Shown one piece after another: positions 1-64,000 of a DNA stretch of 64,000 nucleotides. Position numbers and translations under genes: made by a program. Numbering within the stretch: the stretch's first letter is position 1; every line of letters begins with the position of its first letter. The stretch covers positions 21,275 to 85,274 of the forward strand of contig JANXVZ010000027.1 of assembly GCA_025351405.1 (NCBI GenBank). The letters run 5' to 3'. The DNA is from Sphingomonadales bacterium. GTDB taxonomy: Bacteria; Pseudomonadota; Alphaproteobacteria; Sphingomonadales; Sphingomonadaceae. The notes below the pieces were generated by a model that was not told where the DNA came from, did not search any database, and saw nothing but the letters and a program-made list of their open reading frames with translations.

Positions 1-1
1 C

Positions 2-529
2 ACCGCCGCCGCCGGCAAGGCGCTCGACACGGCGCTGGCGCTCGACCCCCGGCTCGAACGCGCTCAACTGGCGCGCGCTGTCATTGCGGACCGGGCGCGT
101 GACTGGCCGCGCGCCGATGCCGCTTATGCCGTCGTCCTGGCGCAGAACCCGCGTTCGGCGGCGGCGCTCGCCAATCGCGGGTATTCGCGGCTGTTGCGCG
201 CACGGTATGGCGAGGCGGAGGCTGACCTGGTGGCAGCACTGGCCATCGACCCGGCGATGACGGCGGCAACCACCAACCTGCGTCTGGCGCGCGCCATGCA
301 GGGAAAATATGAAGCCGCCTTCGCCGGATCCAAGCGCGATGCATTGGCGGCCGACCTCAACACGGTCGGTTTCGCTGCCATGTCACGTGGCGACTATGCC
401 GTCGCCGAAGGCTATTTCAACCGTGCCATGTCGCTCAACACGCGCTTCGACCGCACTGCATGGGCCAATTTGCAGTATCTCAAGCAGTTGATGGCAAAGC
501 CGGCAGATACCGGCACCGCTGAACATTGA
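2..529 (+). CDS. TPR-repeat protein, Flp/Tad pilus assembly TadD-like (5' truncated by window)
   Basis: Frame is open from position 2 (TAAAGKALDTALALDPRLERAQLARAV...), so it extends beyond the 194 start in the ORF track. TPR-like helices ALANRGYSRLL, LNTVGFAAMSRGDYAVAEGYFNRA. Directly upstream of a prepilin peptidase. Confidence 0.75.
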   Translation, partial: TAAAGKALDTALALDPRLERAQLARAVIADRARDWPRADAAYAVVLAQNPRSAAALANRGYSRLLRARYGEAEADLVAALAIDPAMTAATTNLRLARAMQGKYEAAFAGSKRDALAADLNTVGFAAMSRGDYAVAEGYFNRAMSLNTRFDRTAWANLQYLKQLMAKPADTGTAEH

Positions 530-530
530 A

Positions 531-1025
531 GTGATGCCCGCCGGATTCAGCCTCGCCGATGGCGTCGCCGGCGTCGCGCTGGCCTGCGTGGTCATTGGCG
601 CAGTCTGCGATGTTCGCCGTTTTGAAATCCCGGACACGCTGTCGGTGGTGCTTCTGGTCACCGCCGCGATTTTCGGCTTCCTTCACCCTGGCTTTGGCTG
701 GTTCTCGCACATCGGCGCCGCGTTGCTTATGTTCCTGTTCGGCTTGCTGGCATTTTCGCGCGGTTGGCTCGGTGGGGGCGATATCAAGCTGATGACCGGT
801 ATTTCGGCGTGGACAGGGCTGGCCGGGCTGCCGCTGCTGTTCGTTGCGCTGTCGCTGGCGGGCGGGGCGCTGGCGATCCTGTTGCTGGGCGTTCGCAAGG
901 TGCTGTCGGGCCGTGACCCTGCCACCCTGCCGCGTGTCTTCCAGTCCGATGCGCCTTTGCCCTATGCGGTGGCCATCGCCGCCGGCACCTTGTGGTGGGC
1001 CGTGACGGCATATCCGCCGACATAG
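531..1025 (+). CDS. cpaA: Prepilin peptidase, A24 family (CpaA/TadV-like)
   Basis: Hydrophobic 164-aa protein with the CDVRRFEIPD aspartate motif and GGGDIKL motif; C-terminal LPYAVAI. Confidence 0.9.
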   Translation: MMPAGFSLADGVAGVALACVVIGAVCDVRRFEIPDTLSVVLLVTAAIFGFLHPGFGWFSHIGAALLMFLFGLLAFSRGWLGGGDIKLMTGISAWTGLAGLPLLFVALSLAGGALAILLLGVRKVLSGRDPATLPRVFQSDAPLPYAVAIAAGTLWWAVTAYPPT

Positions 1026-1052
1026 CCCAGGCCTTACCGCCTGCTCCCGCCT

Positions 1053-3344
1053 TCAGGCTCGGCGCATTGCCGCGGCTGTCGGCAACGGTCGGCGGCCGGT
1101 GCTGCGGGCAAGCGCCGCATAGATCCGGCCGAGGTCGGATGACAACAGGGTAGTGGCCAGATTGTCGCCATCGGGGTCTGTGGTGACGCGCTTCATCAGG
1201 GTCTCGAACGTGTCAAGGAACAGTTTCGCCTCGTCGCGAAATTCCGGGTCATGCTGGTGCAGGCGGGCAATCCGGCGCGCCGAATCCTTGTCGAGACCGC
1301 GGGCGACGGCGCGCGAGAAGACGCTCCGGTCGCCCTTGAGCCAGCGTTGCCAATCGCTGTCGCCGACATCGATCGAAAGCAGGCGCGCAACATCGACGCT
1401 GGCGAGGTTGAGCGCTTCGACAAGCTTTTCCGAGCGCGCTGCGAGTGTGTCGCGGGCGCGCACGGCAAAACGTGCGTCGGCTTCGGCGATCCGCGCTTCG
1501 ACTTCGGCGGCGGAGGTGGCAAGCCCAAGGATTTGCCGGGTCAGCCGTTCGGACACAGTGCCCGCAGCGGCAGCGGCCTTGTCTGCGGCGGCTTCGACCG
1601 CTGCGATCTGGGCGCGAACGGGTTCACCGAACGCTGTTTCGGCGCGGCTGGCACCGGCTTGCAGCGCCTGTTCCGCCTCGGCGACAACGCCGGCAAACAT
1701 ATCGCGCATCTGGTCGGCAGTCGTGGCCGCGGCAGCTCCGATGCCCTCGACTGAAGCAAGGAGGTGCTGTGACGCCTTGGCGGCAGTGGCGACGCCATGA
1801 TCGCGGATGCCGTCGAGCGCGGCGCGCGCCGTGTCGAACTCCCCCGCGAGTTGCGCCGATAGCTCTACCAGGCGATTGCCTTCGCCCGCCATTTGCGCTG
1901 CCGCATCGCCGACCAGCGCGGCGCCATCGGTCATGGCGTCGTGCAGCGCGCCAACGTTTTCAAGCAGCGTCCGGGCCCGAGCGGCGATCGCGTCAAGGCT
2001 TTCCCCTGTCGTCGCAAGCTGCTGCCCGAGCACGAGATCGGCGGCGGCGATCGATTGGTGAAGCGCCCCGGCGGACGTATCGAGCCCGTCAAGCGCCGCC
2101 TGCGAACTGGCGAGCGGCGGCTGCAACGCCGCCAGCTGCGCGTGTAGCGAAGCCGACTGCGCATGGAGTGACGCCAGGCCTTCGCTAAGCGCGCCGACCA
2201 TGTTGGTGCCGCCGCCGTGAACATCGGCAATTTGCCGGCCGATGTCGACAAGGTGCGCCGCCATTGTCGCGGCGAGGCTGCTGCCCATCGTCTCGCCGCT
2301 GCCCTGGAAAGCCGTCAAACGGTCCTCCAGTTCGGCAAGCCGGCGCGCGATCTCGGCCGTCAGGCGTTCGCTATGGGCGTCCTGCGTTTCGAACTGCTGC
2401 TGCAACTGGCCGGCGGTGCGCAGCAACAGGTCGATGCGCTGGCTGAACACCCGGCTGCCATCGTCGCCGAACTGCTTGAGCTGCTGTGCTGTCGCAGCGA
2501 TGCTGTCCTGCATGGCGCGGCCGTGGAGCGCGACCTGCTCGCGAATCTGGTCGAGGGCTTCGGTGCTGCGTTCGAGCACGCCGTCGACGGCAGCATCGAG
2601 TGCGTAGGAGCGCTTTGACAACAGGTCGGTATTGCGTGCCGAGGTTTCCTCGATGCGCGCCAGCAACGCGGTCATCGTCGCGATCGCGGCGTCGGCCTGG
2701 ATGGCGGCTTCGTTGTGGCGGGCGCGGACGCTGGCCAGCATGGTATCGACACCGCGAACCTGGGTGGCGGTTTCCGCCGCGATCCGGCGCAGGCTGGCAT
2801 CGGCTTCGGCGGCATGTTCGGCAAAGCTTGGCAGCGCCGCAATCAACCCCGTTGCTGTGCTGCTGGCGTCGCGGGTCAGCGCCAATGCCTTTTCGGCGGC
2901 CGCATCGAGAGCTCGCGCCGTAGCGGCGAGGCCGTTGGCTTCGGCCGAGGTTGAAAGTACCAGCGCTTCGGTGTGTTCAGCCGAGCGCAGCAGTGCCGCA
3001 TCGATCCCGTCCAGTTCCGCGCGCAGGCCGTTGGCATGGCTGGTGGCACGTTCAAGCCGGAAATCGAGTGCTTCCATGTCGACCGTGCGACCAGCGGCGG
3101 GCAGCAGGCCGATGACGAGCAGCGCCACGCAGGCTGGCGGCAACAGCGCCATGACAATGGCCAGAACGTCACCAGGGCGGAGGGGCACACTGTGCGACAG
3201 GATCGCCGACGCCGCGACCGCCACCACCCACAGCCCGCACAGGACAAGGACACCGTACAGCGGCCAGCGGCGTTTCGGTTGAATCGACAATGCCAACGAC
3301 CGCATCGGCAGGCGCACCCCAGGTTTCCACAGCAGGTCGCTCAT
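1053..3344 (-). CDS. Two-TM, long coiled-coil protein, TipN-like polar landmark candidate
   Basis: Two N-terminal hydrophobic helices, about 550 aa of Ala/Leu-rich heptads, and a globular C-terminus (WQRWLKGDRSVFSR...LLSSDLGRIYAAL) recalling TipN-type C-termini. Confidence 0.6.
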   Translation of the reverse strand: MSDLLWKPGVRLPMRSLALSIQPKRRWPLYGVLVLCGLWVVAVAASAILSHSVPLRPGDVLAIVMALLPPACVALLVIGLLPAAGRTVDMEALDFRLERATSHANGLRAELDGIDAALLRSAEHTEALVLSTSAEANGLAATARALDAAAEKALALTRDASSTATGLIAALPSFAEHAAEADASLRRIAAETATQVRGVDTMLASVRARHNEAAIQADAAIATMTALLARIEETSARNTDLLSKRSYALDAAVDGVLERSTEALDQIREQVALHGRAMQDSIAATAQQLKQFGDDGSRVFSQRIDLLLRTAGQLQQQFETQDAHSERLTAEIARRLAELEDRLTAFQGSGETMGSSLAATMAAHLVDIGRQIADVHGGGTNMVGALSEGLASLHAQSASLHAQLAALQPPLASSQAALDGLDTSAGALHQSIAAADLVLGQQLATTGESLDAIAARARTLLENVGALHDAMTDGAALVGDAAAQMAGEGNRLVELSAQLAGEFDTARAALDGIRDHGVATAAKASQHLLASVEGIGAAAATTADQMRDMFAGVVAEAEQALQAGASRAETAFGEPVRAQIAAVEAAADKAAAAAGTVSERLTRQILGLATSAAEVEARIAEADARFAVRARDTLAARSEKLVEALNLASVDVARLLSIDVGDSDWQRWLKGDRSVFSRAVARGLDKDSARRIARLHQHDPEFRDEAKLFLDTFETLMKRVTTDPDGDNLATTLLSSDLGRIYAALARSTGRRPLPTAAAMRRA

Positions 3345-3471
3345 CGAACAACCGATGGCGTGGACTGCTTTGCAAGCTTGGCTAGCATGGTGATTGCCCT
3401 GTGCATACTCATCGTGGGACCAATGCTGCGGGGTTGGCGGTTGCCGGTTGTATCTCTACCAACGGCAACCG

Positions 3472-4515
3472 ATGGGCAGGCTTGAACGCGGACGACGACG
3501 ACGAGGCTGGCTGGCGCCGCTGCTGGCGTTGGGGGTCGCCGTCGTGCTTGCGGGTTGCGGTCGTGCCGGCGCACCGGCGTCGCGCCGCTGCCTGGCGGGC
3601 GCTTCGGCGCGCGGCGATGTCGCGATTCCTGCCGGCATCTTCTTGATGGGTGCCGATCCGCAGCGTGCCGAGGAGGGTCCGCCGCGACGGGTTCGCGTGG
3701 CGGCCTTCCGTATCGACCGCAGCGAAGTCACCAATGCCGAATTCGCCCAATTCGTCGCCGCAACGCATTATGTCACCGAATCCGAACGCGCGCCGGATGC
3801 GCGCTATTATCCGGGCGTTGCCAGGCGGGATCTTGTCCCGGCGTCGCTGGTCTTCGTCGGGGCATTGCCGGGCACACCGATCGATGACCCCGGACGCTGG
3901 TGGAAGGTGGTGCCCGGTGCTGACTGGCGTCACCCGACCGGACCGGGCAGCAGCATCGCCGGCAAGGCACAATTGCCGGTCGTCCATGTCAGCCATGCCG
4001 ATGCACAGGCCTATGCACATTGGCGCGGCCGTGACCTGCCGACCGAAGCCGAATGGGAATATGCCGCCCGCGGCGGAATCGATGGCGCGCGCTATGCCTG
4101 GGGGAACGCCGACCCGTTGCGCGACAACGCGCCCGGCGACCGCCCCCGCGCAAACATCTGGCAAGGGCCGTTTCCCAGCTTCGATGCGGGCGATGATGGC
4201 TTCAAGGCGCAGGCAGCGCCTGTCGGTTGCTTCCCGCCCAATGGCTATGGACTGTACGACATGGCCGGCAATGTTTGGGAGTGGACCAGCGGGCAGTATC
4301 CCCCTGAACCGAGCGGCATTGCCGGCCTGCCGCCGCAGCAGCGCCATGTCATCAAGGGTGGCTCGTTCCTTTGTTCCGAGAATTTTTGCTGGCGCTATCG
4401 CCCCTCTGCACGGCAACCGGGGCCGGCAGACAGCGGCGGCATCCACATCGGTTTCCGGACCGTCTTGCGCGCCGGCAGGATGGCGGCGCCCGCCGCTGGC
4501 GATGGAAGCCATTGA
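3472..4515 (+). CDS. Formylglycine-generating enzyme (SUMF1/FGE) family protein, predicted lipoprotein
   Basis: EVTNAEFAQFV, DLPTEAEWEYAARGG, NGYGLYDMAGNVWEW and KGGSFLCSENFCWRYR motifs. Lipobox-like VVLAGC after a basic/hydrophobic N-terminus. ATG 3472 preferred over the ORF-track start 3394. Confidence 0.9.
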   Translation: MGRLERGRRRRGWLAPLLALGVAVVLAGCGRAGAPASRRCLAGASARGDVAIPAGIFLMGADPQRAEEGPPRRVRVAAFRIDRSEVTNAEFAQFVAATHYVTESERAPDARYYPGVARRDLVPASLVFVGALPGTPIDDPGRWWKVVPGADWRHPTGPGSSIAGKAQLPVVHVSHADAQAYAHWRGRDLPTEAEWEYAARGGIDGARYAWGNADPLRDNAPGDRPRANIWQGPFPSFDAGDDGFKAQAAPVGCFPPNGYGLYDMAGNVWEWTSGQYPPEPSGIAGLPPQQRHVIKGGSFLCSENFCWRYRPSARQPGPADSGGIHIGFRTVLRAGRMAAPAAGDGSH

Positions 4516-4633
4516 GGCTTTCCATATGCGACATATCGTCGTAATGTTTCCATGCCGTACGGGATCCGCGAACTTATAACGCGATATGGCAGACCGTCGC
4601 GTCACGGTCCGACGCTTCGGGGGGAGCAGGCGT

Positions 4634-6463
4634 ATGGGTGTCCCTGTGGCAGTTGCGCGGTCAACGGACCGCCGTCTGTTCGTGCGGCATGTGTCACGCT
4701 GCGCGTACCTCCTCGGCGGTGCAGCGATCGCCGCGGGTCTTTTGGCCGGCACGCCGGTGGTGGCGCAGGCGGCACCGCAACCCGCGCGCATCGCGCCGAC
4801 CCGCGAGGAAATTGCGCCCTTCAAAGGTGACGTTGCCCCTGCGCGCAGCCGGCTGACGGTCGAAGGCAGCATCGAGCGCAGCCCCTGCGCCCTCGCTGAT
4901 CCGGCGTATTCGGCGATCCGCATCACCCTGACCCAGGCCAGTTTCAACAACCTCGGGCCGGTATCAGCCGGCGACCTGGAAGCCGCGTGGCGCGGTTATG
5001 TCGGCAAGGATTCGCCGATAAGCATCGTTTGCGAGATCCGGGATGCGGCGGCGACGCTGCTCCGCGCCAAGGGCTATCTGGCGGCGGTGCAGGTGCCGAC
5101 CCAGCGCATCGAGGGCGGCCAGGTCCGTTTCGAAGTGCTGTATGCACGGATGACGGCCGTGCGGGTGCGTGGCGATGCCGGGCGTGACGAGGCACTGGTG
5201 GCGCGGTATCTGTCGCATCTGACGGGCGGCGACGCTTTCAACAGCATCGAAGCCGAACGCTACCTGCTGCTCACCCGCGACCTTCCCGGGCTCGATGTGC
5301 GACTGGCGCTGAAGCCGGCCGGCACCGCACCCGGCGACATGGTCGGCGAAGTCAGCGTGCGGCGAACCCCTGTCGAAATCGACGCGAACATCCAGAATTA
5401 TGCGCCGCACGAAAGCGGGCCGTTCGGCGGTCAATTGCGGGCGCAGTTCCATGGCCTGACCGGGCTTGGCGACCGCACCATGGTGTCGGCGTACACGACA
5501 TCGGACTTCAAGGAACAGCAGGTCGTCCAGGTCGGCCATGACATGACGCTGGGCGGCCAAGGATTTCGCATCGGCGGGCACTTTACCTATGCCTGGACCA
5601 AGCCGGGGCTCGGCCCCGCCGTCCCCGACGTGCTGGCGCGGACGCTGTTTGCCAATCTGGAGGCGAGCTATCCCTTCATCCGCACGCAGAAGCTGTCGCT
5701 GGCGGGGGCGGCAGGCTTTGATTTCGTCAACCAGGACGTGCGGTTTGCCGGCCTGCCGCTGAGTCGGGACCGGTTGCGGGTGGGCTATGTCCGGCTCGAT
5801 GGCGATGCCGTCGACATGCGCGGCGATGGGCCGGGCGGCACGACGCTGTGGCATCTGTCGGGCAGCCTTGAACTGCGCCACGGCCTCGACATCCTTGCCG
5901 CCAGCCCTGATTGCGCTACCCACCTGGCGCTGTGCCGCGGTGTCGGCTTTGTGCCACCCAGCCTCTCCGCCGCCGACCCGACCGCGACCGTGGTGCGCTT
6001 TTCCGGGCTGGCCGAGCTGCGGGTCGCGCCGACACTCACCCTCGCTGTGCTGCCGCGAGCGCAAATATCGTCGGCGGCGCTGTTTGCCTTCGAACAATAT
6101 TCGGCCGGCAACTACACCGTTGGCCGCGGCTATGATCCCGGCGCGCTGATCGGCGACAGCGGTGTCGGTTTTACAGCGGAGGCGCGGCTCGATCGCATCA
6201 TGGTGATTCGCGAATACGCGCTCACCGCGCAGCCCTATGCCTTCATCGACAGCGCCTGGGTTTGGACGCGCAATGCAGCGCCGGGCTTCGATCCGCAGCG
6301 CCTCACCTCGGTCGGCGCGGGGGCGCGGCTGGCGCTTGCCGACCAGGCGCGGCTGGACATGACGCTGGCGATCCCGATGCGCAGCGTTGGAAGGACGCAG
6401 AGCGGCGATGTGCGCTTCCTCGTCTCGCTGACAACCAGGCTGCTGCCGTGGAGGACCCGCTGA
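4634..6463 (+). CDS. ShlB/FhaC/HecB-family two-partner secretion translocator (TpsB, Omp85 superfamily)
   Basis: POTRA-like segment (LLRAKGYLAAVQVPTQRIEGGQVRFEVL) and loop-6 motif GNYTVGRGYDPG with alternating beta-strand C-terminus. GGAG RBS before ATG 4634 (ORF track starts at 4586). Confidence 0.9.
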   Translation: MGVPVAVARSTDRRLFVRHVSRCAYLLGGAAIAAGLLAGTPVVAQAAPQPARIAPTREEIAPFKGDVAPARSRLTVEGSIERSPCALADPAYSAIRITLTQASFNNLGPVSAGDLEAAWRGYVGKDSPISIVCEIRDAAATLLRAKGYLAAVQVPTQRIEGGQVRFEVLYARMTAVRVRGDAGRDEALVARYLSHLTGGDAFNSIEAERYLLLTRDLPGLDVRLALKPAGTAPGDMVGEVSVRRTPVEIDANIQNYAPHESGPFGGQLRAQFHGLTGLGDRTMVSAYTTSDFKEQQVVQVGHDMTLGGQGFRIGGHFTYAWTKPGLGPAVPDVLARTLFANLEASYPFIRTQKLSLAGAAGFDFVNQDVRFAGLPLSRDRLRVGYVRLDGDAVDMRGDGPGGTTLWHLSGSLELRHGLDILAASPDCATHLALCRGVGFVPPSLSAADPTATVVRFSGLAELRVAPTLTLAVLPRAQISSAALFAFEQYSAGNYTVGRGYDPGALIGDSGVGFTAEARLDRIMVIREYALTAQPYAFIDSAWVWTRNAAPGFDPQRLTSVGAGARLALADQARLDMTLAIPMRSVGRTQSGDVRFLVSLTTRLLPWRTR

Positions 6464-9400
6464 TGCGCGCTTCTCGCCGATTTGCCGGGGCCTCGCTGGT
6501 TGCGATTGCGGCGCTGCTGGCGGCCCAGCCGTTGTACGCCCAGGCGTTCCAGGGAGCGCCGGTGACGAGCCTTGGCTCGGTCTTCATCAATCGCGCCACG
6601 CCGGGAGTGGACAATATCGCCGTGCTCGGTCCGCTGGCGACGATCAACTGGACGCCGACCGATACCGGCATAGGCGGCGGTGCCATCAACTTCCTGCCGA
6701 GCGGCAGCACCGTCAATTTCGCGTCGGCGCGGGGTGCGCCCTACACCGTGCTCAATCGCATCATCGCAGTCGATCCGGGTCGGGTCATCGCCTTCAATGG
6801 CGCAGTCAACAGCGATGGCATCGGGGCGATCTGGTTCTATGCCCCCGGCGGTATTCTTGTCGGCGCCAACGCCCGCTTCAACGTCGGCAGCCTGCTGCTG
6901 ACGGCGAACGATCCGCGCACCGACGCCAATGGCGGGTTCCTCCCGGGCGGCAACAGCTTCAGCCTCGCAGCAGCGGCGGGCAGTACGGCGGGGGTTACCA
7001 TTGCCGCCGGCGCGCAGATCAACGCCGCCCGCGCCGGCAGCTATGTCATCGCGGTGGCGCCGACTGTCACGCAAGCCGGCGCCATCACGGTCAACGGCTC
7101 GGCGGCGCTTGTCGCGGCGAACAGCGTCGATTTCACCCTCAACGCCGGGCTGTTCGACATCACCGTCACCGCCGGAACCGATGCGGGCGGCACGGCCATT
7201 TCCCATACCGGCATCACCACCGGTGCCGCCGGCACTGCCAGTGGCCCGCACCGGGCCTATCTTGTCGCGGTGCCGAGGAACGACGCCATCACGCTGTTCG
7301 TCGGCGGCGCCGGCAGCCAGCTCGGCTTCGATATCGCCGGTGCGGCGGATGTGGCAGGCAACGCCATCATCCTGTCGGCGGGGCACAATGTTTCGGGCGA
7401 CACCATCGTCAGCCAGGCCGTCAATGGCGTTCGGTCAGACCTGACCATCGAACAGGGGTCCTATACCTCCAACCTGACCGGGGTTTCGACGGGCGACACG
7501 GTGGCCGCTTCGCTGTCCGGCAACACCAGCTTTGCCGCCGGACTCGATTTGACAGGCGTTTCCAGCGCGCAGGTCGGTGGGCGCAACGGCTTTGTGCTCT
7601 CGGTCGTCGGAGACACGCGCATCTCGACCGACGCGCGAAATGCCAGCGGCTTTGGCGGTGCCAGCCGGACCGGCGGCCAGTCGCTGCTGTTCGCCGAAGC
7701 TGGCGGCAGCATCAGCATTGGCGGCGGGGTAACGCTATCGGCCGATGGCGTGGGCGACGACAATTTCAACGGCATCGACGCGGGCGGCACCGGCACGGGT
7801 GGCATCGCATCGGTGTTCACCAAAAGTGGCGGCAGCATTGCCATCGTCGGCGACGCCACGGTCAATGCGCGTGGCACCGGCGGCAATGACGATGGCCCCG
7901 GTGGCGGCAGCGGTGTCGGCGGCTCGGCCCTGATGAGCGCGGGTGGAGCGGGGTCGCTGCGCATCGGGGGCAGCGCCACCGCCGATGCGACTGGCTTTGG
8001 CGGCAATTATGTCGGCGAATTCTCGGTCACGGCACCGCCGACCGGCAGCGGCGGCCAGGCCAGCATCGACGCTGGCGACAGCACGCTGGTCATCGGCGGC
8101 GGCATCACCATCCTCGCCGAGGGGCAGGGCAACAGCTTCGATACCTTTGCCGGCGGTGGCAATGCGTTTGGTGGCACCGCCGCGTTGTCCGTCGGCAATG
8201 GCACCCTCGCCGCGGCGCAGGATATCGTCGTTTCGGCACAGGCGCGCGGCAGCGGCCGGCGATCGGATGGCAACGGCGGCAATGCCACCGGGGGCACCGC
8301 GCAGATCTCGGCTAGCGGGCCGGGCAGCATTACCAGCACCGGCAGCTTCGTCAGTGTCGATGCCCAGGGCCTCGCCGGCCCCGGTGATACGAACCTTGGC
8401 GGCACCGGCGGCGTCGGCGGCGTCGGCGGCATCGGTAGCGGCGGGCTGGCGCAAATCGCGGCGGTTGGCGGCAACTTGCAGTTCCTCGCCTCGGACGCCG
8501 ACCTGCGCGTCGACGCCAGCGGCAGCGGCAGTTCGGGCAACACCGGCAGCGCGGGCTTTGGCGGCACCGCCAGCATCGAGGCGCAGGGCGGCGGCACCAT
8601 CCGCATCGATGCACGCGTCACGGTTGCGGCCACAGCGACTGGCGGTGACAGCCAGGCCTTTGGCACGGGCGGCAACGCCACCGCCGGCAGTGCCATCGTG
8701 CAAACGGCAGCGGGTTCGGCTGCGTCGCTGCAGTTCATCGATACGCTCGCCATCGACGCCACGGCCATCGGCGGCAATGGCGGCGGCGCCCTCGCCAGCG
8801 ATGGCGGCAATGCGACCGGGGGGCAGGTGCAGTTGCGGGCACTGTCGGGAAGCGTCAACGTTGCCGGCGGTGCCGCGCTGTACGCGGAGGCACGCGGCGG
8901 TGGCGCAGGTGTCGGCGCATCGGGCCTTGGCGGCGGGCGCGGCGGCGCGGCCCAGGGCGGTGTGGTTGCCGTCGCCGGAAGCGGCGGGATACTGCAACTG
9001 GCGTCCGGCCTCGATATCTTCGCCAACGCCAGCGGCGGGCAAACCCTCGCCGGCGATGGCGGCAGCGGGGCCGGCGGCAGCGCACGGATCGTGGCCGATG
9101 CAGCGGGCGATGTGCTGGTTGCCGGCGCGGTCAATGGCAAGGCTTCGGGGTTCGGCGCCGCGGGTGGCGGGCTCGGCAACGGCGGCGCCGGCACTGGCGG
9201 GCTTGTGCAGGTGCGGGCCAATGACGGCACGATCGGCCTTGGCGATGCGCTGCAATTGACGGCTGCGGGCGTTGGTGGCGGCGGCGGCGGCGCGGGCGGA
9301 GCCGGGGGTTCCGGCGTCGGCGGCAACGCAGCCTCGATCGTCGACGGCGGCAGCATGGCGGTAGCCGGCGTGGTGATGCTCGACGTAAACGGCACCGGTG

Positions 9401-11868
9401 GCGACGGCGGTCGCGGCAGCATCTTTGGACCGGGCGGGGCGGGCCTTGGCGGTTTTGGCATCGCCGGGGCCGGCCCTGCTGCGGTCGCCGGCGGCGCCAG
9501 CGACAACCGCGGCGCCGGCCTGTCGATTTCCGCCAATGGCGTCGGCGGTGCCGGCGGCACATCGGGCACCAGCCAGTTCGGCAGCGCCCGCCTGGGCGTC
9601 GACGGCGGCACCGCCAGTTTTGGAACAGTCATGCTGGCGGCGGCTGGCGTCACCCCCGTGGCTGTCGATACCCGGTCAGGAATCGTGGCGCGCAATGGCA
9701 GCATCAGCATCGGCGCGCCGGTGCTGGAAAGCTTGCCGGGAGACTTTGCCCTGGGGGCCGACAACGCCCGGATCGATGTCACCGGCGCAATCGATATCAG
9801 CGCCGGTGCGAGCATCCTCGCCAATTTCGATGGCGCGGCCGTTGCAACGCCCGGCGTCATCAGCGCCGACGCGATCGTGCTGCGCGCGCCCATCGGCATC
9901 GACACGCTGGCCGGCCTGGTGTCGGCGAGCACCATCGCGCTTTCTTCCGCCGGCGCCATCCGCGTCGGTGACCTGGCGGCGCTGGCTGGCATCGACGCGC
10001 AAGCCGGGGGCACGCTGATGACCGGCAATGTTGATGGCGGTGCGCTGGTGACATTGCTCGCCGGCACGGGAGTCATCGTCGGCAACGTTCGGGGCGAGAC
10101 AGACATCAGTATCGTCGGCGGCAGCGATGTCACCACGGGCATTGTCAGTGCCGGCGATTCCATCCGCATCGCGGCCGGCAGCGATGGCCGTGTTCGTACG
10201 GCGGCGCTCGTTGCCGGCCTGCTGCGGCCATCGCGAGACCCGGCAGCAGGCTATCAAATCGGCATCAGCGGCGATGGAGGGGTGAGCATAGGGGATGTTT
10301 CCGCGCTCGGAACGGTTGCATTGCAATCGATCGGGGGTGACATCGACGCCGGCACGGTCACGACCCGGCGCTCGGTCGTCGCGCTCGCTGCTGGCAACGT
10401 CGGCCTTGGCGGCGTCACCACCGGGGCAGGCGAAACGCTCTACATCGCCAACGCCGACAGCACGGCGCAACTGCCGGGGTTTGCTGCCGATCCGCTTGGG
10501 CCGCCGGCGGGATTTGATTTTGCGCGGCTGTTCGCGCTGGCGCCGGTGCGCGTCGGCGGCGGGATCAGCCTCGCCGGCCCGGTCAGCACCGGCACACTGG
10601 CGGCCGCGGCGGCGGCAGGGTTCGCCGCCGCAGGCAGCATTGCCGCCAGCCAGCGCATCGGCATCGACAGTGGCGGCGTCGCCGCCTTTGGCGGACGTGC
10701 CACCGCGCCGTTGGTCGCACTGCGTTCCCTGGATATTGCCATCGGCAACAATGGCGGCATCGGCGACGCGGCGACATCACGGATCAGCCTTGGCGTCGAC
10801 CCGGCGGCAAACGCGATCCGGCTGGGCGGTACGCTGTCGGCGGGCGAGGGCGGTGCGTGGCAACTCGACGCCAGCGAGATCGCCAGCCTGCGTGCCGATC
10901 AGATCGACATCGATGTGCTGGGGCAGGCACCGCAGGTTGTCATGGTCGATGCCTTTGCCCTTGTCGGTACGGCCGACGCCGCCGTTGGCAACGCCAATTT
11001 CGCGGTGCGGACGCCGGGCGCGATCGCGGTGACCGGTGCCGTGACCGCCAGCAGCCTCGCCGCCACCGATACCCTGCTGCTGCAGGCCGGCCAGCGTCTG
11101 ACCGTCGTCACCGACAGCGGCGGCGCGCTTAGGTTGAACGGCGCGGGCGCGCCCGATACGGCGGGTTCGGTCGCCGGGGTGCTGGACCTGCGCGCCGACC
11201 AGATCTGGGTCGGCACGGCCGCATTGCTGGACCAACTGGCAGCGGATCCGGCCTTTGCCGGGCGCGACTTGGCACTGGGTGCGACCCCTGCGCAAGCCGA
11301 TATCGCCGGCGCGATCGGTGGCGGCACGTTGCGCATCAGCAGCAGCGGCAGCGTCCTTATCCAGAACAGCGGCAATGTCTTCCAGCGCGCCGGCTTCAGC
11401 GTCGGTAGCATGACGATTACCGCCACAGCCAATGCGGCTGGCAGCGCGGCCGGCTCCGGCCTCACCGATGTCGTCATCAACGGCCGGGCCTTTGGTACGA
11501 CCGGCGTGCTCATCAACCAGCACACCATCGACCAGATCGCCTTCGCCCCGGCGCTGGCGAGCTACACCCCGACATCGAGTGTCAATGGCTGCATCATCGG
11601 CGCCACCTGCATTCTTTATGACACCGGATTGTTCCGCTCCATCGCCAACATTTCGCCCAACATCCGCGAATTGACCGAAGCCCGGCAGCAGGCTCGCGAC
11701 CGCGCCCGGGACAGCGCCGAGCGATTCCCGCAATTGCGTATCGACAAGCTGATCGATGCGCATGCCGTCACCAGCGAGCCGCCTATCGACGAGCCGATCA
11801 CCAGCGGGGCGAATTCCAGCCTGTGGCTCGGTAGCGCCCCCACATCGGTCGAGGGAGCGCCGAAATGA
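6463..11868 (+). CDS. Large exported filamentous-haemagglutinin-like adhesin (TpsA), about 1801 aa, Gly/Ala-rich beta-helix
   Basis: TGATG overlap with tpsB and GGAGG RBS at 6450. Sec signal MRASRRFAGASLVAIAALLAAQPLYA; TPS-domain-like INWTP...VLNRI...FYAPGGILVGANARFNVGSLLLT; recurring GGNATGG-type repeats. Confidence 0.88.
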   Translation: MRASRRFAGASLVAIAALLAAQPLYAQAFQGAPVTSLGSVFINRATPGVDNIAVLGPLATINWTPTDTGIGGGAINFLPSGSTVNFASARGAPYTVLNRIIAVDPGRVIAFNGAVNSDGIGAIWFYAPGGILVGANARFNVGSLLLTANDPRTDANGGFLPGGNSFSLAAAAGSTAGVTIAAGAQINAARAGSYVIAVAPTVTQAGAITVNGSAALVAANSVDFTLNAGLFDITVTAGTDAGGTAISHTGITTGAAGTASGPHRAYLVAVPRNDAITLFVGGAGSQLGFDIAGAADVAGNAIILSAGHNVSGDTIVSQAVNGVRSDLTIEQGSYTSNLTGVSTGDTVAASLSGNTSFAAGLDLTGVSSAQVGGRNGFVLSVVGDTRISTDARNASGFGGASRTGGQSLLFAEAGGSISIGGGVTLSADGVGDDNFNGIDAGGTGTGGIASVFTKSGGSIAIVGDATVNARGTGGNDDGPGGGSGVGGSALMSAGGAGSLRIGGSATADATGFGGNYVGEFSVTAPPTGSGGQASIDAGDSTLVIGGGITILAEGQGNSFDTFAGGGNAFGGTAALSVGNGTLAAAQDIVVSAQARGSGRRSDGNGGNATGGTAQISASGPGSITSTGSFVSVDAQGLAGPGDTNLGGTGGVGGVGGIGSGGLAQIAAVGGNLQFLASDADLRVDASGSGSSGNTGSAGFGGTASIEAQGGGTIRIDARVTVAATATGGDSQAFGTGGNATAGSAIVQTAAGSAASLQFIDTLAIDATAIGGNGGGALASDGGNATGGQVQLRALSGSVNVAGGAALYAEARGGGAGVGASGLGGGRGGAAQGGVVAVAGSGGILQLASGLDIFANASGGQTLAGDGGSGAGGSARIVADAAGDVLVAGAVNGKASGFGAAGGGLGNGGAGTGGLVQVRANDGTIGLGDALQLTAAGVGGGGGGAGGAGGSGVGGNAASIVDGGSMAVAGVVMLDVNGTGGDGGRGSIFGPGGAGLGGFGIAGAGPAAVAGGASDNRGAGLSISANGVGGAGGTSGTSQFGSARLGVDGGTASFGTVMLAAAGVTPVAVDTRSGIVARNGSISIGAPVLESLPGDFALGADNARIDVTGAIDISAGASILANFDGAAVATPGVISADAIVLRAPIGIDTLAGLVSASTIALSSAGAIRVGDLAALAGIDAQAGGTLMTGNVDGGALVTLLAGTGVIVGNVRGETDISIVGGSDVTTGIVSAGDSIRIAAGSDGRVRTAALVAGLLRPSRDPAAGYQIGISGDGGVSIGDVSALGTVALQSIGGDIDAGTVTTRRSVVALAAGNVGLGGVTTGAGETLYIANADSTAQLPGFAADPLGPPAGFDFARLFALAPVRVGGGISLAGPVSTGTLAAAAAAGFAAAGSIAASQRIGIDSGGVAAFGGRATAPLVALRSLDIAIGNNGGIGDAATSRISLGVDPAANAIRLGGTLSAGEGGAWQLDASEIASLRADQIDIDVLGQAPQVVMVDAFALVGTADAAVGNANFAVRTPGAIAVTGAVTASSLAATDTLLLQAGQRLTVVTDSGGALRLNGAGAPDTAGSVAGVLDLRADQIWVGTAALLDQLAADPAFAGRDLALGATPAQADIAGAIGGGTLRISSSGSVLIQNSGNVFQRAGFSVGSMTITATANAAGSAAGSGLTDVVINGRAFGTTGVLINQHTIDQIAFAPALASYTPTSSVNGCIIGATCILYDTGLFRSIANISPNIRELTEARQQARDRARDSAERFPQLRIDKLIDAHAVTSEPPIDEPITSGANSSLWLGSAPTSVEGAPK

Positions 11869-14800
11869 GGATTTGCGCGCTTCTCCGATTGGCCGTGCCA
11901 ATGGTTTCGGCATTGGCGGCTCCGGTTGCCGCCCAAGGGCTCAAGCTTGCGGACAGCTTTCGCGTCGGCACGGGCGGCGTGCTGTGCACGGCGCAATCGG
12001 TGGTCAATGATGGTGTGCTGGTCGGGATGTTCGACCGTGGCTACACCATCGTCTGCCGGGATGCCGCGACCCCCGTCGGCAAGTTGTTCGTGCTGCGGGC
12101 CGGCGGCGTCGACCCCGCCCTCCGGCTGTTGACGGCGCGCAAGGACGACATCAGTTGCGCCTCGCCTGCAATCGTCACGATACCGGGCATGACGGGCGTT
12201 ACCCGCGCCGAATGCCGGTCCGGGGCCCTGGCCTATGCCGTCTATCTGCACCGTGTCGGCAATAGTGTTTATGCTGCCGAGGGCCTGGCCGGCTACGGAT
12301 CGGCGTTGCGGCTCGGGCTGCGTTCGCTTGTCGCGGACACCGTGGTGCCCGGTGATGTAGAAGTTGCCGCGACAGAGGCTGGCGATCCGGCGGCGTTCGC
12401 ACGCGTGCAGGCGGGCAGCCTCGACCCCGGCCAGGCGCTGGCGGAGGGCTACAGCCGCAACAACGCCGCCAACTATGCCGAATCCGCTGCCTTTTTCGAT
12501 ACATTGGCGCAGCGCAGCCGTGAAGGCAGTGCCGGTTTTGACCGTACCGCGGAATATCTCGCCAACCAGGCACTGCAACAGTCCAACCTCGGCAATTTCG
12601 CGGAGGCCGATGCGCTGTTCGCCCGCGCCGAATCTGCTGCCGATCCCGCCGACCCGCAGATGTTCCGGATGCTGCGCAACTATCGCGGCATGCACGCCCT
12701 CAACCGCGGTGATGCCGATGCAGCGCTGGTGCAACTGCGGCGAACCCGTATCGAGAGTGACCCGGGGCAGGACCGGGAGCGCCTGCGCGGCGGTTTCATC
12801 GATGTGCCCATTGCCCAGAAGCTCAACAGTGGCGATGCCGCCCTCGCCCGGCTCAGCGGTGTCGATATCCGGCTGACCGACGCCGAACGGATCGCCATCT
12901 ACAACGCACAGGGCCAGTACCTGCAGGGTATCGTGCTGAGGGACCAAGGCCATGATGGCGAAAGCCGGACAGCGCTGGCGAGCGCGATTGCGCAGCTCGA
13001 CCGGGTGCGGAATGGCCGGGTGCTCAGTGTTGCCTGGTTGAAGGCGGCCGCCTTTGCCGAACTGTCGGCCCTTGCCGAGCGCGGTGGCCGGGCGACCGAG
13101 GCGCTGAAGGCGCTGGAGCAGGCGGTGTTGCTGTTGCAGGCCGAATATCCGGAATCGGCAGCGCTGCTGGCAGCCAAGGCGCGCCTCGCGGCGCTGCTGG
13201 CGCGGCAGGGCAATGTCGATGCCGCGCAGGCGCTGTTCCGCGAGGTGGTGCGTGCCAGCCCGGCGACACCGGGGGCAGGGCCGGCGGTACGGATGCTGTT
13301 CGCGCCCTATTTCGCCCTGCTTGTCGACCGCGCAACGGCGGCGTCGCCATCGGCGGCGGCGGACTTTTTCGATGCCAGCCAGATCCTCGCGCGGCCCGGC
13401 GTGGCGCAGACGCAGGCCGTGCTGGCGCGCGAGCTTTCGGGCGGACATGACGCCGCCGCCGGGCTGTTTCGCCAGTCAATCACCCTGTCGCGCGACATCG
13501 TGCGGAGCGAAGTGGACATTGCCCGGCTGGCGGCGAAGCCGTCGCTCACCACCGACGAGGCCGCCGACCTCGTCGGCGCGCGCGCCTCGCGTGAGCGACT
13601 GGGTCGGGACCAGACGGCAATCCTGGCGCGGTTGTCGGAATATCCGCGTTTCCGTGTGCTTTCCAATGCCAGCGTCGGGCTTGCCGACTTGCAGGGCAGG
13701 CTGCGTCCCGGCGAGGCCTATTACAAACTCGTGCTGATCGGGGACGCCGCTTATGGCCTGCTGGTTTCCGCCGACCGCGCGCAGGTCTTCCGCGTCGGCG
13801 CCACCGGCGCTGCCATCGGTACGATGGTGGCGAGTTTGCGCGATACCATCGTCACCATCGAGAATGGCCGCCCCGCCACCTATCCATTCGATGCCGTGAC
13901 CGCGCGCAAGCTTTACCTGGCGCTGTTTGGCCCGGTCGATGGCACCATGGCAAGCGTGCATCACCTGATCTTCGAACCCGATGGGGCATTGCTGCAGTTG
14001 CCGGTCAACCTGCTCATCGCCAGCGACGATGGCATGGCGGCCTATGCGGCCCGCCTCGCCGACACCAATGCCGACGCCTTTGACATGCGCGGCATCGTCT
14101 GGCTGGGACGCGACCGCATCGTTTCGACAGCGGTATCGCCGCGCAGCTTCCTCGACAACCGCGCCATCCCGGCGTCGAAGGCGCCGCGCAGTTACCTCGG
14201 CCTCGGCCAGAACGCCCCGCCATCAGCCGCCGTGGCCAAGGCTCCGCGCGACACTTGCGATTGGCCGCTGTTCAACTGGAACAACCCGATCCAGCCCGCC
14301 GAATTGCGCATCGGCGCAGCGATGGTCGGCGGCGGCACTGCGGATGTCGTCACCGGGGCTGCCTTCACCGATACGGGGCTGGCGGCGCGCGGTGACCTCG
14401 ACCGCTTCCGCATCCTGCATTTCGCCACCCACGGCCTCGTTACGGCTCCACGCCCGGAATGTCCGGCCCGCCCGGCGCTGTTGACGTCGTTCGGCCACGC
14501 CACGTCTGATGGCTTGCTCTCGTTCCGCGAGATATTCGATTTGAAGCTCGACGCCGATACCGTCATCCTTTCGGCTTGCGACACCGCTGGCACCGCCACT
14601 GCCGCCGCCACCCGCGAAGCCGGCATCGCCACCGGCGGCAACTACGCCCTCGATGGCCTTGTACGCGCCTTCGTCGGCGCCGGCGCCCGCACCGTCATCG
14701 CCAGCCACTGGCCGGTACCCGATGGATATGACGCGACCAAGACACTGATTACCGGGCTGTTCGCCGATGAAGGCGGCATTAGTGTCGGCGAAGCGTTGCG

Positions 14801-14906
14801 CGTTTCGGAAGTGCGGATGATGGACCGTGCCGAAACCTCGCACCCCTATTACTGGTCGGGTTTTGCCATCATCGGCGATGCGGCCAAACCGCTTTCGACG
14901 CGATAG
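11865..14906 (+). CDS. Exported TPR-CHAT (caspase/HetF-associated) protease
   Basis: Signal peptide, TPR-like helical middle region, and CHAT catalytic motifs ILHFATHGL (His) and VILSACDTA (Cys), plus FVGAGARTVIASHWPV and HPYYWSGF. ATGA overlap with tpsA. Confidence 0.92.
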   Translation: MRICALLRLAVPMVSALAAPVAAQGLKLADSFRVGTGGVLCTAQSVVNDGVLVGMFDRGYTIVCRDAATPVGKLFVLRAGGVDPALRLLTARKDDISCASPAIVTIPGMTGVTRAECRSGALAYAVYLHRVGNSVYAAEGLAGYGSALRLGLRSLVADTVVPGDVEVAATEAGDPAAFARVQAGSLDPGQALAEGYSRNNAANYAESAAFFDTLAQRSREGSAGFDRTAEYLANQALQQSNLGNFAEADALFARAESAADPADPQMFRMLRNYRGMHALNRGDADAALVQLRRTRIESDPGQDRERLRGGFIDVPIAQKLNSGDAALARLSGVDIRLTDAERIAIYNAQGQYLQGIVLRDQGHDGESRTALASAIAQLDRVRNGRVLSVAWLKAAAFAELSALAERGGRATEALKALEQAVLLLQAEYPESAALLAAKARLAALLARQGNVDAAQALFREVVRASPATPGAGPAVRMLFAPYFALLVDRATAASPSAAADFFDASQILARPGVAQTQAVLARELSGGHDAAAGLFRQSITLSRDIVRSEVDIARLAAKPSLTTDEAADLVGARASRERLGRDQTAILARLSEYPRFRVLSNASVGLADLQGRLRPGEAYYKLVLIGDAAYGLLVSADRAQVFRVGATGAAIGTMVASLRDTIVTIENGRPATYPFDAVTARKLYLALFGPVDGTMASVHHLIFEPDGALLQLPVNLLIASDDGMAAYAARLADTNADAFDMRGIVWLGRDRIVSTAVSPRSFLDNRAIPASKAPRSYLGLGQNAPPSAAVAKAPRDTCDWPLFNWNNPIQPAELRIGAAMVGGGTADVVTGAAFTDTGLAARGDLDRFRILHFATHGLVTAPRPECPARPALLTSFGHATSDGLLSFREIFDLKLDADTVILSACDTAGTATAAATREAGIATGGNYALDGLVRAFVGAGARTVIASHWPVPDGYDATKTLITGLFADEGGISVGEALRVSEVRMMDRAETSHPYYWSGFAIIGDAAKPLSTR

Positions 14907-14935
14907 GATGTCACACTGCAAAGCCCTGGACCGCG

Positions 14936-16960
14936 TTGTTGGCGGCGCTTGAGCTCTTGACTTCAAGATCCGGGGAACGCTCACGCCTTGGCGCCGTGCT
15001 TGCGCAGGTCGGCACCGGACGGCTGCTGCTCACCCTGGCGATGTTCGGCGCCGCCGTCCTGCTGGCGCGATTTGCCTGGGATGTGCCGATGGCGCTGACG
15101 GCGGAGCGGGCGCTTTACGATGTGCGTGCAACCCTGATGGCGCCGCAGGTGGACCAGGATGATCGTATCGTGCTGGTGGTGTTCACCGAAGATACCCTTG
15201 CAGCGACGGGCAAGCGTTCCCCCCTCGACCGGGCGTTGCTGGCGGCAGCACTGAACCACATCGATGCACTCGCACCCCGCTCCATCGGGGTCGATATCCT
15301 CCTCGACCAGGCGCAGCCCGAGGATGCAGTACTGGTGCCGGTGCTGGCTGCGATGCGGACGCCGACGTTTCTCGCCTATGCCTCCGCCAGCGACAATGCC
15401 GAGTTCATCAAGCCGTGGCAGGAAACACATCTGCGGGCGTTGCTAGCCCGGCTGGGCGCCGCGCCGGTGCGGCCCGCCACCATTCGCCTCGATGTCGATT
15501 CCGACGGCACGATGCGGAGCTGGCCCAACCCGGTCACCGCCCGGCGACCGCCACTCCTCGTCGATGCCGTGACCGGAAGCGACGCCATGCGCGGCTATCG
15601 CGGCGCGGCGCTCCAGCGCTTGCCGCGCACCCGTGAGCGGCCGGTGTTCAGCGTGTTGCCGATCGACCTGTTCGGCGATGCCGACGCCGCAGCGGCACTG
15701 TCCGACCAGATCAAGGGGCGTATTGTCCTCGTCGGCGCCGATCTCGCCGATGCCGATCGCTTTTCGACGCCGGCGACGCGTGTCACCGGCAACAGCGTAC
15801 CGGGGGTGGAACTGCATGCAGCGCTGATCGCCCAGGCGCTCGACAGCCGGCAACCGCAAGTCGTTTCAAGGGGGGTGTTATGGCTTTTGGCACTGGCGGC
15901 AGTAGCGGGCGGTGCGCTGACTGGGGGACTCGACCTGCGGGCGCGCTTCGTGGTGCCGTTGGCGCTGTTGCAGGTCATGGCCATCATCGCGCTGCCCTTC
16001 GGGCTCCAGCATCATGGCGACTTCGACACGCTCGGCTACCCGGCTGTCGGCCATGCCGGCGGCTGGCTGCTGGCCCTGCTGGCGGCGAGCACCACGGCGC
16101 GGCTGGTCGGGGCCGAACAGCGCCATTTTGCCCAGAGCGCGCTCGGCAGATATCTGCCGCGTGACGTGGCGCAGACCATCCTGCGCGATCCCGGCAAGCT
16201 GGCGCTGCACGGCGAGCGCCGCGACATCGTTGCACTGTTCACCGATATCGAAGGCTTCACCAGCCTGTGCCAGTCGTTGCCGCCGGAAACTGTCGCGACC
16301 TTGCTCAATGAATATCTCGAAACCATGAGCGCCATCATACTTGCGCATGGCGGCACCATCGACAAGTTCGTCGGCGATGCCGTTGTCGCCTTCTGGGGTG
16401 CGCCGATCGCGCGGCCGGACGATGGCGACCGCGCTGTCGCCGCCGCAATCGCCCTGGGTGCCGCGGGCGCCCGGCTGGCACGGCCGGTGCCGGATCGGGT
16501 CTCGATCGGGCGCACGCGGGTCGGCCTGCACCGCGGCGAGGCGGTGGTCGGCAATTTTGGCGGTGAGGGTCGCATCCAGTATACAGCGCTCGGCGACAGC
16601 ATGAATGTCGCGGCACGACTCGAAGGCGCCAACAAGCAGTTGAAGACCGGTGTTCTCGTCAGCAGCGAGGCAGCCACAGGTGTTTCCAGCGCACGGTTCC
16701 GGCCGATGGGACGGGTGCGGGTCCGTGGCCGGGCGCGGCCGATCGACCTGTACGAGCCGTTGCCCGGCGGTGTTGATGCGGACATGGCTGCCGCCGCCCT
16801 GGAATTGGGCGTATTGTATCGACGTTTCGACGGTGGCGACGCCGGCGCATTGGCGGCGCTCAGGGCAATGTCGGCGGCGTCGCCGGGCGATGTCGCCCTG
16901 GCAGGATTTGTTGGCCGCCTGGAAGCGGTTGGACCGGGAGGGTGCTATGATCTCGATTAG
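14936..16960 (+). CDS. CHASE2-sensor class III adenylate/guanylate cyclase (likely adenylate cyclase)
   Basis: N-terminal TM, CHASE2 motifs (RIVLVVF, SPLDRALLA, IGVDILLDQ, PGVELHA), three TMs, then cyclase motifs LFTDIEGFT, DKFVGDAVVAFWGAP and YTALGDSMNVAARLEG. Lys/Thr specificity residues are of the ATP type. Confidence 0.92.
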   Translation: MLAALELLTSRSGERSRLGAVLAQVGTGRLLLTLAMFGAAVLLARFAWDVPMALTAERALYDVRATLMAPQVDQDDRIVLVVFTEDTLAATGKRSPLDRALLAAALNHIDALAPRSIGVDILLDQAQPEDAVLVPVLAAMRTPTFLAYASASDNAEFIKPWQETHLRALLARLGAAPVRPATIRLDVDSDGTMRSWPNPVTARRPPLLVDAVTGSDAMRGYRGAALQRLPRTRERPVFSVLPIDLFGDADAAAALSDQIKGRIVLVGADLADADRFSTPATRVTGNSVPGVELHAALIAQALDSRQPQVVSRGVLWLLALAAVAGGALTGGLDLRARFVVPLALLQVMAIIALPFGLQHHGDFDTLGYPAVGHAGGWLLALLAASTTARLVGAEQRHFAQSALGRYLPRDVAQTILRDPGKLALHGERRDIVALFTDIEGFTSLCQSLPPETVATLLNEYLETMSAIILAHGGTIDKFVGDAVVAFWGAPIARPDDGDRAVAAAIALGAAGARLARPVPDRVSIGRTRVGLHRGEAVVGNFGGEGRIQYTALGDSMNVAARLEGANKQLKTGVLVSSEAATGVSSARFRPMGRVRVRGRARPIDLYEPLPGGVDADMAAAALELGVLYRRFDGGDAGALAALRAMSAASPGDVALAGFVGRLEAVGPGGCYDLD

Positions 16961-17654
16961 GCTGGCGGCGTGCGGGATGTTTTTCACCGCGGTGGCGGCC
17001 GCTGCCGGCCCATTGGTCATTCGTGCCAGCGGGCCCTCGGCGGCGGCGTTCAAGGCCGGTCAGCGTATCGCTGGTGATGGCCCGGTGATGCTGAAGGCGG
17101 GTGACCAGCTTGTCGTCCTCGATGCCAGGGGTACGCGCAGCCTGGCGGGACCGGGCAGCTTTCGTTTCGATGCCGCGGCGACGGCCGGCAGCCCGCAGGG
17201 CATAACCTCGCTTTTGACACAGACGGGAGAACGCCGGGCACGCATCGGCGCGGTGCGCGGTTTCACCCTCGATCCGGCGACGCGGCCCGTGCCGCCGGGG
17301 ATCTGGGCGATCGATGTCGGCAACAGTGCCACGGTCTGCGCGCTCGATCCGGCGCGGGTGTCGCTGTGGCGCGCCGATACCGCGGCCGCTGCGGCCGTCC
17401 CGGTAACGCGCGGTGACGGCAAGACCGGCACTGCCGAATTTGCCGGCGGTCAATCGGTTGCGCCGTGGCCGAGCGGCGCCGCAATCAATGGCGGCGGTCG
17501 CTACACCGTCGGCACCGGGCCAAAGGCGACGACGTTGCTGGTAAAGCTCATCCGCCCGGCGCCCGCGACCATCGAGGAACTGGCGGCGGCGTTCATCGCC
17601 AACGGTTGCCAGTCGCAGCTCGATCGCATGGTCAGGGTGACGGCGGCGAAGTAG
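16947..17654 (+). CDS. Exported hypothetical protein, last gene of the TPS-CHAT-cyclase operon
   Basis: ATG 16947 overlaps the cyclase 3' end, preceded by GGAGGG. Signal-peptide-like MISIRLAACGMFFTAVAAAA followed by a beta-rich domain. ORF-track start 16650 lies deep inside the cyclase gene. Confidence 0.7.
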   Translation: MISIRLAACGMFFTAVAAAAGPLVIRASGPSAAAFKAGQRIAGDGPVMLKAGDQLVVLDARGTRSLAGPGSFRFDAAATAGSPQGITSLLTQTGERRARIGAVRGFTLDPATRPVPPGIWAIDVGNSATVCALDPARVSLWRADTAAAAAVPVTRGDGKTGTAEFAGGQSVAPWPSGAAINGGGRYTVGTGPKATTLLVKLIRPAPATIEELAAAFIANGCQSQLDRMVRVTAAK

Positions 17655-18894
17655 CGCCTTCGAGCCGCACCACGGCGCCGCCCTTCATCACCATGCGAAT
17701 GGCGCGCACTGCCGCCATGTCGCGGCCTGGGTCGCCGCCGACCGCGACCAGGTCGGCGAGCAGGCCCGGTGCGATGCGACCGCGATCCGAAAGTCCGAAG
17801 GCGCGGGCGTTGCCGGCGGTGGCGGCGCGCAGCACGTCGATCGGCGGCATCCCGGCTTTGGCCATCAGCACCATCTCGCGGGCATTGTCGCCATGGCGGA
17901 AGACGCCGACATCGCCGCCGACGCACATCGGGACATGGGCGGCCAGCGCCAATGCAAAGCTGTGGCGTTCTGCGAGCACGCTGGCCGGCGCCGGCTCCGC
18001 GCCGTCCCAGCCGCGATAACGCGCAATGGCGTCCCCTGCGGCAAGCGTCGGGCACAAGGTGACGCCGCGTGCCGCCATCAGCTTGAAAACCTCGGCGATG
18101 CCTTCGCTGCCGTGTTCGATGGTATCGACGCCGGCCAGGGTGGCGCGCCGCATGCCTTCGGGCGTCGCTGCATGGGCGGCCACCTTGCGCCCGGCATCGT
18201 GCGCCGCGGCAACGCCCGCCGCCAGCTCGGTCTCGCTGAAGGTCGCCCGGCTCGGCTCCCCCGCCCGCCAACGATAGTCGGCATAGAATTTCACCACATC
18301 GGCGCCGCGCCCGACCTGGCGGCGCACGGCCTCGACGATTCCGGGTCCATCGGCTTCCTCGGCGCCCAGCGGCACCACGACGCCGGCCTCGAAGCCCTTG
18401 GGCCCATAGGCGCCGGTGGCAACGATGGCGCGGGTGGCGACAAGCAGGCGCGGGCCGGGGACGATGCCCTGCTCGATCGCCATCTTCAGCCCGACATCGG
18501 CATAGCCTGCACCTTCCGTGCCGAGATCGCGCGCCGTGGTGAAGCCCGCCATCAGCGTGGCGCGCGCTGCCACCGTCGCCCGCGCCGTGCGCAGCGCCAG
18601 CGGTTCATGGAGGACCTGGTCGTCCCACGGCGTCTCGTCATAGGGGTGGAGGAACAGGTGCGAATGGCCCTCGATAAGCCCGGGAAGCAGCGTCGCACCC
18701 GGCAGGTCGATGGCGCGCCCGCCGGCCGGCATGGCCAGCGAGGGCCCCACCCCGGCAATCCTGTCGCCATCGACGAGGACCTGCCAGCCCGGGTGCATGG
18801 CTTCGCCGTCGAAAACCTGCGCCGGGCGCAGCAATATCGTCTCGGTCCGCGCCGGTGCGGCGAGGAACAACAACAAGGATAGCCAGATGCGCAT
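17632..18894 (-). CDS. Exported amidohydrolase family protein (Xaa-Pro dipeptidase-like)
   Basis: LLPGLIEGHSHL metal motif, GFTTARDLG, KVAAHA, TIEHG and GRIAPGLLADLVAV. Signal peptide from ATG 18894. Confidence 0.9.
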   Translation of the reverse strand: MRIWLSLLLFLAAPARTETILLRPAQVFDGEAMHPGWQVLVDGDRIAGVGPSLAMPAGGRAIDLPGATLLPGLIEGHSHLFLHPYDETPWDDQVLHEPLALRTARATVAARATLMAGFTTARDLGTEGAGYADVGLKMAIEQGIVPGPRLLVATRAIVATGAYGPKGFEAGVVVPLGAEEADGPGIVEAVRRQVGRGADVVKFYADYRWRAGEPSRATFSETELAAGVAAAHDAGRKVAAHAATPEGMRRATLAGVDTIEHGSEGIAEVFKLMAARGVTLCPTLAAGDAIARYRGWDGAEPAPASVLAERHSFALALAAHVPMCVGGDVGVFRHGDNAREMVLMAKAGMPPIDVLRAATAGNARAFGLSDRGRIAPGLLADLVAVGGDPGRDMAAVRAIRMVMKGGAVVRLEGATSPPSP

Positions 18895-18976
18895 CGATCT
18901 CCCGTTCTCGCTTGCCAGTCCCAGGGTCGCCCGATAGCCCTGTATCATGGGAACATGTTTCACGTTCGCCGCCAGC

Positions 18977-21166
18977 ATGGCGCATCCGTTGTCCGCCGCG
19001 AAGAGGGCGATTGTCGCAAGCCTGTTGCTGGCGGCGCCACTGTCCGCCGCGACACCGGTCGAGCAGGCACGCTGGAGCGCCCATGCCGCTGCGACCACCA
19101 TCACCCGCGACGATTGGGGCATTGCCCATGTCCATGGCCATAGCGACGCCGATGCCGTGTTCGGCATGGCTTATGCGCAGGCGGAAGATGATTTCAACCG
19201 CGTCGAGACCAATTATATCAATGCGATGGGCCGCCTCGCCGAAACGCAGGGAGAAAGCGCGATCTGGCAGGATTTGCGGATGAAGCTTTTCGTCACGCCC
19301 GGCGCACTCAAGGCCGATTATGCCCGAAGCCCATCGTGGTTGCAGGCCTTGATGATCGCATGGGCCGATGGGCTCAACGCCTACCTCGCGCGGCATCCCG
19401 ATGTTAAACCCCGCGTCATCGCCCATTTCGAACCCTGGATGGCGCTGAGCTTTTCCGAAGGCAGCATCGGCGGCGATATCGAGCGGGTTTCGCTTTCGAA
19501 GCTGGAAGCCTTCTACGGCCAGCACGAGGTCGCACTGGCGGACGATGAAACACCGGGGCGCTTCATTGAACCCAGGGGTTCCAACGGCATTGCCATCGCA
19601 CCCGGCAACACCCGCGACGGCCATGCACTGTTGCTGATAAATCCGCACACCAGCTTCTTCTTCCGCTCCGAGCTGCAGATGACCAGCGACGCCGGCCTGA
19701 ATGCCTATGGCGCGGTGACCTGGGGGCAATTCTTCATCTATCAGGGCTTCAACCAGAATGCCGGCTGGATGCACACCACCAGCGGCGTCGATTCGGTCGA
19801 TGAATTCGCCGAAACAACGGTGCGAAAGGGCGGCAGGCTGTTTTATCGGCACGCCGGCAAGGACGTTGCGCTGGTCGTCGAGTCCATCGCCATACCGTAC
19901 CGCGCGCCGGACGGTACGATGGCAAGCCGCAGCTTCCGGGTGTATCGCACCTTGCATGGTCCCATCGTCCGGGCCGAAAACGGGCGGTGGATCAGCGTCG
20001 CCTTGATGAACACACCCGTTGCGGCGCTCGAGCAGAGCTTCCTGCGCACCAAGGCCAGCGATTTCGCCGGGTTCCTCAAGGTCGCGGCCCTGCAGGCCAA
20101 CAGCTCCAACAACACGCTGTTCGCCGACACCCGGGGCGAGGTGGCGTTGCTGATGCCGCAGTTCGTGCCCCGGCGGGCCGATCGCTTCGACTACACACGC
20201 CCCGTCGACGGCAGCGATGCCGCCGCCGACTGGCAGGGGCTGACGCCGCTGGCGGCGCTGCCGACCCTCAGCAATCCGACCAGCGGCTGGCTTGCCAACA
20301 GCAACGACGCGCCGTGGAGCGCGGCCGGCCCCGGCAGCCTGAACAAGTCGGCGTTCCCGAGATACATGGACACGGCCGGCGCCAATCCGCGCAGCCTGCA
20401 CTATACCCGCGTACTTTCCGGCGTGAAGGATTTCACCCCGGAAACGTTGATGGCGGCGGCGTATGACAGCTATCTGCCGGCCTTTGCGCGCCTGGTGCCC
20501 GGGCTGGTCGCGGCGTGGGAGCGGGCGCCTGCCGGCGACGCGATGAAGGTGCGGCTTGCCGATCAGGTCGCCAGCCTGAAGGCATGGGACTATCGCTGGA
20601 GTGCCGCCTCGCAGCCGACGGCGCTGGCCGTATTCTGGGGCGAAGCGATGTGGGCGCGTGTCGGCAAGGATGCCGACGACGACCGCATCAAGGTCTATGA
20701 CTATATAGCCGACCGCACCAGCGATGCGCAGAAGCTGGCTGCCCTCGCCGAAGCCAGCGACCGGCTTGCCGCGGATTTCGGCACCTGGCGGACGCCATGG
20801 GGTGAGATAAACCGTTTCCAGCGGCTGACCGGCGACCTTGTGCAACCCTTCGACGACAGCAAGCCCAGCCTGGCGGTGCCCTTCACCTCGGCACAATGGG
20901 GCTCGCTGGCTTCGTTCGGGGCAAAGCGCTGGCCGGGGACGAAGCGTTACTATGGCACCCTCGGCAACAGCTTTGTCGCGGTGGTCGAATTCGGGCCGCA
21001 GGTGCGTGCCTTCGCCGTGACGGCGGGCGGCGAGAGCGGACATCCCGCTTCGCCCCACTTCAACGACCAGGCGCTCCGCTATGCCAGCGGCGACCTGCGG
21101 CCGGTGTATTTCTACCCGGAAGATCTGAAGGGCCATACCGAGCGCCGCTACAGGCCTGGGGATTAG
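18977..21166 (+). CDS. Penicillin/AHL acylase family Ntn-hydrolase (peptidase S45)
   Basis: ITRDDWGIAHVHG, FGMAYAQAED, beta-subunit start GSNGIAIAP (Ser nucleophile) and LLINPH. Signal peptide present. Confidence 0.92.
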   Translation: MAHPLSAAKRAIVASLLLAAPLSAATPVEQARWSAHAAATTITRDDWGIAHVHGHSDADAVFGMAYAQAEDDFNRVETNYINAMGRLAETQGESAIWQDLRMKLFVTPGALKADYARSPSWLQALMIAWADGLNAYLARHPDVKPRVIAHFEPWMALSFSEGSIGGDIERVSLSKLEAFYGQHEVALADDETPGRFIEPRGSNGIAIAPGNTRDGHALLLINPHTSFFFRSELQMTSDAGLNAYGAVTWGQFFIYQGFNQNAGWMHTTSGVDSVDEFAETTVRKGGRLFYRHAGKDVALVVESIAIPYRAPDGTMASRSFRVYRTLHGPIVRAENGRWISVALMNTPVAALEQSFLRTKASDFAGFLKVAALQANSSNNTLFADTRGEVALLMPQFVPRRADRFDYTRPVDGSDAAADWQGLTPLAALPTLSNPTSGWLANSNDAPWSAAGPGSLNKSAFPRYMDTAGANPRSLHYTRVLSGVKDFTPETLMAAAYDSYLPAFARLVPGLVAAWERAPAGDAMKVRLADQVASLKAWDYRWSAASQPTALAVFWGEAMWARVGKDADDDRIKVYDYIADRTSDAQKLAALAEASDRLAADFGTWRTPWGEINRFQRLTGDLVQPFDDSKPSLAVPFTSAQWGSLASFGAKRWPGTKRYYGTLGNSFVAVVEFGPQVRAFAVTAGGESGHPASPHFNDQALRYASGDLRPVYFYPEDLKGHTERRYRPGD

Positions 21167-21198
21167 CCGCAACTCTTATCGGGGTGTATCACACCGCC

Positions 21199-22563
21199 AT
21201 GACCCATTGTGTATTCGACCTGTTCAAGATCGGCGTCGGCCCGTCGAGCTCCCACACCATGGGGCCGATGTCAGCGGCGGCGCAATTTGCAGACGGGCTC
21301 GATGCCCGCGTTCATCGGGTGGCGGTGCACCTTTACGGGTCGCTGGCGCTGACCGGCATGGGCCATGCCACCGATAGCGCCCTTATCACCGGGCTGTCGG
21401 GATGGACCCCCGACCGCGTCGACCCCGATGATGCGGCGGCGCTGGTGGCCGCGGTCCGCGCCGAGCAGCGTCTTCGCATCGCCGGTCGCCACCCGATAGC
21501 CTTTGATGCGGCAACAGACATCCATTGGCACCAGCGCCAGCGACTGAGCTTTCATTCAAACGCCATGCGTTTCGAGGCGTTCGACAGCGATGGCGGGCTC
21601 CTTGCCGAGCGCATTGCCTATTCGATCGGCGGCGGCGCTGTCGTCGGCGAGGCCGAAATCGCCGCCAACGCGCCTCCGGGACCGCTCGTCGATGTTCCGC
21701 ACCGGTTCGGATCGGGGGCCGACCTGCTCGAACTTGCCCATGCGCACCGGTGCAGTATCGCCAGTCTCGCCCGCGCCAATGCCGTCGCCGAACACGGCGA
21801 GGCCGACACCCACGCCCGCCTCGATGCCATTCGTGCCGCCATGGCCGCCTGCATCGATCGTGGTGTGCGTTCGGGCGGCATTCTACCCGGCGGGCTTAAT
21901 GTCGTCCGCCGCGCGCCACGCATCCATGCCAAGCTCATCGCCCGGCAGGAACGCGCGCTGGCCGATCCGCTGTCGGTGCTCGATTGGGTCAACCTCTGGG
22001 CGCTGGCTGTCAACGAGGAGAACGCCGCCGGCGGGCGGGTGGTGACCGCGCCGACCAACGGTGCCGCCGGAATCATCCCCGCCGTCCTGCGCTATTACGA
22101 ACGGTTCGCGCCGATGGCATCCGATGCCGGTGCCGAGGACTTCCTGCTCACCGCCGCCGCCATCGGCAGCCTTTTCAAGGACAATGCCTCGATTTCGGGT
22201 GCCGAAGTCGGCTGCCAGGGCGAGGTCGGCGTGGCGTGTTCCATGGCGGCGGCAGGGCTGGCGGCCGCCTTTGGCGGCACCCCGGAGCAGATCGAAAACG
22301 CTGCCGAGATCGGCATGGAGCATAATCTGGGGCTGACCTGCGACCCCGTCGGCGGCCTCGTCCAGGTGCCGTGTATCGAGCGCAATGCCGTCGGCGCGGT
22401 CAAGGCCATCGAGGCGGCGCGGCTGGCGCTGCTCGGCGACGGCACCCACCGCGTCAGCCTCGACCAGGTCATCGAAACGATGCGGCGGACGGGGCTCGAC
22501 ATGGGCGAGAAGTACAAGGAAACGTCGCTGGGTGGGCTGGCCGTCAACGTCGTGGCGTGTTGA
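21199..22563 (+). CDS. sdaA: L-serine ammonia-lyase (Fe-S L-serine dehydratase)
   Basis: [80 protein letters not shown] and [10 protein letters not shown]. Confidence 0.97.
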
Positions 22564-22566
22564 CCT

Positions 22567-23349
22567 TCAGGCGGCCTCCAGCCCGAGCCGCTGCCTGAAA
22601 AAGGCGATCGTCCGCGTTTCGGCGGCCTTGCCGGGGCCATCCTCGGGCAGATGGATGGTCAGCACCGAGTGTGGCGCCAGCCCGGTCCCCTGTCGCGCGT
22701 CGCTATCGTCCAGTTCGATTGCCTCGAAGCGTTCGCCGAACTCGCGGCGATAGCGTTCGAAGCGCGCATCGGGGACAAAAGCGTCGCTTTTGTAGCGCAG
22801 GCCGAGGAGGCTCAGGTCCTCGCTTTCAAAGCGCGCCCTGGCGCAGGCAATCTCCTTTTCGGAGACATCGATGCCGCCGGCCCTGGCGTCGCGCAGCGAC
22901 AATGACGGCTGCGACAGCACCGGCGCGACAACCGAGGGCTCGGTCATCATCGCCAGGGCAAAGCCGCCGGTGAAACACATGCCGACGGCACCGACGCCCG
23001 GCCCGCCACAGTCGGCATGGGCGTGGCGGGCAAGGGCGCGCAACCAATCGACGATGGGGCTCGACCTGCCGCCCCGCCAGGCGGCGAACTCGCGGCGGAT
23101 GCAGATGTTGAGGAACATCTGCTGCAGTGCATAGGGTTTGCTGACCGCCTTGCCCGGCGTGCCGAACAGGCTGGGCATGAACACCGTCATCCCCGCCGCC
23201 ACCAGCCGGTCGGCGAATTCCACCACCAGCGGGTGGAGGCCGGGTATTTCGTGGATGACGATGACGGCCGGGCCGCTGCCGCGGCGATAAACCGGGCGGG
23301 TATAGGGCGCATCCGTGAAGTTCATGAGCGTATAGTCGTCAAGCGGCAC
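22567..23349 (-). CDS. Dienelactone hydrolase family protein
   Basis: [10 protein letters not shown], nucleophile elbow [10 protein letters not shown], and HSVLT. Confidence 0.88.
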
Positions 23350-23461
23350 CGGCGATCCCCCCGAAATGGTCCTGCGTCACAGCAAACGCGCCCGCTGCAA
23401 TTGTCAACAACGCCACTCGGCAGCGCGGCACAATCTGTTACAAGGCCGTTATCACCGGGGG

Positions 23462-24763
23462 ATGATATTTGTGACACCACGCGAAGATGGATCGGCCAGA
23501 CACGACCGGGGCGTTGCTGCTGCCTTCCCGATCGACGCCGTTCGCAGCCATTTTCCCGCGCTGGCGACCTGCGACAATGGCCGACCGCGCGTCTATTTCG
23601 ATGCGCCCGGCGGTACCCAGGCCTGCGCCCCCGCCATCGCCGCAATGACCGCACACCTGCAGCGTGGCACCGCCAATTCGGGCGGGGCATTCGCAGCATC
23701 CGTGGAAACCGACGCCGGTGCCGATGCCGCCCATGCAGCGATGGCCGATCTTCTGGGCGGCGAGCCGGGAGAGATCGCCTTTGGCCCCAACATGACATCG
23801 TTGACCTTTGCCGTTTCGCGGGCGCTGGCGCAGAATTGGCGATCGGGCGACGAGATCGTGCTGACCCGGCTCGATCACGACGCTAATGTCGCGCCATGGC
23901 TGCAGGTGGCGCGCGACCGCGGCATGATGGTGCGCTGGCTCGATTTCGACCCCGCCACCGGTGCGCTGGGGCTGGAGGCGCTGCCGGTGCTGCTGGGCCT
24001 GCGCACCCGACTGGTGGCAATCGGCGGTGCCAGCAATGCGCTCGGCACCCTTAACGATGTCGCCGCGGCCGCCGAGATCGTGCACCGCAATTCCGATGCG
24101 CTGGTCTATGTCGATGCCGTCCAGTCGGTGCCGCATGTTCCAGTCGATGTCGCGGTGCTGGGCTGCGACCTGCTGGCATGTTCGCCGTACAAGTTCTTCG
24201 GGCCGCACCAGGGCGTGCTGTGGGGCAAGGCGGCGGTGCTCGACCGTATCCAGGCGTACAAGGTGCGCCCGGCGAAGTCGCAGCCACCGGCCAGCCGGTT
24301 CGAAACCGGCACGCCTTCGTTCGAGGCGCAGGCCGGCGTATCCGGGACCATCGATTATCTCGACTGGCTGGGCGGCGAAATGGGGGAGTGCTCCAAGGAT
24401 CGCCGCGTCCGGCTGCGTGCCGCAATGCTGGGCTGCATGGCGTATGAGACGACACTTGGCACGCGGCTGCTGTCCGGGCTGGCCGGCATCGATGGCCTCA
24501 GGCTGTTCGGGCCGCCGACGATGGCCGGGCGCGTGCCGACGTTCGCCTTCACCCTTGCGGGCCACACCCCGGCAGCGGTCGCAGCGCATCTGGCGGCGCA
24601 CAACATCTTTGCCTGGGCGGGCGATTTCTACGCCGTCGAGGTTGTGGCGCGGCTGGGCCTTGCCGAAAGCGGCGGGCTGGTGCGCGTGGGGTTGTGCCAC
24701 TACAGTACCGCCGCCGAGGTCGACCTGCTCATAGCCGCGCTGGCTGAACTTCGGCGCGGTTGA
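23462..24763 (+). CDS. Cysteine desulfurase-like PLP aminotransferase class V
   Basis: VYFDAPGGTQ, LDHDANVAPW, VDAVQ, PLP-lysine motif CSPYKFFGPH, FETGT and VRVGLCHY. Confidence 0.9.
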   Translation: MIFVTPREDGSARHDRGVAAAFPIDAVRSHFPALATCDNGRPRVYFDAPGGTQACAPAIAAMTAHLQRGTANSGGAFAASVETDAGADAAHAAMADLLGGEPGEIAFGPNMTSLTFAVSRALAQNWRSGDEIVLTRLDHDANVAPWLQVARDRGMMVRWLDFDPATGALGLEALPVLLGLRTRLVAIGGASNALGTLNDVAAAAEIVHRNSDALVYVDAVQSVPHVPVDVAVLGCDLLACSPYKFFGPHQGVLWGKAAVLDRIQAYKVRPAKSQPPASRFETGTPSFEAQAGVSGTIDYLDWLGGEMGECSKDRRVRLRAAMLGCMAYETTLGTRLLSGLAGIDGLRLFGPPTMAGRVPTFAFTLAGHTPAAVAAHLAAHNIFAWAGDFYAVEVVARLGLAESGGLVRVGLCHYSTAAEVDLLIAALAELRRG

Positions 24764-25992
24764 ATCGGGTGCAACTGGCCGATGTCATCGAGGTCGCGCA
24801 AGCATCGCGGTCGACCCGCCGAGTCTATATAGCCGCCATTTGCGCGTGCCTGCTCCTTGTACTCTGCGTCAGCGCCCTGCGCTCCGCCGGGATCGCCACA
24901 CAACACTTCATGCATGCGGAGTGCGATTTCGATACGTTTTATCTTGTCGGCCAGATGGTCTGGCGTGGGCGGATCGCCGATGCCTATGAAGTCGCAAAGC
25001 TGGCTGTCTGGCAATATCGGGCGACCGGTCAGCCACGCGTTACCGCATGGACCTACCCGCCGCAGTTCGATTTGTTGGTAGCGTTGCTGGCGCTGCTGCC
25101 GCGTGGTGTCGCGTTTGGAATGTTCATTGCTGGTACGCTGGCGGCTTATCTTGCAGTTCTGCGCCGCATTTCGGGAGACGTATTCGTTACCGTGCTGATC
25201 TTGATGATGTTTCCCATTGCGACGGTGATCATGTCGGGCCAGAACGGGCTTTTGACAGGCGCCTTGATCGGGCTCGCCTGCCTTGGTTTTGCCGGTGCGG
25301 GCGGAATGCGCGCCGGATTGCCGCTGGGGTTGCTGGTCATCAAGCCGCATCTTGCGGTGGCGTTCGCGCTGTACACGCTGGTCAACCGACAATGGGGCGC
25401 ATTTGCGTGGGCGGCCTTGACAGTCGCGGTGACATCGCTGCTGGCAACACTGGTGCTGGGTGCAGACGTATGGCCGGCAGTCCTCCTTGGTTTTCGCGAA
25501 GCTGCAAGCAACATGCACGACGGGCATTATCCGTTCGAGCGCATGATTTCTGTTTATGCCGCCATGCGCAGTTTTGGTGTCGGACCGGCGCTGGCCCTCG
25601 CGCTGCATTGTGTCGCGGCGTTGTTGGCGCTGGGCTTCGTCATCGCTGCCAGCCGGCGGATGTGCCAACGGCAGGCGCTGGGCTTGACCTGCATGGCCTC
25701 GCTCCTGGTCAGCCCCTATGCCTATGATTACGACCTGCCGATTGTTGGTATCGGCCTTGGGTTGCTGTTGCCCGACCTGATGCGCCGCGCGGGACGTGGA
25801 GAGCGGTCAATGTTATATGCCCTTGTGCTGACATCGCCGGTTGTTGGCATATTACAGACAATCTCGACGCCCTCCGGCCTGGTGCACAGCGGTGTTTCGC
25901 CGGTTTCACTCGCCGGCCCGCTGCTGATGGTTGTTCTGGTGCTGGCATGGCGGTTGCTGGTGCGGCAGCCGTTGCTTCAAAAGCCCGCCTGA
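24760..25992 (+). CDS. GT87/DUF2029-like GT-C glycosyltransferase (copy 1)
   Basis: Multi-TM protein with DFDTFY loop, WTYPPQFDLL, GQNGLL, IKPHL and SPYAYDYDL. Confidence 0.82.
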   Translation: MNRVQLADVIEVAQASRSTRRVYIAAICACLLLVLCVSALRSAGIATQHFMHAECDFDTFYLVGQMVWRGRIADAYEVAKLAVWQYRATGQPRVTAWTYPPQFDLLVALLALLPRGVAFGMFIAGTLAAYLAVLRRISGDVFVTVLILMMFPIATVIMSGQNGLLTGALIGLACLGFAGAGGMRAGLPLGLLVIKPHLAVAFALYTLVNRQWGAFAWAALTVAVTSLLATLVLGADVWPAVLLGFREAASNMHDGHYPFERMISVYAAMRSFGVGPALALALHCVAALLALGFVIAASRRMCQRQALGLTCMASLLVSPYAYDYDLPIVGIGLGLLLPDLMRRAGRGERSMLYALVLTSPVVGILQTISTPSGLVHSGVSPVSLAGPLLMVVLVLAWRLLVRQPLLQKPA

Positions 25993-26042
25993 TGCCGACT
26001 GCAATCATGCAACCAATGGCGCGATAAGGGTATTGGCCTGCA

Positions 26043-27275
26043 ATGTTGACGCAAATCATCGAAGTCGGCCAGTCATCGCGCGCCAAGCGCATCGGCTACA
26101 CGACTCTTGTCCTGTTCTGCTTGCTGGTGATCGCCTTGTTTACGGGGCTCAGGCTGGCTTTGATCGACATTGCCCCGACAGCCCGGTGGATGACCGACTT
26201 CGATGCGTTTTATCTCGTCGGCAAGATGGTGTGGCAGGGCGCGGCGACGCAGGCGCATTATCCCGAGGCAATGGCCGCCATCCAACGCGGCATGACCGGT
26301 GAACACAATTATCTGACTTGGAACTATCTGCCGCAATTCGACCTGGTCGTCGCCCCGCTGGCGCTGCTGCCGGTCGGCGTCGCCTATGGTGTGTTCATAA
26401 CCTCCAGCTTGTTTGCCTATGTGGCGACGTTGCAGCGCCTCGCCGGAACCGCCTGCGTTTCCGTGCTGCTGTTGATGTACCTGCCCATGCTGGGCTCGGT
26501 CATCGTCGGACAGAACGGGCTTTTGTGCGGCGCGTTGACAGGATTGGCGTGCCTCGGCTTTTTGCGCGGCAAGGCATGGGCCGGGTTTCCACTGGGGCTG
26601 ATGATCATCAAGCCGCACTTTGCGGTCGCCTTTGCGCTCTACACGCTGGTCAACCGGCAATGGGCTGCCATGCTGGTAGCGACAGCAACGGTTCTGGCAT
26701 CGTTCCTGTTGGTGACACTGGTATTGGGGTTCGAGATATGGCCGGCCTTTTTTGCGGGAACCAAAGGCACGACAGAATTCCTGCAGCACGGTGATTTCCC
26801 CTTTTTCCGAATGACTTCGATATATGCGACCTTGCGGACGTTCGGCCTTTCGGCCGACGCGGCGCTTGGCGCGCAAATCATGGTCGCGGTGGCAGCCCTT
26901 GCCGGCGTCGTCTTCGCGAGCCTGCGCTTCACGCGGCGTCAGGCGCTAGGGATAACGGCGATCGCATCGCTGCTCATCAGCCCCTATGCATACGACTATG
27001 ACACCGCGATATTGGGTGTCGGCCTGGCATTGCTGTTGCCGGATATCATGCAGCAGCACCGGGTCGGCGAACGTACCCTGCTTTATGCGTTGACGCTGGT
27101 TGGCGGCAGCTATGGCCTGGCGCGTGCAGCCCGTTTCTCCATGTTGAACGTCACGATCGACAAGGCGGCGGGCGGCGTTCCGCTGTCCCTCGCAGGCCCG
27201 GCGCTGCTGGCGATATTGGCAATCGTGCTGTGGATATTCACCCGAAAGACGTCGCCCCTGACCATCGTTCGATAA
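26043..27275 (+). CDS. GT87/DUF2029-like GT-C glycosyltransferase (copy 2)
   Basis: DFDAFY, WNYLPQFDL, GQNGLL, IKPHF and SPYAYDYD. Clear paralogue of the preceding gene. Confidence 0.82.
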   Translation: MLTQIIEVGQSSRAKRIGYTTLVLFCLLVIALFTGLRLALIDIAPTARWMTDFDAFYLVGKMVWQGAATQAHYPEAMAAIQRGMTGEHNYLTWNYLPQFDLVVAPLALLPVGVAYGVFITSSLFAYVATLQRLAGTACVSVLLLMYLPMLGSVIVGQNGLLCGALTGLACLGFLRGKAWAGFPLGLMIIKPHFAVAFALYTLVNRQWAAMLVATATVLASFLLVTLVLGFEIWPAFFAGTKGTTEFLQHGDFPFFRMTSIYATLRTFGLSADAALGAQIMVAVAALAGVVFASLRFTRRQALGITAIASLLISPYAYDYDTAILGVGLALLLPDIMQQHRVGERTLLYALTLVGGSYGLARAARFSMLNVTIDKAAGGVPLSLAGPALLAILAIVLWIFTRKTSPLTIVR

Positions 27276-27341
27276 CGGTCGCATATCCTGCGTTGCTCGC
27301 CATTGTGTGGCTGTCATGACGGATATTGCGCCGTCCCGCGG

Positions 27342-28079
27342 CTACAGGCTCAACCGCTTGAACACGGTTTCGGGGATGCTGCGGATGACCAGCATGATCG
27401 GCGACCAGATGCGGCGGACATAAAGCACGTCGCCGCGCCGCTTGCCGGTTGCCGAAGCGAACACCGCATCGGCAACTTCGCCGGGCTCCGCCGTGACGAT
27501 CGGCGGCAGCTTGATGGCCGCGGTCATCTTGGTGCGAACGAAGCCGGGGTTGATGGTGACGACGCGAATGCCGTGCCTCGCCAACCGGTTGCGCAAGCCG
27601 GACAGGAAGGCGGTAAACCCGGCTTTTGAGGCGCCATAGACATAGTTCGATGCGCGACCGCGTTCGCCGGCTACCGAGCTGATGCCGATGAGCACGCCCG
27701 ACCCGCGGCTGACGAAGCGTTCGGCCAATTCGCCGAGCAGCAGCGCCGGGCCCTCGAAGTTGCTCCGCATGACATCGGCAGCATGGGAGGGGTCAGCCTC
27801 GGCCCGGCGGGCATCGCCGAGCAGGCCGACTACAGACACTGCAACGTCCGGCAAGCTGCCCAGGCTATCGAGGAAGGCGACGAACGATGGCCCCGACAGG
27901 ATGTCGAGCCGGTGCACCGATACATCGGAGGTGGTCCGCGCCGCAATGTCGGCAGCTTCGCGCGCCAGCCCGGCGGTATCACGCCCGGCAATCTGGATGC
28001 GCCAGCCGGCAGCGGCAAAGCGCAGTGCGATGGCGCGGCCGATGTCCGACGTGCCGCCGATGACGAGGATGGTATTCAT
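27342..28079 (-). CDS. Short-chain dehydrogenase/reductase, DprE2-like
   Basis: Starts MNTILVIGGTSDIG (Rossmann), with ISSVAGERGRASNYVYGASKAG (YxxxK) and PGFVRTKMT. The long ORF-track start (28919) runs inside the upstream gene. Confidence 0.88.
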   Translation of the reverse strand: MNTILVIGGTSDIGRAIALRFAAAGWRIQIAGRDTAGLAREAADIAARTTSDVSVHRLDILSGPSFVAFLDSLGSLPDVAVSVVGLLGDARRAEADPSHAADVMRSNFEGPALLLGELAERFVSRGSGVLIGISSVAGERGRASNYVYGASKAGFTAFLSGLRNRLARHGIRVVTINPGFVRTKMTAAIKLPPIVTAEPGEVADAVFASATGKRRGDVLYVRRIWSPIMLVIRSIPETVFKRLSL

Positions 28080-28089
28080 ATGGGGGCTT

Positions 28090-29415
28090 TCAGAGGCCGA
28101 GGCGTCGGCTGAGCTGCGACGCGAACTTGCCCGCCGGATCGACCTGCTGGCGGATCTTGCGGAATTCGGCAAGCCGGGGGTAGCCGGCTTCGAACATGGG
28201 GCGCGATTGCCGGGCGTCTTTGGCAAGATACAGCCGCCCGCCGGCCCGCAGCACGATGGCGTCCAGATCATCGAGGAAGCCGAAGATATCGTCGCTGACG
28301 GCAAAATCCAGGGCAAGGGTGAAGCCGGGCAGCGGGAACGACAACAGGCCATGCCCCGCGCCAAGCTTTTTGAGCACCGCCAGCGGCGACGCCGTGCCAC
28401 GGGCCGCGACGCGTTGCATGATCTCGGCAAGCGCGGCTTCGGCGGTCGCCAGCGGCAATACACACTGATGCTGGAGAAAGCCGCGGGCGCCATAGATGCG
28501 GTTCCAACCAGAAATGGCGTCGAGCGGGAAGAAATACGGCGCATGGGGCACAAGGAAGCTGGCGCCGGCACGCATCGCGCCCTTGCGGAAATACAGGGTG
28601 TTGAAGGCGGCGACGCTGGCCCGGTTGAGGGTGAACGCCGGCAGGTCGAACGGCACCGCCAGCCGTGCCGGTGGCCTGGCGGCGAGGCTGGCGTGCGCGC
28701 GCTCTGCCCCAACATCGGCGGCGGTGGCGTGTTGGCCCAGAAACACCAGAGACCGTCCCAGCGTCGCACCGGTCGCCGAGGCGTCGATCCACGCAACCGA
28801 ATATTGCGCGGCATCACCCTCGTCGAGCGCGGCCATGGCGGCGCGCAGATTGCCCGCCACGATCGTTTGCTGGCGGATAAGGCCACTTTCGACGCGTCGC
28901 AGGGTGAAAGTCGCATCAAGAACCACGCCGGTCAGCCCCATGCCGCCGACGGTGGCGGCGAAAAGCGCATTTTCCGGCGTCAGGATGCACGTCTCACCAC
29001 TCGCGAGCTGCAGGGTCAGCGCTTCGACCTGGTCGCCGAAACCCCCGTCGCGGTGGTGGTTCTTGCCATGGGCGTCCGCCGCGATCAGCCCGCCGACGGT
29101 GGGAAAGCAGGTGCCGGGCACGACCGGCGGGAAAAATCCGCGCGGCAGGAAGGTCGCGATCAGATCGTTGACCTGCATCCCCGCCTCGACGGTGACGCGC
29201 CCGCTGCCCGGGTCGAATGCCAGCACGCGGTCGAGCGCCAGGATCGACAGGCAGGCACGGGTGCCGATGGCCGCATCGCCATAGGCGCGGCCGTTGCCAC
29301 GCGCGATAACACCATCCACATCATGCAGCGCCGCCTTGACGTCACCGGGCGCGCCCGGCCGCAACAGCGCCACGTCGGCGCCCGGATAACGCCCCCACCC
29401 CGAAAGCCTTGTCAT
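28090..29415 (-). CDS. FAD-binding oxidoreductase, DprE1-like
   Basis: IARGNGRAYGD, PVVPGTCFPTVGGLIAADAHGKNHH, GGMGLTG, LQHQCV, LSFPLPGFTLALDF and GGRLYLAKDAR. Confidence 0.9.
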   Translation of the reverse strand: MTRLSGWGRYPGADVALLRPGAPGDVKAALHDVDGVIARGNGRAYGDAAIGTRACLSILALDRVLAFDPGSGRVTVEAGMQVNDLIATFLPRGFFPPVVPGTCFPTVGGLIAADAHGKNHHRDGGFGDQVEALTLQLASGETCILTPENALFAATVGGMGLTGVVLDATFTLRRVESGLIRQQTIVAGNLRAAMAALDEGDAAQYSVAWIDASATGATLGRSLVFLGQHATAADVGAERAHASLAARPPARLAVPFDLPAFTLNRASVAAFNTLYFRKGAMRAGASFLVPHAPYFFPLDAISGWNRIYGARGFLQHQCVLPLATAEAALAEIMQRVAARGTASPLAVLKKLGAGHGLLSFPLPGFTLALDFAVSDDIFGFLDDLDAIVLRAGGRLYLAKDARQSRPMFEAGYPRLAEFRKIRQQVDPAGKFASQLSRRLGL

Positions 29416-29840
29416 GGCGCAGGCGTCGGCCGGAATGCCAGCCGCCGGTCGAGCTGGTATTTGATGATGTTGCCCAGCGCGAGCCCGATGCCGCCGCCGG
29501 TGTAGCGCGCCGCATCGGTGCCGCCGAAATGCCAGAATGCCGCCTCGATGCCCCAGAACAACAGTGTCGTCCCCACGGCCGATCCGCCGTACAGCGCCAG
29601 CTTGCGTGCTTCACGCATGGCACCTTCGAACGGGTCGGTGAACACATAGATCTTGTCGAGAATGAACTTGATGCCAAAGCCCGTTGCGGTCCCGGCCAGT
29701 ACCGACATGATGACCAGGGCCGGCAGCAGGTGCGAGACCAGCGCCTGGGTGGCGAGGTTGGCGACGCTGCCGAGCACGGCGATGGCGACGTAGCGCCAGA
29801 AGATCGTGCGCGGGGTCAGCCCTGCGGGTCGCGCCGGCAT
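29412..29840 (-). CDS. GtrA-family lipid-linked sugar flippase-like protein
   Basis: 142 aa with four TMs; RYVAIAVLGSVANL, KFILDKIYVF, IIKYQLDRRLAF. Confidence 0.88.
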   Translation of the reverse strand: MPARPAGLTPRTIFWRYVAIAVLGSVANLATQALVSHLLPALVIMSVLAGTATGFGIKFILDKIYVFTDPFEGAMREARKLALYGGSAVGTTLLFWGIEAAFWHFGGTDAARYTGGGIGLALGNIIKYQLDRRLAFRPTPAP

Positions 29841-29848
29841 CCCCGACG

Positions 29849-31348
29849 TCAGACCGCCGCTGCGAACATGATCGCCAGCACGATGGCGGCGACGATGCGG
29901 CTGGTGCGGTCGCGCAACGCAAATACGATCGGGTCGTCGTGCATCTGGCGGCGGTGTGCCAGCATCAGTGCGCGGGCGATCCAGTACATCAGCACCGGGC
30001 AGACCAGCCACAGCACAAAGGCATGGTGATATTGTGCCTCGGCCTTTTGGGAGGCGACGTAGAGCGCAAAGACGGTGACCGCGTTGAACCCCGACGATGC
30101 CGCCAGCGCCCCCACGATCGGCATGTCCGAAACCCGGTAGTCGCGGTTGGTCGCATCGGGCAGGGCCGCGTCCATCCGCACGGACAGTTCGACATAGCGC
30201 TTGATCAGCGCCAGGGCGGTGAACATGAACATCGCGAACGCCAGCAGCCATTCCGACAACGGCACCGAAAGCGCAGCGGCGCCACCGATGACACGAATGG
30301 CATAAAGGCTGGCAAGCACGATCACGTCGACGACCATCTTGCGCTTCAACCAGAAGCTGTAGGCCGTGGTGAGGACGAAATAGCTGGCCAGCGTCAGCAG
30401 GAACAACGGCGAAACCAGCGTTGCGATGGTGATGGAGGCGGCCAGCAGCAGCGGCGCCGCCACCAGCCCCTGGCGGATGGGCAAGGTGCCGGCCGCAAAG
30501 GGCCGCAGGCGTTTGCGCGGGTGGCGGCGATCGGCGGCGAGGTCGATGAGATCGTTGACGATATAGACGCTCGATGCGCACAGCGAAAAGGCGATGAATG
30601 CCGCCAGCGCATGGCCGATATCGGCGCCGGCGAAATGCTGCGCCGCCAGCAGCGGTACAAAGACCAGCAGGTTCTTGGCATATTGGTGGATGCGCAGTGC
30701 CTTCGCCCAGATGCGCAGGCCCGGGCGGGTGGCCGGGATGATTTCGGCATCCGCATCGATGCGGCGCAGGCGGCGCGCCACACTTGCCGATGGTGCGACG
30801 GCGGTGCGGCGCAGGGCGCTCTGCCAGACAGCAAGGTCGGCGCCACTGTCGCCGATATATTCGAAACCGCCGGCGCCGAATTCCGCAACCAGATGCGCCG
30901 CCTTCGCGCTGCCGCCGAGGTTGAAGGTATCGCTCGAACCATAATGATCGGCAAAGACGCCAAGGTGAACGGCAACCGCCTCGACATAATGCATGCTGCT
31001 GGCAGAGGCGAGATAGACGGGCCGCCCCTCGGCCCGGGCCGCATCGATGCGTTCGAGGACGGCGTCGTCATACGGCAGGGTTGCGGCGTTGAGCTGGACA
31101 TGGCCCGCCAGAAAGGCCTTCACCGCCGCCTTGCCGCGCAGGGTTTCGCGCGCGAGTGGCAACACGCCGTGGGGGTTGTGACCAAGATAGGCGAACACCG
31201 CCTCCAGCAGCAGGTCGGAGCGGACAAGGCAGTCGTCGAGGTCGACCACCAGCGGCAACGCGTCGCCGGTTGTGCGGGCGCGGAGCGCAGGGTCGATGGT
31301 ATGCAACACTATCTCGCCCCCGCAACCGTTACTGCCCCATGCGCCCAC
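29849..31348 (-). CDS. HAD-like domain fused to a UbiA-family prenyltransferase (polyprenyl-phosphate phosphoribosyltransferase-like)
   Basis: N-terminal VVDLDD...LASAS...K...YIGDSGAD HAD motifs; C-terminal LRIHQYAKNLLVF, YIVNDLIDLAADRRHPRKRLRPFAAG and HDDPIVFALRD. True start may be GTG 31309 or TTG 31306. Confidence 0.9.
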   Translation of the reverse strand: MGAWGSNGCGGEIVLHTIDPALRARTTGDALPLVVDLDDCLVRSDLLLEAVFAYLGHNPHGVLPLARETLRGKAAVKAFLAGHVQLNAATLPYDDAVLERIDAARAEGRPVYLASASSMHYVEAVAVHLGVFADHYGSSDTFNLGGSAKAAHLVAEFGAGGFEYIGDSGADLAVWQSALRRTAVAPSASVARRLRRIDADAEIIPATRPGLRIWAKALRIHQYAKNLLVFVPLLAAQHFAGADIGHALAAFIAFSLCASSVYIVNDLIDLAADRRHPRKRLRPFAAGTLPIRQGLVAAPLLLAASITIATLVSPLFLLTLASYFVLTTAYSFWLKRKMVVDVIVLASLYAIRVIGGAAALSVPLSEWLLAFAMFMFTALALIKRYVELSVRMDAALPDATNRDYRVSDMPIVGALAASSGFNAVTVFALYVASQKAEAQYHHAFVLWLVCPVLMYWIARALMLAHRRQMHDDPIVFALRDRTSRIVAAIVLAIMFAAAV

Positions 31349-31399
31349 CGGTCTTTCCCACCAATTGCCCGGTCATGGATTATTTGCAATGCGACCGGA

Positions 31400-31891
31400 T
31401 TACCAGAACCGGCTGCCAGCGACGCCCTTGAACGGCCCGGCGACGCGCGATGTGATCCAGCCGCCATAAAAGCCGCCGGGCTGCGGCACGACCTTCTCGC
31501 CATCCACATAACAGCCATCGAACGGCGCCGCGTAAAAGGCGACGCAATCGCGCAACATGGCAAAGGCCGGCGTCGGGCGGCGGTAGCGCCAGGCTATGGC
31601 GGAAAAGCGATCTTTCCCGGCAACGACGTCGAGATAGTCGGCGGCGCCTTTCCACTCGCACATCGATCGCGCCGCATTGGGCTGCAGCACGCCCGGCGCA
31701 ATCGCATCGGGCGGGAAATAGTAACTGGGGGGATGGCTGGTTTCCAGTGTGCGAAAGCCGGCGCGCGTTTCGGCGATTACCAGCCCCTGGTGCATGATGC
31801 GCAGGTGCAGCGGGCACGGCTCGACGATGGCCGGACGCGGATAGTCCCAGACACTTTCCTGCCCGGGCTTGACCGCGTCCGGCGTGATCAT
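31400..31891 (-). CDS. DUF427-domain protein
   Basis: ESVWDYPRP, LETSHPPSYYFP, SMCEWKGAA and PQPGGFYGGWIT. Confidence 0.88.
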   Translation of the reverse strand: MITPDAVKPGQESVWDYPRPAIVEPCPLHLRIMHQGLVIAETRAGFRTLETSHPPSYYFPPDAIAPGVLQPNAARSMCEWKGAADYLDVVAGKDRFSAIAWRYRRPTPAFAMLRDCVAFYAAPFDGCYVDGEKVVPQPGGFYGGWITSRVAGPFKGVAGSRFW

Positions 31892-32286
31892 ACGACCATC
31901 AACACCCGGATGGCGCCATAGACGGCGGCGACGATCAGGATCAGCGATGCCAGCATGGTGAGGCCAAAGCCGGGGCCGCGCGCCGCCGGATCGCGGTAAT
32001 AGCCACGGGCATAGACGATGCGACCAACCGACCAGAGGATGCCGACAGCCGCAGTGATGCGGTCGCCCATGACCGGCGCAGCCAGGCAGATGGCGGGCAG
32101 GAAAATGACCAGCTGTTCCAGCGTGTTCATGTGAACGCGGTTGCGCTTGTCGAATTCGGGATGGCCCGAGGCGGCGGGCGCGGGCACCTGCCAGGTCGCG
32201 CGCGCCTTGCCGACGACGGCACCCAGCCCGAAGTACACGAGCAGTGCGACCACGATCGCCAGCGTCGTCAGTGGAAATAATACCAT
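31888..32286 (-). CDS. MAPEG-family membrane protein
   Basis: VGKARATWQVPAP, FDKRNRVHMNTLEQL and GRIVYARGY; hydrophobic 132 aa. Confidence 0.88.
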   Translation of the reverse strand: MVLFPLTTLAIVVALLVYFGLGAVVGKARATWQVPAPAASGHPEFDKRNRVHMNTLEQLVIFLPAICLAAPVMGDRITAAVGILWSVGRIVYARGYYRDPAARGPGFGLTMLASLILIVAAVYGAIRVLMVV

Positions 32287-32316
32287 AGCCCCGAACCCCT
32301 TTTTTGGCGACCGTAT

Positions 32317-33435
32317 TTGAGTCGCACCCAAATCATTAAGAGGACCGGCGGTGCGTGGCAAGATGACGGTGTCGGGCGGAACAAAGCAGAGGTGCGCGAG
32401 TTGCTGGCAGACACCAGCAACGGGACATTCGCCATCGCCAGCCGCAAGTCCGTTGCCCGCAATGCATCGTTCGGCGGGTCGGCGGTGACCGTCTGGGCGG
32501 CGCTCATCGGCAATCTGCTCGTTGCCGCAGCCAAGTTTACCGCCGCTGCCATGACCGGCTCGTCATCGATGCTCAGCGAGGCGATGCATTCGCTCGTCGA
32601 TACCGTCAACGAGGTGTTGTTGCTGTATGGCATGAAGCGCGCCGCACAGCCGCCGGATGCCAGGCATCCGCTCGGCCATGGCCGCGAATTGTATTTCTGG
32701 AGCTTTGTCGTCGCCGTGCTGATTTTCGGCGTCGGGGCCGGGGTGTCGTTTTTCGAGGGCGTTGATCACATCCGCCATCCCCATGTCGTCGAGCAGCCGC
32801 AGCTCGTGTTCGTCGTATTGGGGCTGGCTGCGGTGTTCGAAGGCGGATCATGGCTGGTGGCGCTGCGCGAATTTCGTGCCCACCAGGGCGATCTCGGCTG
32901 GTGGCAGGCGTTCCGCCAGTCGAAGGATCCAACCGGCTTCATGGTGCTGTTCGAGGACAGTGCGGCGCTGATCGGCATTGCGCTCGCCGCCGGTGGCACA
33001 GGGTTGGCACTGGCGACGCGCGACCCGCGCTGGGATGGTATCGCCTCGTTGTTGATAGGCGCGTTGCTGGCGGTGGTCGCAGCCTTGCTGGCGCGCGAGT
33101 CAAAGGCGCTGTTGATAGGCGAGCGCGGGGCGCCGGCACTCAGTCGCGCCATCATGGCGCTCGCCCGGGGTGTTCCCGACGTGGCTGGTGCCAACGGCAT
33201 CGTCACCGTACAGCTTGCACCAGATCAGGTCATCGTCAGCCTCAGCCTCGAATTCGACGATGCCTTGACGACGCCGGCGATCGAGAAGGCCATCATCGCA
33301 CTCGAAACCCGCATCAGGGCGGCACACCCCGAAGTCAGCGCGTTGTTCGTCAAGCCGCAATCGGCGGCCGTGGCCCGGCGACGACAACAGCAGGGCGTTT
33401 CGGGGGTCTTTGCTGATCCGGCTGGGCACGGGTAA
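32317..33435 (+). CDS. Cation diffusion facilitator (CDF) family transporter
   Basis: AALIGNLLVAAAKF, MLSEAMHSLVD, HPLGHGRELYFW and VLFEDSAAL. True start probably further downstream (e.g. GTG 32392). Confidence 0.9.
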   Translation: MSRTQIIKRTGGAWQDDGVGRNKAEVRELLADTSNGTFAIASRKSVARNASFGGSAVTVWAALIGNLLVAAAKFTAAAMTGSSSMLSEAMHSLVDTVNEVLLLYGMKRAAQPPDARHPLGHGRELYFWSFVVAVLIFGVGAGVSFFEGVDHIRHPHVVEQPQLVFVVLGLAAVFEGGSWLVALREFRAHQGDLGWWQAFRQSKDPTGFMVLFEDSAALIGIALAAGGTGLALATRDPRWDGIASLLIGALLAVVAALLARESKALLIGERGAPALSRAIMALARGVPDVAGANGIVTVQLAPDQVIVSLSLEFDDALTTPAIEKAIIALETRIRAAHPEVSALFVKPQSAAVARRRQQQGVSGVFADPAGHG

Positions 33436-33615
33436 GCAGGGTCGCAAAAGCCGGCGCGCGGCTTGCCGAACGAACCGCTCCGACGTAAAAGTTGGCGCGC
33501 AATTGCTGCCCGGGTTCGCGGCAGTGGCAATCTGGCAATGGACGTGGCGCCCGAAGTGTGTGTCCCTTGTCGCTGTGACCGGTCGTTCGTTTCGACATGG
33601 ATTGCGGGGGGTAAG

Positions 33616-34326
33616 ATGTCTCTGGTCGAAACAATGGACGCTGCCCCTGCGCAACTGCTGGCGGATGTCCACGGGCTGGGCTTCGACAAGTGCCTGTATG
33701 TGCTGGAACTTCTGGACGATCATGCCCGGCTGCCGTTGCAGGCCGTCGGTACCGGGCTGACAGCCGAGCACAGCGCCGAGTTCATGAAGCGGGTCCCGCA
33801 GGATCCCTTGCGCCGGATGCTCGCGCGCGGTGAAATCCCCATCGGCAACACGCCGATAACGTATGAAAATACCGGCAAGGCACTCTCGATAGGCTCCGAT
33901 CACAAGCTTTCGGTTACGGATACGCTGTTGCTGCGCTGGTGCCTGTCGCAGGGCGTGCGGACCGGCGTCAATTTCCGCATTCGCATGTCGCAGCGGCGTT
34001 ATGCGTCCCTCAATTTCTACAGTGCCGGCAGCCACAGCAAGACAGACCTGGAGAATGCCGTCCAGGCGTTGTTCCTGGTCGGGCATCGCATCCACGCCAT
34101 GCTGGAACCCAACCTGCCGCGCGGCCGTGACAATTTCCTGTCGACCCGCGAGCTGGAATGCCTCGAATGGATCGCACGCGGCCACAGCAACCGCCAGATC
34201 GCCGATGTGCTGGGATTGTCGGTCGATACGGTCAAGGAACACATCCAGGGGCTGTTCCAGAAGCTCAACGTCGGCAGCCGCGCACAGGCCGTGTCGCGGG
34301 CGCACATGCTGTCCTATCTCGAATAG
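33616..34326 (+). CDS. LuxR-family transcriptional regulator (LuxR solo-like, divergent N-terminal ligand-binding domain)
   Basis: C-terminal HTH LSTRELECLEWIARGHSNRQIADVLGLSVDTVKEHI. The 170-aa N-terminal domain retains DP and G-x-x-x-G elements of autoinducer-binding domains. Confidence 0.88.
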   Translation: MSLVETMDAAPAQLLADVHGLGFDKCLYVLELLDDHARLPLQAVGTGLTAEHSAEFMKRVPQDPLRRMLARGEIPIGNTPITYENTGKALSIGSDHKLSVTDTLLLRWCLSQGVRTGVNFRIRMSQRRYASLNFYSAGSHSKTDLENAVQALFLVGHRIHAMLEPNLPRGRDNFLSTRELECLEWIARGHSNRQIADVLGLSVDTVKEHIQGLFQKLNVGSRAQAVSRAHMLSYLE

Positions 34327-34449
34327 CCCGATCGGTTTCCCAGCCGATATCCGGTGCGGCTCGGGCGTGTGGCCGGGTTGAAGATGATCCGAATTGCCGC
34401 GGCACCTTGCCCCACCCGGTTGGGGGGGTAGCGAGGCGCATCATGACGG

Positions 34450-34733
34450 CATAGACAAGATATGACACAAAAGGGTCATAAACAGGGTTAAACCTGCATA
34501 TTGGGAAAAATTCCGGAACTTATTACCAATTTATTCAGCATTAGCGGGCGGTTGGCCCTTAATCAGAAATTATATAGTATAAACAACAACAAGAAACAAG
34601 TCACTTCAATAGACGATACTTGCGAAACGAATTTAGAAAAAGAAACCGACCAAGACGCACGGGCAAATAGTCGACTCGGGGGGGTACCGCGTAGGGCGCG
34701 GTGGTTAAGCAGGCTATTTTCAGGGGACCTTTC
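34450..34733 (+). promoter_or_regulatory. AT-rich promoter/leader of the TonB-receptor operon with inverted repeats
   Basis: Sharp AT enrichment. TATGAC-N8-GTCATA at 34461-34480, CAGGGTTAAACCTG at 34483-34496, GGAA-N3-TTCC at 34504-34514. RBS-like AGGGGA before ATG 34734. Confidence 0.6.
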
Positions 34734-37700
34734 ATGACAGATACAGGTATGCGGATTCGCCTTCTGGGCAGTGCCGCGCTCGCGCTCGCATTGGCAGGGC
34801 AGGCCACGGTTGCAACAGCCCAGGCCACTGCATCGGCTGCTGCCGAATCCGCTCCGGTCGAGGACATTGTCGTCACCGGATCGCGCATTCCGCGCGCCGG
34901 CTTCGATACGCTGCAGCCGGCGCAAACCGTCAGCTCGCAGTTGCTCGAGGACAGGTCGTTCATCAACGCCGCGGATGCGTTGAACCAGTTGTCGGCCTTC
35001 GGCACGCCCGGATCGAACAACACCGGGCAGCAATCGGGTGCCAACGTCGGGCAGCAGTTCGTCAACCTCTACAATCTGGGTGCGCAGCGCACGCTGGTGC
35101 TGGTCAACGGCCGGCGGTTTGTCTCCGGCAGCGCCCCGACCCCGCCCGGCACCTTTGGCGGCGCGCCGGCCGGCCAGGAAGTCGATCTCAACACCATTCC
35201 TGTCGGGCTGATCGATCACATCGAAGTGCTGTCCGTCGGTGGTGCGCCGATCTACGGCGCCGACGCCATTGCCGGTACCGTCAACGTCATCCTGAAGGAC
35301 AAGTTCGAAGGCTTCCAGGTCGACGGCCAATATGGCGTGTCGCGCCACGGCGACGGCAACAGCTATGTCGGACGCGCTGTCGTCGGCGGCAACTTTGCCG
35401 ATGGCCGCGGCAACATCACTGCCACGGTGGAATATTCGAAGCAGGATGGTTTGACCTACCTCGATCGTCCCAACACGCTGCCCTATGCCACCTTCCAGCC
35501 CTCCGACGAGTGCAAGGCGCTGGGCTTTGGCGCCTGCTATGTGCCCAACGCAACCGTGCCGAGCATCTTCCCGGGTGGCATCCCGACCATCGATCCCGGG
35601 CTCGCCAATGCCGGAAGCCCGACCTACCCCAGCGCCATCCACAATGCCGCCGGCCAGGTCGTGGCGTTCAGCCCCGATGGCAATCTGAACCCGGTCAACC
35701 TCGGCATCCAGAACAACGGCCTCGTGTTCGGCTCGGGCGGCGATGGCGACAATCTTGCGGGCCAGTCGCAGTTCATCGCGCCGATCAATCGGCTGCTGAT
35801 CGGCACTGTCGGTCACTATGACTTGACCGACCATGTACGCGCTTATTTCGAGACACAGTTTTCGCATTCCGACGCGACGCTGCTCGCGGCGCAGCCATCA
35901 TACCAGTCGGCGTTCTTTGCCAGCCAGAAGGGCGCGGCGCCGATCAAGTTCACCACCGACAATCCGTTCCTCAGCGCACAGGCGAAGTCCGTGCTCGAAG
36001 CCGCAGGCGCCAGCACGTTTTACCTCTCGCGCGCCAATCTCGATCTCGCGCCGCAGTCGACGCAGAATACCAACACCACCTACCGCGTCGTTGCTGGCCT
36101 GAAGGGCGATTTCGATGTCGCCGGGCGGCAGATCAACTGGGACGCCTCGTTCAACTACGGGCGCTCCGAAAACCGAATCACCTACTATGATATCAACGAG
36201 GAGAACTTCCTCAACGCCATCGACGTCGTCAAGAACGAAGCCGGCCAGGTCGTCTGCCGGGTCAGCGTCACGCCGCCGCCCGTTCCGGGAAGCGGTGTCC
36301 AGCCCAATTCGGTGACCGCCTGCCAGCCGTTGAACCTGTTCGGCAACGGTGCGCCCAGCGCTGCGGCCCGGGCGTTCGTCACGGCGGAAGATTTCGCGGT
36401 ATCGGTGTTGACGCAACGTGACTGGCAGATCAACGCCAACGGTTCGCCCTTTGATATCTGGGCGGGACCCGTCCAGCTTGCCGCCGGCTTCGAATATCGC
36501 GAGGAAACCGGTCGCTACGACGTCGATGCGTTTGCCGCCGCCGGACTTGGCCGCAACGCGCCAACGACCAATGTTGCCGGCCAGTATAATTCGAAGGAGC
36601 TGTACGCCGAAGCCAAGATTCCGCTGGTCTCGCCCGACATGGGATGGAAATTCCTCCATTCCGCCGAGCTCGATGGATCGTTCAGGCGCATCGACAACAG
36701 CCTGGCTGGCGTGTCCAACGTCTACACCGTCGGCGGCAAGTTCGCCCCGGTCCGCGACATCGAATTTCGCGGCAACTTCACCCATTCGGTGCGCGCGCCG
36801 TCGATCGGCGAGCTGTTCCTGCCGACGACCAACACCCAGTCGTTCGCGCAGGACCCGTGCGATCCCAACTTCATCGGCGCAAACGGTACGCGCGGCGCGA
36901 ATTGCAGCGCAGAGTTTGCCAAGTTGGGCGTCGATCTCGCCACCTTCAAATCGGGCGTGGTCAATGCCTCGGTGCTCGGCACCACCGGCGGCAACCAGTC
37001 GTTGCTCAACGAACGCGCCAATGCCTGGACGGCTGGCTTTGTCGCCCGGCCCCGCTTCATTCCGGGCCTGACAATGGCGCTCGACTGGATCGATATCCGC
37101 TTGAAGGATCCGATCACCAGCCTGACGCTGACACAGGTTATGAACGCCTGCTACGACACGCCGGATTTCCCCAACAGCTTCTGCTCGCTGTTCCAGCGCA
37201 GCAACGCCGGCCAGGTCACCAGCTTCAAGACGCCGCTGGTCAACGCGGGCGCGCAGTCGTTCTCCGGCGCGCAGCTTGACATGACCTACAACTTCGCGAT
37301 CGGCGACGTGCCGCTGATCAACAAGCTCGGGTTGACCCAAGGCGGTGATTATGGCGACCTGACCCTCGATGTGAACGGTTTCTATACCAAGAAACACACC
37401 TATGAGATCCTCGGCATCACCACGCCGACGCTGGGCAACATCGGCGACCCCAAGATGCGCTTCAACATCGCGGGCCGCTACCACAAGGGGCCGTTTGCGC
37501 TGTACCTGCAGTACCGCCACATCAGCAGCGGCCAGCAGGACGTGACGCTGCAGCCCAGTTCGCAGCAGATTCTCGGCGTCGGTTCCTATGCAAACTGGAA
37601 CAGTTCGGTGTCGTACGACATCACGCCCAAGATCACGGCGCAGATTGTCGTCAACAACCTGTTCAACCAGTCGCCGCCCAAATATGCCATCTCGCTCAAC

Positions 37701-37772
37701 GCCGGTGCAGCACTTGGGACGTATGACTATTTCGGCCAGTCGTTTGCCTTCAAGCTGAAGGTTCGGCTCTAG
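34734..37772 (+). CDS. TonB-dependent outer-membrane receptor
   Basis: Signal peptide, TonB box EDIVVTGSRI, plug motifs GAQRTLVLVNGRRF and IEVLSVGGAPIYGADAIAGTVNVILK, and C-terminal NNLFNQSPP...YDYFGQSF. Confidence 0.96.
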   Translation: MTDTGMRIRLLGSAALALALAGQATVATAQATASAAAESAPVEDIVVTGSRIPRAGFDTLQPAQTVSSQLLEDRSFINAADALNQLSAFGTPGSNNTGQQSGANVGQQFVNLYNLGAQRTLVLVNGRRFVSGSAPTPPGTFGGAPAGQEVDLNTIPVGLIDHIEVLSVGGAPIYGADAIAGTVNVILKDKFEGFQVDGQYGVSRHGDGNSYVGRAVVGGNFADGRGNITATVEYSKQDGLTYLDRPNTLPYATFQPSDECKALGFGACYVPNATVPSIFPGGIPTIDPGLANAGSPTYPSAIHNAAGQVVAFSPDGNLNPVNLGIQNNGLVFGSGGDGDNLAGQSQFIAPINRLLIGTVGHYDLTDHVRAYFETQFSHSDATLLAAQPSYQSAFFASQKGAAPIKFTTDNPFLSAQAKSVLEAAGASTFYLSRANLDLAPQSTQNTNTTYRVVAGLKGDFDVAGRQINWDASFNYGRSENRITYYDINEENFLNAIDVVKNEAGQVVCRVSVTPPPVPGSGVQPNSVTACQPLNLFGNGAPSAAARAFVTAEDFAVSVLTQRDWQINANGSPFDIWAGPVQLAAGFEYREETGRYDVDAFAAAGLGRNAPTTNVAGQYNSKELYAEAKIPLVSPDMGWKFLHSAELDGSFRRIDNSLAGVSNVYTVGGKFAPVRDIEFRGNFTHSVRAPSIGELFLPTTNTQSFAQDPCDPNFIGANGTRGANCSAEFAKLGVDLATFKSGVVNASVLGTTGGNQSLLNERANAWTAGFVARPRFIPGLTMALDWIDIRLKDPITSLTLTQVMNACYDTPDFPNSFCSLFQRSNAGQVTSFKTPLVNAGAQSFSGAQLDMTYNFAIGDVPLINKLGLTQGGDYGDLTLDVNGFYTKKHTYEILGITTPTLGNIGDPKMRFNIAGRYHKGPFALYLQYRHISSGQQDVTLQPSSQQILGVGSYANWNSSVSYDITPKITAQIVVNNLFNQSPPKYAISLNAGAALGTYDYFGQSFAFKLKVRL

Positions 37773-37780
37773 CGAAGGCA

Positions 37781-37810
37781 AGGCGAGGGCACCTTGTCGT
37801 GCCCTCGCCT
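37781..37810 (+). other. Perfect 12-bp stem-loop between the TBDR and the first peptidase (mRNA stabiliser or weak terminator)
   Basis: AGGCGAGGGCAC-CTTGTC-GTGCCCTCGCCT, with no U-tract. Confidence 0.6.
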
Positions 37811-37839
37811 GCCGCCTGCCATTGCAAAGGCGCTGCACT

Positions 37840-39888
37840 ATGAAGTTCGGCCTGACAGCGTTCACTTGGGGGCTGATACTGGCCGGTTGCCCGGCGGTGG
37901 CGGCACAGCCGTTACAGCCGCGCGACCTGTTCGGGCTCAGCCTCGCCAGCGCGCCCGCCGTAAGGCCCGATGGCAGCCTTGTCGCCTATGTGCGGACAGC
38001 CAACGACGTCATGACCGACAGGGGCCGCAAGTCGATCTGGCTCGTCGACAGCCGCAGCGGGGCTACAACGGCGGTGGCCAGCGGCGAAGACACCGCGACC
38101 CAGCCGGCATGGTCGCCAGACGGCAGCCGGCTGGCCTTTGTCCAGACGGACGCGAAGGGCGCCTCGGTCATCAACGTCTACGACATTGCCGGCAAGACCG
38201 TGGTCGTTGCCGCCAAGATGGCGCGCAGCCCCGGCAACCTGTCCTGGTCGCCCGATGGGCATCGCCTCGCCTTCACCATGGCGGTGCCGCGACCCGACAC
38301 GGTGTTCGGGACGCCGCTGGCGCCGCCGGACGGTGCCAAATGGGCAGCCCCGTTGCAGGTGATCGACACGCTGATGTACCGTGATGACGGCATCGGCATG
38401 CGTCCGCCCGGCTTTACCCATGTCTTCGTCGTCGAGGCAGCGGGCGGCGTTCCAAAGCAGGTGACCAGCGGCGACTTCGACGATGACGGCCCGCTGTCAT
38501 GGACGCCCGACGGTGCGGCCATCGTCTTCATCGGCAAACGCAGTCCCGAGGCGCTGCGCGAACCTTTCCACGCCGGCATCTACCGCGTCGCCATCGCCGA
38601 TGGCGCGCTTGCCGAGCTTGCGACACCCGCCCAGCCACATGGCGACGCACAACTTTCGCCCAACGGTCGGCAGATCGCCTTCATCGGTCATGTCGACGCG
38701 CACCGGAGTTATGAAAACGCCCGCCTGTCGGTGATGGACAGCGACGGCAGCCATGTACGGACGCTGGCGGCGACACTGGATCGCAGCTTTGAACATCCGC
38801 GCTGGTCGGGCGACGGTCGCAGCATCTACGCGGCCTATGCCGACCATGGCATCACCAAGGTGGCGCGGATCGATATCGCGACCGGAAAGCTTAGCGATGT
38901 CGCCACCGGCCTCGCCGGCGAAGGCTTCGACCTGCCCTATAGCGGTGGCGATTTCGCCGTGGGACGCGACGGCACGCTGGCGTTCACACAGGGCGCCGCC
39001 GACCGTCCGGCCGACATCGCCATGGTGAAGGGTGGCAAGGTCACCCGGTTGACCAGGTTGAACGATGCCCTGCTCGGCCAGCGCACGCTCGGCACCGTCC
39101 AGCCGCTGGCGGTCAAGTCGAGTGTCGATGGTGCCGCCATCGATACCTGGCTGGTGCTGCCACCCGGCTTCGACCCGGCGCGGAAATATCCGTTGATCCT
39201 CGAGATCCATGGCGGTCCATTTGCCAGCTATGGCCCGACCTTTGCCAGCGATGGCCAGTTATATGCCGCTGCAGGCTATGTCGTCGTCTATGCCAACCCG
39301 CGCGGCTCGACATCCTATGGCGACAGCTTCGCCAACGGCATCGACAAGAGCTATCCCGGAACCGACTATGATGACTTGATGAGCGCCGTCGATGCAGCGA
39401 TTGCCAAGGGCTTTGTCGACAAGGATCGCTTGTATGTGACCGGCGGTTCAGGGGGCGGCGTGCTGACGACGTGGATCGTCGGCAAGACTCATCGCTTCCG
39501 TGCGGCGGTGGCGCAGAAGCCGGTGGTCAACTGGTCGAGCGAGATACTGACGTCGGATATCTATCCGTGGATGGGCAAATACTGGTTCGGCAAACAACCC
39601 TGGGAAGACCCCCAGGGTTACTGGGCACGGTCGCCGCTGTCGCTGGTGGGCAACGTCACCACGCCGACGATGGTGATCGTGGGCGGCGAAGATGTACGCA
39701 CGCCGGTGGCGGAATCGGAGCAATATTATGGTGCGCTGCAGCTGCGGGGTGTCCCCACCGCGCTGATCAAGGTGCCCGGCGCCTTCCATGACATGGCGCT
39801 GCGGCCAAGCCATGCGGCGGCAAAGGCCAATGCCGTGCTGGCATGGTTTGCACGCTACGGCGGAGCACCGACGACGGTCGCACAATGA
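37840..39888 (+). CDS. Exported S9 (prolyl oligopeptidase/DPP-like) peptidase
   Basis: PD40-like WSPDG propeller repeats, YPLILEIHGGP, NPRGSTSYG, nucleophile TGGSGGG, DVRTP and FHD. Confidence 0.93.
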   Translation: MKFGLTAFTWGLILAGCPAVAAQPLQPRDLFGLSLASAPAVRPDGSLVAYVRTANDVMTDRGRKSIWLVDSRSGATTAVASGEDTATQPAWSPDGSRLAFVQTDAKGASVINVYDIAGKTVVVAAKMARSPGNLSWSPDGHRLAFTMAVPRPDTVFGTPLAPPDGAKWAAPLQVIDTLMYRDDGIGMRPPGFTHVFVVEAAGGVPKQVTSGDFDDDGPLSWTPDGAAIVFIGKRSPEALREPFHAGIYRVAIADGALAELATPAQPHGDAQLSPNGRQIAFIGHVDAHRSYENARLSVMDSDGSHVRTLAATLDRSFEHPRWSGDGRSIYAAYADHGITKVARIDIATGKLSDVATGLAGEGFDLPYSGGDFAVGRDGTLAFTQGAADRPADIAMVKGGKVTRLTRLNDALLGQRTLGTVQPLAVKSSVDGAAIDTWLVLPPGFDPARKYPLILEIHGGPFASYGPTFASDGQLYAAAGYVVVYANPRGSTSYGDSFANGIDKSYPGTDYDDLMSAVDAAIAKGFVDKDRLYVTGGSGGGVLTTWIVGKTHRFRAAVAQKPVVNWSSEILTSDIYPWMGKYWFGKQPWEDPQGYWARSPLSLVGNVTTPTMVIVGGEDVRTPVAESEQYYGALQLRGVPTALIKVPGAFHDMALRPSHAAAKANAVLAWFARYGGAPTTVAQ

Positions 39889-40982
39889 TGCGATTGCTGG
39901 TTATCGCCTTCGCCTACCTGCTGCTTGCCGCGGCGCCCGTGCTGGCAGGCGATGGCGATCGCCGCGCCTTTGTCATCAACGATTTCAAGCTCGAAAACGG
40001 CAAGGTCCTGCCGCGGGCGACGGTCATGTATGCCACCTATGGCAAGCTCAACGCGACGCGTGACAACGCCGTGCTGTTGCCGTCGCATTACATGGCGGAT
40101 TCGCATGGTTATGAATGGCTGATCGGTCCCGGCAAGGCGCTGGATCCCGCCCGCTATTTTCTTGTCGCCACCGAATTGTTCGGAAACGGCCAATCCTCCT
40201 CGCCCAGCAATACCCCGGCACCGTTCGATGGCCCCCGCTTCCCGGTGACCACCATCCGTGACAATGTCGAGGCGACGCACCGCCTGCTCGGCGAAGCCCT
40301 GGGGGTGCGGCACCTGCGCGCCGTCATCGGTTTTTCGATGGGGGGCCAGCAGGCCTTTCAATGGGCGGTCAGCCATCCTGATTTCATGGACAGGGTCGTC
40401 GTCACATCTGCCACTGCCAAGACCTGGCCGCATGGCGTCGTGCGGCTGGAAAGCCAGATCATCGCCATCGAGACCGACCCCGTCTTTGCCGGTGGCGACT
40501 ACAAGGTGCAGCCAAAAAAAGGCCTGGAAGCCTTTGGCGCGGTATGGGCGGGCTGGTTGTTTTCCCAGCAATGGTGGCGGGATGAGCTGTGGAAGCCAGG
40601 GTCGCCCCCCGGTACGACATTCCAGCAGGTCTTCGAAGGCTTTCACAAGGATTTCATCCCCGGCGCCGATGCGAACAATCTGATATTGCAGATGCGGACC
40701 TGGGAAGTGCATGATGTCGGCACCACGCCAGGTTTTGCCGGTGACGTGCAAAAGGCGCTGGCGTCGATAAGGGTTCCGCTCCTGTATATGCCGTCGGAGA
40801 CCGATCTCTACTTCCCGGTCGAGGATGCGCGCTACGAGGCGAGGTTCATTCCCCACGTTGTCTTCACGCCCATCCCGTCGCTGTGGGGGCATACCGCCGG
40901 CGCCGCCAGCAACCCGGCCGATGCCAAGTTCCTCAACGACACGATCGGCGCCTTCATGTCCGCCGGCGCCACCCCCAATTGA
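39885..40982 (+). CDS. Exported alpha/beta hydrolase, homoserine O-acetyltransferase (MetX)-like fold
   Basis: YATYGKLNATRDNAVL, FPVTTIRDNV, GFSMGG (Ser), ETDLYFP (Asp) and WGHTAG (His). Signal peptide MMRLLVIAFAYLLLAAAPVLA. ATGA overlap with the peptidase. Confidence 0.85.
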   Translation: MMRLLVIAFAYLLLAAAPVLAGDGDRRAFVINDFKLENGKVLPRATVMYATYGKLNATRDNAVLLPSHYMADSHGYEWLIGPGKALDPARYFLVATELFGNGQSSSPSNTPAPFDGPRFPVTTIRDNVEATHRLLGEALGVRHLRAVIGFSMGGQQAFQWAVSHPDFMDRVVVTSATAKTWPHGVVRLESQIIAIETDPVFAGGDYKVQPKKGLEAFGAVWAGWLFSQQWWRDELWKPGSPPGTTFQQVFEGFHKDFIPGADANNLILQMRTWEVHDVGTTPGFAGDVQKALASIRVPLLYMPSETDLYFPVEDARYEARFIPHVVFTPIPSLWGHTAGAASNPADAKFLNDTIGAFMSAGATPN

Positions 40983-41005
40983 CCTTGCAACCTGCGGAGA
41001 GCTTC

Positions 41006-42595
41006 GTGAAACTTGTCCTGACGCTGGCACTTGCCGGTACCGCGCTGCTGTCCACCGCGGCCAATGCCTATGACGTCGCCGAACGATCGATCAGCCAGAT
41101 CCGTGCGGATCTTGCGGCGGGGCGTGTCACTTCGGTTGAGCTGGTGACGTTGTACGAGGCGCGGATTGCTGCGCTCAACCCCAAACTCCATGCCGTGATC
41201 GCGCTGAACCCATTGGCGCGGGCACAGGCCGTCGCCGCCGATGCGGTGCGCAAGGCCGGAAAGGCGCAGGGCGCACTCGCCGGCGTGCCGATCCTGATCA
41301 AGGATAATATCGAGAGCGCCGACCCGGTCGCCACCACGGCCGGCAGCGCGGCGCTGGCGCGCAACACGACCGGCCGTGATGCGCCGCTGGTGGCGCGCAT
41401 GCGCGCCGCAGGGGCGATCATCCTTGGCAAGACCAACCTGTCGGAATGGGCCAATATCCGTTCCAGCCATTCGATCAGCGGTTGGAGCGCCACCGGTGGC
41501 CAGGCCCGCAATCCCTATGCGCTCGACCGCAACACCTGCGGGTCGAGCGCCGGGTCCGGCGCCGCCGCGGCCGCCAGCCTCGCCGCGGCGACCGTCGGCA
41601 CCGAAACCGATGGCTCCGTTACCTGCCCGTCGGCGATCAACGGTCTCGTCGGTCTGAAGCCCACCGTCGGGCTGGTGTCGCGCACCCGTGTCGTGCCGAT
41701 TAGCCATAGCCAGGACACGGCAGGACCCATGACCCGCGACGTCATGGATGCAGCGATCCTGCTTGGCGCCATGGCGGGCAGCGATCCTGCCGATGCCGCA
41801 ACGGCCAAGGCCGACACGATGGGCAGGGACTTTACCGCCGGGCTCAAGCCCGATGCGCTCAAGGGGGTCCGCATCGGTGTCATGCGCTTTGCCGCAGGCT
41901 TCCACCCCGAAACCGACGCGGTGTTCGAAACGTCGCTGGCCGCCCTCAGGGCCGCAGGCGCGACGCTGGTGGAAATCCCCAAATTTCCGCACGACACCGA
42001 CCTTGGCCCGCTCGAGCACCTGGTGTTGATGACGGAACTGAAGGCCGATCTCAACAGCTACCTCGCCGCGACCGACCCGGCCAAGGTGCCGACCCGTACG
42101 CTCGCCGACCTGATTGCTTTCAACAAGGCGCATGCGGCGGAGGAAATGCCGCTGTTTGCGCAGGAGGAGTTCGAGGAAGCCGAAAAGACCGCCGGCCTGG
42201 CCGATCCCGCCTATCTCAAGGCCGAGGCCGATGCCCATCGCCTCGCCGGCCCCGAAGGCATCGACAAGATGCTCGCCGACAACAATGTTAGCGTGCTGAT
42301 CGCGCCCACCCTGGGGCCGTCATGGCTCATCGACCCGATCCTGAAGGACCATTTTGCCGGTGGCGGTGCCGGTGGCCCGGCAGCAGTCGCCGGCTATCCG
42401 CATCTTACGGTGCCGATGGGGCTGGTGGACAGCTTGCCGGTCGGCCTGTCGTTCATCGGGGCCGCCTGGACCGACGCCCGGTTGCTGGCCTATGGCTATG
42501 CGTTCGAACAGGCGACCCATGCACGCCAGGCACCGCGCTATCTGCCGACCGCCGAAATCGCCAGCAAGGCAGCGGCAAACGCCGCTCCCCGATGA
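41006..42595 (+). CDS. Exported amidase (amidase signature family)
   Basis: IKDNI (Lys), GKTNLSEWAN, GSSAGSGAA and GTETDGSVTCP. GGAGA RBS before GTG 41006. Confidence 0.93.
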   Translation: MKLVLTLALAGTALLSTAANAYDVAERSISQIRADLAAGRVTSVELVTLYEARIAALNPKLHAVIALNPLARAQAVAADAVRKAGKAQGALAGVPILIKDNIESADPVATTAGSAALARNTTGRDAPLVARMRAAGAIILGKTNLSEWANIRSSHSISGWSATGGQARNPYALDRNTCGSSAGSGAAAAASLAAATVGTETDGSVTCPSAINGLVGLKPTVGLVSRTRVVPISHSQDTAGPMTRDVMDAAILLGAMAGSDPADAATAKADTMGRDFTAGLKPDALKGVRIGVMRFAAGFHPETDAVFETSLAALRAAGATLVEIPKFPHDTDLGPLEHLVLMTELKADLNSYLAATDPAKVPTRTLADLIAFNKAHAAEEMPLFAQEEFEEAEKTAGLADPAYLKAEADAHRLAGPEGIDKMLADNNVSVLIAPTLGPSWLIDPILKDHFAGGGAGGPAAVAGYPHLTVPMGLVDSLPVGLSFIGAAWTDARLLAYGYAFEQATHARQAPRYLPTAEIASKAAANAAPR

Positions 42596-42653
42596 TCGGC
42601 CGGCACTTTGTTCCCGCGATCGCGAATGACGGCACGATTTACAAGGACGCACC

Positions 42654-43949
42654 ATGAAGAAATTCCATGCGCTGGCTGCCCTGACCGCCGGATTGCTCGC
42701 ATCCGCGATGCCGGCCCTGGCCGAGGATATCGTCATCCACGCCGGCCATCTCATCGATGGTGTTTCCAAAGCCCCGCGGGACAAGATGTCGATCGTCATC
42801 CACGACAATCGCATCACGGCGGTGCAGCCAGGCTTTGTGACGCCGGTCGGCGCGCGCATCATCGACCTGTCGGGCGCCACCGTGCTGCCGGGGCTGATCG
42901 ACACCCATGTCCATATCACCAGCCAGTTCGATGGCGGCGATCCGATCCGTGAGGCGGTGACGCGCACCCGGCTGGATGCGGCATTCCGGTCGACGCGCTA
43001 CGTCAAGGCGACCCTCGATGCCGGCTTCACGACTGTCCGCGACGTCGGGTCCGACACCGACCTCGTGGTCGCGTTGAAGCGCGCGATAAACGCCGGTACC
43101 ATCCCGGGACCCCGCATGTTCGTTGCCGGCGCCCCGCTGGGGCCGACCGGTGGCCATGGCGATCCTTCAAACGGCCTCGATCCGGAACTCACGCATCCGG
43201 GCTGGGGCGAAGTCACCATCGACAGCCCGGAGGAGGCGCGGCGCGTCGTCCGCGACTTTCGGCGCCGTGGTGTCGACCTGATCAAGATCATGCCTTCGGG
43301 CGGCGTGCTGTCGATTGGCGACGACCCCAATTTGCAGTTGATGGCGGATGACGAGATGAAGGCCGCCATCGATACCGCCCACGCCCTTGGCATGAAGGTG
43401 GCGGCGCATGCGCATGGCAATGGCGCCATCAAGCATGCCATCGCCATGGGTGTCGATTCGATCGAGCATGGCTCCTTCACCGATCCCGAAAGCTATGAAA
43501 TGTTCAAGGCGCACGGCACCTATCTGGTGCCGACGCTGTTGATTGGCGAGCGCGTGCTCGAAGTCGCGCGCACGCATCCCGAACAGTTGGCGCCCGGGTC
43601 CGCCGCAAAGGCGATCGCGGTGGTGCCGGTGATGCAGGCGAACTTTACCAAGGCCTATCGCGCCGGCGTCAAGATTGCCTTTGGCACCGACCAGTCGCTG
43701 GTGCCGCACGGCGAAAACGCCCGCGAGTTCGCCCTGATGGTCAAGGGCGGCATGACGCCGATCGACGCAATCATGTCAGCAACGCGCAACGCCGCCGACC
43801 TGATCGGCGACAGTGCCGACATCGGCTCGGTCCAGGCTGGCCGCTATGCCGACATCGTCGCTGTCGCAGGGGATCCGCTCGCCGACATCACCGAATTGCA
43901 ACGCGTCCGATTCGTCATGAAGGACGGTGTCGTGGTGCGCGGTAGCTGA
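42654..43949 (+). CDS. Exported amidohydrolase (Xaa-Pro dipeptidase-like)
   Basis: PGLIDTHVH, GFTTVRDVG, DLIKIMPSGGV, VAAHAHG, SIEHG and AFGTD. Confidence 0.92.
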   Translation: MKKFHALAALTAGLLASAMPALAEDIVIHAGHLIDGVSKAPRDKMSIVIHDNRITAVQPGFVTPVGARIIDLSGATVLPGLIDTHVHITSQFDGGDPIREAVTRTRLDAAFRSTRYVKATLDAGFTTVRDVGSDTDLVVALKRAINAGTIPGPRMFVAGAPLGPTGGHGDPSNGLDPELTHPGWGEVTIDSPEEARRVVRDFRRRGVDLIKIMPSGGVLSIGDDPNLQLMADDEMKAAIDTAHALGMKVAAHAHGNGAIKHAIAMGVDSIEHGSFTDPESYEMFKAHGTYLVPTLLIGERVLEVARTHPEQLAPGSAAKAIAVVPVMQANFTKAYRAGVKIAFGTDQSLVPHGENAREFALMVKGGMTPIDAIMSATRNAADLIGDSADIGSVQAGRYADIVAVAGDPLADITELQRVRFVMKDGVVVRGS

Positions 43950-44018
43950 AGCCGGGACACAGGCCTGGCGGGCCCAAGGCTCGCCCTGCACATCACACGC
44001 ACCGCACGGGGGACGGAT

Positions 44019-46082
44019 ATGACGAGGAACTGGGCTTGGGCCGCGGTCGCGGCGTTGACGGTGTTTGGTGGCGGGATGGCCACGGCGCAGGAAACGGCTT
44101 CGCCGACCACGCTGACCACCGATCACTATTTCGACCTCGAAAAGATCGACGACGCGCAGATCTCGCCTGACAGCACGCAGGTCATCTATGTGCGGCAACA
44201 GGCCAATCGCATCGAGGACCGTTGGGACAGTGCGTTGTGGATCGTCAATGCCGATGGTTCGCACAACCGGTTGTTCGCCAAGGGCAGTTCCGCTCGCTGG
44301 TCGCCCGACGGCAAGCGGATTCTCTATCTGGCCGAAGGCGATGCCGGCAAGGCGCAGATCTTCGTGCGCTATGTCGACGTCGAGGGGCCGGCAACGCCGG
44401 TGACCCATGGCACCGAAGCCGTTGCCAACCCGCGCTGGGCCCCGGACGGGCGATCGATCGCCTTCACGATGTTCGTGCCGCAAAAGCCGAACTGGGCAAT
44501 CAGCATGCCGCCGGAACCCAAGGGGGCAAAATGGATGGCGGCCCCCCGGATCGTCGACAAACTCCACTACCGCTTCGACCGCACCGGCTTTGTCGAGGAC
44601 GGCGTCGATGCGCTGTTTGTCGTCGCTGCCGACGGCGGTGCCACGCGGCAAATCACGGACCAGGGCATAGCGCCGGGCGCCGGCGAATTCCGTGGACCAA
44701 TCGATTTTGGTTGGTCCCCGGACAGCAAGTCGATCGTTTTTGCCGGAATCCGCGATTTCAACGCCGATCTTGCCTATCAACATACGCAATTGCTGGTGAC
44801 AGAGGTGGCATCTGGGCGCGTTCGTGACCTGTTGCCGGTATCAGGCGACTGGAGCCGGCCGACAGTATCGCCCGATGGTCGCTGGATCGCCTTCACCGGC
44901 TACCCGAAATCCGAAAAAACCCATTCGGTCGCCGACCTTTATGTCATTCCGGCGGGCGGCGGTGCAATGCGCAAGATCAGCGGCGACCTCGATCGCGATC
45001 CGATCGGCCTCAAATGGGCGGCGGACAGTTCCGGGGTCTATTTCGATGTCGAGGACCATGGCAGCCGCAACGTGTTGTTTGCCGCGCTCAAAGGCGGTGT
45101 CCGCGTGCTGACACGGGGTGCACACATGCTGTCACTCGATTCCGTCAGTCGCGACCTGACCGCTGCCGGGACGCTGTCCGATACCGACCATCCGGCCGAA
45201 GTCGTGCGCTACAGCTTGCGCCGCGCCGGTGAACCGGCGCTGCTGACGCATGTCAACGCCGCCCTGATCGCCGGCAAGACGCTGGGCCATACCGAGGCCA
45301 TCGGCTGGCAGTCATCCGGGGGCACCAAGGTCGAGGGCTGGTACATCACGCCGCCAGGCTTCGACCCCGGCAAGAAATACCCGCTGATTCTGGAAATCCA
45401 CGGCGGACCCTATGCCAGCTACAACAGCGGCTTCAGCTATATGTGGCAGAATTTTGCGGCAAACGGCTATGTCGTGCTCTATCTCAATCCGCGTGGCAGC
45501 ACCGGCTATGGGCACGCGTTCTCCGACGGGATCGACCATGATTATCCCGGCCCCGATCTCGACGACCTGCTGTCCGGTGTCGATGCGATGGCCGCGAAGG
45601 GTTTCGTCGATACGGCCCGGCTGTATGTTTCTGGCTGCAGCGGCGGAGGCGTGCTGTCCAGCTGGGTGACGAGCCATTCGGATCGCTTTGCCGCGGCGGC
45701 AGTGCGCTGTCCGGTCACGGACTGGGTGAGCCTCGCCGGTCATACGGACGTTCCGCTGTTCACCTACAGCTTTTTCAAAAAGCCGTTCTGGGAAGATCCA
45801 TCCGATTGGCTGTCGCACTCCTCGCTCATGCACGTCGGCAAGGTGACGACACCGACCCTGCTCATGACCGGGGTGCTCGACCGTCGCACACCCATGCCGC
45901 AGACGGAGGAATATTATGCCGCGCTCAAGGTGCGCGGGGTCCCGGCAACGCTGTTGCAATTCGAGGGCGAGTTTCACGGCACAGGCTCGAAACCATCGAA
46001 TTTCATCCGGACGCAGCTTTACATGATGAGCTGGTTCAAGCGTTATTCGCGCGGCGCGGATGGAAAGGTGCGGGAAAACTGA
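44019..46082 (+). CDS. Exported S9 peptidase (second paralogue)
   Basis: WSPDG repeats, YPLILEIHGGP, NPRGSTGYG, SGCSGGG, DRRTP and EFHG. Confidence 0.93.
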   Translation: MTRNWAWAAVAALTVFGGGMATAQETASPTTLTTDHYFDLEKIDDAQISPDSTQVIYVRQQANRIEDRWDSALWIVNADGSHNRLFAKGSSARWSPDGKRILYLAEGDAGKAQIFVRYVDVEGPATPVTHGTEAVANPRWAPDGRSIAFTMFVPQKPNWAISMPPEPKGAKWMAAPRIVDKLHYRFDRTGFVEDGVDALFVVAADGGATRQITDQGIAPGAGEFRGPIDFGWSPDSKSIVFAGIRDFNADLAYQHTQLLVTEVASGRVRDLLPVSGDWSRPTVSPDGRWIAFTGYPKSEKTHSVADLYVIPAGGGAMRKISGDLDRDPIGLKWAADSSGVYFDVEDHGSRNVLFAALKGGVRVLTRGAHMLSLDSVSRDLTAAGTLSDTDHPAEVVRYSLRRAGEPALLTHVNAALIAGKTLGHTEAIGWQSSGGTKVEGWYITPPGFDPGKKYPLILEIHGGPYASYNSGFSYMWQNFAANGYVVLYLNPRGSTGYGHAFSDGIDHDYPGPDLDDLLSGVDAMAAKGFVDTARLYVSGCSGGGVLSSWVTSHSDRFAAAAVRCPVTDWVSLAGHTDVPLFTYSFFKKPFWEDPSDWLSHSSLMHVGKVTTPTLLMTGVLDRRTPMPQTEEYYAALKVRGVPATLLQFEGEFHGTGSKPSNFIRTQLYMMSWFKRYSRGADGKVREN

Positions 46083-46112
46083 CCGGGCTCGGCCTCCCGG
46101 CCTGAACCGCTT

Positions 46113-46143
46113 GCCGCCCGGCATTTACAGCTGCACGGGCGGC
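46113..46143. terminator. GC-rich hairpin between convergent genes (possible bidirectional terminator)
   Basis: GCCGCCCG(GCA)...(TGC)ACGGGCGGC inverted repeat between stops at 46082 and 46151. Confidence 0.45.
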
Positions 46144-46150
46144 GGGACGA

Positions 46151-48040
46151 TCATTTTGCCATCGGCAGGCTGACATAGCTCGCGTCGGGGCCTGCGATGA
46201 CTATCTTCTGGGTGGCCTTCACATAATCCGCCGGCTTGGCAAAAAAGATGTTGGGCACGAAGCTCTGCGGGTTGCGGTCGTACAATGGGAACCAGCTCGA
46301 CTGGACCTGCACCATGATCCGGTGGCCGGGGGCGAACACATGGTTGGCCGTCGGCAGCGCAAAGCTGTATTTCAGCGGCGTGTTCGCGGCCAACGGCCGT
46401 GCCTCGGCAAGGTTTTCGCGATAGCGGCCGCGAAAGATGTCCATGGCGATTGCCAGTTGGTAGCCGCCCATCGCCGGCTTCTCCGGCACCTCATCAGGAT
46501 CGACATCGATCAGCTTGACGACCCAGTCGCTGTCGGTGCCGCTGGTCGATGCGGTCAGATGGACCATCGGCGTTCCCGCGATCGTCACCGGTTCGGTCAG
46601 CACGGGGCCGGTAAAGGTCAGGACGTCGGGGCGCCCTGAAACCGCGCGCTGGTCGTCTGCCAGCCATGTCGGCCATGGGTTGCCGTCATAGCCCTGCGGG
46701 CGGATCGGGCGGGCTTCATAGGTCACCGGGCTGGCGGGATCGGAGACATACTCGGCCGTGGCATCCCCCGCCGCCGCTTCGAAACCCAATGTCATGCCCG
46801 GCTTCAGATACAGTCTTGTCGCGCCTTCGTCCTGCGACCAGCGCGACAGCTTTTGCCACTGGTTGGTGCCGCTTTGAAACGCCGTCACCGGCGCCACGTC
46901 CATCGGCGTGCCCTTCAGGTAATGCGCCAGGAAGGGCGCCAGCACGTCATGCCGCCATTGCTTGGCCGTGTCGGCGTCCCAGTCGATCGCGCCCAGGCTG
47001 CTGCCATTGTCGATGCCCTGGCCGTGGTGCCAGGGACCCATCGTCAGGAATACCATGTCGTTGCCGGCATCCTTGGGCTTCAGCGCGCGATACACCGCCA
47101 TCGCCCCATAAATGTCCTCCTGGTCCCACAGGCTGTGCACGAGCATTACCGGAACCTTGAGCGGCTGCCTGGCAAGCACGCGGTCCATCGCCTGTTCCTG
47201 CCAAAAGGCATCATAGGCGGGGTGTTGGGTAATCTTTTGATAAAAGCCGATCTGGTCGAGCCCGTGGCTGCTGGCCAGCGCACCGGCCGACCCGGCGCGC
47301 ATGTAAAGGTCGTACTGGTCGTAGACCGACGTGGTCCATTTCGACTTGTTGTCCCGCGTGGCGACCTGTTCCCAGATATAGGGCAGCCCGAATTGCCGGA
47401 ACGCGCCGTTGTGGAACCAGTCGTCGCCGCGCCAGCCGTCGACCATCGGGTTCATCGGCACGGAAACCTTGAGCGCCGGATGCGGATTGACCAGCGCCAT
47501 CAACGGGGTGAACCCGTCATAGCTGATGCCGATGATGCCCACCTTGCCATTCGATTCCGGCAGGTTCTTCACCAGCCAGTCGATCGTGTCATAGGTATCG
47601 GTCGCGTGATCGACCTTGGTCGGGTTCAGCGCCGTGCCGGCGAGCGGCCGGTTCATGACATAGCTCCCGCCCGAGCCGTATTTGCCGCGGACATCCTGGA
47701 CAACGCGGATATAACCGCCCGCGACAATCACATCGGCGGCATTGTCATACCCCTGCAGCACGCTGGCCAGTCGTCCGCTCTGGGCGTGCCCGGTCAGTTC
47801 CTCGGCATTATAGGGGGTGCGGGTCAGCAGGATGCCAGCATCCCTTGCGCCCTTGGGCACGAAGATGACGGTGTGGAGCTTTACCCCGTCACGCATCGGG
47901 ATTTCCACGATACGGCGGGAAAAATTGGCGTCCGGGTCGCCGGCGTCGTGGAGCTTGGCCGGACGCTCGTCATACTGCTGCGCCAAGGCCGGTGCCGCGA
48001 CGGCGGCGAGAGCGCCAGCGGCGAGAAGCGTGCGGATCAT
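46151..48040 (-). CDS. CocE/NonD family hydrolase (alpha-amino acid ester hydrolase-like)
   Basis: IPMRDGVKLHT, ILLTRTPY, QDVRGKYGS, nucleophile GISYDG, WDQED and WHHG. Signal peptide present. Confidence 0.92.
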   Translation of the reverse strand: MIRTLLAAGALAAVAAPALAQQYDERPAKLHDAGDPDANFSRRIVEIPMRDGVKLHTVIFVPKGARDAGILLTRTPYNAEELTGHAQSGRLASVLQGYDNAADVIVAGGYIRVVQDVRGKYGSGGSYVMNRPLAGTALNPTKVDHATDTYDTIDWLVKNLPESNGKVGIIGISYDGFTPLMALVNPHPALKVSVPMNPMVDGWRGDDWFHNGAFRQFGLPYIWEQVATRDNKSKWTTSVYDQYDLYMRAGSAGALASSHGLDQIGFYQKITQHPAYDAFWQEQAMDRVLARQPLKVPVMLVHSLWDQEDIYGAMAVYRALKPKDAGNDMVFLTMGPWHHGQGIDNGSSLGAIDWDADTAKQWRHDVLAPFLAHYLKGTPMDVAPVTAFQSGTNQWQKLSRWSQDEGATRLYLKPGMTLGFEAAAGDATAEYVSDPASPVTYEARPIRPQGYDGNPWPTWLADDQRAVSGRPDVLTFTGPVLTEPVTIAGTPMVHLTASTSGTDSDWVVKLIDVDPDEVPEKPAMGGYQLAIAMDIFRGRYRENLAEARPLAANTPLKYSFALPTANHVFAPGHRIMVQVQSSWFPLYDRNPQSFVPNIFFAKPADYVKATQKIVIAGPDASYVSLPMAK

Positions 48041-48255
48041 CAGTGTCCCCCTCGATTTGCCCTCGCAAACCCGGGGCCTCCACCAAACATGACCAAACGC
48101 GCGCCCAGATCAACCCCCCCAACCGACGCGGTTGTTCCGGGGCCGGACAAGCGCCGATCCTCATGTCTCTTGATGACGAAATCGATCCGGATCAGCAGAT
48201 TTCGCTGCTGCACATCGACGGTGCAGGACGGCTGGCGCGGGTGCGGCGCGAGCGA

Positions 48256-48528
48256 TCAGCGCTTGTCGTCGCCCGACCTTGTATCCCCGCCACCGGTACG
48301 GGTGTCACCGCCGCCCGATCGCGTATCGCCGCTGCCGGTGCGGGTGTCACCACCCCCGGAGCGGGTGCCGTCGCTGGTGACGGCGGGTTCGGCGGGCGGG
48401 GCTTCCGCCGCCGGGGCCACCGCTTGTTCCGAAGCCGTGGCGTCGGTCGGCGGGGCCGGGGCCTTTTGTTTGCCACACGCCGAAAGCGGCAGCGCTGCAA
48501 CGACGGCGATGGCAAGAATTGCACGCAT
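48256..48528 (-). CDS. Small lipoprotein (90 aa) with C-terminal [S/T]G[G/S]GDTR repeats
   Basis: AAAGGT RBS, lipobox LSAC, Pro/Ala linker, then a repeat tail. Confidence 0.75.
   Translation of the reverse strand: MRAILAIAVVAALPLSACGKQKAPAPPTDATASEQAVAPAAEAPPAEPAVTSDGTRSGGGDTRTGSGDTRSGGGDTRTGGGDTRSGDDKR
48259..48375 (-). repeat. 21-bp (7-aa) tandem coding repeat: four full units at 48277-48360 plus degenerate flanks
   Basis: Encodes SDGTR-SGGGDTR-TGSGDTR-SGGGDTR-TGGGDTR-SGDDKR, with synonymous codon differences between units. Confidence 0.9.
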
Positions 48529-48574
48529 TGTCGGACCTTTCATTGCGGCCCCCGGCCGTTCACGATTGTGAAAG

Positions 48575-50506
48575 CTATGCCAAACCCATCCGGCCTAGCA
48601 ACCGGTTATATCGGGCATCGTTCCGAAGTGGCGCGAACATCGGGTCGATGAGCGTCGAGGCCATGCCGCCATCGCGGATGTCATAGGCGCGTTCCAGCGC
48701 CGCAAAGGCATCCTCCGTGCGGCCCCATTGTGCCAGCACCTGGGCCTGCTGATAGCTGGCGTTGTCGCCGTGCAGCGTAACCAGTTCCGTCAATGCCGCT
48801 TCGGCTGCCGGCCGGTTGCCAAGCTTGTGGTCGACGATCGCCAGACCGGCCAGCCGCAATATCGGCAAAGGCTCGGCGGCAAAGGCGGTGCGGGCCGCCG
48901 AAGCATCGGCCAGCATCAACTGGGCAAAACCGATCTGGGAATGCGCAGAAGACAGCTTCGCGTTCATCGCCAGCGCCTGTTCTGCCCGCGCCACTGCACT
49001 CCGGTAATTGCCTGTGGCAAGTTCGATGGCGGAATCGGCACGAAAGGTGCGGGGATTGAGCGGGTCGAGCTGTTCGGCGTGGACGATCACCCGGCGCGCA
49101 TCCTCGCCGCGCCCCGCCTTGGCAGTAAAATAGGCGTACATCAGCAGGATATCGGCATCCCCCTGTCCCAGGGCAAAGGCACGGTCATACGCGGTGCGCG
49201 AGCCCCTGAAGTCGAGAAAGCCGTTGAGGGTGGCATAGCCCAGCGCAAGATGTGCCGCGGCGAGGTCGGGTGCCAGCGCCACCGCCCGCTGTGCGGCAGC
49301 AACCGCCGCGCCGTAGGTATCGACGATGCGGTCTGCCTTGGCGTACAGGCTGGCGATCCCGGCCAGGGAGCGCGAGCGCGCCGCATGGGCGGCGGCAAAA
49401 CCGGGGTCGAGCGATATGGCTTCGTCGAAGCGCGCCAGCGCGGCGCGATCCGCGCTCTCGCCGGCGTCGCCGTTGAACAACGCCCGCCCGCGCAGGAAAG
49501 CGTCATAGGCGGCAACGACAGTGGTTCCGCCGGGGGCCTTGCCGCCCGCCGTGGTGACATGACTGAGCAGCGCGCTGGCGACGGTGACCGCAATCTCGCT
49601 CTGCAATGCGAAAATGTCATCGAGCTTGCGGTCGAAACTTTGCGACCAGCTGGCAAAGCCGGCCGCCACATCGGTCAACGTCACATCGATGCGGACAAGG
49701 TTGCCGGATTTTCGCACATTGCCGTCGAGCAGATAGCCGACGCCGAGCTTGCGGGCGATCTCCCGTGCATCTTCCTTGTGATCGCGAAACTCGTTCGACG
49801 ATGTCGGCGCGGCGACCTTCAGCCCGGCGACGCGGACGAGGGCCGCACGAACCTCCTCGCAAAGACCCTCGGAGAAATAGTCCTGGCTCCTGTCGCCGCT
49901 GAGATTGGCAAAGGGCAGGACCGCCAGCGCATTCCTGACAACACCTTGCCGCCACGGCTTGATGGCGACCATGGCTGCGGCGGCTGCGAGCACGGCGACG
50001 CCGCCACCCCCGGCAATCAGCGCGCGGCGGGAAACCCAGGTTCGCGCCACTGGGGCGGAATATTCGAGGTCGACGGTGTCTGCAGCGGCTGCGATGCCGC
50101 GCTCAAGGCTGGCGAACTCGGCAGCGTCGGCTCGCCTGTTCCAGCGCGACAGGTCGATCGTGTGATATTGCCGAAAGCCCAGGGGCGGTTCCGCGCCATC
50201 GATGGTGACGGGCACCAGCCGCTTGCGATCGCGGGCATGGGCAGCCTCGTCGCGCACCCAGTCCGATGCGACCGAATTTGCGGACCAGACGACGATCACG
50301 GCTTCGGCTGCGGCAAGCTTGCCCTCGATGGTCCTGGCAAAGGCCGCGCCGCCCGCGATCAATGCGTCCCACCACAGCGGGTAGCCGGCAACGATGAGCG
50401 CATCGACCAGCGGACGCACCTTTTCACGGTCAGCGCGAGCATAGCTGACGAACAGGCCCGGTTTGACAGCCACCATCGCATCCTGGTCGTTGGCCGTGAC
50501 CTTCAC
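48575..50506 (-). CDS. TIR domain - TM - TolB-N-like - TPR protein
   Basis: TIR motifs LFVSYARAD, WWD, VIVVWSANSVASDWVRDEA (catalytic-type Glu); hydrophobic helix ALIAGGGGVAVLAAAAAMVAI; LAVLPFANLSGD...YFSEG; TPR helices. Alternative ATG at 50476. Confidence 0.9.
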   Translation of the reverse strand: MKVTANDQDAMVAVKPGLFVSYARADREKVRPLVDALIVAGYPLWWDALIAGGAAFARTIEGKLAAAEAVIVVWSANSVASDWVRDEAAHARDRKRLVPVTIDGAEPPLGFRQYHTIDLSRWNRRADAAEFASLERGIAAAADTVDLEYSAPVARTWVSRRALIAGGGGVAVLAAAAAMVAIKPWRQGVVRNALAVLPFANLSGDRSQDYFSEGLCEEVRAALVRVAGLKVAAPTSSNEFRDHKEDAREIARKLGVGYLLDGNVRKSGNLVRIDVTLTDVAAGFASWSQSFDRKLDDIFALQSEIAVTVASALLSHVTTAGGKAPGGTTVVAAYDAFLRGRALFNGDAGESADRAALARFDEAISLDPGFAAAHAARSRSLAGIASLYAKADRIVDTYGAAVAAAQRAVALAPDLAAAHLALGYATLNGFLDFRGSRTAYDRAFALGQGDADILLMYAYFTAKAGRGEDARRVIVHAEQLDPLNPRTFRADSAIELATGNYRSAVARAEQALAMNAKLSSAHSQIGFAQLMLADASAARTAFAAEPLPILRLAGLAIVDHKLGNRPAAEAALTELVTLHGDNASYQQAQVLAQWGRTEDAFAALERAYDIRDGGMASTLIDPMFAPLRNDARYNRLLGRMGLA

Positions 50507-50536
50507 CCCGATTGCCCCTGAATCCCAACAACGGTT

Positions 50537-51586
50537 CTAGTGTGTCGTTACGGGGTTGGAAAGCTTTGCTCCGGCATCCCTGATCCAGTCCCGATAGGCC
50601 GATACATTGGTGTAGATGGCCGGTGTATCGGGCAGCGCGCAGCCGCGCCCCCACGACACCAGGCCAACCAGCACCCGCTCGCTGCCCTGCGCTCTCGTCA
50701 TCGGCCCGCCGCTGTCGCCGTTGCAACTGTCGACCCCGGGGCGGTCGGACACAGCGCATACCGTCTGTGCGACAGCACGGTCGCGGTAGTTGGGCAGCGC
50801 CGCGCAGGCCGGGTCCTGCGGGGTCTGGTTGATCTGCATCAGGATCGGCGACATGTGGTTGAGCGTCTTGCCGTCGCGCGCCATCTCGCCGCCGCCTGAA
50901 TCGCGCGCCAGCGTCCGGCCCCAGCCGGTGATGCGCAGGCGGTCACCCTGGCCTAGCGGCACATCACCGGGGCGCGAGCCAAGGATGCGGATCCGCGCCT
51001 GTTCCCGCCGGAAACGCCGCGCCGGCGCGTTGTCCGCGGCGATCCGCAGGATGGCAATATCGTTCAGCGGCGGATCACCGCGCACATAGCCGGGATGTTG
51101 CTGCCATGCGACAATGCGAAAGGTCACGCCGTTGTTCTTCAGGTTCTGGGTCCCCATCCGGACGCCGCGCGCCGTTCCAAAGCCCGCGACATTGTCCAGA
51201 CAATGGGCAGCCGTGAGCACGAGATCGCCGCCGATATATACGCCACCGCAGCGGTGGGCGATTTCCCATTTTTCCTTCTCTGCAAGATGGAAGCATCCCT
51301 TGCCGGGCTTGCAGTCGTCGGCGATCTCCTGCGGCGTGTAGACATGGGTCGAATAGATCTGCACTTGCCAGGGGGCGCTGCCTGCGGGCGCCGCCGAACC
51401 GCCGACGATGCGGCCTTCTCCCTCCGGGCTTTCGGGCGGAGCGGGGGTGGCAGCGGGAGTGGCAGGGGGCGCCTCCGGGGCCGCTGCCCCTGCAGGCTCT
51501 GCTGCTGGCTGCGCAGCCGCTGCCGGCGCCAGGCAGGCAAGCGCCGACCAGGCCAGCGTCACCGAGGCAAGGACCAGATATTTCAT
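50537..51586 (-). CDS. Exported trypsin-like serine protease (S1) zymogen
   Basis: Signal peptide, Pro/Ala propeptide, R|IVGG, HRCGG, LTAAHC, NDIAIL and DSCNGDSGGP; GLVSWGRGC. Confidence 0.93.
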   Translation of the reverse strand: MKYLVLASVTLAWSALACLAPAAAAQPAAEPAGAAAPEAPPATPAATPAPPESPEGEGRIVGGSAAPAGSAPWQVQIYSTHVYTPQEIADDCKPGKGCFHLAEKEKWEIAHRCGGVYIGGDLVLTAAHCLDNVAGFGTARGVRMGTQNLKNNGVTFRIVAWQQHPGYVRGDPPLNDIAILRIAADNAPARRFRREQARIRILGSRPGDVPLGQGDRLRITGWGRTLARDSGGGEMARDGKTLNHMSPILMQINQTPQDPACAALPNYRDRAVAQTVCAVSDRPGVDSCNGDSGGPMTRAQGSERVLVGLVSWGRGCALPDTPAIYTNVSAYRDWIRDAGAKLSNPVTTH

Positions 51587-53601
51587 GGCGGTGACCCCTT
51601 TCGCATGACCAGTGCGTCTTCGATCGTGACGGTCCAGTCGCCCAGCGTCGGCAGGCCGCCATCGCGGGCGCCGCTGCCGCCATTGGTGCAGACGCCGCGC
51701 GCTTCGGCCTCGGTATCGCACGGCCCCGACATGCGGCGGCGCATCGGTGGCTGCTCCAGGGCTGCCACATTGATCGGCGCGTCGGTCGCCAGAATCACAA
51801 ATCGGTATAGCCCGGTGGTGTTGAGCGCAAAGGGGCCGGGCCGTTGCGCGGCACCCCCGGGCATCGGCGGATCCTTGCCATGCGCGGTCGGAATCAACTG
51901 GGTGATCCCGTACCGATTGTCGATGACCAGCACCGAGATATAGCGCGCCGCGGCGCCTTTGTTGGTCACAGTGAGGACCAGCGGGGTATCGACGGGCACA
52001 CGGCGTTGTTTGTCGACAGGTTCGGGGCAGGTCTGGAGCGGATGATCGAGCCGGGTCGAAAGGCACAGGGCAAGCCCGGCCTGTTCAGCGCTGCCGGACG
52101 CCAGCGAGACCAGGCGCTGGGCATTGTATGCCGGCAGCAGCGCCATCCGCAGCTGTTCGGCAAGATCCGGCTCGGTGACAGGGCCAATTGTGGCGAGGCC
52201 GTCGCCATCACCCGAATTCAGGTAGACCGGAACATCATCCGCGGTGCCACGACGCAGCAGATTGAACTGGGCCGAGGACCCGGCAGTGACGACGTCGACA
52301 AAGCCCAGCGAGGCGAGCGCCTTTCTGAGCCGGCTCTGGTCCGGTGGGGTTGCTTCGGATACCGAGGCTTTTAGCCGGTCGTTGCCGAAGGCATGGGCGG
52401 TTTCACGCCCAACCAGTATCGGCGGGAGCGGGCGTTCCGGTTGGCTGTCGAGGCTCAACCGGGCCTGCCCGTCGGTGATCACGGTCACTGTCGCCAGCGC
52501 CAGCGGCTTGGCTGCATCGTTCAGCGCGTCGGCCTGGTTCGCGAACAGGGCGAATTTCGATCCGACGCTCATCCCCAGCAGCCGCCCGGCGGCGAGGGCG
52601 ATGCCGTCGGTCCCGGCTTCGGCATCGAACAAGGCGACGCCGATCGCCTCCCCGCCGAAACGCGCCTGGAGTGCGCCTTCGGCCTGCGGATGCTGGCGCT
52701 TGTGGCCGCCCTGTTCCACCCTCAGCCGCACGGCGGTGGCGATATCCCCAAAGGTTGCGTCCGGCCGGGCGACAAGCGCCTGGGCAAAGGCAGTGGTGAA
52801 GACGCCATGGACACTGGCGCCCGCGACGACCTCTCGGGCTTCCTCGTCGTCGCGGGAGGCGCCGAAATGAACGCGGTAGCCGCCGCCGGGACCGACAGCC
52901 GCCAGATCCGGGCGGAAATCGGCGTGATGCCCGATCGAGACGCCCTTGACGCCGCGATTGAAGCCTTCGCCGGCCTCGCCGCGCGTAGCGGTGCCTGAGT
53001 TGCACGAATCGAAGATGGTCACGACATTGACGCCGCGGGCGCTGGCGACATCGATGATGCGGCGGATCTCGCGATCGACGATGTCGGCCGCGGCGGTGGC
53101 ATCCGGGTTGCGCGCATCGGTCGGCAGGATGGTGCTGTCCACCCCGGAGGCCTGGTCGAAAACCTGGTCGTCGGCGATGGTCGAGCCGTGCCCTGCGAAA
53201 TAGAAGATCACCGTGTCACGCGGTGCCGAAGCGGCGATCAGGCTGGTCAGTGACGCGAGGATCTGCTTGCGCGTGGCGCAGCCGTCGGTGAGCGTGATCG
53301 AAAGCCCATTCGACGTCGCGCACTTGCCCGGCACCGCCGTATCGAACGACAGGCGATAGGCAATCGCCAGGGCCTGCTTGATTGCCTGGGCGTCCGACAC
53401 GGCCCCCCGCAAATCGCCGAAATCCGCATCGGGATAGGCAGGTCGCCGTGAAAACTGGTATTTGTCGATCCCGACGAACAGCCCGCGGATTGCCGGAGCG
53501 GCGTGCCCGTTCTGTGCGGCCGACGCGGCCGGGGAGGTCTGTGCGGCCGGCGCGGCGGCCGATGCCAGCAAAAGCGGCAGCGTGAGCCACAGCCGCTTCA
53601 C
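51583..53601 (-). CDS. Exported caspase-family (C14) protease with C-terminal DUF4384-like domain
   Basis: Signal peptide, GLFVGIDKY, DLRGAVSDA, IFYFAGHGS (His), IFDSCNSG (Cys) and HGVFTTAF. GTGA and ATGA overlaps with its neighbours. Confidence 0.9.
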   Translation of the reverse strand: MKRLWLTLPLLLASAAAPAAQTSPAASAAQNGHAAPAIRGLFVGIDKYQFSRRPAYPDADFGDLRGAVSDAQAIKQALAIAYRLSFDTAVPGKCATSNGLSITLTDGCATRKQILASLTSLIAASAPRDTVIFYFAGHGSTIADDQVFDQASGVDSTILPTDARNPDATAAADIVDREIRRIIDVASARGVNVVTIFDSCNSGTATRGEAGEGFNRGVKGVSIGHHADFRPDLAAVGPGGGYRVHFGASRDDEEAREVVAGASVHGVFTTAFAQALVARPDATFGDIATAVRLRVEQGGHKRQHPQAEGALQARFGGEAIGVALFDAEAGTDGIALAAGRLLGMSVGSKFALFANQADALNDAAKPLALATVTVITDGQARLSLDSQPERPLPPILVGRETAHAFGNDRLKASVSEATPPDQSRLRKALASLGFVDVVTAGSSAQFNLLRRGTADDVPVYLNSGDGDGLATIGPVTEPDLAEQLRMALLPAYNAQRLVSLASGSAEQAGLALCLSTRLDHPLQTCPEPVDKQRRVPVDTPLVLTVTNKGAAARYISVLVIDNRYGITQLIPTAHGKDPPMPGGAAQRPGPFALNTTGLYRFVILATDAPINVAALEQPPMRRRMSGPCDTEAEARGVCTNGGSGARDGGLPTLGDWTVTIEDALVMRKGSPP

Positions 53602-56600
53602 GGGCGCAGCCGTCGCAACACAAGCTGGCTGGCGGAGCCCGTGAAGTCGAACAGCGACGGTTCCTGAACCGGGCGCCGCGCCGCGGTGCCATCGAGGAAA
53701 TCGACACCGCGCGCACCGCTCGGCGCGCCGGGGCGGCGCGCAATCCGGCTGTCCTGGCTCAGCATCGGCAGGCGATGCACGGCGTAACGCAGCCATTCGT
53801 CGAGTGTGATCGCGCCGTCGCCATTTTCATCGGCCATCCCGCCATTGGCAGTGATGCCTTCATCGGCAAGCGCATAGGTGAGCAACCCTTGCCCCAGGTT
53901 GGCGGATTCGAGCGCGATGTCGTCGGCCTGGGTCGCGGCCAGGATCCGCATCCGCTTGTCAAATGCCAGCTGGCCCAGGCCGCCGTCCCCCATCGGGCCA
54001 GGACGGAAACCGCCTGCATCGACGCTGGCGGCCGAATGACAGGCATCGATGATCATCGCCATCTCGCCGGCATCGATGCGTCGCAGAAAGCGCGACATCT
54101 CAAGCGTCGAGACAAACGACGCAACATCGGGCGCCAGGGTCGCGTCGGGCCAGCGTGCGTCGGTGGGCAGCAGGTAGAAATTGCCTTGCCGATCGGCCCA
54201 GCCATGGCCCGAAAATGAAATCAGCACGACATCGTCCGGCCCGGCGGCATCAAGCGTCGACGCATCGATGCCCCGCGCCTGCAGCCGCGCCAGTGCTTCA
54301 CGGCGGGGGCTTCCGCCAAGGATGCCGAAGACATCGGCCAGCGCCGCCCGTGTTATGTCCGGGCTGCCGGGCTTCCCGGTACCCGCCAGCACCAGCAGGT
54401 GGACATTTTCGGCATCGGGCAGCGTGGCCAGCCGCGCACCGATCAGCGCTGCATCGTCCGCGGCGAAATTGAGCCGGAGCCGGGGTTCGGCATAACCGTC
54501 GATGCCGATGGCCACGACAAAGATGCGCCGCCTTGACGTGGCGACGGACGGCGGCCGGTAGAGTTGCCGGGCGGTTTCGCTCTTAACCCGGTCCTCGTTG
54601 AAGGCATAGGCGGTGAATTCGACCGGTGCGCCGCTGGTGGAGACCCTGACCGGCAGGCGAATTCGCGCCACCCCATCCTTGCCGACAACCACCCGGTTTT
54701 CCTGCCGCCAGCGCTTCAGGTCGAACTGCAGCGCATCGGGAGCGCCGCCCGGCGACTGGGCAACGAGGCTGCCGTTGCGGAACAACCGCAGGTCGTACCC
54801 GTCGCTGTGCAACTTGCCGTTGGGCGCATCGGGACGCGATCCGGGGCGCAGTTCGAGACCGACAAGCACATTGCCGGGGGTCGCAGCCTTGGTGATGCCG
54901 GTAATCCGCACCGTCGGCAGCACCCGGTTGATATCGGCCAGCCGGGCGACGGGGCGAAACGCGCTGGCGCAGCTGTCGGTCAGCGTACAGGCCATCACGC
55001 GGGGTCCGAGCCGGGGCTCGAAGAAATTGCGCATGAAGGTCTGCGGCCCCAGCGACTGCAGCGGCGCGTCGGACACCACCCAGCGAAAGTCGCGGGTGTC
55101 GGCACCCAGGTCGGTATCATAGCGACCATCGGGGGCCATGGTGAAAAAGCTGCGATCATTCACGAGGTAGGTTCGCAACACCTCCGGGCTGGCAAAAGCG
55201 TCGTCGCGGCGGGGACGCCACAGGACGATGCCGTCGGTGTTGGTCACCACCCAGCGCAATGGACTGCCCGGGATCGCGCCTTCCGCCACGACATTCTTGA
55301 ACAACAGCCGTGATTCGCGCGCTCCGCCGGCTATGCTGACGGCACTGATCGGTTGATCGGCGATTTCGGCAAACCGTTCGTACCAGCTCTTGCCATCGCT
55401 GCTGACCGTTGCCCGGGCCAACGCCTCCACCGGCGGCGCATTTCCTTCAAGCGCGGTGAAAGGCGCGGCGGCCATCTCCCAGCGGTAAAACCTTCCGTCG
55501 CGGCTCAGCCCGACGGACTTGCTGTCCGCTGCAAATTCGATCACCGGATAGGTGCTCCCGTCCGGCAGCGCGGTCTCGGCGATCACGGTTCCGTCTTCTG
55601 TATCGATGGCGCGCACGAGATGGCTGCTTGTCGTCACGATCAGGCGCTTGCCGTCCGGCGTTGCCGCAAGCGTTTCGATAAAGGTGCCGCTCGCGTCGGC
55701 AGGCCCCAACGCCTGCCAGCCGGTTGCCGGATCATAGCGCTGCAGGCCTTGTTCCCCGCGGCCGTGCAAGGCGGTGCAGTTGCCGAGCCCGGCGCCGATG
55801 ATGACGCCGTTGCCAAGCGCCTGTGTGTAGCAGCGGAAGGGGATCAAATCCCCCGCCGCCTTGCCGGTGGACGCCGCGATCACCCGCGACACACCGGGCT
55901 TGCCCGCCTGGGCGGAATTGCGGTCCCCGCCGCTGTTGTCGCCCGGCAAAAGCACCTTCTCGTCATCCAGCCAGGTGACCGTCGAATGGAACCCCTCGAC
56001 CGTGACCCGGGATACGACGGCCCAGACGGCAAGATCGAACACCATGATACCGGACCGGCGTTGTTGCCCCGCGGTGGCGGGCGTCTGGGCGACGTCGAAA
56101 ATCAGCGCCATCCGCTTTCCATCGGGGGACAGTGCAGCGCCAAAGGCCATGGTCGGCTCGGGCTTGTCGAGCTTGCGCACCGGCCTGCCCCGCGCGTCCT
56201 CGATGACGAAGGGATAGTCGCCGACATCGATGCGAAGCTGGCCGTTGTGCGAAGCGATGACCCTGCCTTGCAATCCCGTCCCGATGCACGGCGCCATGGG
56301 CTCCCCTGTCTGGACCTGCCAGTCGCCGCCGCCGAGCGGCGGCAGGCGCATCGTCAGCGCGGTGCAAAAGCTGCTGTCGGTATCGCGAATGTTGGCCTTG
56401 ACCGTCAGGCCGGAGTTGTGATCGACCCTCGCGTCCCACGCCTCGATATTGGACTTCGGGTCAAAGGCGGGAAACGGGACAAGGTTGACGATATCGCCCG
56501 TCGCTGCATCCCACACCGTGACGCTGCGCACGAGGTTGTCGATGCCGATCACGAACCTATCATCCCGGCTCCAGGCGAAAACGGTCTGTGTCGGGATGGT

Positions 56601-56777
56601 GCGTTGCAGCACAAGCTTTGGGTAGGCCGCGTCACTGGGGGCAATCCGCTTGCCGACGTTTGCCGCGTCGCCCGCCGTGGCGGCCCTGGCGCATGGCGAG
56701 CAACCCAGGGTGAAGGCGATCACCAGCATGTTCGGGATGTTGTGCGCCCAATATGCCCTGCGGCGGATGCTGGCCAT
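53598..56777 (-). CDS. Beta-propeller (WD40/PD40-like) - caspase-family (C14) fusion protein, probable signal peptide
   Basis: Propeller repeats FAWSRDDR, ALSPDGKR, ATPDGKR and VSSDGK; FVVAIGIDGY; ISFSGHG (His); IIDACHSA (Cys); GLLTYAL; ADENGDGAITLDEW. Confidence 0.88.
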   Translation of the reverse strand: MASIRRRAYWAHNIPNMLVIAFTLGCSPCARAATAGDAANVGKRIAPSDAAYPKLVLQRTIPTQTVFAWSRDDRFVIGIDNLVRSVTVWDAATGDIVNLVPFPAFDPKSNIEAWDARVDHNSGLTVKANIRDTDSSFCTALTMRLPPLGGGDWQVQTGEPMAPCIGTGLQGRVIASHNGQLRIDVGDYPFVIEDARGRPVRKLDKPEPTMAFGAALSPDGKRMALIFDVAQTPATAGQQRRSGIMVFDLAVWAVVSRVTVEGFHSTVTWLDDEKVLLPGDNSGGDRNSAQAGKPGVSRVIAASTGKAAGDLIPFRCYTQALGNGVIIGAGLGNCTALHGRGEQGLQRYDPATGWQALGPADASGTFIETLAATPDGKRLIVTTSSHLVRAIDTEDGTVIAETALPDGSTYPVIEFAADSKSVGLSRDGRFYRWEMAAAPFTALEGNAPPVEALARATVSSDGKSWYERFAEIADQPISAVSIAGGARESRLLFKNVVAEGAIPGSPLRWVVTNTDGIVLWRPRRDDAFASPEVLRTYLVNDRSFFTMAPDGRYDTDLGADTRDFRWVVSDAPLQSLGPQTFMRNFFEPRLGPRVMACTLTDSCASAFRPVARLADINRVLPTVRITGITKAATPGNVLVGLELRPGSRPDAPNGKLHSDGYDLRLFRNGSLVAQSPGGAPDALQFDLKRWRQENRVVVGKDGVARIRLPVRVSTSGAPVEFTAYAFNEDRVKSETARQLYRPPSVATSRRRIFVVAIGIDGYAEPRLRLNFAADDAALIGARLATLPDAENVHLLVLAGTGKPGSPDITRAALADVFGILGGSPRREALARLQARGIDASTLDAAGPDDVVLISFSGHGWADRQGNFYLLPTDARWPDATLAPDVASFVSTLEMSRFLRRIDAGEMAMIIDACHSAASVDAGGFRPGPMGDGGLGQLAFDKRMRILAATQADDIALESANLGQGLLTYALADEGITANGGMADENGDGAITLDEWLRYAVHRLPMLSQDSRIARRPGAPSGARGVDFLDGTAARRPVQEPSLFDFTGSASQLVLRRLRP

Positions 56778-57052
56778 CACCGGACCCTTTCTGCCCTGAA
56801 GGTGCGGCTGAACCGACAGGGTGTCAATCAGCGCCGGTGGCCGCTGGCGGCGGCTTTCCATGCCGCCTCGATCCGGGCTCATGCGTCGTCAGCCGGTGCG
56901 GTGCGTCGCAAGCCCCGGTATGCCAACCGGGGAGGACGGTCTGCACCGCTATCGGCAGGATTTTGCGCTGGCGCTGCTGAACATGCTATCGCGCTTTGCC
57001 GACGGGCGGGATCGAAACGGGGGGATCGCGTAGTGCATCTGGTGGGGCATGA

Positions 57053-58777
57053 ATGACCGCTGAGCCATTGACCGTGGGAGTCACTGGCCATCGCCCGGCC
57101 CGGTTGGTCGGTGTCGACACTGCCGTTCTCGCAGCGCAGATCTGCGCGACGCTCGAGGCTTTTGCAGACGCTGCCGGCCATGATCGCAAATTCCGGCTGG
57201 TGAGCAGCCTCGCCGAAGGGGCCGACAGCATCGCCGCCGGGGTTGCACTGCAGATGGGTTGGCAACTCGACGTCACGCTGCCGTTCGATCGCGTTCGCAA
57301 TGCCCAGGACTTTCCGGATTCGGATGCGCTTGCAGCGCTCGATGCCTTACTCCTTCGTGCCGATTCCGTGTTCGAACTGTGCAGCGGTTGCCTCGAGGCC
57401 GAGCCGGCCAGCACGGCTTATGAACGCGCCGGCCGGGTCATGCTCGCGCAGTGCGATGTGTTGCTGGCCGTGTGGGATGGCAAGCCTGCCCAGGGGCGCG
57501 GCGGCGCCGCACAAATCGTCGCCGAGGCGGTGCTGCAGGGCGTGCCCGTCTTGCACGTCGCCCTGGCGGACGGTGCGCGGCCCTTGTTGTTATGGGACCG
57601 GCTGGACGAACATGACGTCGGGCAACACACGCTGGATACAATTCCCCGCGCGGGCCTTGAGCAGTTGCCGCGGCTGGTGGCGCATCTGCTTGGCGATGCC
57701 GACAGCGGTGCCTTGCCGCGCCACTACCGTGGCCGCCGACGCCTGACCGTCGCGGTGGCCTATGCAATGCTGATGGCGGTCATGGCCGTCCGGAGTTTGC
57801 GCGGCGCCGACTTTGTCAAAGCCGACCCGGATATCGCGCGGGACGCATTGCTGGCCGGATGTTCGGCGACCCGGCAAGCCACGCCGTTCGGCGAGCGGCT
57901 GACCCGCGTGCTCGCTCCAGGCTTTGGCTCGGCCGACGCCAGCGCCACCGATTTCTCGCGCCGTTTCCGCAGCGCCTATGTCGCCAACTTCGTCCTGGCG
58001 GCGCTCGCCGTCGTCACCGCCCTTGTCGGGCTGGCGCTGCCCAAGTCGGCCAAGCCGGGGCTGATCGTCATCGAACTCGCGATCGTCGCGACGATCCTGA
58101 TCGTCACGCGCATGGGCAACAAATCGGGCTGGCACCGGAGCTGGCTGAGCAGCCGCCAGGTTGCCGAGCAATTGCGCTGCCTGGCGATCACGGCGCAGCT
58201 TGGCGATCTGCGGCTGCGGGCCAATACCCATCCAACCACCCGCAACGTGGCGCGGCAGCTCGGGCTGCCAAATGCCATCGCCGATGCGCCCTATCTGGCG
58301 GCAATTCAGGCAGATCTGGGCCGATTGATCGATTCGCAGATCGACTATCTGGAGCGCGACGCCAGCGTTATGCATCGGCTGGAGCATCGCCTGCACCGGC
58401 TCGGCGGCTTGCTCTTCCTCGCCACGGCCACGATCTGCCTTCTCTACCTGGCTGCCGAGGTGGCCATCATGGCCAATCCGGCGTGGCACCATATCGTCGA
58501 GCCGGTGCTGATCTGGGGGACCATATTGAGCGCGGGGTTCCCTGCGATCGGGGCAGCCATCTACGGTATTCGCATGCAGGGCGACTTCAGCGGCTCGGGT
58601 GAACGAAACGCCGCCCTTGCCGCCGAACTTCGCCGGGTTCGCCAGCTTACGCAGAAGACACCCCAAACCTATGATACGCTTGCCCGGCACGCGAAGATCG
58701 TCGCGGACCTGATGGTCGCCGATCTGACCGATTGGTTCCGGGCGTACAAGGCGCGGCCGCTCGCTCTGCCCGGTTGA
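57053..58777 (+). CDS. SLOG (YspA/DprA-LOG-like) domain fused to two SLATT/DUF4231-like two-TM modules
   Basis: VGVTGHR, SSLAEGAD, YERAG and DVLLAVWDG...GRGG...VPVLHV in the SLOG domain; two hydrophobic hairpins followed by W...R..AEQLR and QIDY...GIRMQGDF motifs. Confidence 0.78.
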   Translation: MTAEPLTVGVTGHRPARLVGVDTAVLAAQICATLEAFADAAGHDRKFRLVSSLAEGADSIAAGVALQMGWQLDVTLPFDRVRNAQDFPDSDALAALDALLLRADSVFELCSGCLEAEPASTAYERAGRVMLAQCDVLLAVWDGKPAQGRGGAAQIVAEAVLQGVPVLHVALADGARPLLLWDRLDEHDVGQHTLDTIPRAGLEQLPRLVAHLLGDADSGALPRHYRGRRRLTVAVAYAMLMAVMAVRSLRGADFVKADPDIARDALLAGCSATRQATPFGERLTRVLAPGFGSADASATDFSRRFRSAYVANFVLAALAVVTALVGLALPKSAKPGLIVIELAIVATILIVTRMGNKSGWHRSWLSSRQVAEQLRCLAITAQLGDLRLRANTHPTTRNVARQLGLPNAIADAPYLAAIQADLGRLIDSQIDYLERDASVMHRLEHRLHRLGGLLFLATATICLLYLAAEVAIMANPAWHHIVEPVLIWGTILSAGFPAIGAAIYGIRMQGDFSGSGERNAALAAELRRVRQLTQKTPQTYDTLARHAKIVADLMVADLTDWFRAYKARPLALPG

Positions 58778-58812
58778 AATCGGCCAGGACGGAGCCGCCG
58801 GCCACATACGCT

Positions 58813-60663
58813 TTATTGCGGCTGGTCGCCGGGCTTTCGTTCCTTCCGTGCCGCCTTCTGCGCCTCGATCTTGGCGGCCTGGCTTGCCTGCACCTCCGTC
58901 TGGTGCTGCGCCTGCACCTCGGCGCGTTGCTTGTCGCGTGCCGCGGCAGCTGCGACGCGGGTCGCGTCCGCCTGCTTCTGGCGCTCGACAGCCGCTGTCG
59001 CCCGCGCCGCCTCCATCGCTTTTTGCTTTTCTGCGTCCGCCTGCTGGCGCTGGGCACCGGCCGCGGTCTTGGCGTCTTCGCGTGACTTGGCGGCGGCTGC
59101 ATCGCGCTGAACCTTGGCGGCGGTTGCGGCCTCGGCCCGTTGCGCAGCCTGGGCGTCGCGCGCTTTCGCTGCCTCGGCGCGCGCACGCTCCTGTTTCGCC
59201 AGATTTTCCGTCACCGCCTGCTGATGCGTGGCTTCGGCCGCCGTGCGAGCGGCCTCCTGGTGCTTGAGGCGTTCGGCCGCGGCGAGCTGGCGCTGGGCAT
59301 CGGCATTGGTCCTGGCTTCGTCGCGCGCCTTGGCCACTGCCGCATCGCGCTGTGCCTTGGCCGTTGCGGTCGCCGCGGCCGCTGCCTGGGCCTGCTGTGC
59401 CAGCTGCGCGTCATGGGCCTTGGCAGCTTCGGCGCGGGCACCATCCTGTCGCTGCTGGCGGGTGATCGCCGCATCGCGCTCGGCCCTGGTGCGGGCAGCC
59501 TCGGCCATTGCGCGGCTCTGGGCGCGGCTCTGGGCGCCGCTCTGGACACCACTCTGGGCGAGAGCGTCCTGCGCAGCCTGTCGTTGGCGAGCCGCATCCT
59601 GGGCACGCTGGGCGTCGAGCCCGGCTTGCCGCCGTTGGGCGTCAGTTGCGGCTTGGGCCTGTGCGATTTGGGCTTGTGCGATCTGGGCCGACTGGGCGGC
59701 AGCCCCGCGAGCCGCCGCGGCGCGCGCCTCGGCATCGGCCTGCTGCTGGCGAAAGCGCATGTCGTCACGCCCACCTGGCGCAAGCCCGCGGTCGTCACGG
59801 TGGTCGCGATCGCGGGTCAGGGCAATCGCTGCCGCGCCGGCGCCGACCCCGATTGCGGCAGCATAGGCCGTCCGGCGGTCACGCTCTGCCCGCCAGTCGC
59901 GTTGCTCGCTGTCGCGATTTGCATCGTAATAGGCCTGGCGCTCGGCATCCCGGGCGCGGGCCTCGTCGTAGGCGCGCTGGCGCTCCAGCACCGCTTCGCG
60001 ACGCGCACGCCAGTCGGCGGCATAGGCAGCCTGGCGTTGCTCGTTGAATGCAGCACGATGGAGGGCGCGGGCGCGGTCGAGATAACGCCCCGCTGCATCG
60101 GCGCGGCGCTGGGCATATACATCGTCGAGCGGCGCGCCGTCGCGGCCATAAACCCCGACAAGTTCGCCGTCATCATAGGCATAGCTGCCGTCTGGGTCGC
60201 TGACATAGAAGGGCTGGTCGGCGCCGGGCTGGTAGTAATATTCACGCTGGCCCTGCGGCAATACCTCGACCACACGAGTACCGCCGTTGTCGCCGCGCCA
60301 TACCCATGGGCGCGTGCCCTGGTAATCGACCGTGTAGTCGGGGGGCGTATCGCCGAAGGCCTGACCCATCGCATGGGCACGGTCGGCATAGCGATAGCGA
60401 TCGTTGCGGGGCCTGGCCTTGATCCGGATTGCCTGGGCGGGGGCCGGCAAGGCAGCGGCGACCGGTGCGGCGACCAGCGGTACGGGCGGTGCGGCGGTCG
60501 CGAGCGGCAACGCGGCCAATGGCGGCGCACTGACCGGCTGGGTGCCGGTCTCGGCAGTGGCGGCAGGCGCCGTGGACGGAGACTTGTCGCAGGCGCTGAG
60601 CACCAGCGCGAAGGCCGTCGCGGCAAGTGCGAGGCGGGAAACGTTCAAGCGGCGGTCGGTCAT
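58813..60663 (-). CDS. Lipoprotein with small globular domain and long Ala/Gln/Arg-rich TolA-like helical tail
   Basis: Lipobox VLSAC, Pro/Ala linker, Tyr-rich domain (WVWR...EYYYQPG...PFYV), and a charged low-complexity tail with an internal duplication. Confidence 0.75.
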   Translation of the reverse strand: MTDRRLNVSRLALAATAFALVLSACDKSPSTAPAATAETGTQPVSAPPLAALPLATAAPPVPLVAAPVAAALPAPAQAIRIKARPRNDRYRYADRAHAMGQAFGDTPPDYTVDYQGTRPWVWRGDNGGTRVVEVLPQGQREYYYQPGADQPFYVSDPDGSYAYDDGELVGVYGRDGAPLDDVYAQRRADAAGRYLDRARALHRAAFNEQRQAAYAADWRARREAVLERQRAYDEARARDAERQAYYDANRDSEQRDWRAERDRRTAYAAAIGVGAGAAAIALTRDRDHRDDRGLAPGGRDDMRFRQQQADAEARAAAARGAAAQSAQIAQAQIAQAQAATDAQRRQAGLDAQRAQDAARQRQAAQDALAQSGVQSGAQSRAQSRAMAEAARTRAERDAAITRQQRQDGARAEAAKAHDAQLAQQAQAAAAATATAKAQRDAAVAKARDEARTNADAQRQLAAAERLKHQEAARTAAEATHQQAVTENLAKQERARAEAAKARDAQAAQRAEAATAAKVQRDAAAAKSREDAKTAAGAQRQQADAEKQKAMEAARATAAVERQKQADATRVAAAAARDKQRAEVQAQHQTEVQASQAAKIEAQKAARKERKPGDQPQ

Positions 60664-60918
60664 CGGATGTCCAGTCGGTTGTGCAAAATCTCTAACGCAC
60701 ACTGCGCGCGTTCGGATGAACACGGCGCGAACGGTGGCGCAGATGATAGTTCAATTGGCCCATGCGGATCCGCGCATTCTGTGGAGCAACCAAGCGTCCG
60801 GTCGACCACCACATCGCTGGAATTGCGTCGATAAAGTGGATTGCCGGGTTGCTTCGTTTGCCCGGCGCAATACTCTGTCCGCCAGGCGTTGCCGGGTTCA
60901 ACGTGAGGGAGTTTCGTC

Positions 60919-61590
60919 GTGGCTTCGGCAGACAGCAGTGCAGAGGCGTGGTCGCGCAGCGATGCGGCCTGGGACGTCCGGGACAGGATTGCGGCCTATC
61001 CGGGCGCCGTGCGGATGCCGTTGACCGACCTTGAGCTCTATGTCGTACCGGCCTTTCTTTCCGCCGATTGCTGTTCCCGGCTGGTCGATCGCATCGATGC
61101 AGATCGCATCCCGTCGCCGGTCATTGCCGATGATCCGGTCCCGCAATATCGCACCAGCGAAACCTGCTATCTCGATCGCGCCGACCCGGCCGTCGCCGCT
61201 GTCGAGGCCGGCCTCGACATGCTGATGGGCATAGACCCTGCGCATGGCGAGCAGCTGCAGGGCCAGCGCTACGCTGTTGGGCAGGAATTCAAGCCGCACC
61301 ATGATTTCTTCCATACCGACCAGCAATATTGGCGCGAACAGATGGCGATGGGCGGCCAGCGGACGTGGACAGCCATGGCGTTCCTCAACGTGCCGGCGCG
61401 CGGCGGGCGGACCCATTTCCCAACCGCCAACATCACGTTGACCCCGCGTACCGGCAACTTGCTCGTCTGGAACAATCTCGACGATCAGGGACTGCCGAAT
61501 GCGGCATCGCTGCACCAGGGAATGCCGGTCGAGCAGGGGCTGAAATATGTTTTGACCAAATGGTATCGCGAACGCCCCTGGCGCCCCTGA
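60919..61590 (+). CDS. 2OG-Fe(II) oxygenase, prolyl 4-hydroxylase-like
   Basis: YRTS, EQLQGQRY, FKPHHDFF (HxD), GGQRTWT, GGRTHFP, LHQGMPV (His) and KYVLTKW. Confidence 0.88.
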   Translation: MASADSSAEAWSRSDAAWDVRDRIAAYPGAVRMPLTDLELYVVPAFLSADCCSRLVDRIDADRIPSPVIADDPVPQYRTSETCYLDRADPAVAAVEAGLDMLMGIDPAHGEQLQGQRYAVGQEFKPHHDFFHTDQQYWREQMAMGGQRTWTAMAFLNVPARGGRTHFPTANITLTPRTGNLLVWNNLDDQGLPNAASLHQGMPVEQGLKYVLTKWYRERPWRP

Positions 61591-61593
61591 TCA

Positions 61594-62331
61594 TCACCGC
61601 ATGGCGAAAACGGCACGCAGCGGTTTCTGCTCCGGCAGGATGTAGACGATGCCCACCGTGGCCGTGAACGTTGGCAGGACGACATGGTCGAAAAAGGCCA
61701 CGGGCACGTTTATGCAGCCAAAGGAAATACGATTGTCGAGGACGGACGGCGACGCCAGGCGCGCGGCGCGATGGTCCTGTGGCCTGCCGACGATCACCCG
61801 GTGCAGCGATAGCGCCGCATCATAGTCGATCCACAAAACGTCCTGTTCGAGATCCCGGCCGATCGCCGCCTCGAATCGGCCGGCGGGCGTGGTCCGTTCC
61901 GCCGGCGCGATCGCCGACAGCGGTCGTTGCCCGATGCCGGGCACGGTGTCGTCGCCGCGGCCCAGCCCGAGCAGCGCCGCAGCTGTTCCGGCCAGCTCGC
62001 CGCTGCGCCCGAAGACGAACACCCGCGCGTGGCGTTTGTCGACGACGAGAAATGGCAGGCGCTTGTTGTCGCCGCTTGCCATCACCCATTGCACAAGGGC
62101 CTGGACATCGCTGGACGCGATCGCGCCGTGGAGCCGCGCCGGCGCGGCGACCTTGCCCGCCACAGGCGGCGCGATCACCGGCGTGGCTGCATTGTCACCA
62201 AGGGGCGCAATGGCCAGGGCCGGGACGGCGAGGGTCGCAGCACCAAGCGCAGCAAGTCGCCACGCACGGGCACGCCCGGCGCGCGACCGGGCAAAGCTGG
62301 TGCTACTGGGTTCGGCCATTGCCCTTGCCAC
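61594..62331 (-). CDS. L,D-transpeptidase-like (YkuD fold) exported protein
   Basis: FLVVDKRHARVFVF, RTTPAGRF, SLHRV and ISFGCINVP (His/Cys). Signal-like N-terminus; alternative ATG at 62319. Confidence 0.8.
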   Translation of the reverse strand: MARAMAEPSSTSFARSRAGRARAWRLAALGAATLAVPALAIAPLGDNAATPVIAPPVAGKVAAPARLHGAIASSDVQALVQWVMASGDNKRLPFLVVDKRHARVFVFGRSGELAGTAAALLGLGRGDDTVPGIGQRPLSAIAPAERTTPAGRFEAAIGRDLEQDVLWIDYDAALSLHRVIVGRPQDHRAARLASPSVLDNRISFGCINVPVAFFDHVVLPTFTATVGIVYILPEQKPLRAVFAMR

Positions 62332-63999
62332 CTAGTGACGCGCCTTTTTCGGCTTGTAGACGGGCACGATCGGGGCGGGGGCAGGGGCAGGAGCTTCGGC
62401 TGCAACCGGCACGGCGGTCGCCGGCGCAGCTTCGGGTGCCAAGGTTGCGATCGCCGGTTGCGCACCCATGTTGACGCCCCCGGCCAGCACAGCCAGCTGC
62501 AATCCGGCCGGCACCGCCACAAGCGGCACGGCCACCAGGATCGGCCGCGATGCCGGCGTGAGCTCGGGCGTGGGTGTCGGCGTGGGTGTCGGCGTCGGTG
62601 TCGGCGTGGGAACCGGGGTGGGTGCAGGTGCGGGTGCGGGCGCGGGCGCTGGAGCGGGCGCAGGTGCAGGAGCGGGCGCTGGAGCGGGCGCGGGAGCAGG
62701 TGCAGGCGCCGGGGCGGGTGCGGGAGCTGGTGCAGGCGCGGGTCCGGGAGCAGGTGCCGGCCCAGGCGCAGGCGCAGGTGCAGGTGCTGGAGCGGGGGCC
62801 GGTGCGGGCGCGGGCGCCGGTGCAGGCGGAGAGATCGTCCCGGTCGTGCGGAACCCTGCCACGCAGCATGATCTCGCGAGCGCATATTTGTCGGCGTTGG
62901 CACCGGCGAGTGTGTAGCCGCTATAGGTGACGCCGACATTGCTCCCCGGTTGCGCGGTGTCGAATGTCGCCGTGGCACCTGGCCCCGCGACCAGCGTGAC
63001 GCCCGTGGGCATGCCCGAAGTCGTGGTCGTGTTGAACCCGGAGAGAACAGCCGCCGTGGTACCGTCAACCGGGTTGGTCGCGGTCGGGAACAGCAGCATG
63101 CGCTGGGTCAGCGATGCGCCTTCGGTCAGCACGAATCTCGGCAGGAAATCGGTGGGGGCGGCATAGGAAACGGGGTTGTAGTTGATCGTCACCGCCGCCG
63201 CGGTGACTGTCGTGGGCGGCGCTAGCGGCGCAAACACGATGGTGCCGCCACCGACGCCGGGCCCGCTGCCATCGGCGCCGGCGATCAGTGTCAGGCCAAC
63301 CGGAAGACCGGCGCTTTGTGCCGGGATCGTCGTACCCCTGGTCAGCGTCACAGCGGCATTGATATGGACGTCATGGCCCGCACACAGCGCGATGTTGCCA
63401 TCGGTGGTGACCAATGCATGAAACACCATCACGTCGCGGCCGGCGTTGAGCAGGATGCTGCCGTTCGTCGACGTCAGCGCCGCGTTGACACTGACATCGC
63501 GGCCGCAGCAGGCAACGATGTTGCCGCGTGTCGCGGTTATCGGGGCGTTGATGGTGATGTCGCGCCAGGCATTCATCGTCAACGTCGTCGGATTCCCGGC
63601 AGCGGTCCAGGCGATCGCATCGTTGATGACGATATCGCCGTTGCCGCCCGTCACCTCGCCCGGCAACGGCATCGTGCTGATCGTGATGCTGCCGTTGACC
63701 AGCTGTGCCGCCAGCGTCGCGCCCGATATGTTGCCCCCGGCGCCCACGGTGAAATCGGCGGGATCTATCAACCACTGCCCGGCCAGCCCGCGGGGCGCTG
63801 CCGTGGTGATTCTGGCGGTATCGGCAATGTCGACCCGCGCCGCCGAAGTCTCGATGAAGCCGCCGTTGCCGCCCCCGGGCGCGCTGGCATCAAGGCTGCC
63901 CGCAATGGTGACGGCACCGCTGTCCATGTCCCCCAGCAGCAGGATTGTCCCCATCCGGGTTTCCAGCGTACGCGCCTCGATGATGCCGCTGTTGTTGAC
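62332..63999 (-). CDS. Filamentous-haemagglutinin-like adhesin, C-terminal part (5' end beyond window), with YDG-like domain and Pro-Ala stalk
   Basis: Frame is open to the window end (VNNSGIIEARTLETRMG...). LDASAPGGGNGGFIETSA and WLIDPADF motifs; YDG-like ATFDTAQPGSNVGVTYSGYTLAGANADKY; C-terminus PIVPVYKPKKARH. Confidence 0.85.
   Translation of the reverse strand, partial: VNNSGIIEARTLETRMGTILLLGDMDSGAVTIAGSLDASAPGGGNGGFIETSAARVDIADTARITTAAPRGLAGQWLIDPADFTVGAGGNISGATLAAQLVNGSITISTMPLPGEVTGGNGDIVINDAIAWTAAGNPTTLTMNAWRDITINAPITATRGNIVACCGRDVSVNAALTSTNGSILLNAGRDVMVFHALVTTDGNIALCAGHDVHINAAVTLTRGTTIPAQSAGLPVGLTLIAGADGSGPGVGGGTIVFAPLAPPTTVTAAAVTINYNPVSYAAPTDFLPRFVLTEGASLTQRMLLFPTATNPVDGTTAAVLSGFNTTTTSGMPTGVTLVAGPGATATFDTAQPGSNVGVTYSGYTLAGANADKYALARSCCVAGFRTTGTISPPAPAPAPAPAPAPAPAPAPAPGPAPAPGPAPAPAPAPAPAPAPAPAPAPAPAPAPAPAPAPAPAPAPAPTPVPTPTPTPTPTPTPTPELTPASRPILVAVPLVAVPAGLQLAVLAGGVNMGAQPAIATLAPEAAPATAVPVAAEAPAPAPAPIVPVYKPKKARH
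62565..62829 (-). repeat. Coding (Pro-Ala)n/(Pro-Thr)n dipeptide repeat, about 88 residues
   Basis: PAPAPA...PGPAPAPGPA...PTPVPTPTPTP, encoded by mixed hexamers (GGTGCA, GGAGCG, GGCGCG, GGTGTC on the + strand). Confidence 0.95.
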
Positions 64000-64000
64000 G

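Follow-up and report, generated by a model that had tools for sequence, protein, structure and literature searches.

The window, that is, the whole stretch of 64,000 nucleotides analysed here, comes from a Sphingomonadales bacterium and carries a type Vb secretion locus (Table 1). The tpsB product is recognized by PF03865 (37.8 bits, above the Pfam cut-off of 22.7), while PF08479 reaches 21.9 bits, under its cut-off of 24. The tpsB stop overlaps the tpsA start in a TGATG junction, and a cognate TpsB gene also lies beside tpsA in L001, L002, L060, L061, L094, L095 and L099. TpsA starts with an evident Sec signal peptide (MRASRRF...LYAQA), and its residues 79-249 correspond to a divergent TPS domain, scoring under the cut-offs of both PF05860 (24.8 bits; cut-off 33.5) and TIGR01901 (23.6 bits; cut-off 29.1). 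Based on an AF2 model and its Cys count, TpsA is a long, beta-helical and Cys-poor passenger, as expected of a type Vb TpsA. An ATGA junction, in which the CHAT start overlaps the tpsA stop, leads into the next gene, whose product matches PF12770 at 1.8e-48 and, weakly, TPR_12 (19.6 bits, under the cut-off of 30.1). This protein has an N-terminal signal peptide (MRICALLRLAVPMVSALAAPVAAQG), and HFATHG and LSACDTAG represent the motifs of its His/Cys dyad. The CHASE2 cyclase is a frequent, not universal, fourth gene of the cassette, which was found in L001, L036, L037, L048, L049, L053, L057, L058 and L059 and gave no match in L002, L051, L054 and L060. The fifth-gene product matched no Pfam family, and homologues of 232-247 aa occur in L001, L036 and L037. 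An FGE-sulfatase-like gene upstream (3394-4515) was considered as a Cys-modifying partner and rejected, because no CxPxR motif occurs at the TpsA Cys pair and the gene is missing in L001 and L002.

Table 1. Genes of the tpsBA-CHAT locus and elements of the TpsA C-terminus (positions in the window)
Feature	Positions	Strand	Description
tpsB	4586..6463	+	Outer-membrane transporter; POTRA_2 and ShlB barrel
tpsA	6463..11868	+	1801-aa Gly/Ala-rich beta-helical exoprotein; Sec signal, divergent TPS domain
C-terminal module	11359..11865	+	Residues 1633-1801, roughly 170 aa; alignments A1, A3, A4
NGCIIGATC	11584..11610	+	C1710 at 11590-11592, C1716 at 11608-11610; end of the modelled beta-helix
Spacer	11611..11787	+	Residues 1717-1775, 59 aa; variable, mostly disordered
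Terminal motif DEPITSGANSSLW	11788..11826	+	Followed by 13 residues, the last being Lys
TPR-CHAT protease gene	11865..14906	+	1013 aa, exported by predicted signal peptide; PF12770
CHASE2 / class III nucleotide cyclase membrane sensor	14936..16960	+	PF05226 3.5e-25, PF00211 2.5e-15
Fifth gene	16947..17654	+	About 235 aa; co-conserved with the cyclase

The C-terminal module of TpsA is an ordered assemblage of IQNSG...VVINGR...SSVNGC-x5-C, the spacer, DEPITSGANSSLW and a short tail. Across the family, the module begins with the last beta-helix rungs, QNSG...INGR...S-x-V-N-G-C-x5-8-C. In the AF2 model, residues 1472-1710 are beta-rich, with a pLDDT of 80-95 in most blocks and confidence up to C1710, and this Cys (C239 of the model) is found in a short terminal strand (block pLDDT about 86) after an N-G hairpin. 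The tail has a pLDDT <50, except for a helix at model residues 268-282. The spacer of TpsA comprises one predicted charged helix (IRELTEARQQARDRARD) and a semi-conserved FPQLRIDKLID block, and family spacers, with a median of 60 aa (IQR 53-67), have kept their length and not their sequence; they are D/E/P-rich, usually acidic or Pro-rich, with W and C absent and Y almost absent. Conservation of length without sequence, together with the low pLDDT, is compatible with a linker. The terminal motif has the family consensus (D/E)P-V-T-S/G-G-G-N/D-x-x-L-W, of which P and T are invariant in alignment A3 and V, S, G, G and L nearly so. The idea of a self-cleaving Asp-Pro bond at this motif was dropped, since family members have Glu-Pro there no less often than Asp-Pro. 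About 20% of members possess a second Cys pair (x7-8) at the extreme C-terminus, which is absent from the TpsA of this locus.

This C-terminal module is previously undescribed. It matched no Pfam family at E<=10 and no NCBIfam entry, sequence-profile comparison with the PDB returned nothing under E=1 and two chance-level matches only, and Foldseek searches of known folds gave no match. The TpsA C-terminal model displayed only a weak, non-significant resemblance to beta-helix proteins in a fold search. When the last 352 aa were used in a word-index search for homologues, only three relatives were obtained, because low-complexity words saturated the index; with a profile, the yield was only ten fragments. 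A single-protein scan of genome contigs for the module gave no matches. A six-row module alignment served as the working seed for the contig scan, and the terminal motif was sufficient to recover 15 loci from named genomes. The family is represented in many Sphingomonadales and extends to some other Alphaproteobacteria.

The initial annotation had drawn attention to the end of TpsA, stating that the 1801-aa protein contains only two Cys and that these are followed by a non-beta-helical tail. Translation of 6463-11868 confirms the two Cys; the tail was quoted correctly, with 85 aa after the pair that contain IRELTEARQQARDRARD and DEPITSGANSSLW, and the AF2 model agrees in rendering it non-beta and mostly disordered. 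C1710 and C1716 are located 92 and 86 residues before the C-terminus. The Cys frequency of neighbouring proteins (about 0.8%; 5/625 and 8/1013) would lead to an expectation of ~14 Cys in TpsA, compared with 2 observed. Since type V passengers normally contain few Cys, arranged in closely spaced pairs (PMC8151025), Cys rarity alone is weak evidence. The real evidence for the pair is its conservation, which, at the level of sequence, indicates that the pair is not due to chance. A search of 1.84 billion representatives revealed 219 homologues at E<=1e-3, and nearly all C-terminally complete matches among the best 150 of these 219 have such a pair of Cys, located 70-125 residues before the C-terminus. 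The pair, whose conservation had been named in the initial annotation as the point on which its reading would stand or fall, proved almost invariant: a C-x4-8-C pair is kept at the same place in 116 of 117 representative homologues with the terminal motif, P0115 being the single natural member without both Cys. In alignment A1, N76, C78 and C84, that is, the Asn and both Cys, are invariant columns. Additional C-x1-3-C pairs occur within the passenger of distant family members.

The module is closely associated with the exported TPR-CHAT protease. The CHAT gene is directly joined to the tpsA stop, through ATGA or TGATG, in 17 of 17 named or metagenomic loci. At the order level, it lies downstream of a module-bearing tpsA in 22 of 30 loci and upstream, on the same strand, in all five tested among the remaining eight, so that CHAT accompanies the module, in two gene orders, in all 27 loci inspected out of the 30. 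In a phylum sample of 401 genomes, the 13 module loci, distributed among nine genomes, were the same 13 places as the full-length TPR-CHAT loci; the linked genomes are close kin, and these locus counts therefore overstate independence. The same design, N-[GA]-C-x5-8-C, spacer and DP..G..N..L[WF], is repeated in L061, a divergent CHAT-linked paralogue of the same genome that was missed by the first module profile, as well as in two other alphaproteobacterial families (L094 and L095). An apparent TpsA-CHAT fusion frame of 2513 aa in L095 was rejected as an artefact, read off-frame in high-GC DNA; the two genes are in fact separate. A third TpsA of the source genome is without both the module and a neighbouring CHAT gene, and the TPS domain and the C-terminal module are the only parts found conserved among paralogous TpsA families. 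A signal peptide or lipobox was present in every CHAT partner inspected, and other CHAT proteins of the source genome (e.g., L062) are not TPS-linked. Literature searches on CHAT with TPS, hemagglutinin or CHASE2 gave no description of TPS-CHAT cassettes.

These data led us to propose, with a confidence that we put at about even, that the Cys pair is the hallmark of a conserved retention-and-processing module defining the TpsA proteins that work with an exported TPR-CHAT protease. Judging from its association with CHAT, the tail probably holds TpsA on the cell and is probably the target of this protease. The non-beta-helical, disordered nature of the tail, the Sec signal of CHAT and their strict co-inheritance make a periplasmic tail with CHAT as its partner or enzyme the best-supported reading. 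The initial annotation had interpreted the tail as a periplasmic anchor and CHAT target, and the pair as a cysteine hook. The first interpretation gains partial support, by association, from co-inheritance with a signal-bearing CHAT. As for the hook, a Cys pair in the C-terminal region does stand, whereas identity with the HMW1/CdrA type goes beyond the evidence, as there is no detectable sequence relation and the pair is 86-92 aa from the end.

A mechanism can be outlined from what is established, namely the pair and its conservation, the anatomy of the module, the disordered tail, the CHAT signal peptide and the strict gene linkage; we infer each of its steps, whether disulfide, topology, binding or cleavage. 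TpsA would pass N-to-C through the TpsB pore and fold outside as a beta-helix. As the last part of the chain exits Sec, the periplasmic Dsb system may oxidise the Cys pair, DsbA-family genes being present in the source genome as an enabling condition for the disulfide. The oxidised pair would close a small loop on the N-G hairpin that terminates the helix, and this loop would mark, and probably stiffen, the boundary at which export stops. The flexible spacer of ~60 aa would remain in the pore and the periplasm together with the terminal (D/E)PVTSGGNxxLW peptide, which may serve there to dock the TPR-CHAT protein or the TpsB POTRA domains. The CHAT protease would then cut the tail, and this cut would decide the fate of the fibre, either kept on the cell or matured or shed. 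Since a periplasmic cut in the spacer cannot free a protein that is retained by the loop, the anchor must be something other than the loop, or else release is not the work of CHAT.

As a true hook, the periplasmic disulfide loop would be too bulky for the TpsB channel, and the chain from C1710 onward would stay in the periplasm and plug the pore. Such a role would suit a pair that is invariant, represents the sole Cys of TpsA and is located exactly where the folded passenger ends, with a ring size (x5-8) resembling that of the second, terminal pair (x7-8) of other members, and it has precedents in HMW1, HxuA and CdrA (PMC5422565, PMC8151025). We nevertheless consider it unlikely. In type V secretion, small loops can generally be translocated (PMC8151025), and the rings here have 5-8 residues. 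The loop abuts a beta-strand with no N-terminal linker, which leaves no room for a periplasmic protease site on the passenger side of the hook, where the proposed LapG site of CdrA is located (PMC4694147). A hook would also leave the long conserved tail and the terminal motif unexplained, and the separate, truly terminal Cys pair of ~20% of members is closer to known hooks. The latter would be better placed for retention if the conserved disulfide were an extracellular staple, capping the last beta-helix rung against fraying and proteolysis and having no retention role, the periplasmic element then being the terminal motif, together with the second Cys pair where present. The position of C1710 in the confident terminal strand after the N-G hairpin of the AF2 model points in this direction, and exported passengers typically have closely spaced Cys pairs (PMC8151025). 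The geometry would also permit release via a cut in the spacer. However, conservation in 116 of 117 homologues exceeds what is expected of a mere cap, and no other helix rung of the TpsA encoded by 6463-11868 needs a disulfide; a staple is, in our opinion, somewhat unlikely.

Other explanations concern the tail and the protease. The tail may be a periplasmic pro-domain, similar to that of FhaB, that sets the timing of secretion or acts as its chaperone and is removed in all cases, CHAT being a maturation protease rather than a regulated switch and the Cys loop marking the mature C-terminus. The translational coupling of tpsA and CHAT in 17 of 17 loci suggests such a stoichiometric, constitutive partnership, and FhaB keeps a periplasmic C-terminal prodomain that is degraded by periplasmic proteases. 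Yet this scenario is distinctly unlikely given a tail of 85 aa against about 1200 aa in FhaB, the fact that homology to the FhaB prodomain was not seen, and the presence in many cassettes of a CHASE2 cyclase, which hints at regulation. Highly improbable, in our view, is that CHAT does not act on the tail and has another substrate (e.g., a CHASE2 ligand or TpsB), or is itself a passenger or partner, the module serving in TpsB recognition or pore closure only. That no candidate cleavage site was identified in the TpsA tail and that other CHAT proteins of the source genome lack TPS linkage would fit this idea, but the module and the TPR-CHAT subfamily correspond 13 to 13 in the 401-genome sample, through two gene orders, and the module is the only TpsA part besides the TPS domain found conserved between paralogous families. 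A more elaborate scheme, which we regard as decidedly improbable, would place TPR-CHAT in a new type Vb system of three parts, as an enzyme that either acts like a sortase or generates a signal. Here, (D/E)PVTSGGNxxLW would be a sorting signal held below the pore by the Cys loop and spacer, and the cut TpsA end would be passed to an envelope acceptor, or the tail peptide would be freed as a ligand of the CHASE2 cyclase. GPI8 and PorU are clan CD enzymes that transfer cut protein ends to acceptors. If the tail peptide were the CHASE2 ligand, a pull on the surface fibre, or its loss, could be turned into a cAMP signal.

To our knowledge, C-terminal disulfide retention of type Vb adhesins is known in few cases only (HMW1, HxuA and CdrA), a dedicated periplasmic releasing protease for such an adhesin is known for CdrA/LapG only, and a substrate has been established for very few bacterial CHAT proteases. 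The present locus offers an unrelated and sharply defined module, with its invariant N-G-C-x5-8-C, length-conserved spacer and terminal motif, inherited one-to-one with an exported caspase-fold protease. Read as a retention-and-processing module, it provides a sequence signature for finding such systems and, with its tail, a definite candidate for what a bacterial CHAT protease may cut. The CHASE2-bearing cassettes may in turn give a handle on what the orphan CHASE2 sensor class detects.

Several features of the module are reminiscent of known systems. In Bordetella, the FhaB prodomain of about 1200 aa, Pro-rich in part and conserved at its extreme C-terminus, is kept in the periplasm and degraded by periplasmic proteases; surface proteases also process FhaB. 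The module shares with it this succession of a Pro-rich stretch and a conserved C-terminal end, as well as a C-terminal TpsA part retained in the periplasm and removed by proteolysis, a feature that is only proposed here. In contrast, FhaB is not known to carry a comparable Cys pair, and the proteases that process it belong to other families and have unlinked genes. A review cites Noel 2012 in connection with the FhaB prodomain (PMC5422565).

The Haemophilus influenzae systems HMW1/HMW1B and HxuA/HxuB rely on a short disulfide-bearing C-terminal domain that locks TpsA in or under the TpsB pore, comparable to the role proposed here for the Cys-pair tail. Work by Buscher in 2006 reportedly located the HMW1 pair within the last ~20 residues of the extreme C-terminus, whereas the present pair is situated where the helix ends and precedes the C-terminus by 86-92 aa. 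We know of no dedicated protease for HMW1 release. In the HxuA crystal structure, the last 66 aa cannot be seen, and a periplasmic location is expected for them (PMC5422565). Pfam, PDB-profile and fold searches detected no similarity to the HMW1, HxuA or CdrA anchors.

As in HMW1 and HxuA, the C-terminal domain of CdrA bears a disulfide and stays periplasmic, and the CdrA tail is cut by LapG (PMC5422565, PMC4694147, PMC8151025). This TpsA adhesin of the type Vb system CdrA/CdrB of Pseudomonas aeruginosa resembles the present protein in its Cys-pair tail, thought to be periplasmic. There, a dedicated periplasmic cysteine protease (LapG) cuts the tail and sheds the adhesin, a role to which the one proposed for CHAT is likened here. 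Both systems have a tie to a nucleotide second-messenger sensor, LapD/c-di-GMP in CdrA and the CHASE2 cyclase in many loci here. LapG itself was rejected as the releasing protease, Peptidase_C93/LapG (PF06035) having no match in the 98%-complete source genome, and no TAAG-like di-alanine site was seen in the 85-aa tail. The CdrA protease is a transglutaminase-like Peptidase_C93, whereas that of the locus is a clan CD TPR-CHAT. CdrA has the order helix, cleavage site and hook, the hook being in the ~48 aa after the proposed LapG site (PMC4694147). In the present TpsA, the order is helix with Cys pair, ~60-aa spacer and conserved motif, and the helix abuts the Cys pair with no linker (alignment A3 and AF2), unlike the LapG-type arrangement. 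Finally, the protease gene is unlinked for CdrA, whereas here it is translationally coupled to tpsA.

The initial annotation proved exact to the base: the 1801-aa exoprotein TpsA has only two cysteines, C1710 (codon 11590) and C1716 (codon 11608), in NGCIIGATC, located 92 and 86 residues before its C-terminus, and the tail reads as quoted there (IRELTEARQQARDRARD...DEPITSGANSSLW). Because the two flanking proteins carry ca. 0.8% Cys, about 14 cysteines would be expected in TpsA by composition. When 1.84 billion representative proteins were searched by HMMER with its C-terminal 352 aa, 219 matches had E<=1e-3, of which 115 reached E<=1e-10; among the best 150 of the 219, the pair lies 70-125 residues from the end in nearly all C-terminally complete proteins, and full-length close relatives have it, as in the window TpsA, as the sole Cys of the mature protein. 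Lack of conservation of the pair, set beforehand as one refuting condition for this annotation, was not observed: Asn, Cys and Cys form invariant alignment columns, and among the 117 representatives that bear the terminal motif and extend far enough upstream, 116 keep C-x4-8-C (x6 in 70, x5 in 49). Only P0115 departs from this, with neither Cys left; it retains the terminal motif, with NGL...Q replacing NGC...C, is either a sequencing error or a natural variant devoid of Cys, and could serve as a test case.

Homologue alignments place this pair within a larger C-terminal module. It begins with the last beta-helix rungs, bearing QNSG, AGF.G.GGL and (V/I)INGR motifs, and continues with S-x-V-N-G-C-x5-8-C and a spacer conserved in length (median 60 aa, IQR 53-67, minimum 39) and not in sequence. 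Across the family, the spacer is Asp/Glu/Pro-rich (median net charge -8), devoid of Trp and Cys and nearly devoid of Tyr; that of the window TpsA carries no net charge and is helical in part. A semi-conserved P...L-I-D block then precedes the motif (D/E)P-V-T-S/G-G-G-N/D-x-x-L-W and 14-21 further residues, Lys often being the last. In 23 of 115 members, the window TpsA not being one of them, this final stretch contains a second Cys pair, often inside a DxDxDG-like acidic loop (e.g., WDCDRDDDGDCDE). In one subfamily (P0049, P0069, P0071, P0078, P0087, P0119 and others), the extreme C-terminus is W-D-C-D-x-D-D-D-G-D-C-D-E, a disulfide-closable acidic loop resembling DxDxDG calcium-binding motifs. 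An AlphaFold2 model built on a 15-row alignment predicts, with high confidence, a beta-rich solenoid that spans residues 1472-1710 and terminates in an N-G hairpin bearing C1710, and the tail has pLDDT <50 save for one helix. The module had no match in Pfam, NCBIfam, PDB sequences or PDB folds.

The tpsA start overlaps the tpsB stop by one base (TGATG), and the tpsA stop overlaps the start of the CHAT protease gene (ATGA). TpsA is rich in Gly (20%) and Ala (18%) and has a signal peptide; its probable TPS domain is divergent, residues 79-249 matching PF05860 and TIGR01901 under both curated cut-offs. The CHAT protein has a Sec signal peptide and intact His and Cys motifs. The CHASE2-cyclase gene and the ca. 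235-aa ORF (probable start 16947, preceded by a GGGAGGG Shine-Dalgarno sequence) follow CHAT in most relatives, with no match in L002, L051, L054 or L060. The upstream FGE-sulfatase-like gene is not kept at homologous loci and is therefore probably unrelated to the cassette.

Coordinates of the cassette, its neighbours and the other TPS genes of the same genome (G000)
Feature	Location	Strand	Basis or remark
FGE-sulfatase/SUMF1-like gene	window 3394-4515	+	PF03781, 1.7e-74; 70 bp upstream of tpsB
tpsB (outer-membrane transporter)	window 4586-6463	+	ShlB barrel above Pfam cut-off; weak POTRA_2 match below cut-off
tpsA, 1801 aa	window 6463-11868	+	ORF listing and translation; start MRASRRF...
C-terminal module, ~170 aa	window 11359-11865	+	Homologue alignments; Cys pair is one element
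TPR-CHAT protein, 1013 aa	window 11865-14906	+	CHAT domain 1.8e-48; weak TPR match below cut-off
CHASE2/class III cyclase	window 14936-16960	+	Pfam domain match; gene after CHAT
~235-aa ORF	window about 16947-17654	+	No family; overlaps cyclase gene
Third TpsA, 829 aa	window 62332-64000, on to G000:C22:86095	-	Canonical TPS domain
TpsB of third TPS pair	L063 1146-2933	-	
L061 tpsB	G000 contig C21 1743-3533		
L061 tpsA, 3402 aa	G000 contig C21 3523-13731		
L061 CHAT	G000 contig C21 13728-16895		

The linkage between module and CHAT holds across two gene orders and despite deep sequence divergence. A CHAT gene joined at its start to the tpsA stop was present in 17/17 loci, 15 from named genomes (Sandarakinorhabdus, Sphingomonas and unclassified Sphingomonadales) and two metagenomic (L001, L002). 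A CHAT protein of ca. 1015 aa is encoded next in L001 and L002, as well as in two Erythrobacter MAG fragments (L036, L037) whose tails are 25-30% identical. The module occurs in 64 genomes of a 301-genome order sample, all within the window's family, where it was found in 63/174 genomes, the window's own left out. CHAT lies directly downstream of tpsA in 22 of the 30 order-level loci inspected; in the other eight, tpsA is followed by cysS, and CHAT was located 12-14 kb upstream in the same orientation in 5/5 tested genomes (order chat-tpsB-tpsA). These eight loci (L038-L045), with the cysteinyl-tRNA synthetase gene directly after tpsA, span eight genomes and three genera, and the conserved cysS position is probably synteny only. 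In a 401-genome phylum sample, the CHAT protein and a broadened module profile served as separate queries; the former gave 13 full-length TPR-CHAT matches and the latter 13 module matches, at identical loci in the same 9 genomes, and the module was absent from the 46 genomes with only CHAT-domain-level matches. Since the genomes are relatives, no independence can be claimed for these linkage counts.

Another contig of the window's genome carries a further tpsB-tpsA-chat cluster (L061) that is highly divergent. Its TpsA, which the first module profile did not register, ends in ...ARANGCLIGSSGGGC-(spacer)-FDPLVGTSNEALF-...-CPPGGPSPCADQGKPK, with NGC-x7-C, the DPLVGTSNEALF motif and, at the terminus, a second Cys pair (CPPGGPSPC). 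The same design ends the TpsA of clusters from two other alphaproteobacterial families, L094 (FNAC-x6-C ... DPVVTGTGSEEIW) and L095 (FNGC-x5-C ... DDPRFTFSNTGKDGLW), whose CHAT partners have a signal peptide or lipobox. The third TpsA of the genome has neither CHAT neighbour nor C-terminal module, and displays CC doublets, its C-terminus being a long series of (PA)n/(PT)n repeats.

Being exported, CHAT would reach only periplasmic parts of TpsA. Because of this export, and because the module is the sole part besides the TPS domain found conserved across CHAT-linked paralogues, the module is read as the element coupling TpsA to the protease. Of three readings, the one favoured, with moderate confidence, is a boundary loop followed by a periplasmic tail on which CHAT acts. 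Oxidation of the Cys pair would take place in the periplasm, and DsbA-family genes are present in the window's genome; after export the tail would remain in the pore or periplasm, where the terminal peptide may serve for docking and cleavage would most likely fall in the spacer. The proposal that the tail is a periplasmic anchor and CHAT target finds partial support in the module-CHAT association and the exported CHAT, the part of the Cys pair itself as stopper being uncertain.

A true hook, in which the 7-10-residue disulfide ring is itself the stopper, would agree with an invariant pair placed exactly where the folded passenger ends. Yet, according to reviews, cysteines lying close together are tolerated in type V passengers, as small loops can traverse the pore (PMC8151025), distant members have extra C-x1-3-C pairs inside the passenger, and the second, terminal pair (20% of members) is better placed as an HMW1-like hook. 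Moreover, no linker separates helix and pair, so that cleavage in the periplasm would not release a loop-held protein; altogether, a hook appears quite unlikely. That the pair is solely an extracellular cap stapling the last helix rung, with no retention role, is also unlikely. The TpsB POTRA region has its own conserved Cys pair ca. 50 residues apart (ERSPCALADP and ISIVCEIRD in the window), both Cys occurring in 6/8 aligned sequences and each in 7/8 (window, L001, L002, L060, L061, L094, L095 and L099), and the close TpsB subfamily has C-x6-C (SPDCATHLALC) ahead of the L6 VRGY-like loop. Such TpsB cysteines may form structural disulfides or pair with those of TpsA.

Full-text searches of one literature library found no description of a CHAT-TPS system, an absence that is not proof. 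Functionally, CdrA/CdrB/LapG is nearest, with the HMW1/HxuA anchor domain and then the FhaB prodomain coming next; no homology of the module to CdrA, HMW1/HxuA or FhaB was detected in the sequence-profile and fold searches, and, a C-terminal Cys pair apart, the defining features of these systems that were tested are lacking at the window locus. In CdrA, the proposed LapG site precedes the hook within the last ~48 aa (PMC4694147), whereas the window locus has another element order and no TAAG in the TpsA tail, and no LapG was found there or elsewhere in its genome. Added here are the family-wide invariance of the Cys pair, the complete module anatomy, the locus-by-locus match of module and TPR-CHAT subfamily, and the geometric argument of hook versus cap. 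By analogy, the known kind to which the locus may be likened is a C-terminal disulfide tail served by a periplasmic protease.

What the first reader, a model, noticed from the sequence alone, without database searches (positions are those of the whole stretch)
48256..58777. Candidate Toll-like system: exported caspase-caspase-trypsin cascade, membrane TIR-TPR receptor, repeat lipoprotein and divergent SLOG-SLATT effector
Seen: five co-oriented minus-strand genes. Propeller-caspase, caspase and trypsin are joined by GTGA/ATGA overlaps; a 30-60 nt gap leads to TIR-TM-TPR; a 46 nt gap leads to the repeat lipoprotein. All proteases have catalytic residues and signal-like N-termini, and the TIR keeps its Glu. 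A SLOG-SLATT gene is transcribed divergently from the shared intergenic region. Known: bacterial TIRs make NAD-derived signals sensed by SLOG domains (Thoeris); SLATT domains are predicted membrane effectors; protease cascades occur in antiviral systems; in Drosophila an extracellular serine-protease cascade matures a ligand for a TIR receptor. Inference: an envelope-damage or infection-sensing pathway in which periplasmic proteolysis activates a transmembrane TIR, whose signal gates the SLOG-SLATT protein. I know of no description of this combination.
Basis: partly seen in the sequence, partly recalled or inferred. Interest (0 to 1): 0.88.

Follow-up and report, generated by a model that had tools for sequence, protein, structure and literature searches.

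The report
Membrane TIR receptor with protease-peptide input
A sphingomonad chromosome carries a conserved six-gene set in which exported proteases, a small protein made of Arg-ended peptide repeats and a membrane-spanning TIR receptor appear to control a nucleotide-sensing membrane protein, a layout that recalls animal Toll signalling and has not been tested experimentally.

Summary
Five co-oriented minus-strand genes and a divergent SLOG-4TM gene are present, with intact catalytic residues, signal peptides and the stated overlaps.

Comparative genomics shows a real module. In 80 related loci the TIR-TM-TolB-like-TPR gene is followed by a small ORF. In 49 of these the ORF carries at least four tandem hexapeptide repeats, each ending in Arg. 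An exported trypsin lies next to it in 66 loci, SLOG-SLATT in 25 and caspases in 10.

SLOG-SLATT always sits beside a membrane TIR-TPR gene. The window's genome has exactly one of each. Exported repeat precursors go with zymogen-type trypsins (8/8), and caspase loci always have the R|IVGG zymogen site (10/10).

Best reading (about 0.5): periplasmic proteolysis of the repeat protein gates the TIR receptor, whose NAD-derived product acts on the YpsA-like SLOG domain of a 4-TM effector.

The TIR-effector half is Thoeris-like. A "SLOG and 4TM" pairing is listed, unvalidated, in a 2025 preprint. I found no description of the protease and repeat-peptide input.

The trigger, the direction of control and the biological role (defence or envelope/kin signalling) remain open. 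The caspases are accessory, not core.

The parts
53598..56777 (-). Exported WD40-propeller-caspase, 1059 aa. It has a signal peptide at aa 1-33, an all-beta propeller region at about aa 65-550, a beta-sandwich at about aa 620-760 and a caspase domain at about aa 785-1010. H858 lies at 54204-54206 and C913 at 54039-54041.
   Evidence: ORF and junctions. PADLOC caspase 2.9e-12. NCBIfam caspase_w_EACC1 5e-9. Invariant His and Cys in 9 orthologues. AF2 and Foldseek hits to tandem WD40 propellers. Signal peptides in orthologues.
51583..53601 (-). Exported caspase (C14), 672 aa. Its GTG start overlaps the upstream stop (GTGA). H138 lies at 53188-53190 and C200 at 53002-53004. The C-terminal half of about 350 aa matches no family but has conserved Cys pairs.
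   Evidence: Pfam Peptidase_C14 3.6e-14. Invariant H138 and C200 in 11 sequences. Signal peptides in all orthologues.
50537..51586 (-). Exported trypsin-family zymogen, 349 aa. It has a signal peptide, an Ala/Pro-rich propeptide and a predicted activation site EGEGR59|I60VGG (R at 51410-51412). The catalytic triad is H128, D176, S292. The S1 residue is Asp286 (50729-50731), which predicts Arg/Lys specificity.
   Evidence: Pfam Trypsin 2.3e-35. Motifs. ATGA overlap. A propeptide with R|IV(G/K)G is present in all 10 caspase-bearing loci.
48575..50506 (-). Single-pass TIR receptor, 643 aa. The cytoplasmic TIR is at aa 18-135, with E87 at 50246-50248. The TM helix is at aa 164-185. The periplasmic TolB-N-like domain is at about aa 190-310, followed by TPR repeats to the C-terminus.
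   Evidence: Pfam TIR_2 2.5e-22 and TPR hits. NCBIfam TolB N-terminal region 0.011 and TPR_END_plus 2.6e-8. One hydrophobic segment. Invariant SDWVRDEA. At least 2981 homologues. The ectodomain is shared with wHTH-TM regulators.
48256..48543 (-). Small lipoprotein, 95 aa, with Cys23 in the lipobox LSAC. Its C-terminal tail (48259-48378) consists of six Arg-terminated units: SDGTR, SGGGDTR, TGSGDTR, SGGGDTR, TGGGDTR, SGDDKR. The stop codon follows directly. It is the candidate multi-copy peptide precursor or trypsin substrate.
   Evidence: Translation. The units differ by synonymous codons. The DNA repeat is only 69-81% identical. The same type of ORF follows the TIR gene in 49 of 80 related loci.
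57053..58777 (+). SLOG-4TM (SLATT-like) protein, 574 aa. The cytoplasmic YpsA-like SLOG domain is at aa 5-180. Two TM hairpins lie at about aa 305-357 and 450-507. It is the predicted nucleotide-gated membrane effector.
   Evidence: AF2 pLDDT 85.6, pTM 0.84. Foldseek hits: YpsA 2nx2, DprA, ShosA, TM1055, TRPM2/4. Weak SLATT and DUF4231 hits at aa 291-378. Four TM segments. It is the only copy in the genome.
56778..57052 (.). Divergent intergenic region between the protease-TIR operon and the SLOG-4TM gene.
   Evidence: Sequence. The promoter scan gave nothing above chance.

Best explanation
This is an envelope-spanning TIR signalling module. I describe it in four steps and mark each as shown or inferred.

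Step 1 (inferred). In the periplasm a trypsin-family protease with an Asp S1 pocket cuts the small repeat protein after each Arg. This changes what the receptor's TolB-like/TPR ectodomain sees. Either free hexa- or heptapeptides such as SGGGDTR are released, or a multivalent ligand is destroyed.

Step 2 (inferred). In this window the precursor is an exported lipoprotein, so control sits on the protease. The trypsin is a zymogen with the site EGEGR|IVGG. Two exported caspase-family proteases lie upstream. One carries WD40 propellers as a possible sensor, and both are predicted to act upstream of the zymogen. Related caspase-like enzymes cut after Arg.

Step 3 (inferred from family knowledge). 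A change in ectodomain occupancy alters the oligomeric state of the cytoplasmic TIR domain, whose catalytic Glu is intact. The TIR then makes an NAD-derived nucleotide.

Step 4 (inferred). That nucleotide binds the cytoplasmic YpsA-like SLOG domain of the 4-TM SLATT-like protein, which perturbs the inner membrane and causes growth arrest or death.

Shown here: gene content, catalytic residues, predicted topology, folds, and conserved linkage and co-variation.

Not shown: every biochemical step, the trigger, and the sign of each regulatory step.
For: Linkage:
- Anchoring on the TIR receptor in 80 species-level loci, ORF clustering finds only four conserved partners: trypsin (66 loci), SLOG-SLATT (25), caspase (10) and propeller-caspase (8).
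- With adequate flanks, trypsin is adjacent in 55 of 63 loci and SLOG-SLATT in 15 of 42.
- On the TIR tree, SLOG-SLATT adjacency changes at least 6 times and caspase presence at least 5 times. This argues for selection on linkage rather than one inherited arrangement.
- In Polymorphobacter the SLOG-SLATT orthologue (66% identity) is co-directional downstream of the operon rather than divergent.

TIR to SLOG-SLATT:
- The window's genome has exactly one TIR_2 gene and one SLOG-SLATT gene.
- In a 201-genome sample of the order, 14 of 15 genomes with a TIR-receptor orthologue also have a SLATT-family match.
- In 10 of 10 places where SLOG-SLATT lies away from this receptor, it sits beside another membrane TIR-TPR gene.
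- Six loci from more distant genera again hold TIR receptor, protease and SLOG-SLATT within about 5-7 kb.
- The SLOG fold is confirmed.
- TIR+SLATT pairs are validated defence systems that signal with cADPR (type VII Thoeris).

Protease and repeat protein:
- In 49 of 80 loci the ORF after the TIR gene has at least four Arg-terminated repeats and ends exactly on Arg.
- The window's units keep the peptide while varying codons.
- An Asp S1 pocket goes with Arg repeats in 41 of 50 loci, against 0 of 11 for non-Asp S1.
- Lipoprotein-type precursors pair with zymogen-type trypsins in 8 of 8 loci. Leaderless precursors pair with trypsins lacking the IVGG N-terminus in 37 of 37. All three phylogenetically independent contrasts are concordant.
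- All 10 caspase-bearing loci have the R|IV(G/K)G zymogen site, against 3 of 55 others.
- In one locus a CHAT protease replaces the trypsin in the same position.

Receptor nature: the ectodomain is shared with wHTH transmembrane regulators.
Against: - There is no experimental datum for any step.
- About half of the related loci encode the repeat protein without any export signal, while their trypsin and the TPR domain are periplasmic. A simple 'exported precursor to ligand' scheme cannot be general.
- The co-variation statistics are inflated by shared ancestry. There are only 3 independent contrasts for precursor type against zymogen type (sign test p = 0.25) and 1 for S1 residue against repeats.
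- Some caspase-bearing loci (L015, L028, L056, L057, L070) have a lipoprotein with few or no Arg-ended repeats.
- SLATT membership rests on below-threshold hits.
- Two 'SLOG and 4TM' Thoeris candidates tested in E. coli gave no phage defence.
- The module sits among housekeeping-type genes. It was found on only one megaplasmid or chromid and in no phage record. This fits a physiological signalling role as well as immunity.
Confidence: 0.5

Rival explanations
1. Tether or guard model, with the sign reversed. The outer-membrane-anchored lipoprotein's multivalent repeat tail binds the TPR ectodomains and either clusters or restrains the receptors. The proteases normally trim it. Signalling starts when proteolysis fails or when the envelope geometry is disturbed. 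Possible causes are protease inhibitors, envelope damage or phage entry. The downstream TIR to SLOG-4TM step is the same.
For: - No lipoprotein in the family has Asp at +2 after the lipid Cys, so outer-membrane anchoring is likely.
- Tandem identical units make a multivalent ligand.
- TIR enzymes are generally activated by oligomerisation (family knowledge).
- The linkage evidence for the best explanation fits this model equally.
Against: - Leaderless precursors cannot act as envelope tethers.
- The ORF ends exactly on the last Arg, which suggests that the free peptide with a C-terminal Arg is the functional unit.
- Zymogen control of the trypsin fits activation-on-demand better than constitutive trimming.
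Confidence: 0.2
2. Same wiring, non-immune role. The module is a peptide-based kin, lysis-alarm or envelope-stress signalling pathway. The TIR product acts as a second messenger and SLOG-4TM as a regulated channel rather than a suicide effector.
For: - The module is chromosomal with housekeeping-type neighbours, and no phage record matches.
- Hexapeptide sequences are species-specific but homogeneous within each protein, as in pheromone systems.
- Cytosolic leaderless precursors would be released on lysis.
- The ectodomain is shared with ordinary wHTH regulators.
- The tested 'SLOG and 4TM' systems gave no defence in E. coli.
Against: - The distribution is patchy, about 7% of genomes in the order, and the module moves between contexts, as defence systems do.
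- TIR+SLATT pairs that have been tested are anti-phage systems.
- SLATT proteins are known as cell-killing effectors.
Confidence: 0.2
3. The TIR domain is itself the effector, depleting NAD+. SLOG-4TM is a separate or merely regulatory neighbour, and the proteases only mature or turn over the receptor ectodomain.
For: - Many bacterial TIR proteins are NADases.
- SLOG-SLATT is adjacent in only about a third of loci.
Against: - SLOG-SLATT is never found without a membrane TIR-TPR neighbour in the places examined.
- The genome-wide co-occurrence is 14 of 15.
- The YpsA-like SLOG fold is a nucleotide-binding module.
Confidence: 0.07
4. Chance neighbourhood. The proteases are ordinary periplasmic peptidases next to an unrelated TIR gene.
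For: Other exported peptidases (S15, S9) lie immediately downstream in the window.
Against: - Trypsin is adjacent to the TIR receptor in 66 of 80 loci and the caspases in 10, in different genomic contexts.
- Translational coupling is seen here (GTGA and ATGA overlaps).
- The S15 and S9 peptidases are not conserved neighbours.
Confidence: 0.03

Closest known systems
Putative Thoeris configuration 'SLOG and 4TM' / '4TM SLOG' (bioRxiv 10.64898/2025.12.03.692087, Tables S1 and S2). It is predicted only. The two systems tested in E. coli gave no defence.
   Same: A TIR gene is paired with an effector that joins a SLOG domain to four TM helices.
   Different: - The TIR here shows no significant similarity to the two listed TIR domains.
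- It is a single-pass membrane protein with a TolB-like/TPR ectodomain.
- The conserved repeat protein and exported proteases are not mentioned in that work. 'Trypsin' and 'periplasm' have zero occurrences in its text and held tables.
Type VII Thoeris (ThsB TIR + ThsH SLATT effector; the signal is canonical cADPR)
   Same: A TIR enzyme is coupled to a SLATT-type membrane effector, and the signal is a nucleotide made in the cytoplasm.
   Different: - ThsH is described as a SLATT protein without a SLOG sensor.
- The system is described as a two-gene operon triggered by phage infection inside the cell.
- Here the input side is extracytoplasmic and includes proteases.
Type I Thoeris (ThsB TIR + ThsA SIR2-SLOG; 3'cADPR binds the SLOG domain)
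   Same: The logic is the same: a TIR product is read by a SLOG domain.
   Different: - The effector domain is a membrane hairpin pair, not SIR2.
- The SLOG here is YpsA-like by fold.
- No sequence-level match to ThsA models was found.
Type IV Thoeris (TIR + caspase-like effector ThsE)
   Same: TIR and caspase-family proteases occur in one system. ThsE is assayed with an Arg-P1 substrate, EEKAR-AMC.
   Different: Both caspases here have signal peptides. They lie on the opposite side of the membrane from the TIR product, so they must act upstream of or beside the receptor, not as nucleotide-activated effectors.
Drosophila Toll pathway (serine-protease zymogen cascade, Spaetzle cleavage, Toll receptor with cytosolic TIR). 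This is an analogy, not homology.
   Same: - An extracytoplasmic trypsin-fold zymogen has an Arg|IVGG activation site.
- Proteases lie upstream of it.
- A small secreted protein looks built for cleavage.
- The receptor is single-pass with a cytosolic TIR.
   Different: - The ectodomain is TolB-like plus TPR, not LRR.
- The candidate ligand is a low-complexity repeat lipoprotein, not a cystine knot.
- The upstream proteases are caspase-fold.
- The TIR is probably an enzyme rather than an adaptor scaffold.
- The resemblance is most likely convergent.
RRNPP peptide signalling (TPR receptors that bind protease-matured oligopeptides) and multi-copy prohormones such as yeast alpha-factor
   Same: A TPR sensor is encoded next to a small precursor. 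Tandem identical peptide units are separated by basic cleavage sites.
   Different: RRNPP receptors are cytosolic and need peptide import. Peptide binding has not been shown here.

Membership tests
Thoeris (TIR-signalling defence systems, general) | TIR-domain protein with the catalytic Glu | tested here: met
   TIR_2 at 2.5e-22. E87 in SDWVRDEA is invariant in 16 homologues.
Thoeris (TIR-signalling defence systems, general) | Linked effector gene with a nucleotide-sensing domain | tested here: met
   YpsA-like SLOG fold. Linkage and co-occurrence.
Thoeris (TIR-signalling defence systems, general) | The TIR makes an NAD-derived signal on infection, and the system protects against phage | not testable with these tools
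   This needs LC-MS and phage assays. The two 'SLOG and 4TM' candidates gave no defence in E. coli.
Type VII Thoeris (ThsB + ThsH) | The effector is a SLATT-domain protein | tested here: inconclusive
   DUF4231 at 2e-4 (22.1 bits against a cutoff of 24.7). SLATT_1 at 2.8e-4 (20.8 against 41). SLATT_3 at 6.7e-3. All three hit aa 291-378. No solved SLATT structure was available for comparison. hhalign gives no support for the second hairpin being a repeat of the first.
Type VII Thoeris (ThsB + ThsH) | Two-gene operon without further conserved partners | tested here: not met
   The repeat protein and the trypsin are conserved partners.
'SLOG and 4TM' putative Thoeris configuration | Effector with SLOG plus four TM helices | tested here: met
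'SLOG and 4TM' putative Thoeris configuration | The TIR belongs to the same TIR cluster as the listed examples | tested here: not met
   BLASTP against the two listed TIR domains gave E of 0.059 or worse, and only outside the TIR domain.
Type IV Thoeris (TIR + ThsE caspase-like effector) | The caspase-like protease is a cytosolic effector activated by the TIR product | tested here: not met
   Both caspases and all their orthologues carry N-terminal signal peptides.
Peptidase family S1 (trypsin) | His-Asp-Ser triad, and Asp at the base of S1 for Arg/Lys specificity | tested here: met
   TAAHC, NDIAIL, GDSGGP and DSCNGD motifs. Pfam 2.3e-35.
Peptidase family C14 (caspase / metacaspase / orthocaspase) | His-Cys catalytic dyad in a caspase fold | tested here: met
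   AGHG/DSCNS and SGHG/DACHS motifs are invariant in orthologues. Pfam and PADLOC hits. P1 specificity was not tested.
SLOG superfamily (YpsA / DprA / LOG) | Rossmann-like SLOG fold | tested here: met
   Foldseek: YpsA 2nx2 at E 7.3e-5, probability 1.0, TMt 0.71. DprA, ShosA, TM1055 and TRPM2/4 follow. No sequence-profile hit was found.
Toll / Spaetzle pathway (homology) | LRR ectodomain, cystine-knot ligand, clip-domain proteases | tested here: not met
   The ectodomain is TolB-like plus TPR, the candidate ligand is a low-complexity lipoprotein, and the upstream proteases are caspase-fold. Only the logic is shared.

The most novel reading that the evidence does not exclude
This would be a bacterial counterpart of Toll signalling. 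An extracytoplasmic zymogen cascade runs from caspase-fold proteases to a trypsin. The trypsin matures identical Arg-ended peptides from a multi-copy precursor. The peptides are read by the TPR ectodomain of a single-pass TIR receptor. The receptor's nucleotide product gates a SLOG-4TM membrane effector.

In the commoner leaderless variant, the cytosolic precursor and the periplasmic, IVGG-less trypsin would meet only after membrane breach or kin lysis. The precursor often starts with an IVGG-like N-terminus. The module would then be a danger or lysis sensor, perhaps with trans-activation of the protease by the precursor's N-terminus.
Probability: 0.3. Interest if true: 0.92.

Novelty: new variant of a known kind. 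Interest (0 to 1): 0.8.

Why it matters
Known bacterial TIR systems (Thoeris) sense infection inside the cell. This module would show that bacteria also build receptor-type TIR proteins that listen to the periplasm through regulated proteolysis of a dedicated peptide precursor. It would then be the closest functional parallel so far to the Toll logic of animals.

It offers several things:
- A defined, testable ligand candidate: heptapeptides such as SGGGDTR.
- A bacterial trypsin zymogen with a eukaryote-style Arg|IVGG switch.
- A role for exported caspase-family proteases, whose function in bacteria is largely unknown.
- A natural experiment that separates control by zymogen from control by compartment, in the lipoprotein and leaderless precursor variants.

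It would also give a function to a large, unnamed family. The protein search found at least 2981 TIR-TM-TPR relatives.

Tried and rejected
- The PADLOC scan of all six proteins matched only generic TIR and caspase models, with no named system.
- A profile search of SLOG-4TM against PDB sequences found nothing meaningful. Pfam at E up to 10 on the SLOG region alone gave no hit.
- hhalign of the two TM hairpins against each other gave probability 0.2, so 'tandem SLATT' is not supported by sequence.
- The promoter and terminator scan of 47900-59000 gave counts at chance level.
- The S1 residue against Arg-repeat association (Fisher 4e-7) rests on one independent contrast. I do not count it as strong evidence.
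- The idea that SLOG-SLATT copies away from the receptor are orphans was rejected. Each has its own membrane TIR-TPR neighbour.
- Plasmid or phage carriage was rejected. There is one full-length hit, on a 1.8-Mb replicon, and no phage hit.
- Burroughs et al. 2015 (NAR), which defined SLOG and SLATT, is not held in the library. Whether it depicts this architecture could not be checked.

Full report
**What is in the window**

Between 48256 and 58777 there are five co-oriented minus-strand genes and one divergent plus-strand gene.
- The stop of the first gene overlaps the GTG start of the second (GTGA).
- The stop of the second overlaps the ATG of the third (ATGA).
- The gap to the TIR gene is 30 nt, or 60 nt with the next ATG.
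- The gap to the small lipoprotein gene is 31 nt, or 46 nt with the second Met.
- The region has the same G+C content (0.66-0.68) as its surroundings.

**Domain content**

- Pfam finds Peptidase_C14 (3.6e-14), Trypsin (2.3e-35), and TIR_2 (2.5e-22) with TPR repeats.
- Pfam finds nothing for the 1059-aa first protein. A PADLOC caspase model (2.9e-12) and an NCBIfam caspase model (5e-9) hit its C-terminus.
- The catalytic His and Cys of both caspases are invariant among orthologues.
- The trypsin has its full triad and an Asp at the base of S1, in DSCNGDSGGP.
- The TIR Glu in SDWVRDEA is invariant.
- Both caspases and the trypsin begin with signal peptides, here and in every orthologue examined.
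- The small protein has a canonical lipobox.
- An AF2 model of the first protein is of moderate confidence (pLDDT 68). It is all-beta over aa 65-550, and its best Foldseek matches are tandem WD40 propellers. 'Propeller-caspase' is therefore reasonable.
- The plus-strand protein models well (pLDDT 85.6, pTM 0.84). Its N-terminal domain matches YpsA, DprA, ShosA, a LOG-like protein and the TRPM2/4 N-terminus. This is the SLOG superfamily.
- Its membrane part has four hydrophobic helices. Only weak, below-threshold hits to SLATT_1, SLATT_3 and DUF4231 were found.

**Is it a unit?**

The TIR-TM-TPR protein has at least 2981 relatives, mostly from Sphingomonadales. I fetched 80 species-level loci anchored on it. 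I then looked for partners by tblastn with the window's proteins and, independently, by all-against-all clustering of ORFs in the flanks.

Only four gene families recur:
- trypsin, in 66 loci;
- SLOG-SLATT, in 25;
- caspase, in 10;
- propeller-caspase, in 8.

The arrangements differ. The trypsin is upstream and co-directional in caspase loci, and convergent downstream elsewhere. SLOG-SLATT is divergent, convergent or co-directional. On a tree of the TIR proteins, caspase presence changes at least 5 times and SLOG-SLATT adjacency at least 6 times. In Polymorphobacter the SLOG-SLATT orthologue (66% identity) follows the operon on the same strand.

**The TIR to SLOG-SLATT link**

- The window's genome is 98% complete. 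It has exactly one TIR_2 gene and one SLOG-SLATT gene, and both are in this cluster.
- In a 201-genome sample of the order, 15 genomes have a full-length orthologue of the receptor, and 14 of them have a SLATT-family match.
- Where SLOG-SLATT is not next to this receptor, it exists elsewhere in 12-13 of 15 genomes.
- In 10 of 10 such places it sits beside another membrane-anchored TIR-TPR gene. Three of these neighbours are TolB-like paralogues. Seven belong to a different TIR-1TM-TPR family.
- Six loci from more distant genera again hold receptor, protease and a divergent SLOG-SLATT within about 5-7 kb.

I take the pairing of a membrane TIR-TPR receptor with SLOG-SLATT as well supported.

**The small protein is the most informative part**

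In the window its tail reads SDGTR, SGGGDTR, TGSGDTR, SGGGDTR, TGGGDTR, SGDDKR, then stop. The units differ by synonymous codons, and the DNA repeat is only 69-81% identical. Selection therefore acts on the peptide.

In 49 of 80 related loci the ORF right after the TIR gene has at least four tandem units, mostly hexapeptides. Examples are TGDETR, GGDTRT, SSGDNR, GNPDNR, GSGDDR, GSDVDR and GDPGDR. The ORF ends exactly on the last Arg. Cleavage after Arg would therefore give identical peptides from every unit, including the last.

The partner trypsins have an Asp S1 pocket. The gammaproteobacterial relatives with Ser or Ala at that position have lipoproteins without Arg repeats. That contrast amounts to only one independent event.

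**Two variants and their co-variation**

- Lipoprotein-type (exported) precursors occur with trypsins that have a propeptide and an Arg|(I/V/T/A)(I/V)GG site, in 8 of 8 loci.
- Precursors with no signal peptide occur with trypsins that lack the IVGG segment altogether, in 37 of 37 loci.
- On the tree this amounts to three independent contrasts. All are concordant, but they are too few for significance.
- All 10 caspase-bearing loci have the zymogen-type trypsin, against 3 of 55 others.

This suggests two ways of keeping protease and substrate apart. With an exported substrate, the protease is a zymogen, and caspases can sit above it. Otherwise the substrate stays in the cytoplasm. In one locus a CHAT-OmpA protein replaces the trypsin at the same position, so a protease of either fold appears to be what is needed.

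**Mechanism proposed (all steps inferred)**

1. The caspase-family proteases activate the trypsin zymogen at R59|I60. Related caspase-like enzymes cut after Arg; the ThsE assay substrate is EEKAR-AMC.
2. The trypsin cuts the repeat tail.
3. The ectodomain of the receptor reads the result. This ectodomain is a sensor module also found on wHTH transmembrane regulators.
4. The cytoplasmic TIR makes an NAD-derived nucleotide.
5. The SLOG domain of the 4-TM protein binds that nucleotide, and the membrane part acts.

The sign of the ligand step is open. Peptide could be the activator, or the multivalent tail could cluster or restrain the receptors. The trigger is also open; the WD40 propellers are a candidate sensor.

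**What does not fit**

- Leaderless precursors cannot reach a periplasmic protease or the TPR domain by the Sec route.
- About half of them start M(V/I)(V/I)GG(K/R)P(V/I), which resembles the N-terminus of an activated S1 protease. Their partner trypsins are exactly those lacking that segment. This may point to trans-activation on membrane breach or lysis, but I could not test it.
- Several caspase loci have lipoproteins with few Arg repeats.

**Comparison with the literature**

- TIR+SLATT is type VII Thoeris, with cADPR as the signal.
- The same preprint lists 'SLOG and 4TM' as an untyped candidate. It gave no defence in E. coli in two cases.
- The window's TIR is not similar to those TIR domains.
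- Neither that preprint nor Kaur et al. 2020 mentions a membrane TIR with a periplasmic TPR domain, a trypsin partner or a repeat precursor, by text search.
- The 2015 paper that defined SLOG and SLATT was not available.
- Other agents of this scan reported similar four-gene modules in other genomes. I used those notes only as leads. One of them led me to check the preprint's tables.

**Verdict**

This is a real, conserved and experimentally untouched module. Its output half is a variant of Thoeris-type TIR signalling. I found no published description of its input half. The caspase cascade seen in this window is an elaboration found in a minority of loci.

Noticed in passing
L017, L019, L033, L036, L058, L059 and others (small ORF about 30-150 nt after the TIR gene): The leaderless repeat proteins have no signal peptide. 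About half begin M(V/I)(V/I)GG(K/R)P(V/I)xD, which resembles the IVGG N-terminus of an activated S1 protease. Their neighbouring trypsins are the ones that lack this segment. This might be a split zymogen kept apart by the inner membrane.
   Followed up: partly
L096:6209-8689 (-), L099:5215-9272 (+), L095:6671-8932 (-): In a more distant clade the protease next to the TIR receptor varies. It is a CHAT+OmpA protein (L096), two tandem trypsins (L099), or a 680-890 aa trypsin with a long N-terminal extension. This looks like in-situ displacement of the protease type.
   Followed up: partly
L088:11124-13271 (-), L090:6174-8222 (+), L092:10367-12220 (+): A second, unrelated family of TIR-1TM-TPR proteins lacks the TolB-like domain. 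It sits directly beside SLOG-SLATT genes in other Sphingomonadales, without an adjacent trypsin.
   Followed up: partly
window 44019-48040: Two further exported peptidases lie just downstream of the cluster: an S15 X-Pro dipeptidyl-peptidase (46151-48040, -) and an S9-like protein (44019-46082, +). They are not conserved neighbours of the module in other genomes.
   Followed up: partly
window 58813-60723 (-): A 636-aa ORF has a lipoprotein-like N-terminus (LSAC) and a long Ala/Gln/Arg-rich, probably coiled or low-complexity C-terminal half. It has no Pfam hit. The local G+C is 0.73 and the AT skew -0.45.
   Followed up: no
G004:C2:348098-349840 (also listed as G197; Sphingomonas cremea G124): The SLOG-SLATT copy of this genome contains one in-frame TAA. 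It may be a pseudogene or a sequencing error.
   Followed up: no
plasmid records H2-H10 (Azospirillum, Rhizobium, Sinorhizobium): The TolB-like plus TPR ectodomain (query aa 191-513, 33-39% identity) recurs on proteins annotated as winged-helix transcription regulators. It is therefore a reusable periplasmic sensor module with different cytoplasmic outputs.
   Followed up: no

Follow-up and report, generated by a model that had tools for sequence, protein, structure and literature searches.

A disordered lipoprotein with an Arg-terminated repeat tail as a candidate partner of a TIR-TPR receptor and a trypsin-like protease in Sphingomonadales

Introduction

What might a small lipoprotein do whose C-terminus is a string of short Arg-ended units and whose gene follows those of a TIR receptor and several exported proteases? 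The question is raised by a locus in the window, the 64,000-nucleotide stretch of Sphingomonadales DNA analyzed here. Comparison with related loci suggests, at about an even chance, that the lipoprotein is a dedicated partner in an envelope-spanning module comprising a TIR-TPR receptor, an S1A protease and a SLOG-SLATT membrane protein. This seems to be an undescribed gene module that connects what happens beyond the cell membrane with an intracellular TIR enzyme of the immune type; literature searches, with the Burroughs 2015 SLOG/SLATT paper left aside, found no description of a TIR-TM-TPR, lipoprotein and trypsin module. To our knowledge, all characterized bacterial TIR systems sense intracellular events. 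If the proposal is correct, a bacterium would wire extracytoplasmic proteolysis to a TIR enzyme via a small protein tuned to its own protease: an outline parallel to animal Toll signaling, and a novel kind of input to Thoeris-like immunity or to envelope-damage signaling.

A predicted lipoprotein with an old repeat

The small gene and the parts of its product are as follows.

48256..48543, minus strand: small lipoprotein gene (ORF and translation; stop codon at 48256-48258)
48475..48528, minus strand: signal peptide with lipobox, MRAILAIAVVAALPLSA↓C, from sequence reading; codon of the putative lipid-modified Cys at 48475-48477
48376..48474, minus strand: disordered linker of 33 aa, rich in Pro, Ala and Glu, GKQKAPAPPTDATASEQAVAPAAEAPPAEPAVT
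48259..48375, minus strand: tail of six Arg-terminated units, from sequence reading

Translation of 48256-48543 on the minus strand gives MKGPTMRAILAIAVVAALPLSACGKQKAPAPPTDATASEQAVAPAAEAPPAEPAVTSDGTRSGGGDTRTGSGDTRSGGGDTRTGGGDTRSGDDKR, followed by the stop codon. The product has 95 aa if the ATG at 48543 is used and 90 aa from the second in-frame ATG at 48528 (MRAIL...), which the original prediction took as the start; both candidates lead to an identical mature lipoprotein. A basic n-region and a hydrophobic h-region precede the lipobox L-S-A-C, which matches the pattern [LVI][ASTVI][GAS]C, and the lipobox and the six Arg-ended units are exactly as predicted. The Cys to be lipid-modified is the only Cys of the protein, which is disordered by composition. 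The ORF product is thus predicted to be a real, exported, lipid-anchored and intrinsically disordered protein. Its +2 residue is Gly, which suggests sorting to the outer membrane by a rule that is E. coli's and may not be that of sphingomonads.

The tail runs SDGTR-SGGGDTR-TGSGDTR-SGGGDTR-TGGGDTR-SGDDKR, i.e., four heptads and two shorter units, so that several near-identical peptide copies stand behind a signal peptide. Tandem Repeats Finder detects arrays of periods 21 and 42 at 48270-48376, in which just 69-81% of positions match. The six terminal Arg residues are encoded by four different codons (CGC, CGC, CGA, CGT, AGG and CGC), and pairwise codon differences among the four heptads are 28 synonymous vs. 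7 non-synonymous. Since the Arg codons vary and the changes are so distributed, the repeat is, as far as codons tell, old and conserved as a peptide, and recent slippage does not account for it; selection on the peptide had been proposed, and the codon counts bear it out. The nearest relatives have repeats of the GDTR kind (TGDETR six times in locus L143, TGGDTR four times in L145, TNGDTR five times in L148, and also in L144). RTX-type Ca-binding Gly-Asp repeats (GGxGxDxUx) were considered and rejected: the units here have 7 aa (5-13 in homologues) and lack a hydrophobic position.

Searches with the 95-aa protein returned no match among 5.8 billion proteins and, in 61 related genomes, two real matches among many look-alikes that resembled the signal peptide or the Ala/Pro composition. 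The Pfam DUF4245 and NCBIfam LppK/PG1828 lipoprotein models match far below their cut-offs and were disregarded. Because sequence search is nearly blind to this protein, its homologues were sought via synteny.

The neighboring genes

The genes next to the lipoprotein gene are listed below.

48575..50506, minus strand: TIR-TM-TPR receptor gene (Pfam TIR_2, 2.5e-22, and TPR matches)
50537..51586, minus strand: secreted S1A trypsin-like protease gene (Pfam Trypsin, 2.3e-35)
51583..53601, minus strand: exported C14 (caspase-like) protease gene (Pfam Peptidase_C14, 3.6e-14; PADLOC caspase, 2.7e-16)
53598..56882, minus strand: large exported protein with a C-terminal caspase-like domain at about residues 792-1038 (PADLOC caspase, 2.9e-12)
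57053..58777, plus strand, divergent: SLOG-like/SLATT-like membrane protein, the presumed effector (weak SLATT_1 match)

The original prediction placed the lipoprotein gene directly downstream of a trypsin gene and two C14 genes. These do belong to the same co-oriented block, farther upstream, but the adjoining gene is that of the TIR-TM-TPR protein, which ends 31 nt before the 48543 start. The C14 protease probably starts at the GTG at 53601, given the overlap with the upstream stop and the signal-like sequence KRLWLTLPLLLASAAAPAAQ. The 53598..56882 product has no Pfam match at 0.01, and its NCBIfam match, caspase_w_EACC1 at 5.4e-9, is under that model's cut-off; the SLATT_1 match of the 57053-58777 product (2.8e-4) is likewise below cut-off. 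Run on the window, PADLOC gives domain-level TIR and caspase matches only and recognizes no defense system.

In the receptor, a single Gly/Ala-rich TM segment at about residues 161-185 joins a cytoplasmic TIR domain to a periplasmic part (about residues 190-643) made up of an α/β domain and a TPR superhelix. The TM segment lies between TIR and TPR in every locus with a locatable periplasmic PF-x-NLS motif. In the TIR motif SDWVRDE, residues W83, V84, D86 and the catalytic Glu, E87, are invariant in 12 and in 38 sequences. An AF2 model (pLDDT 83) has a confidently modeled periplasmic TPR superhelix; Foldseek matches it to TPR superhelices and to the CadC periplasmic domain (3ly8; target-normalized TM-score 0.65, rmsd 4.2 Å), and the list includes the Tom71-Hsp70 tail and PEX5-PTS1 complexes. 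These structural matches are generic TPR and CadC-like ones, with no specific pointer to peptide binding.

The window trypsin has the His57/Asp102/Ser195 triad, the motif DSCNGDSGGP, and, in agreement with the Asp-type S1 pocket claimed for it, Asp189 at the S1 base by alignment. Its closest solved structures are animal trypsins, kallikrein and Vibrio VesC. The zymogen site reads EGEGR↓IVGG; an acidic-Gly-Arg↓IVGG site of this kind resembles the tail units.

A syntenic family of small disordered proteins

Synteny was examined in 175 non-redundant TIR-TM-TPR loci from Sphingomonadales and some Steroidobacteraceae; a locus search with an alignment query found 493 loci, of which 80 were taken up. 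A gene for a small acidic disordered protein lies immediately downstream, on the same strand, in 134/175 of these loci. Where the flank contains an S1A protease, 113 of 118 loci have the small gene, vs. 21 of the 57 where it does not; the gene is missing at distant TIR-TPR paralogues that lack a trypsin. The synteny is kept across more than 100 species in two classes. The linkage of small-protein homologues to TIR-TPR and trypsin genes, on which the original prediction hinged, is therefore real.

A lipoprotein signal of the pattern M-[RK]-K...L-[AS]-[AG]-C is found in 103 syntenic homologues, with Asp at +2 in just 2/103. The median mature homologue is 66 aa long, and 71% of residues are Ala, Glu, Asp, Thr, Gly or Pro; Phe and Tyr are absent, and Leu and Ile are hardly found. 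The tails vary widely, from units of 5, 6, 7, 12 or 13 aa to a single motif, and diverge fast even inside one genus. At least two tandem units fall within the last 30 aa in 85/134 tails, an automatic count that includes some Ala/Glu-rich low-complexity sequences. Of the proposed multi-copy peptide, the copies themselves stand, as the four heptads of the window attest; tandem repetition is not essential, many homologues having a single C-terminal motif. As the range of repeat units shows, the motif was amplified independently across lineages, and copy number or valency is therefore a likely target of selection.

No signal peptide is found in 34/134 homologues, of which 28 have a neighboring Asp189 trypsin that does carry a signal. 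A peptide confined to the cytoplasm would not be expected to encounter a protease in the periplasm, and these cases count against reading the small protein as a substrate. That the signal-less proteins are frameshift fusions to the TPR C-terminus was considered and rejected: an in-frame stop separates the two genes at many loci. An M-IVGGKPV N-terminus, noted among the signal-less variants, might complement an IVGG-less trypsin in trans.

On this comparative evidence, the conserved core of the module is TIR-TPR, the small protein and the trypsin, with or without SLOG-SLATT; homologues of the 57053-58777 product are found inside the flanks of 71/175 TIR-TPR loci. The caspases appear to be an optional upstream layer and were dropped as the main partner of the tail, a role that the C14 proteases had been offered, because they are present in just 22/175 loci. 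In caspase-linked loci, the acidic-Gly-Arg↓IVGG zymogen site is found in 19/21 trypsins vs. 4/88 elsewhere. The small-protein family is probably under-annotated and is invisible to sequence search, which makes a synteny-based catalogue useful in itself.

The tail motif follows the S1 pocket

Pocket and tail were compared at 113 loci, with S1 specificity predicted from one aligned position and with positions 216 and 226 as context. His57, Asp102 and Ser195 are kept in all 57 aligned module proteases. At least two R/K residues occur in the last 30 aa at 61/65 Asp189 loci vs. 6/48 other loci (Fisher 7.5e-20, kinship ignored), and [DE]x?[RK] occurs in the last 20 aa at 63/65 Asp189, 0/12 Gln189 and 0/9 Phe189 loci. 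The C-terminal residue itself is R/K at 50/65 Asp189 loci vs. 4/48 others. Tails end in D[QH] at 9/9 Phe189 loci vs. 1/104 others, and NP[IV]xP, with no Arg in the tail, characterizes 12/12 Gln189 loci, the motif occurring at 4/101 other loci. Examples are the GSTDQ repeats of the Phe189 locus L054 and GTGNPIGP of the Gln189 locus L075. The expected conservation of Arg therefore holds in part: R/K is kept where S1 is Asp, but Gln or His takes its place at Phe189, and the Gln189 tails are Arg-free. The three natural specificity classes (Asp189 with Arg/Lys, Phe189 with D-Q/H, Gln189 with NP[IV]xP) offer a direct and cheap experimental handle.

Several observations fit this scheme less well. Steroidobacteraceae Ser189 proteases pair with G-D-K-V tails in which Lys is present, which counts against an S1-tail match. 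Five genomes encode Arg-containing tails, Arg-ended repeats in four of them, and no trypsin homologue genome-wide at E ≤ 1e-10. Once kinship is corrected for, 8-9 Asp/non-Asp S1 changes on the TIR-TPR tree underlie the association; independent pairs are concordant in 5-6 cases vs. 0-1 discordant (sign test, median p 0.06, range 0.016-0.69), and the Gln189 and Phe189 classes have essentially one origin each.

Covariation of pocket and tail is, at the level of sequence, what a protease-substrate relation predicts. Because the tail motif tracks the S1 residue, the tail is most likely a cognate substrate or a product-like ligand of the protease that would link periplasmic proteolysis to the TIR receptor, a proposition that we believe and doubt in equal measure.

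A proposed pathway and its alternatives

The C-terminal tail could be a run of recognition sites that fit the S1 pocket of the protease encoded in the module; each unit of the window tail would end in Arg because the pocket is Asp189. Pro-trypsin would be cut at EGEGR↓IVGG by the caspase-like proteases or by trypsin itself, the two exported caspase-like enzymes being an apparent addition to the module in this genome. Active trypsin would then bind the tail or cut after each DTR, and each cut would free a heptapeptide, while the lipoprotein left behind would once more have ...DTR-COOH at its end. The TPR domain of the neighboring gene's product might sense this change in the periplasm and switch the cytoplasmic TIR NADase, whose nucleotide product would act on the SLOG-SLATT protein. 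The effect could run in either direction: an agonist peptide may be made, or a tethered inhibitor lost. In its fullest form, the proposal gives bacteria a pathway of the Toll/Spaetzle kind or a periplasmic version of Rap-Phr, in which a protease cuts a tethered multi-copy pro-peptide, a TPR ectodomain reads the peptides or the new C-terminus, a TIR NADase triggers a SLOG-SLATT pore, and pocket and pro-peptide co-evolve; we offer this version tentatively and think it somewhat improbable.

Other readings assign the tail a different partner or the same partner with the opposite outcome. The tail may instead bind just the neighboring TPR domain in the periplasm, as a constitutive, tethered partner with a positioning or regulatory role for the receptor, with the protease acting elsewhere and the S1-tail link reflecting shared ancestry. 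Extended or C-terminal peptides are common ligands of TPR domains, and peptide-bound TPRs appear in the Foldseek list (Tom71 with the Hsp70 tail, PEX5 with PTS1); the small gene always adjoins TIR-TPR, even where the trypsin is kilobases away or absent (21 loci; five trypsin-less genomes), and the kinship-corrected S1-tail test is not significant. Yet the small gene tracks the trypsin (113/118 vs. 21/57), each of three S1 classes goes with a tail motif of its own, nearly without exception, and the C-terminal residue matches S1, R/K for Asp189 and Q/H for Phe189, so we regard a TPR-only role as unlikely. A tethered pseudo-substrate or decoy would retain the protease as partner: the tail would occupy it, perhaps in a product-like manner via the C-terminal Arg, or compete with the R↓IVGG site, setting a threshold against accidental firing and making no signal. 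Tails often stop right after the S1-matching residue (R/K at 50/65 Asp189 loci, D[QH] at 9/9 Phe189 loci), the units look like the zymogen site (acidic, Gly, then Arg), and each cut would regenerate the same C-terminus; the last units of several Asp189 tails, capped by D or N and not R (TGPDED, TGPDEN, GPDDN), argue against it. The comparative data do not separate decoy from substrate, because both involve the same protease-tail contact with opposite sign; we think that the decoy, too, is probably not the answer.

Two further readings would deprive the tail of any specific partner. In a generic disordered lipoprotein (a spacer, cation binder or envelope filler), the Gly/Asp/Arg tail would bind nothing in particular and its repeats would be neutral low-complexity sequence. 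Low-complexity composition, fast tail divergence within one genus and the failure of any family model to match above its cut-off would fit such a protein, but synteny in more than 100 species and two classes, purifying selection on the window repeats at the peptide level and motif classes tied to the protease pocket make it very unlikely. Finally, many spurious ORFs overlap here on both strands, as expected if the frame were a chance product of G+C-rich DNA and no gene; this is scarcely credible in view of the canonical lipoprotein signal, counterparts of like architecture and different DNA at the same position and strand in 134 loci, and repeat variation biased to synonymous changes.

Comparison with known systems

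The reading of the tail as cognate substrate or product-like ligand has partial parallels in several systems. Thoeris type VII combines a TIR protein with a SLATT effector and cADPR, and an untyped candidate configuration is termed "SLOG and 4TM"; the described Thoeris systems have cytoplasmic sensors, no periplasmic domain, protease or lipoprotein is mentioned, and two "SLOG and 4TM" candidates gave no defense in E. coli (bioRxiv 10.64898/2025.12.03.692087). As in Thoeris, a TIR enzyme would be paired here with a putative SLATT/SLOG membrane protein as the likely nucleotide-gated effector.

The periplasmic α/β-plus-helical part of the receptor model superposes on the CadC periplasmic domain, a likeness at the level of predicted structure. 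In the envelope circuits NlpI-Prc and LbcA-CtpA, regulated periplasmic proteolysis involves TPR proteins and lipoproteins. There, the lipoprotein is the TPR adaptor, whereas here the TPR is part of the TIR receptor and the lipoprotein is its disordered partner.

Prohormone precursors, e.g., yeast α-factor and those of the FMRFamide type, carry tandem short peptides behind a signal peptide, with basic processing sites. The window protein likewise has a signal peptide and near-identical tandem short peptides, each ending at a basic site. By contrast, it is a lipoprotein of a bacterium, its sites are monobasic, its Gly/Asp-rich units lack hydrophobic pharmacophore residues, many of its homologues are single-copy, and peptide release is putative.

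In the Rap-Phr/RNPP cassettes of Firmicutes, the gene of a TPR receptor is followed by that of a small secreted pro-peptide. Similarly, a small disordered precursor, with an export signal in the window, is encoded immediately 3' of the TPR receptor in 134/175 loci here, the C-terminal oligopeptide is the informative part, and secreted serine proteases process it (here by prediction). The systems differ in that the TPR is periplasmic and joined through a TM segment to TIR, which would make peptide re-import unnecessary; the precursor, a lipoprotein, often has its motif in tandem, and the module encodes its own S1A protease. The hosts are Proteobacteria, and there is no sequence homology. RNPP members combine a cytoplasmic TPR with a Rap phosphatase or HTH output; because the TPR here lies behind a TM segment and the output domain is TIR, the module is a functional analogue and not a member.

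In Drosophila, pro-Spaetzle is processed by a cascade of serine proteases to yield a ligand of Toll, a TIR receptor. The module resembles this pathway in its secreted proteases with a trypsin-fold terminal enzyme and an Arg↓IVGG zymogen site, its small secreted pro-protein with Arg sites and its single-pass receptor with a cytoplasmic TIR domain. In some lineages, the secreted protease ends a putative caspase-to-trypsin cascade. The ectodomain, however, is α/β plus a TPR superhelix instead of LRR, a disordered repeat peptide takes the place of the cystine-knot dimer as candidate ligand, and the upstream proteases are caspase-like, unlike the clip-domain enzymes of Toll signaling. The catalytic Glu is retained in the module TIR, whose expected role is that of an NADase feeding SLOG-SLATT, not of an adaptor scaffold. 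The resemblance to the Toll pathway would be, at most, convergent.

A Lipoprotein Ending in Arg-Terminated Repeats

Translation of 48256-48543 on the minus strand gives a 95-residue lipoprotein with the Arg-terminated repeats described in the original prediction; the last tail Arg codon is followed at once by the stop codon. Tandem Repeats Finder reports period-21 and period-42 arrays at the tail, with matches of only 69-81%, the Arg codons ending the six units are, in order, CGC, CGC, CGA, CGT, AGG and CGC, and the codon differences among the four heptads are 28 synonymous versus 7 non-synonymous. The repeat is thus genuine and old, with conservation at the peptide level, and the original description of it holds. 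A trypsin and two caspase-like genes do lie upstream, as proposed, but they are not directly adjacent: the immediate upstream neighbor is a TIR-TM-TPR receptor gene, and all five genes form one co-oriented block.

Features of the module and its flank
53598-56882 (-), large exported protein with a C-terminal caspase-like domain
51583-53601 (-), C14 protease
50537-51586 (-), S1A trypsin with a signal peptide, an EGEGR/IVGG zymogen site (51400-51420, -) and DSCNGDSGGP, which puts Asp at position 189
48575-50506 (-), TIR-TM-TPR protein
48256-48543 (-), lipoprotein: N-terminal signal MRAILAIAVVAALPLSA/C, 33-aa Pro/Ala/Glu linker, 39-aa tail SDGTR-SGGGDTR-TGSGDTR-SGGGDTR-TGGGDTR-SGDDKR
57053-58777, divergently transcribed, SLOG/SLATT-like membrane protein
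46151-48040, downstream of the lipoprotein gene, S15 X-Pro dipeptidyl peptidase

Glu87 is invariant in the receptor TIR motif SDWVRDE. The AF2 model of the receptor (mean pLDDT 83) comprises a TIR domain, a low-confidence TM/linker, an alpha/beta domain and a long TPR superhelix, and structural superposition matches its predicted periplasmic part to generic TPR proteins and the CadC periplasmic sensor. Two exported S9-type prolyl-oligopeptidase/dipeptidyl-peptidase-like proteins (37822-39888, 44019-46082) cluster with the S15 gene beside the module; this peptidase neighborhood is probably coincidental because no counterpart of the S15 gene sits near the module at the first 60 loci of relatives.

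Homologues and Linkage

Searching with the lipoprotein sequence retrieves zero matches among 5.8 billion proteins and two real matches in 61 related genomes, both encoded next to a TIR-TPR orthologue on its downstream side, with repeats unlike those of the window (GANDDRT in five copies, GNTDRGNRGNDDRED in two). Since sequence search fails, the TIR-TPR gene was taken as the anchor, and 180 flanking regions, 175 of them non-redundant, were read. A small acidic protein is encoded immediately downstream on the same strand at 134 of the 175 loci, and at 113 of the 118 that have a trypsin in the flank (85 lipoproteins, 28 proteins without a signal peptide; none found at the other 5), upholding the anticipated linkage to TIR and trypsin genes. 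The other 57 loci have 15 lipoproteins, 6 signal-less proteins and 36 with none found, where "no trypsin" sometimes reflects the reach of the 6-9 kb flank (genome G022 has its trypsin 9.1 kb upstream). SLOG-SLATT homologues flank 71/175 loci and caspases only 22/175.

The set spans Sphingomonas, Novosphingobium, Sphingomicrobium, Polymorphobacter, Allosphingosinicella and Parasphingorhabdus, and outside these genera takes in the gammaproteobacterial family Steroidobacteraceae and a single MAG with the label Hyphomicrobiaceae. In their mature form the lipoproteins measure 66 aa at the median and consist mostly of Ala, Glu, Asp, Thr, Gly and Pro, with aromatics absent and Leu/Ile almost absent; their composition is that of disordered tethers. 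The +2 residue is Asp in 2/103. Eight loci from Steroidobacteraceae and unclassified Gammaproteobacteria MAGs (L168, L182, L183, L190, L200, L207, L211, L212) carry the module across the class boundary, which suggests horizontal transfer; their TIR-TPR proteins are ~50% identical to the window's, their Ser189 proteases have long N-terminal extensions, and their lipoproteins bear a distinct motif, [QH]-[ST]-[SG]-G-D-[KQ]-V-x-P.

The C-termini are highly variable. Some hold a single motif (...DEDGNPIDR, ...NGNPIGGR, ...EGTGNPIGPG...); others are tandem arrays of 5-aa units (GSTDQ, GSDDR, GNADR), 6-aa units, the commonest length (TGPDER, GNTGDR, SSGDNR, TGGDTR, GNPDNR, TGGDDK), 7-aa units (the window heptads, GANDDRT), a 12-aa unit (TGPQEQTGVVER) or 13-aa units. 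The window's nearest relatives share a GDTR core and differ in unit length and copy number. From this catalogue we infer many independent amplifications of one short C-terminal motif, of G-N-P-x-D-x-R or G-N-P-I type. At L206, an Asp189 locus in a Novosphingobium MAG, three units end in His (GGNPDTH) and only the last in Arg (GGNPETR), a tail intermediate between the Arg and His/Gln classes.

The Protease Pocket Tracks the Tail

Residue 189, which forms the floor of the S1 pocket, was read from the linked protease as the amino acid six places ahead of the catalytic Ser; the triad is kept in 57/57 aligned proteases. Across the 113 loci where protease residue and tail are both readable, residue 189 tracks tail class.

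Residue 189 of the linked protease and tail motif
Asp189, 65 loci: [DE]x?[RK] within the last 20 aa, 63/65 (Gln189 0/12, Phe189 0/9); final residue R/K, 50/65 (other loci 4/48)
Phe189 (Ser226), 9 loci: GS[TN]DQ or NTDH units with a D[QH] end, 9/9 (elsewhere 1/104)
Gln189 (Ser/Thr226), 12 loci: NP[IV]xP without a [DE]x?[RK] site, 12/12 (elsewhere 4/101)
Ser189 (Steroidobacteraceae), 10 loci: G[DE][KQR]V, 7/10 (elsewhere 1/103)

At least two R/K occur in the last 30 aa at 61 Asp189 loci and not at 4, versus 6 and 42 of the others; the raw Fisher value, 7.5e-20, ignores relatedness and makes the evidence look stronger than it is, both traits being shared by related genomes. The TIR-TPR tree holds only 8-9 changes between Asp and non-Asp, and phylogenetically independent pairs give 5-6 concordant and 0-1 discordant (sign test, median p 0.06, range 0.016-0.69). 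The match is consistent within itself: each of three pocket classes has its own tail class, and the C-terminal residue itself fits as well. Striking as it is, it ranks statistically as a strong lead rather than proof, and it lends the protease-substrate part of the original prediction substantial comparative support, albeit from only 8-9 S1 changes.

An acidic-Gly-Arg/IVGG zymogen site is found in 19/21 caspase-linked trypsins versus 4/88 elsewhere (counts uncorrected for phylogeny), a pattern that supports a caspase-to-trypsin activation step in the caspase-bearing subset, window included. The activation peptide EGEGR resembles the tail units (GGDTR). The small protein is a lipoprotein at every caspase-linked locus; caspases form an optional extra layer of the module.

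Signal-Less Proteins and Trypsin-Less Genomes

A signal peptide is absent from 34/134 small proteins, 28 of which have D-x-R repeats at the end and an Asp189 trypsin with a signal peptide as neighbor. One signal-less subclass (L155, L160, L165, L169, L170, L184, L193, L194, L210, L216, L217) begins M-(T)-[IV][IVT]GGKP[VI]-x-[DE] (e.g., IVGGKPV), resembling the mature S1A N-terminus IVGGxPA. There the small ORF lies just downstream of the TIR-TPR match and the trypsin is convergent; these trypsins lack exactly that segment, the signal peptide running directly into A-x-x-G-A-P-W-Q. The IVGGKPV start may represent an activation segment split from the trypsin and provided in trans, yet the two proteins would occupy different compartments.

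A trypsin homologue is absent genome-wide from one genome with a lipoprotein and four with MAK/MAD-type signal-less proteins (G280, G200, G636 and G433; loci L047, L052, L109 and L115). MAK/MAD-type proteins of TIR-TM-TPR loci carry GNGDR, GNADR or SSGDTR repeats, so the tail persists without the protease. Together with the signal-less and IVGGKPV proteins, these genomes suggest either a further, trypsin-independent partner for the tail, the simplest candidate being the TIR-TPR protein, or a difference in export routes.

Proposed Mechanism and Relation to Known Systems

The repeat-tail lipoprotein is a real, conserved feature, and its tail is plausibly the cognate peptide for the protease encoded in the module. 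Cleavage by active Asp189 trypsin after every DTR in the window would release a heptapeptide each time, and the remaining lipoprotein would once more have ...DTR-COOH as its end. The TPR ectodomain encoded next to it would be the obvious reader of this change, and the output would be the TIR NADase and the SLOG-SLATT protein. One reading, a hypothesis in line with the peptide ligand of the original prediction, is that the freed peptides, or else the newly exposed C-terminus, would activate the receptor; in the other, the intact tail would restrain the protease or receptor as a decoy or product-like inhibitor. Both are compatible with how often a stop codon directly follows the S1-matching residue, and the comparative data do not separate them.

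Neither the small protein nor the module matches family models, defence-system models or the literature searchable here. The tail catalogue, the S1-tail match and the caspase/zymogen-site pattern are new, and the undescribed module is open to direct testing. Among published systems the nearest are Thoeris type VII, which combines TIR with SLATT, and the untyped candidate "SLOG and 4TM", for which no defence was seen in E. coli (bioRxiv 10.64898/2025.12.03.692087). Three further kinds of system are analogies only: multi-copy prohormones, Rap-Phr cassettes and Toll-Spaetzle signalling. The module differs from each of these three in at least one defining feature.
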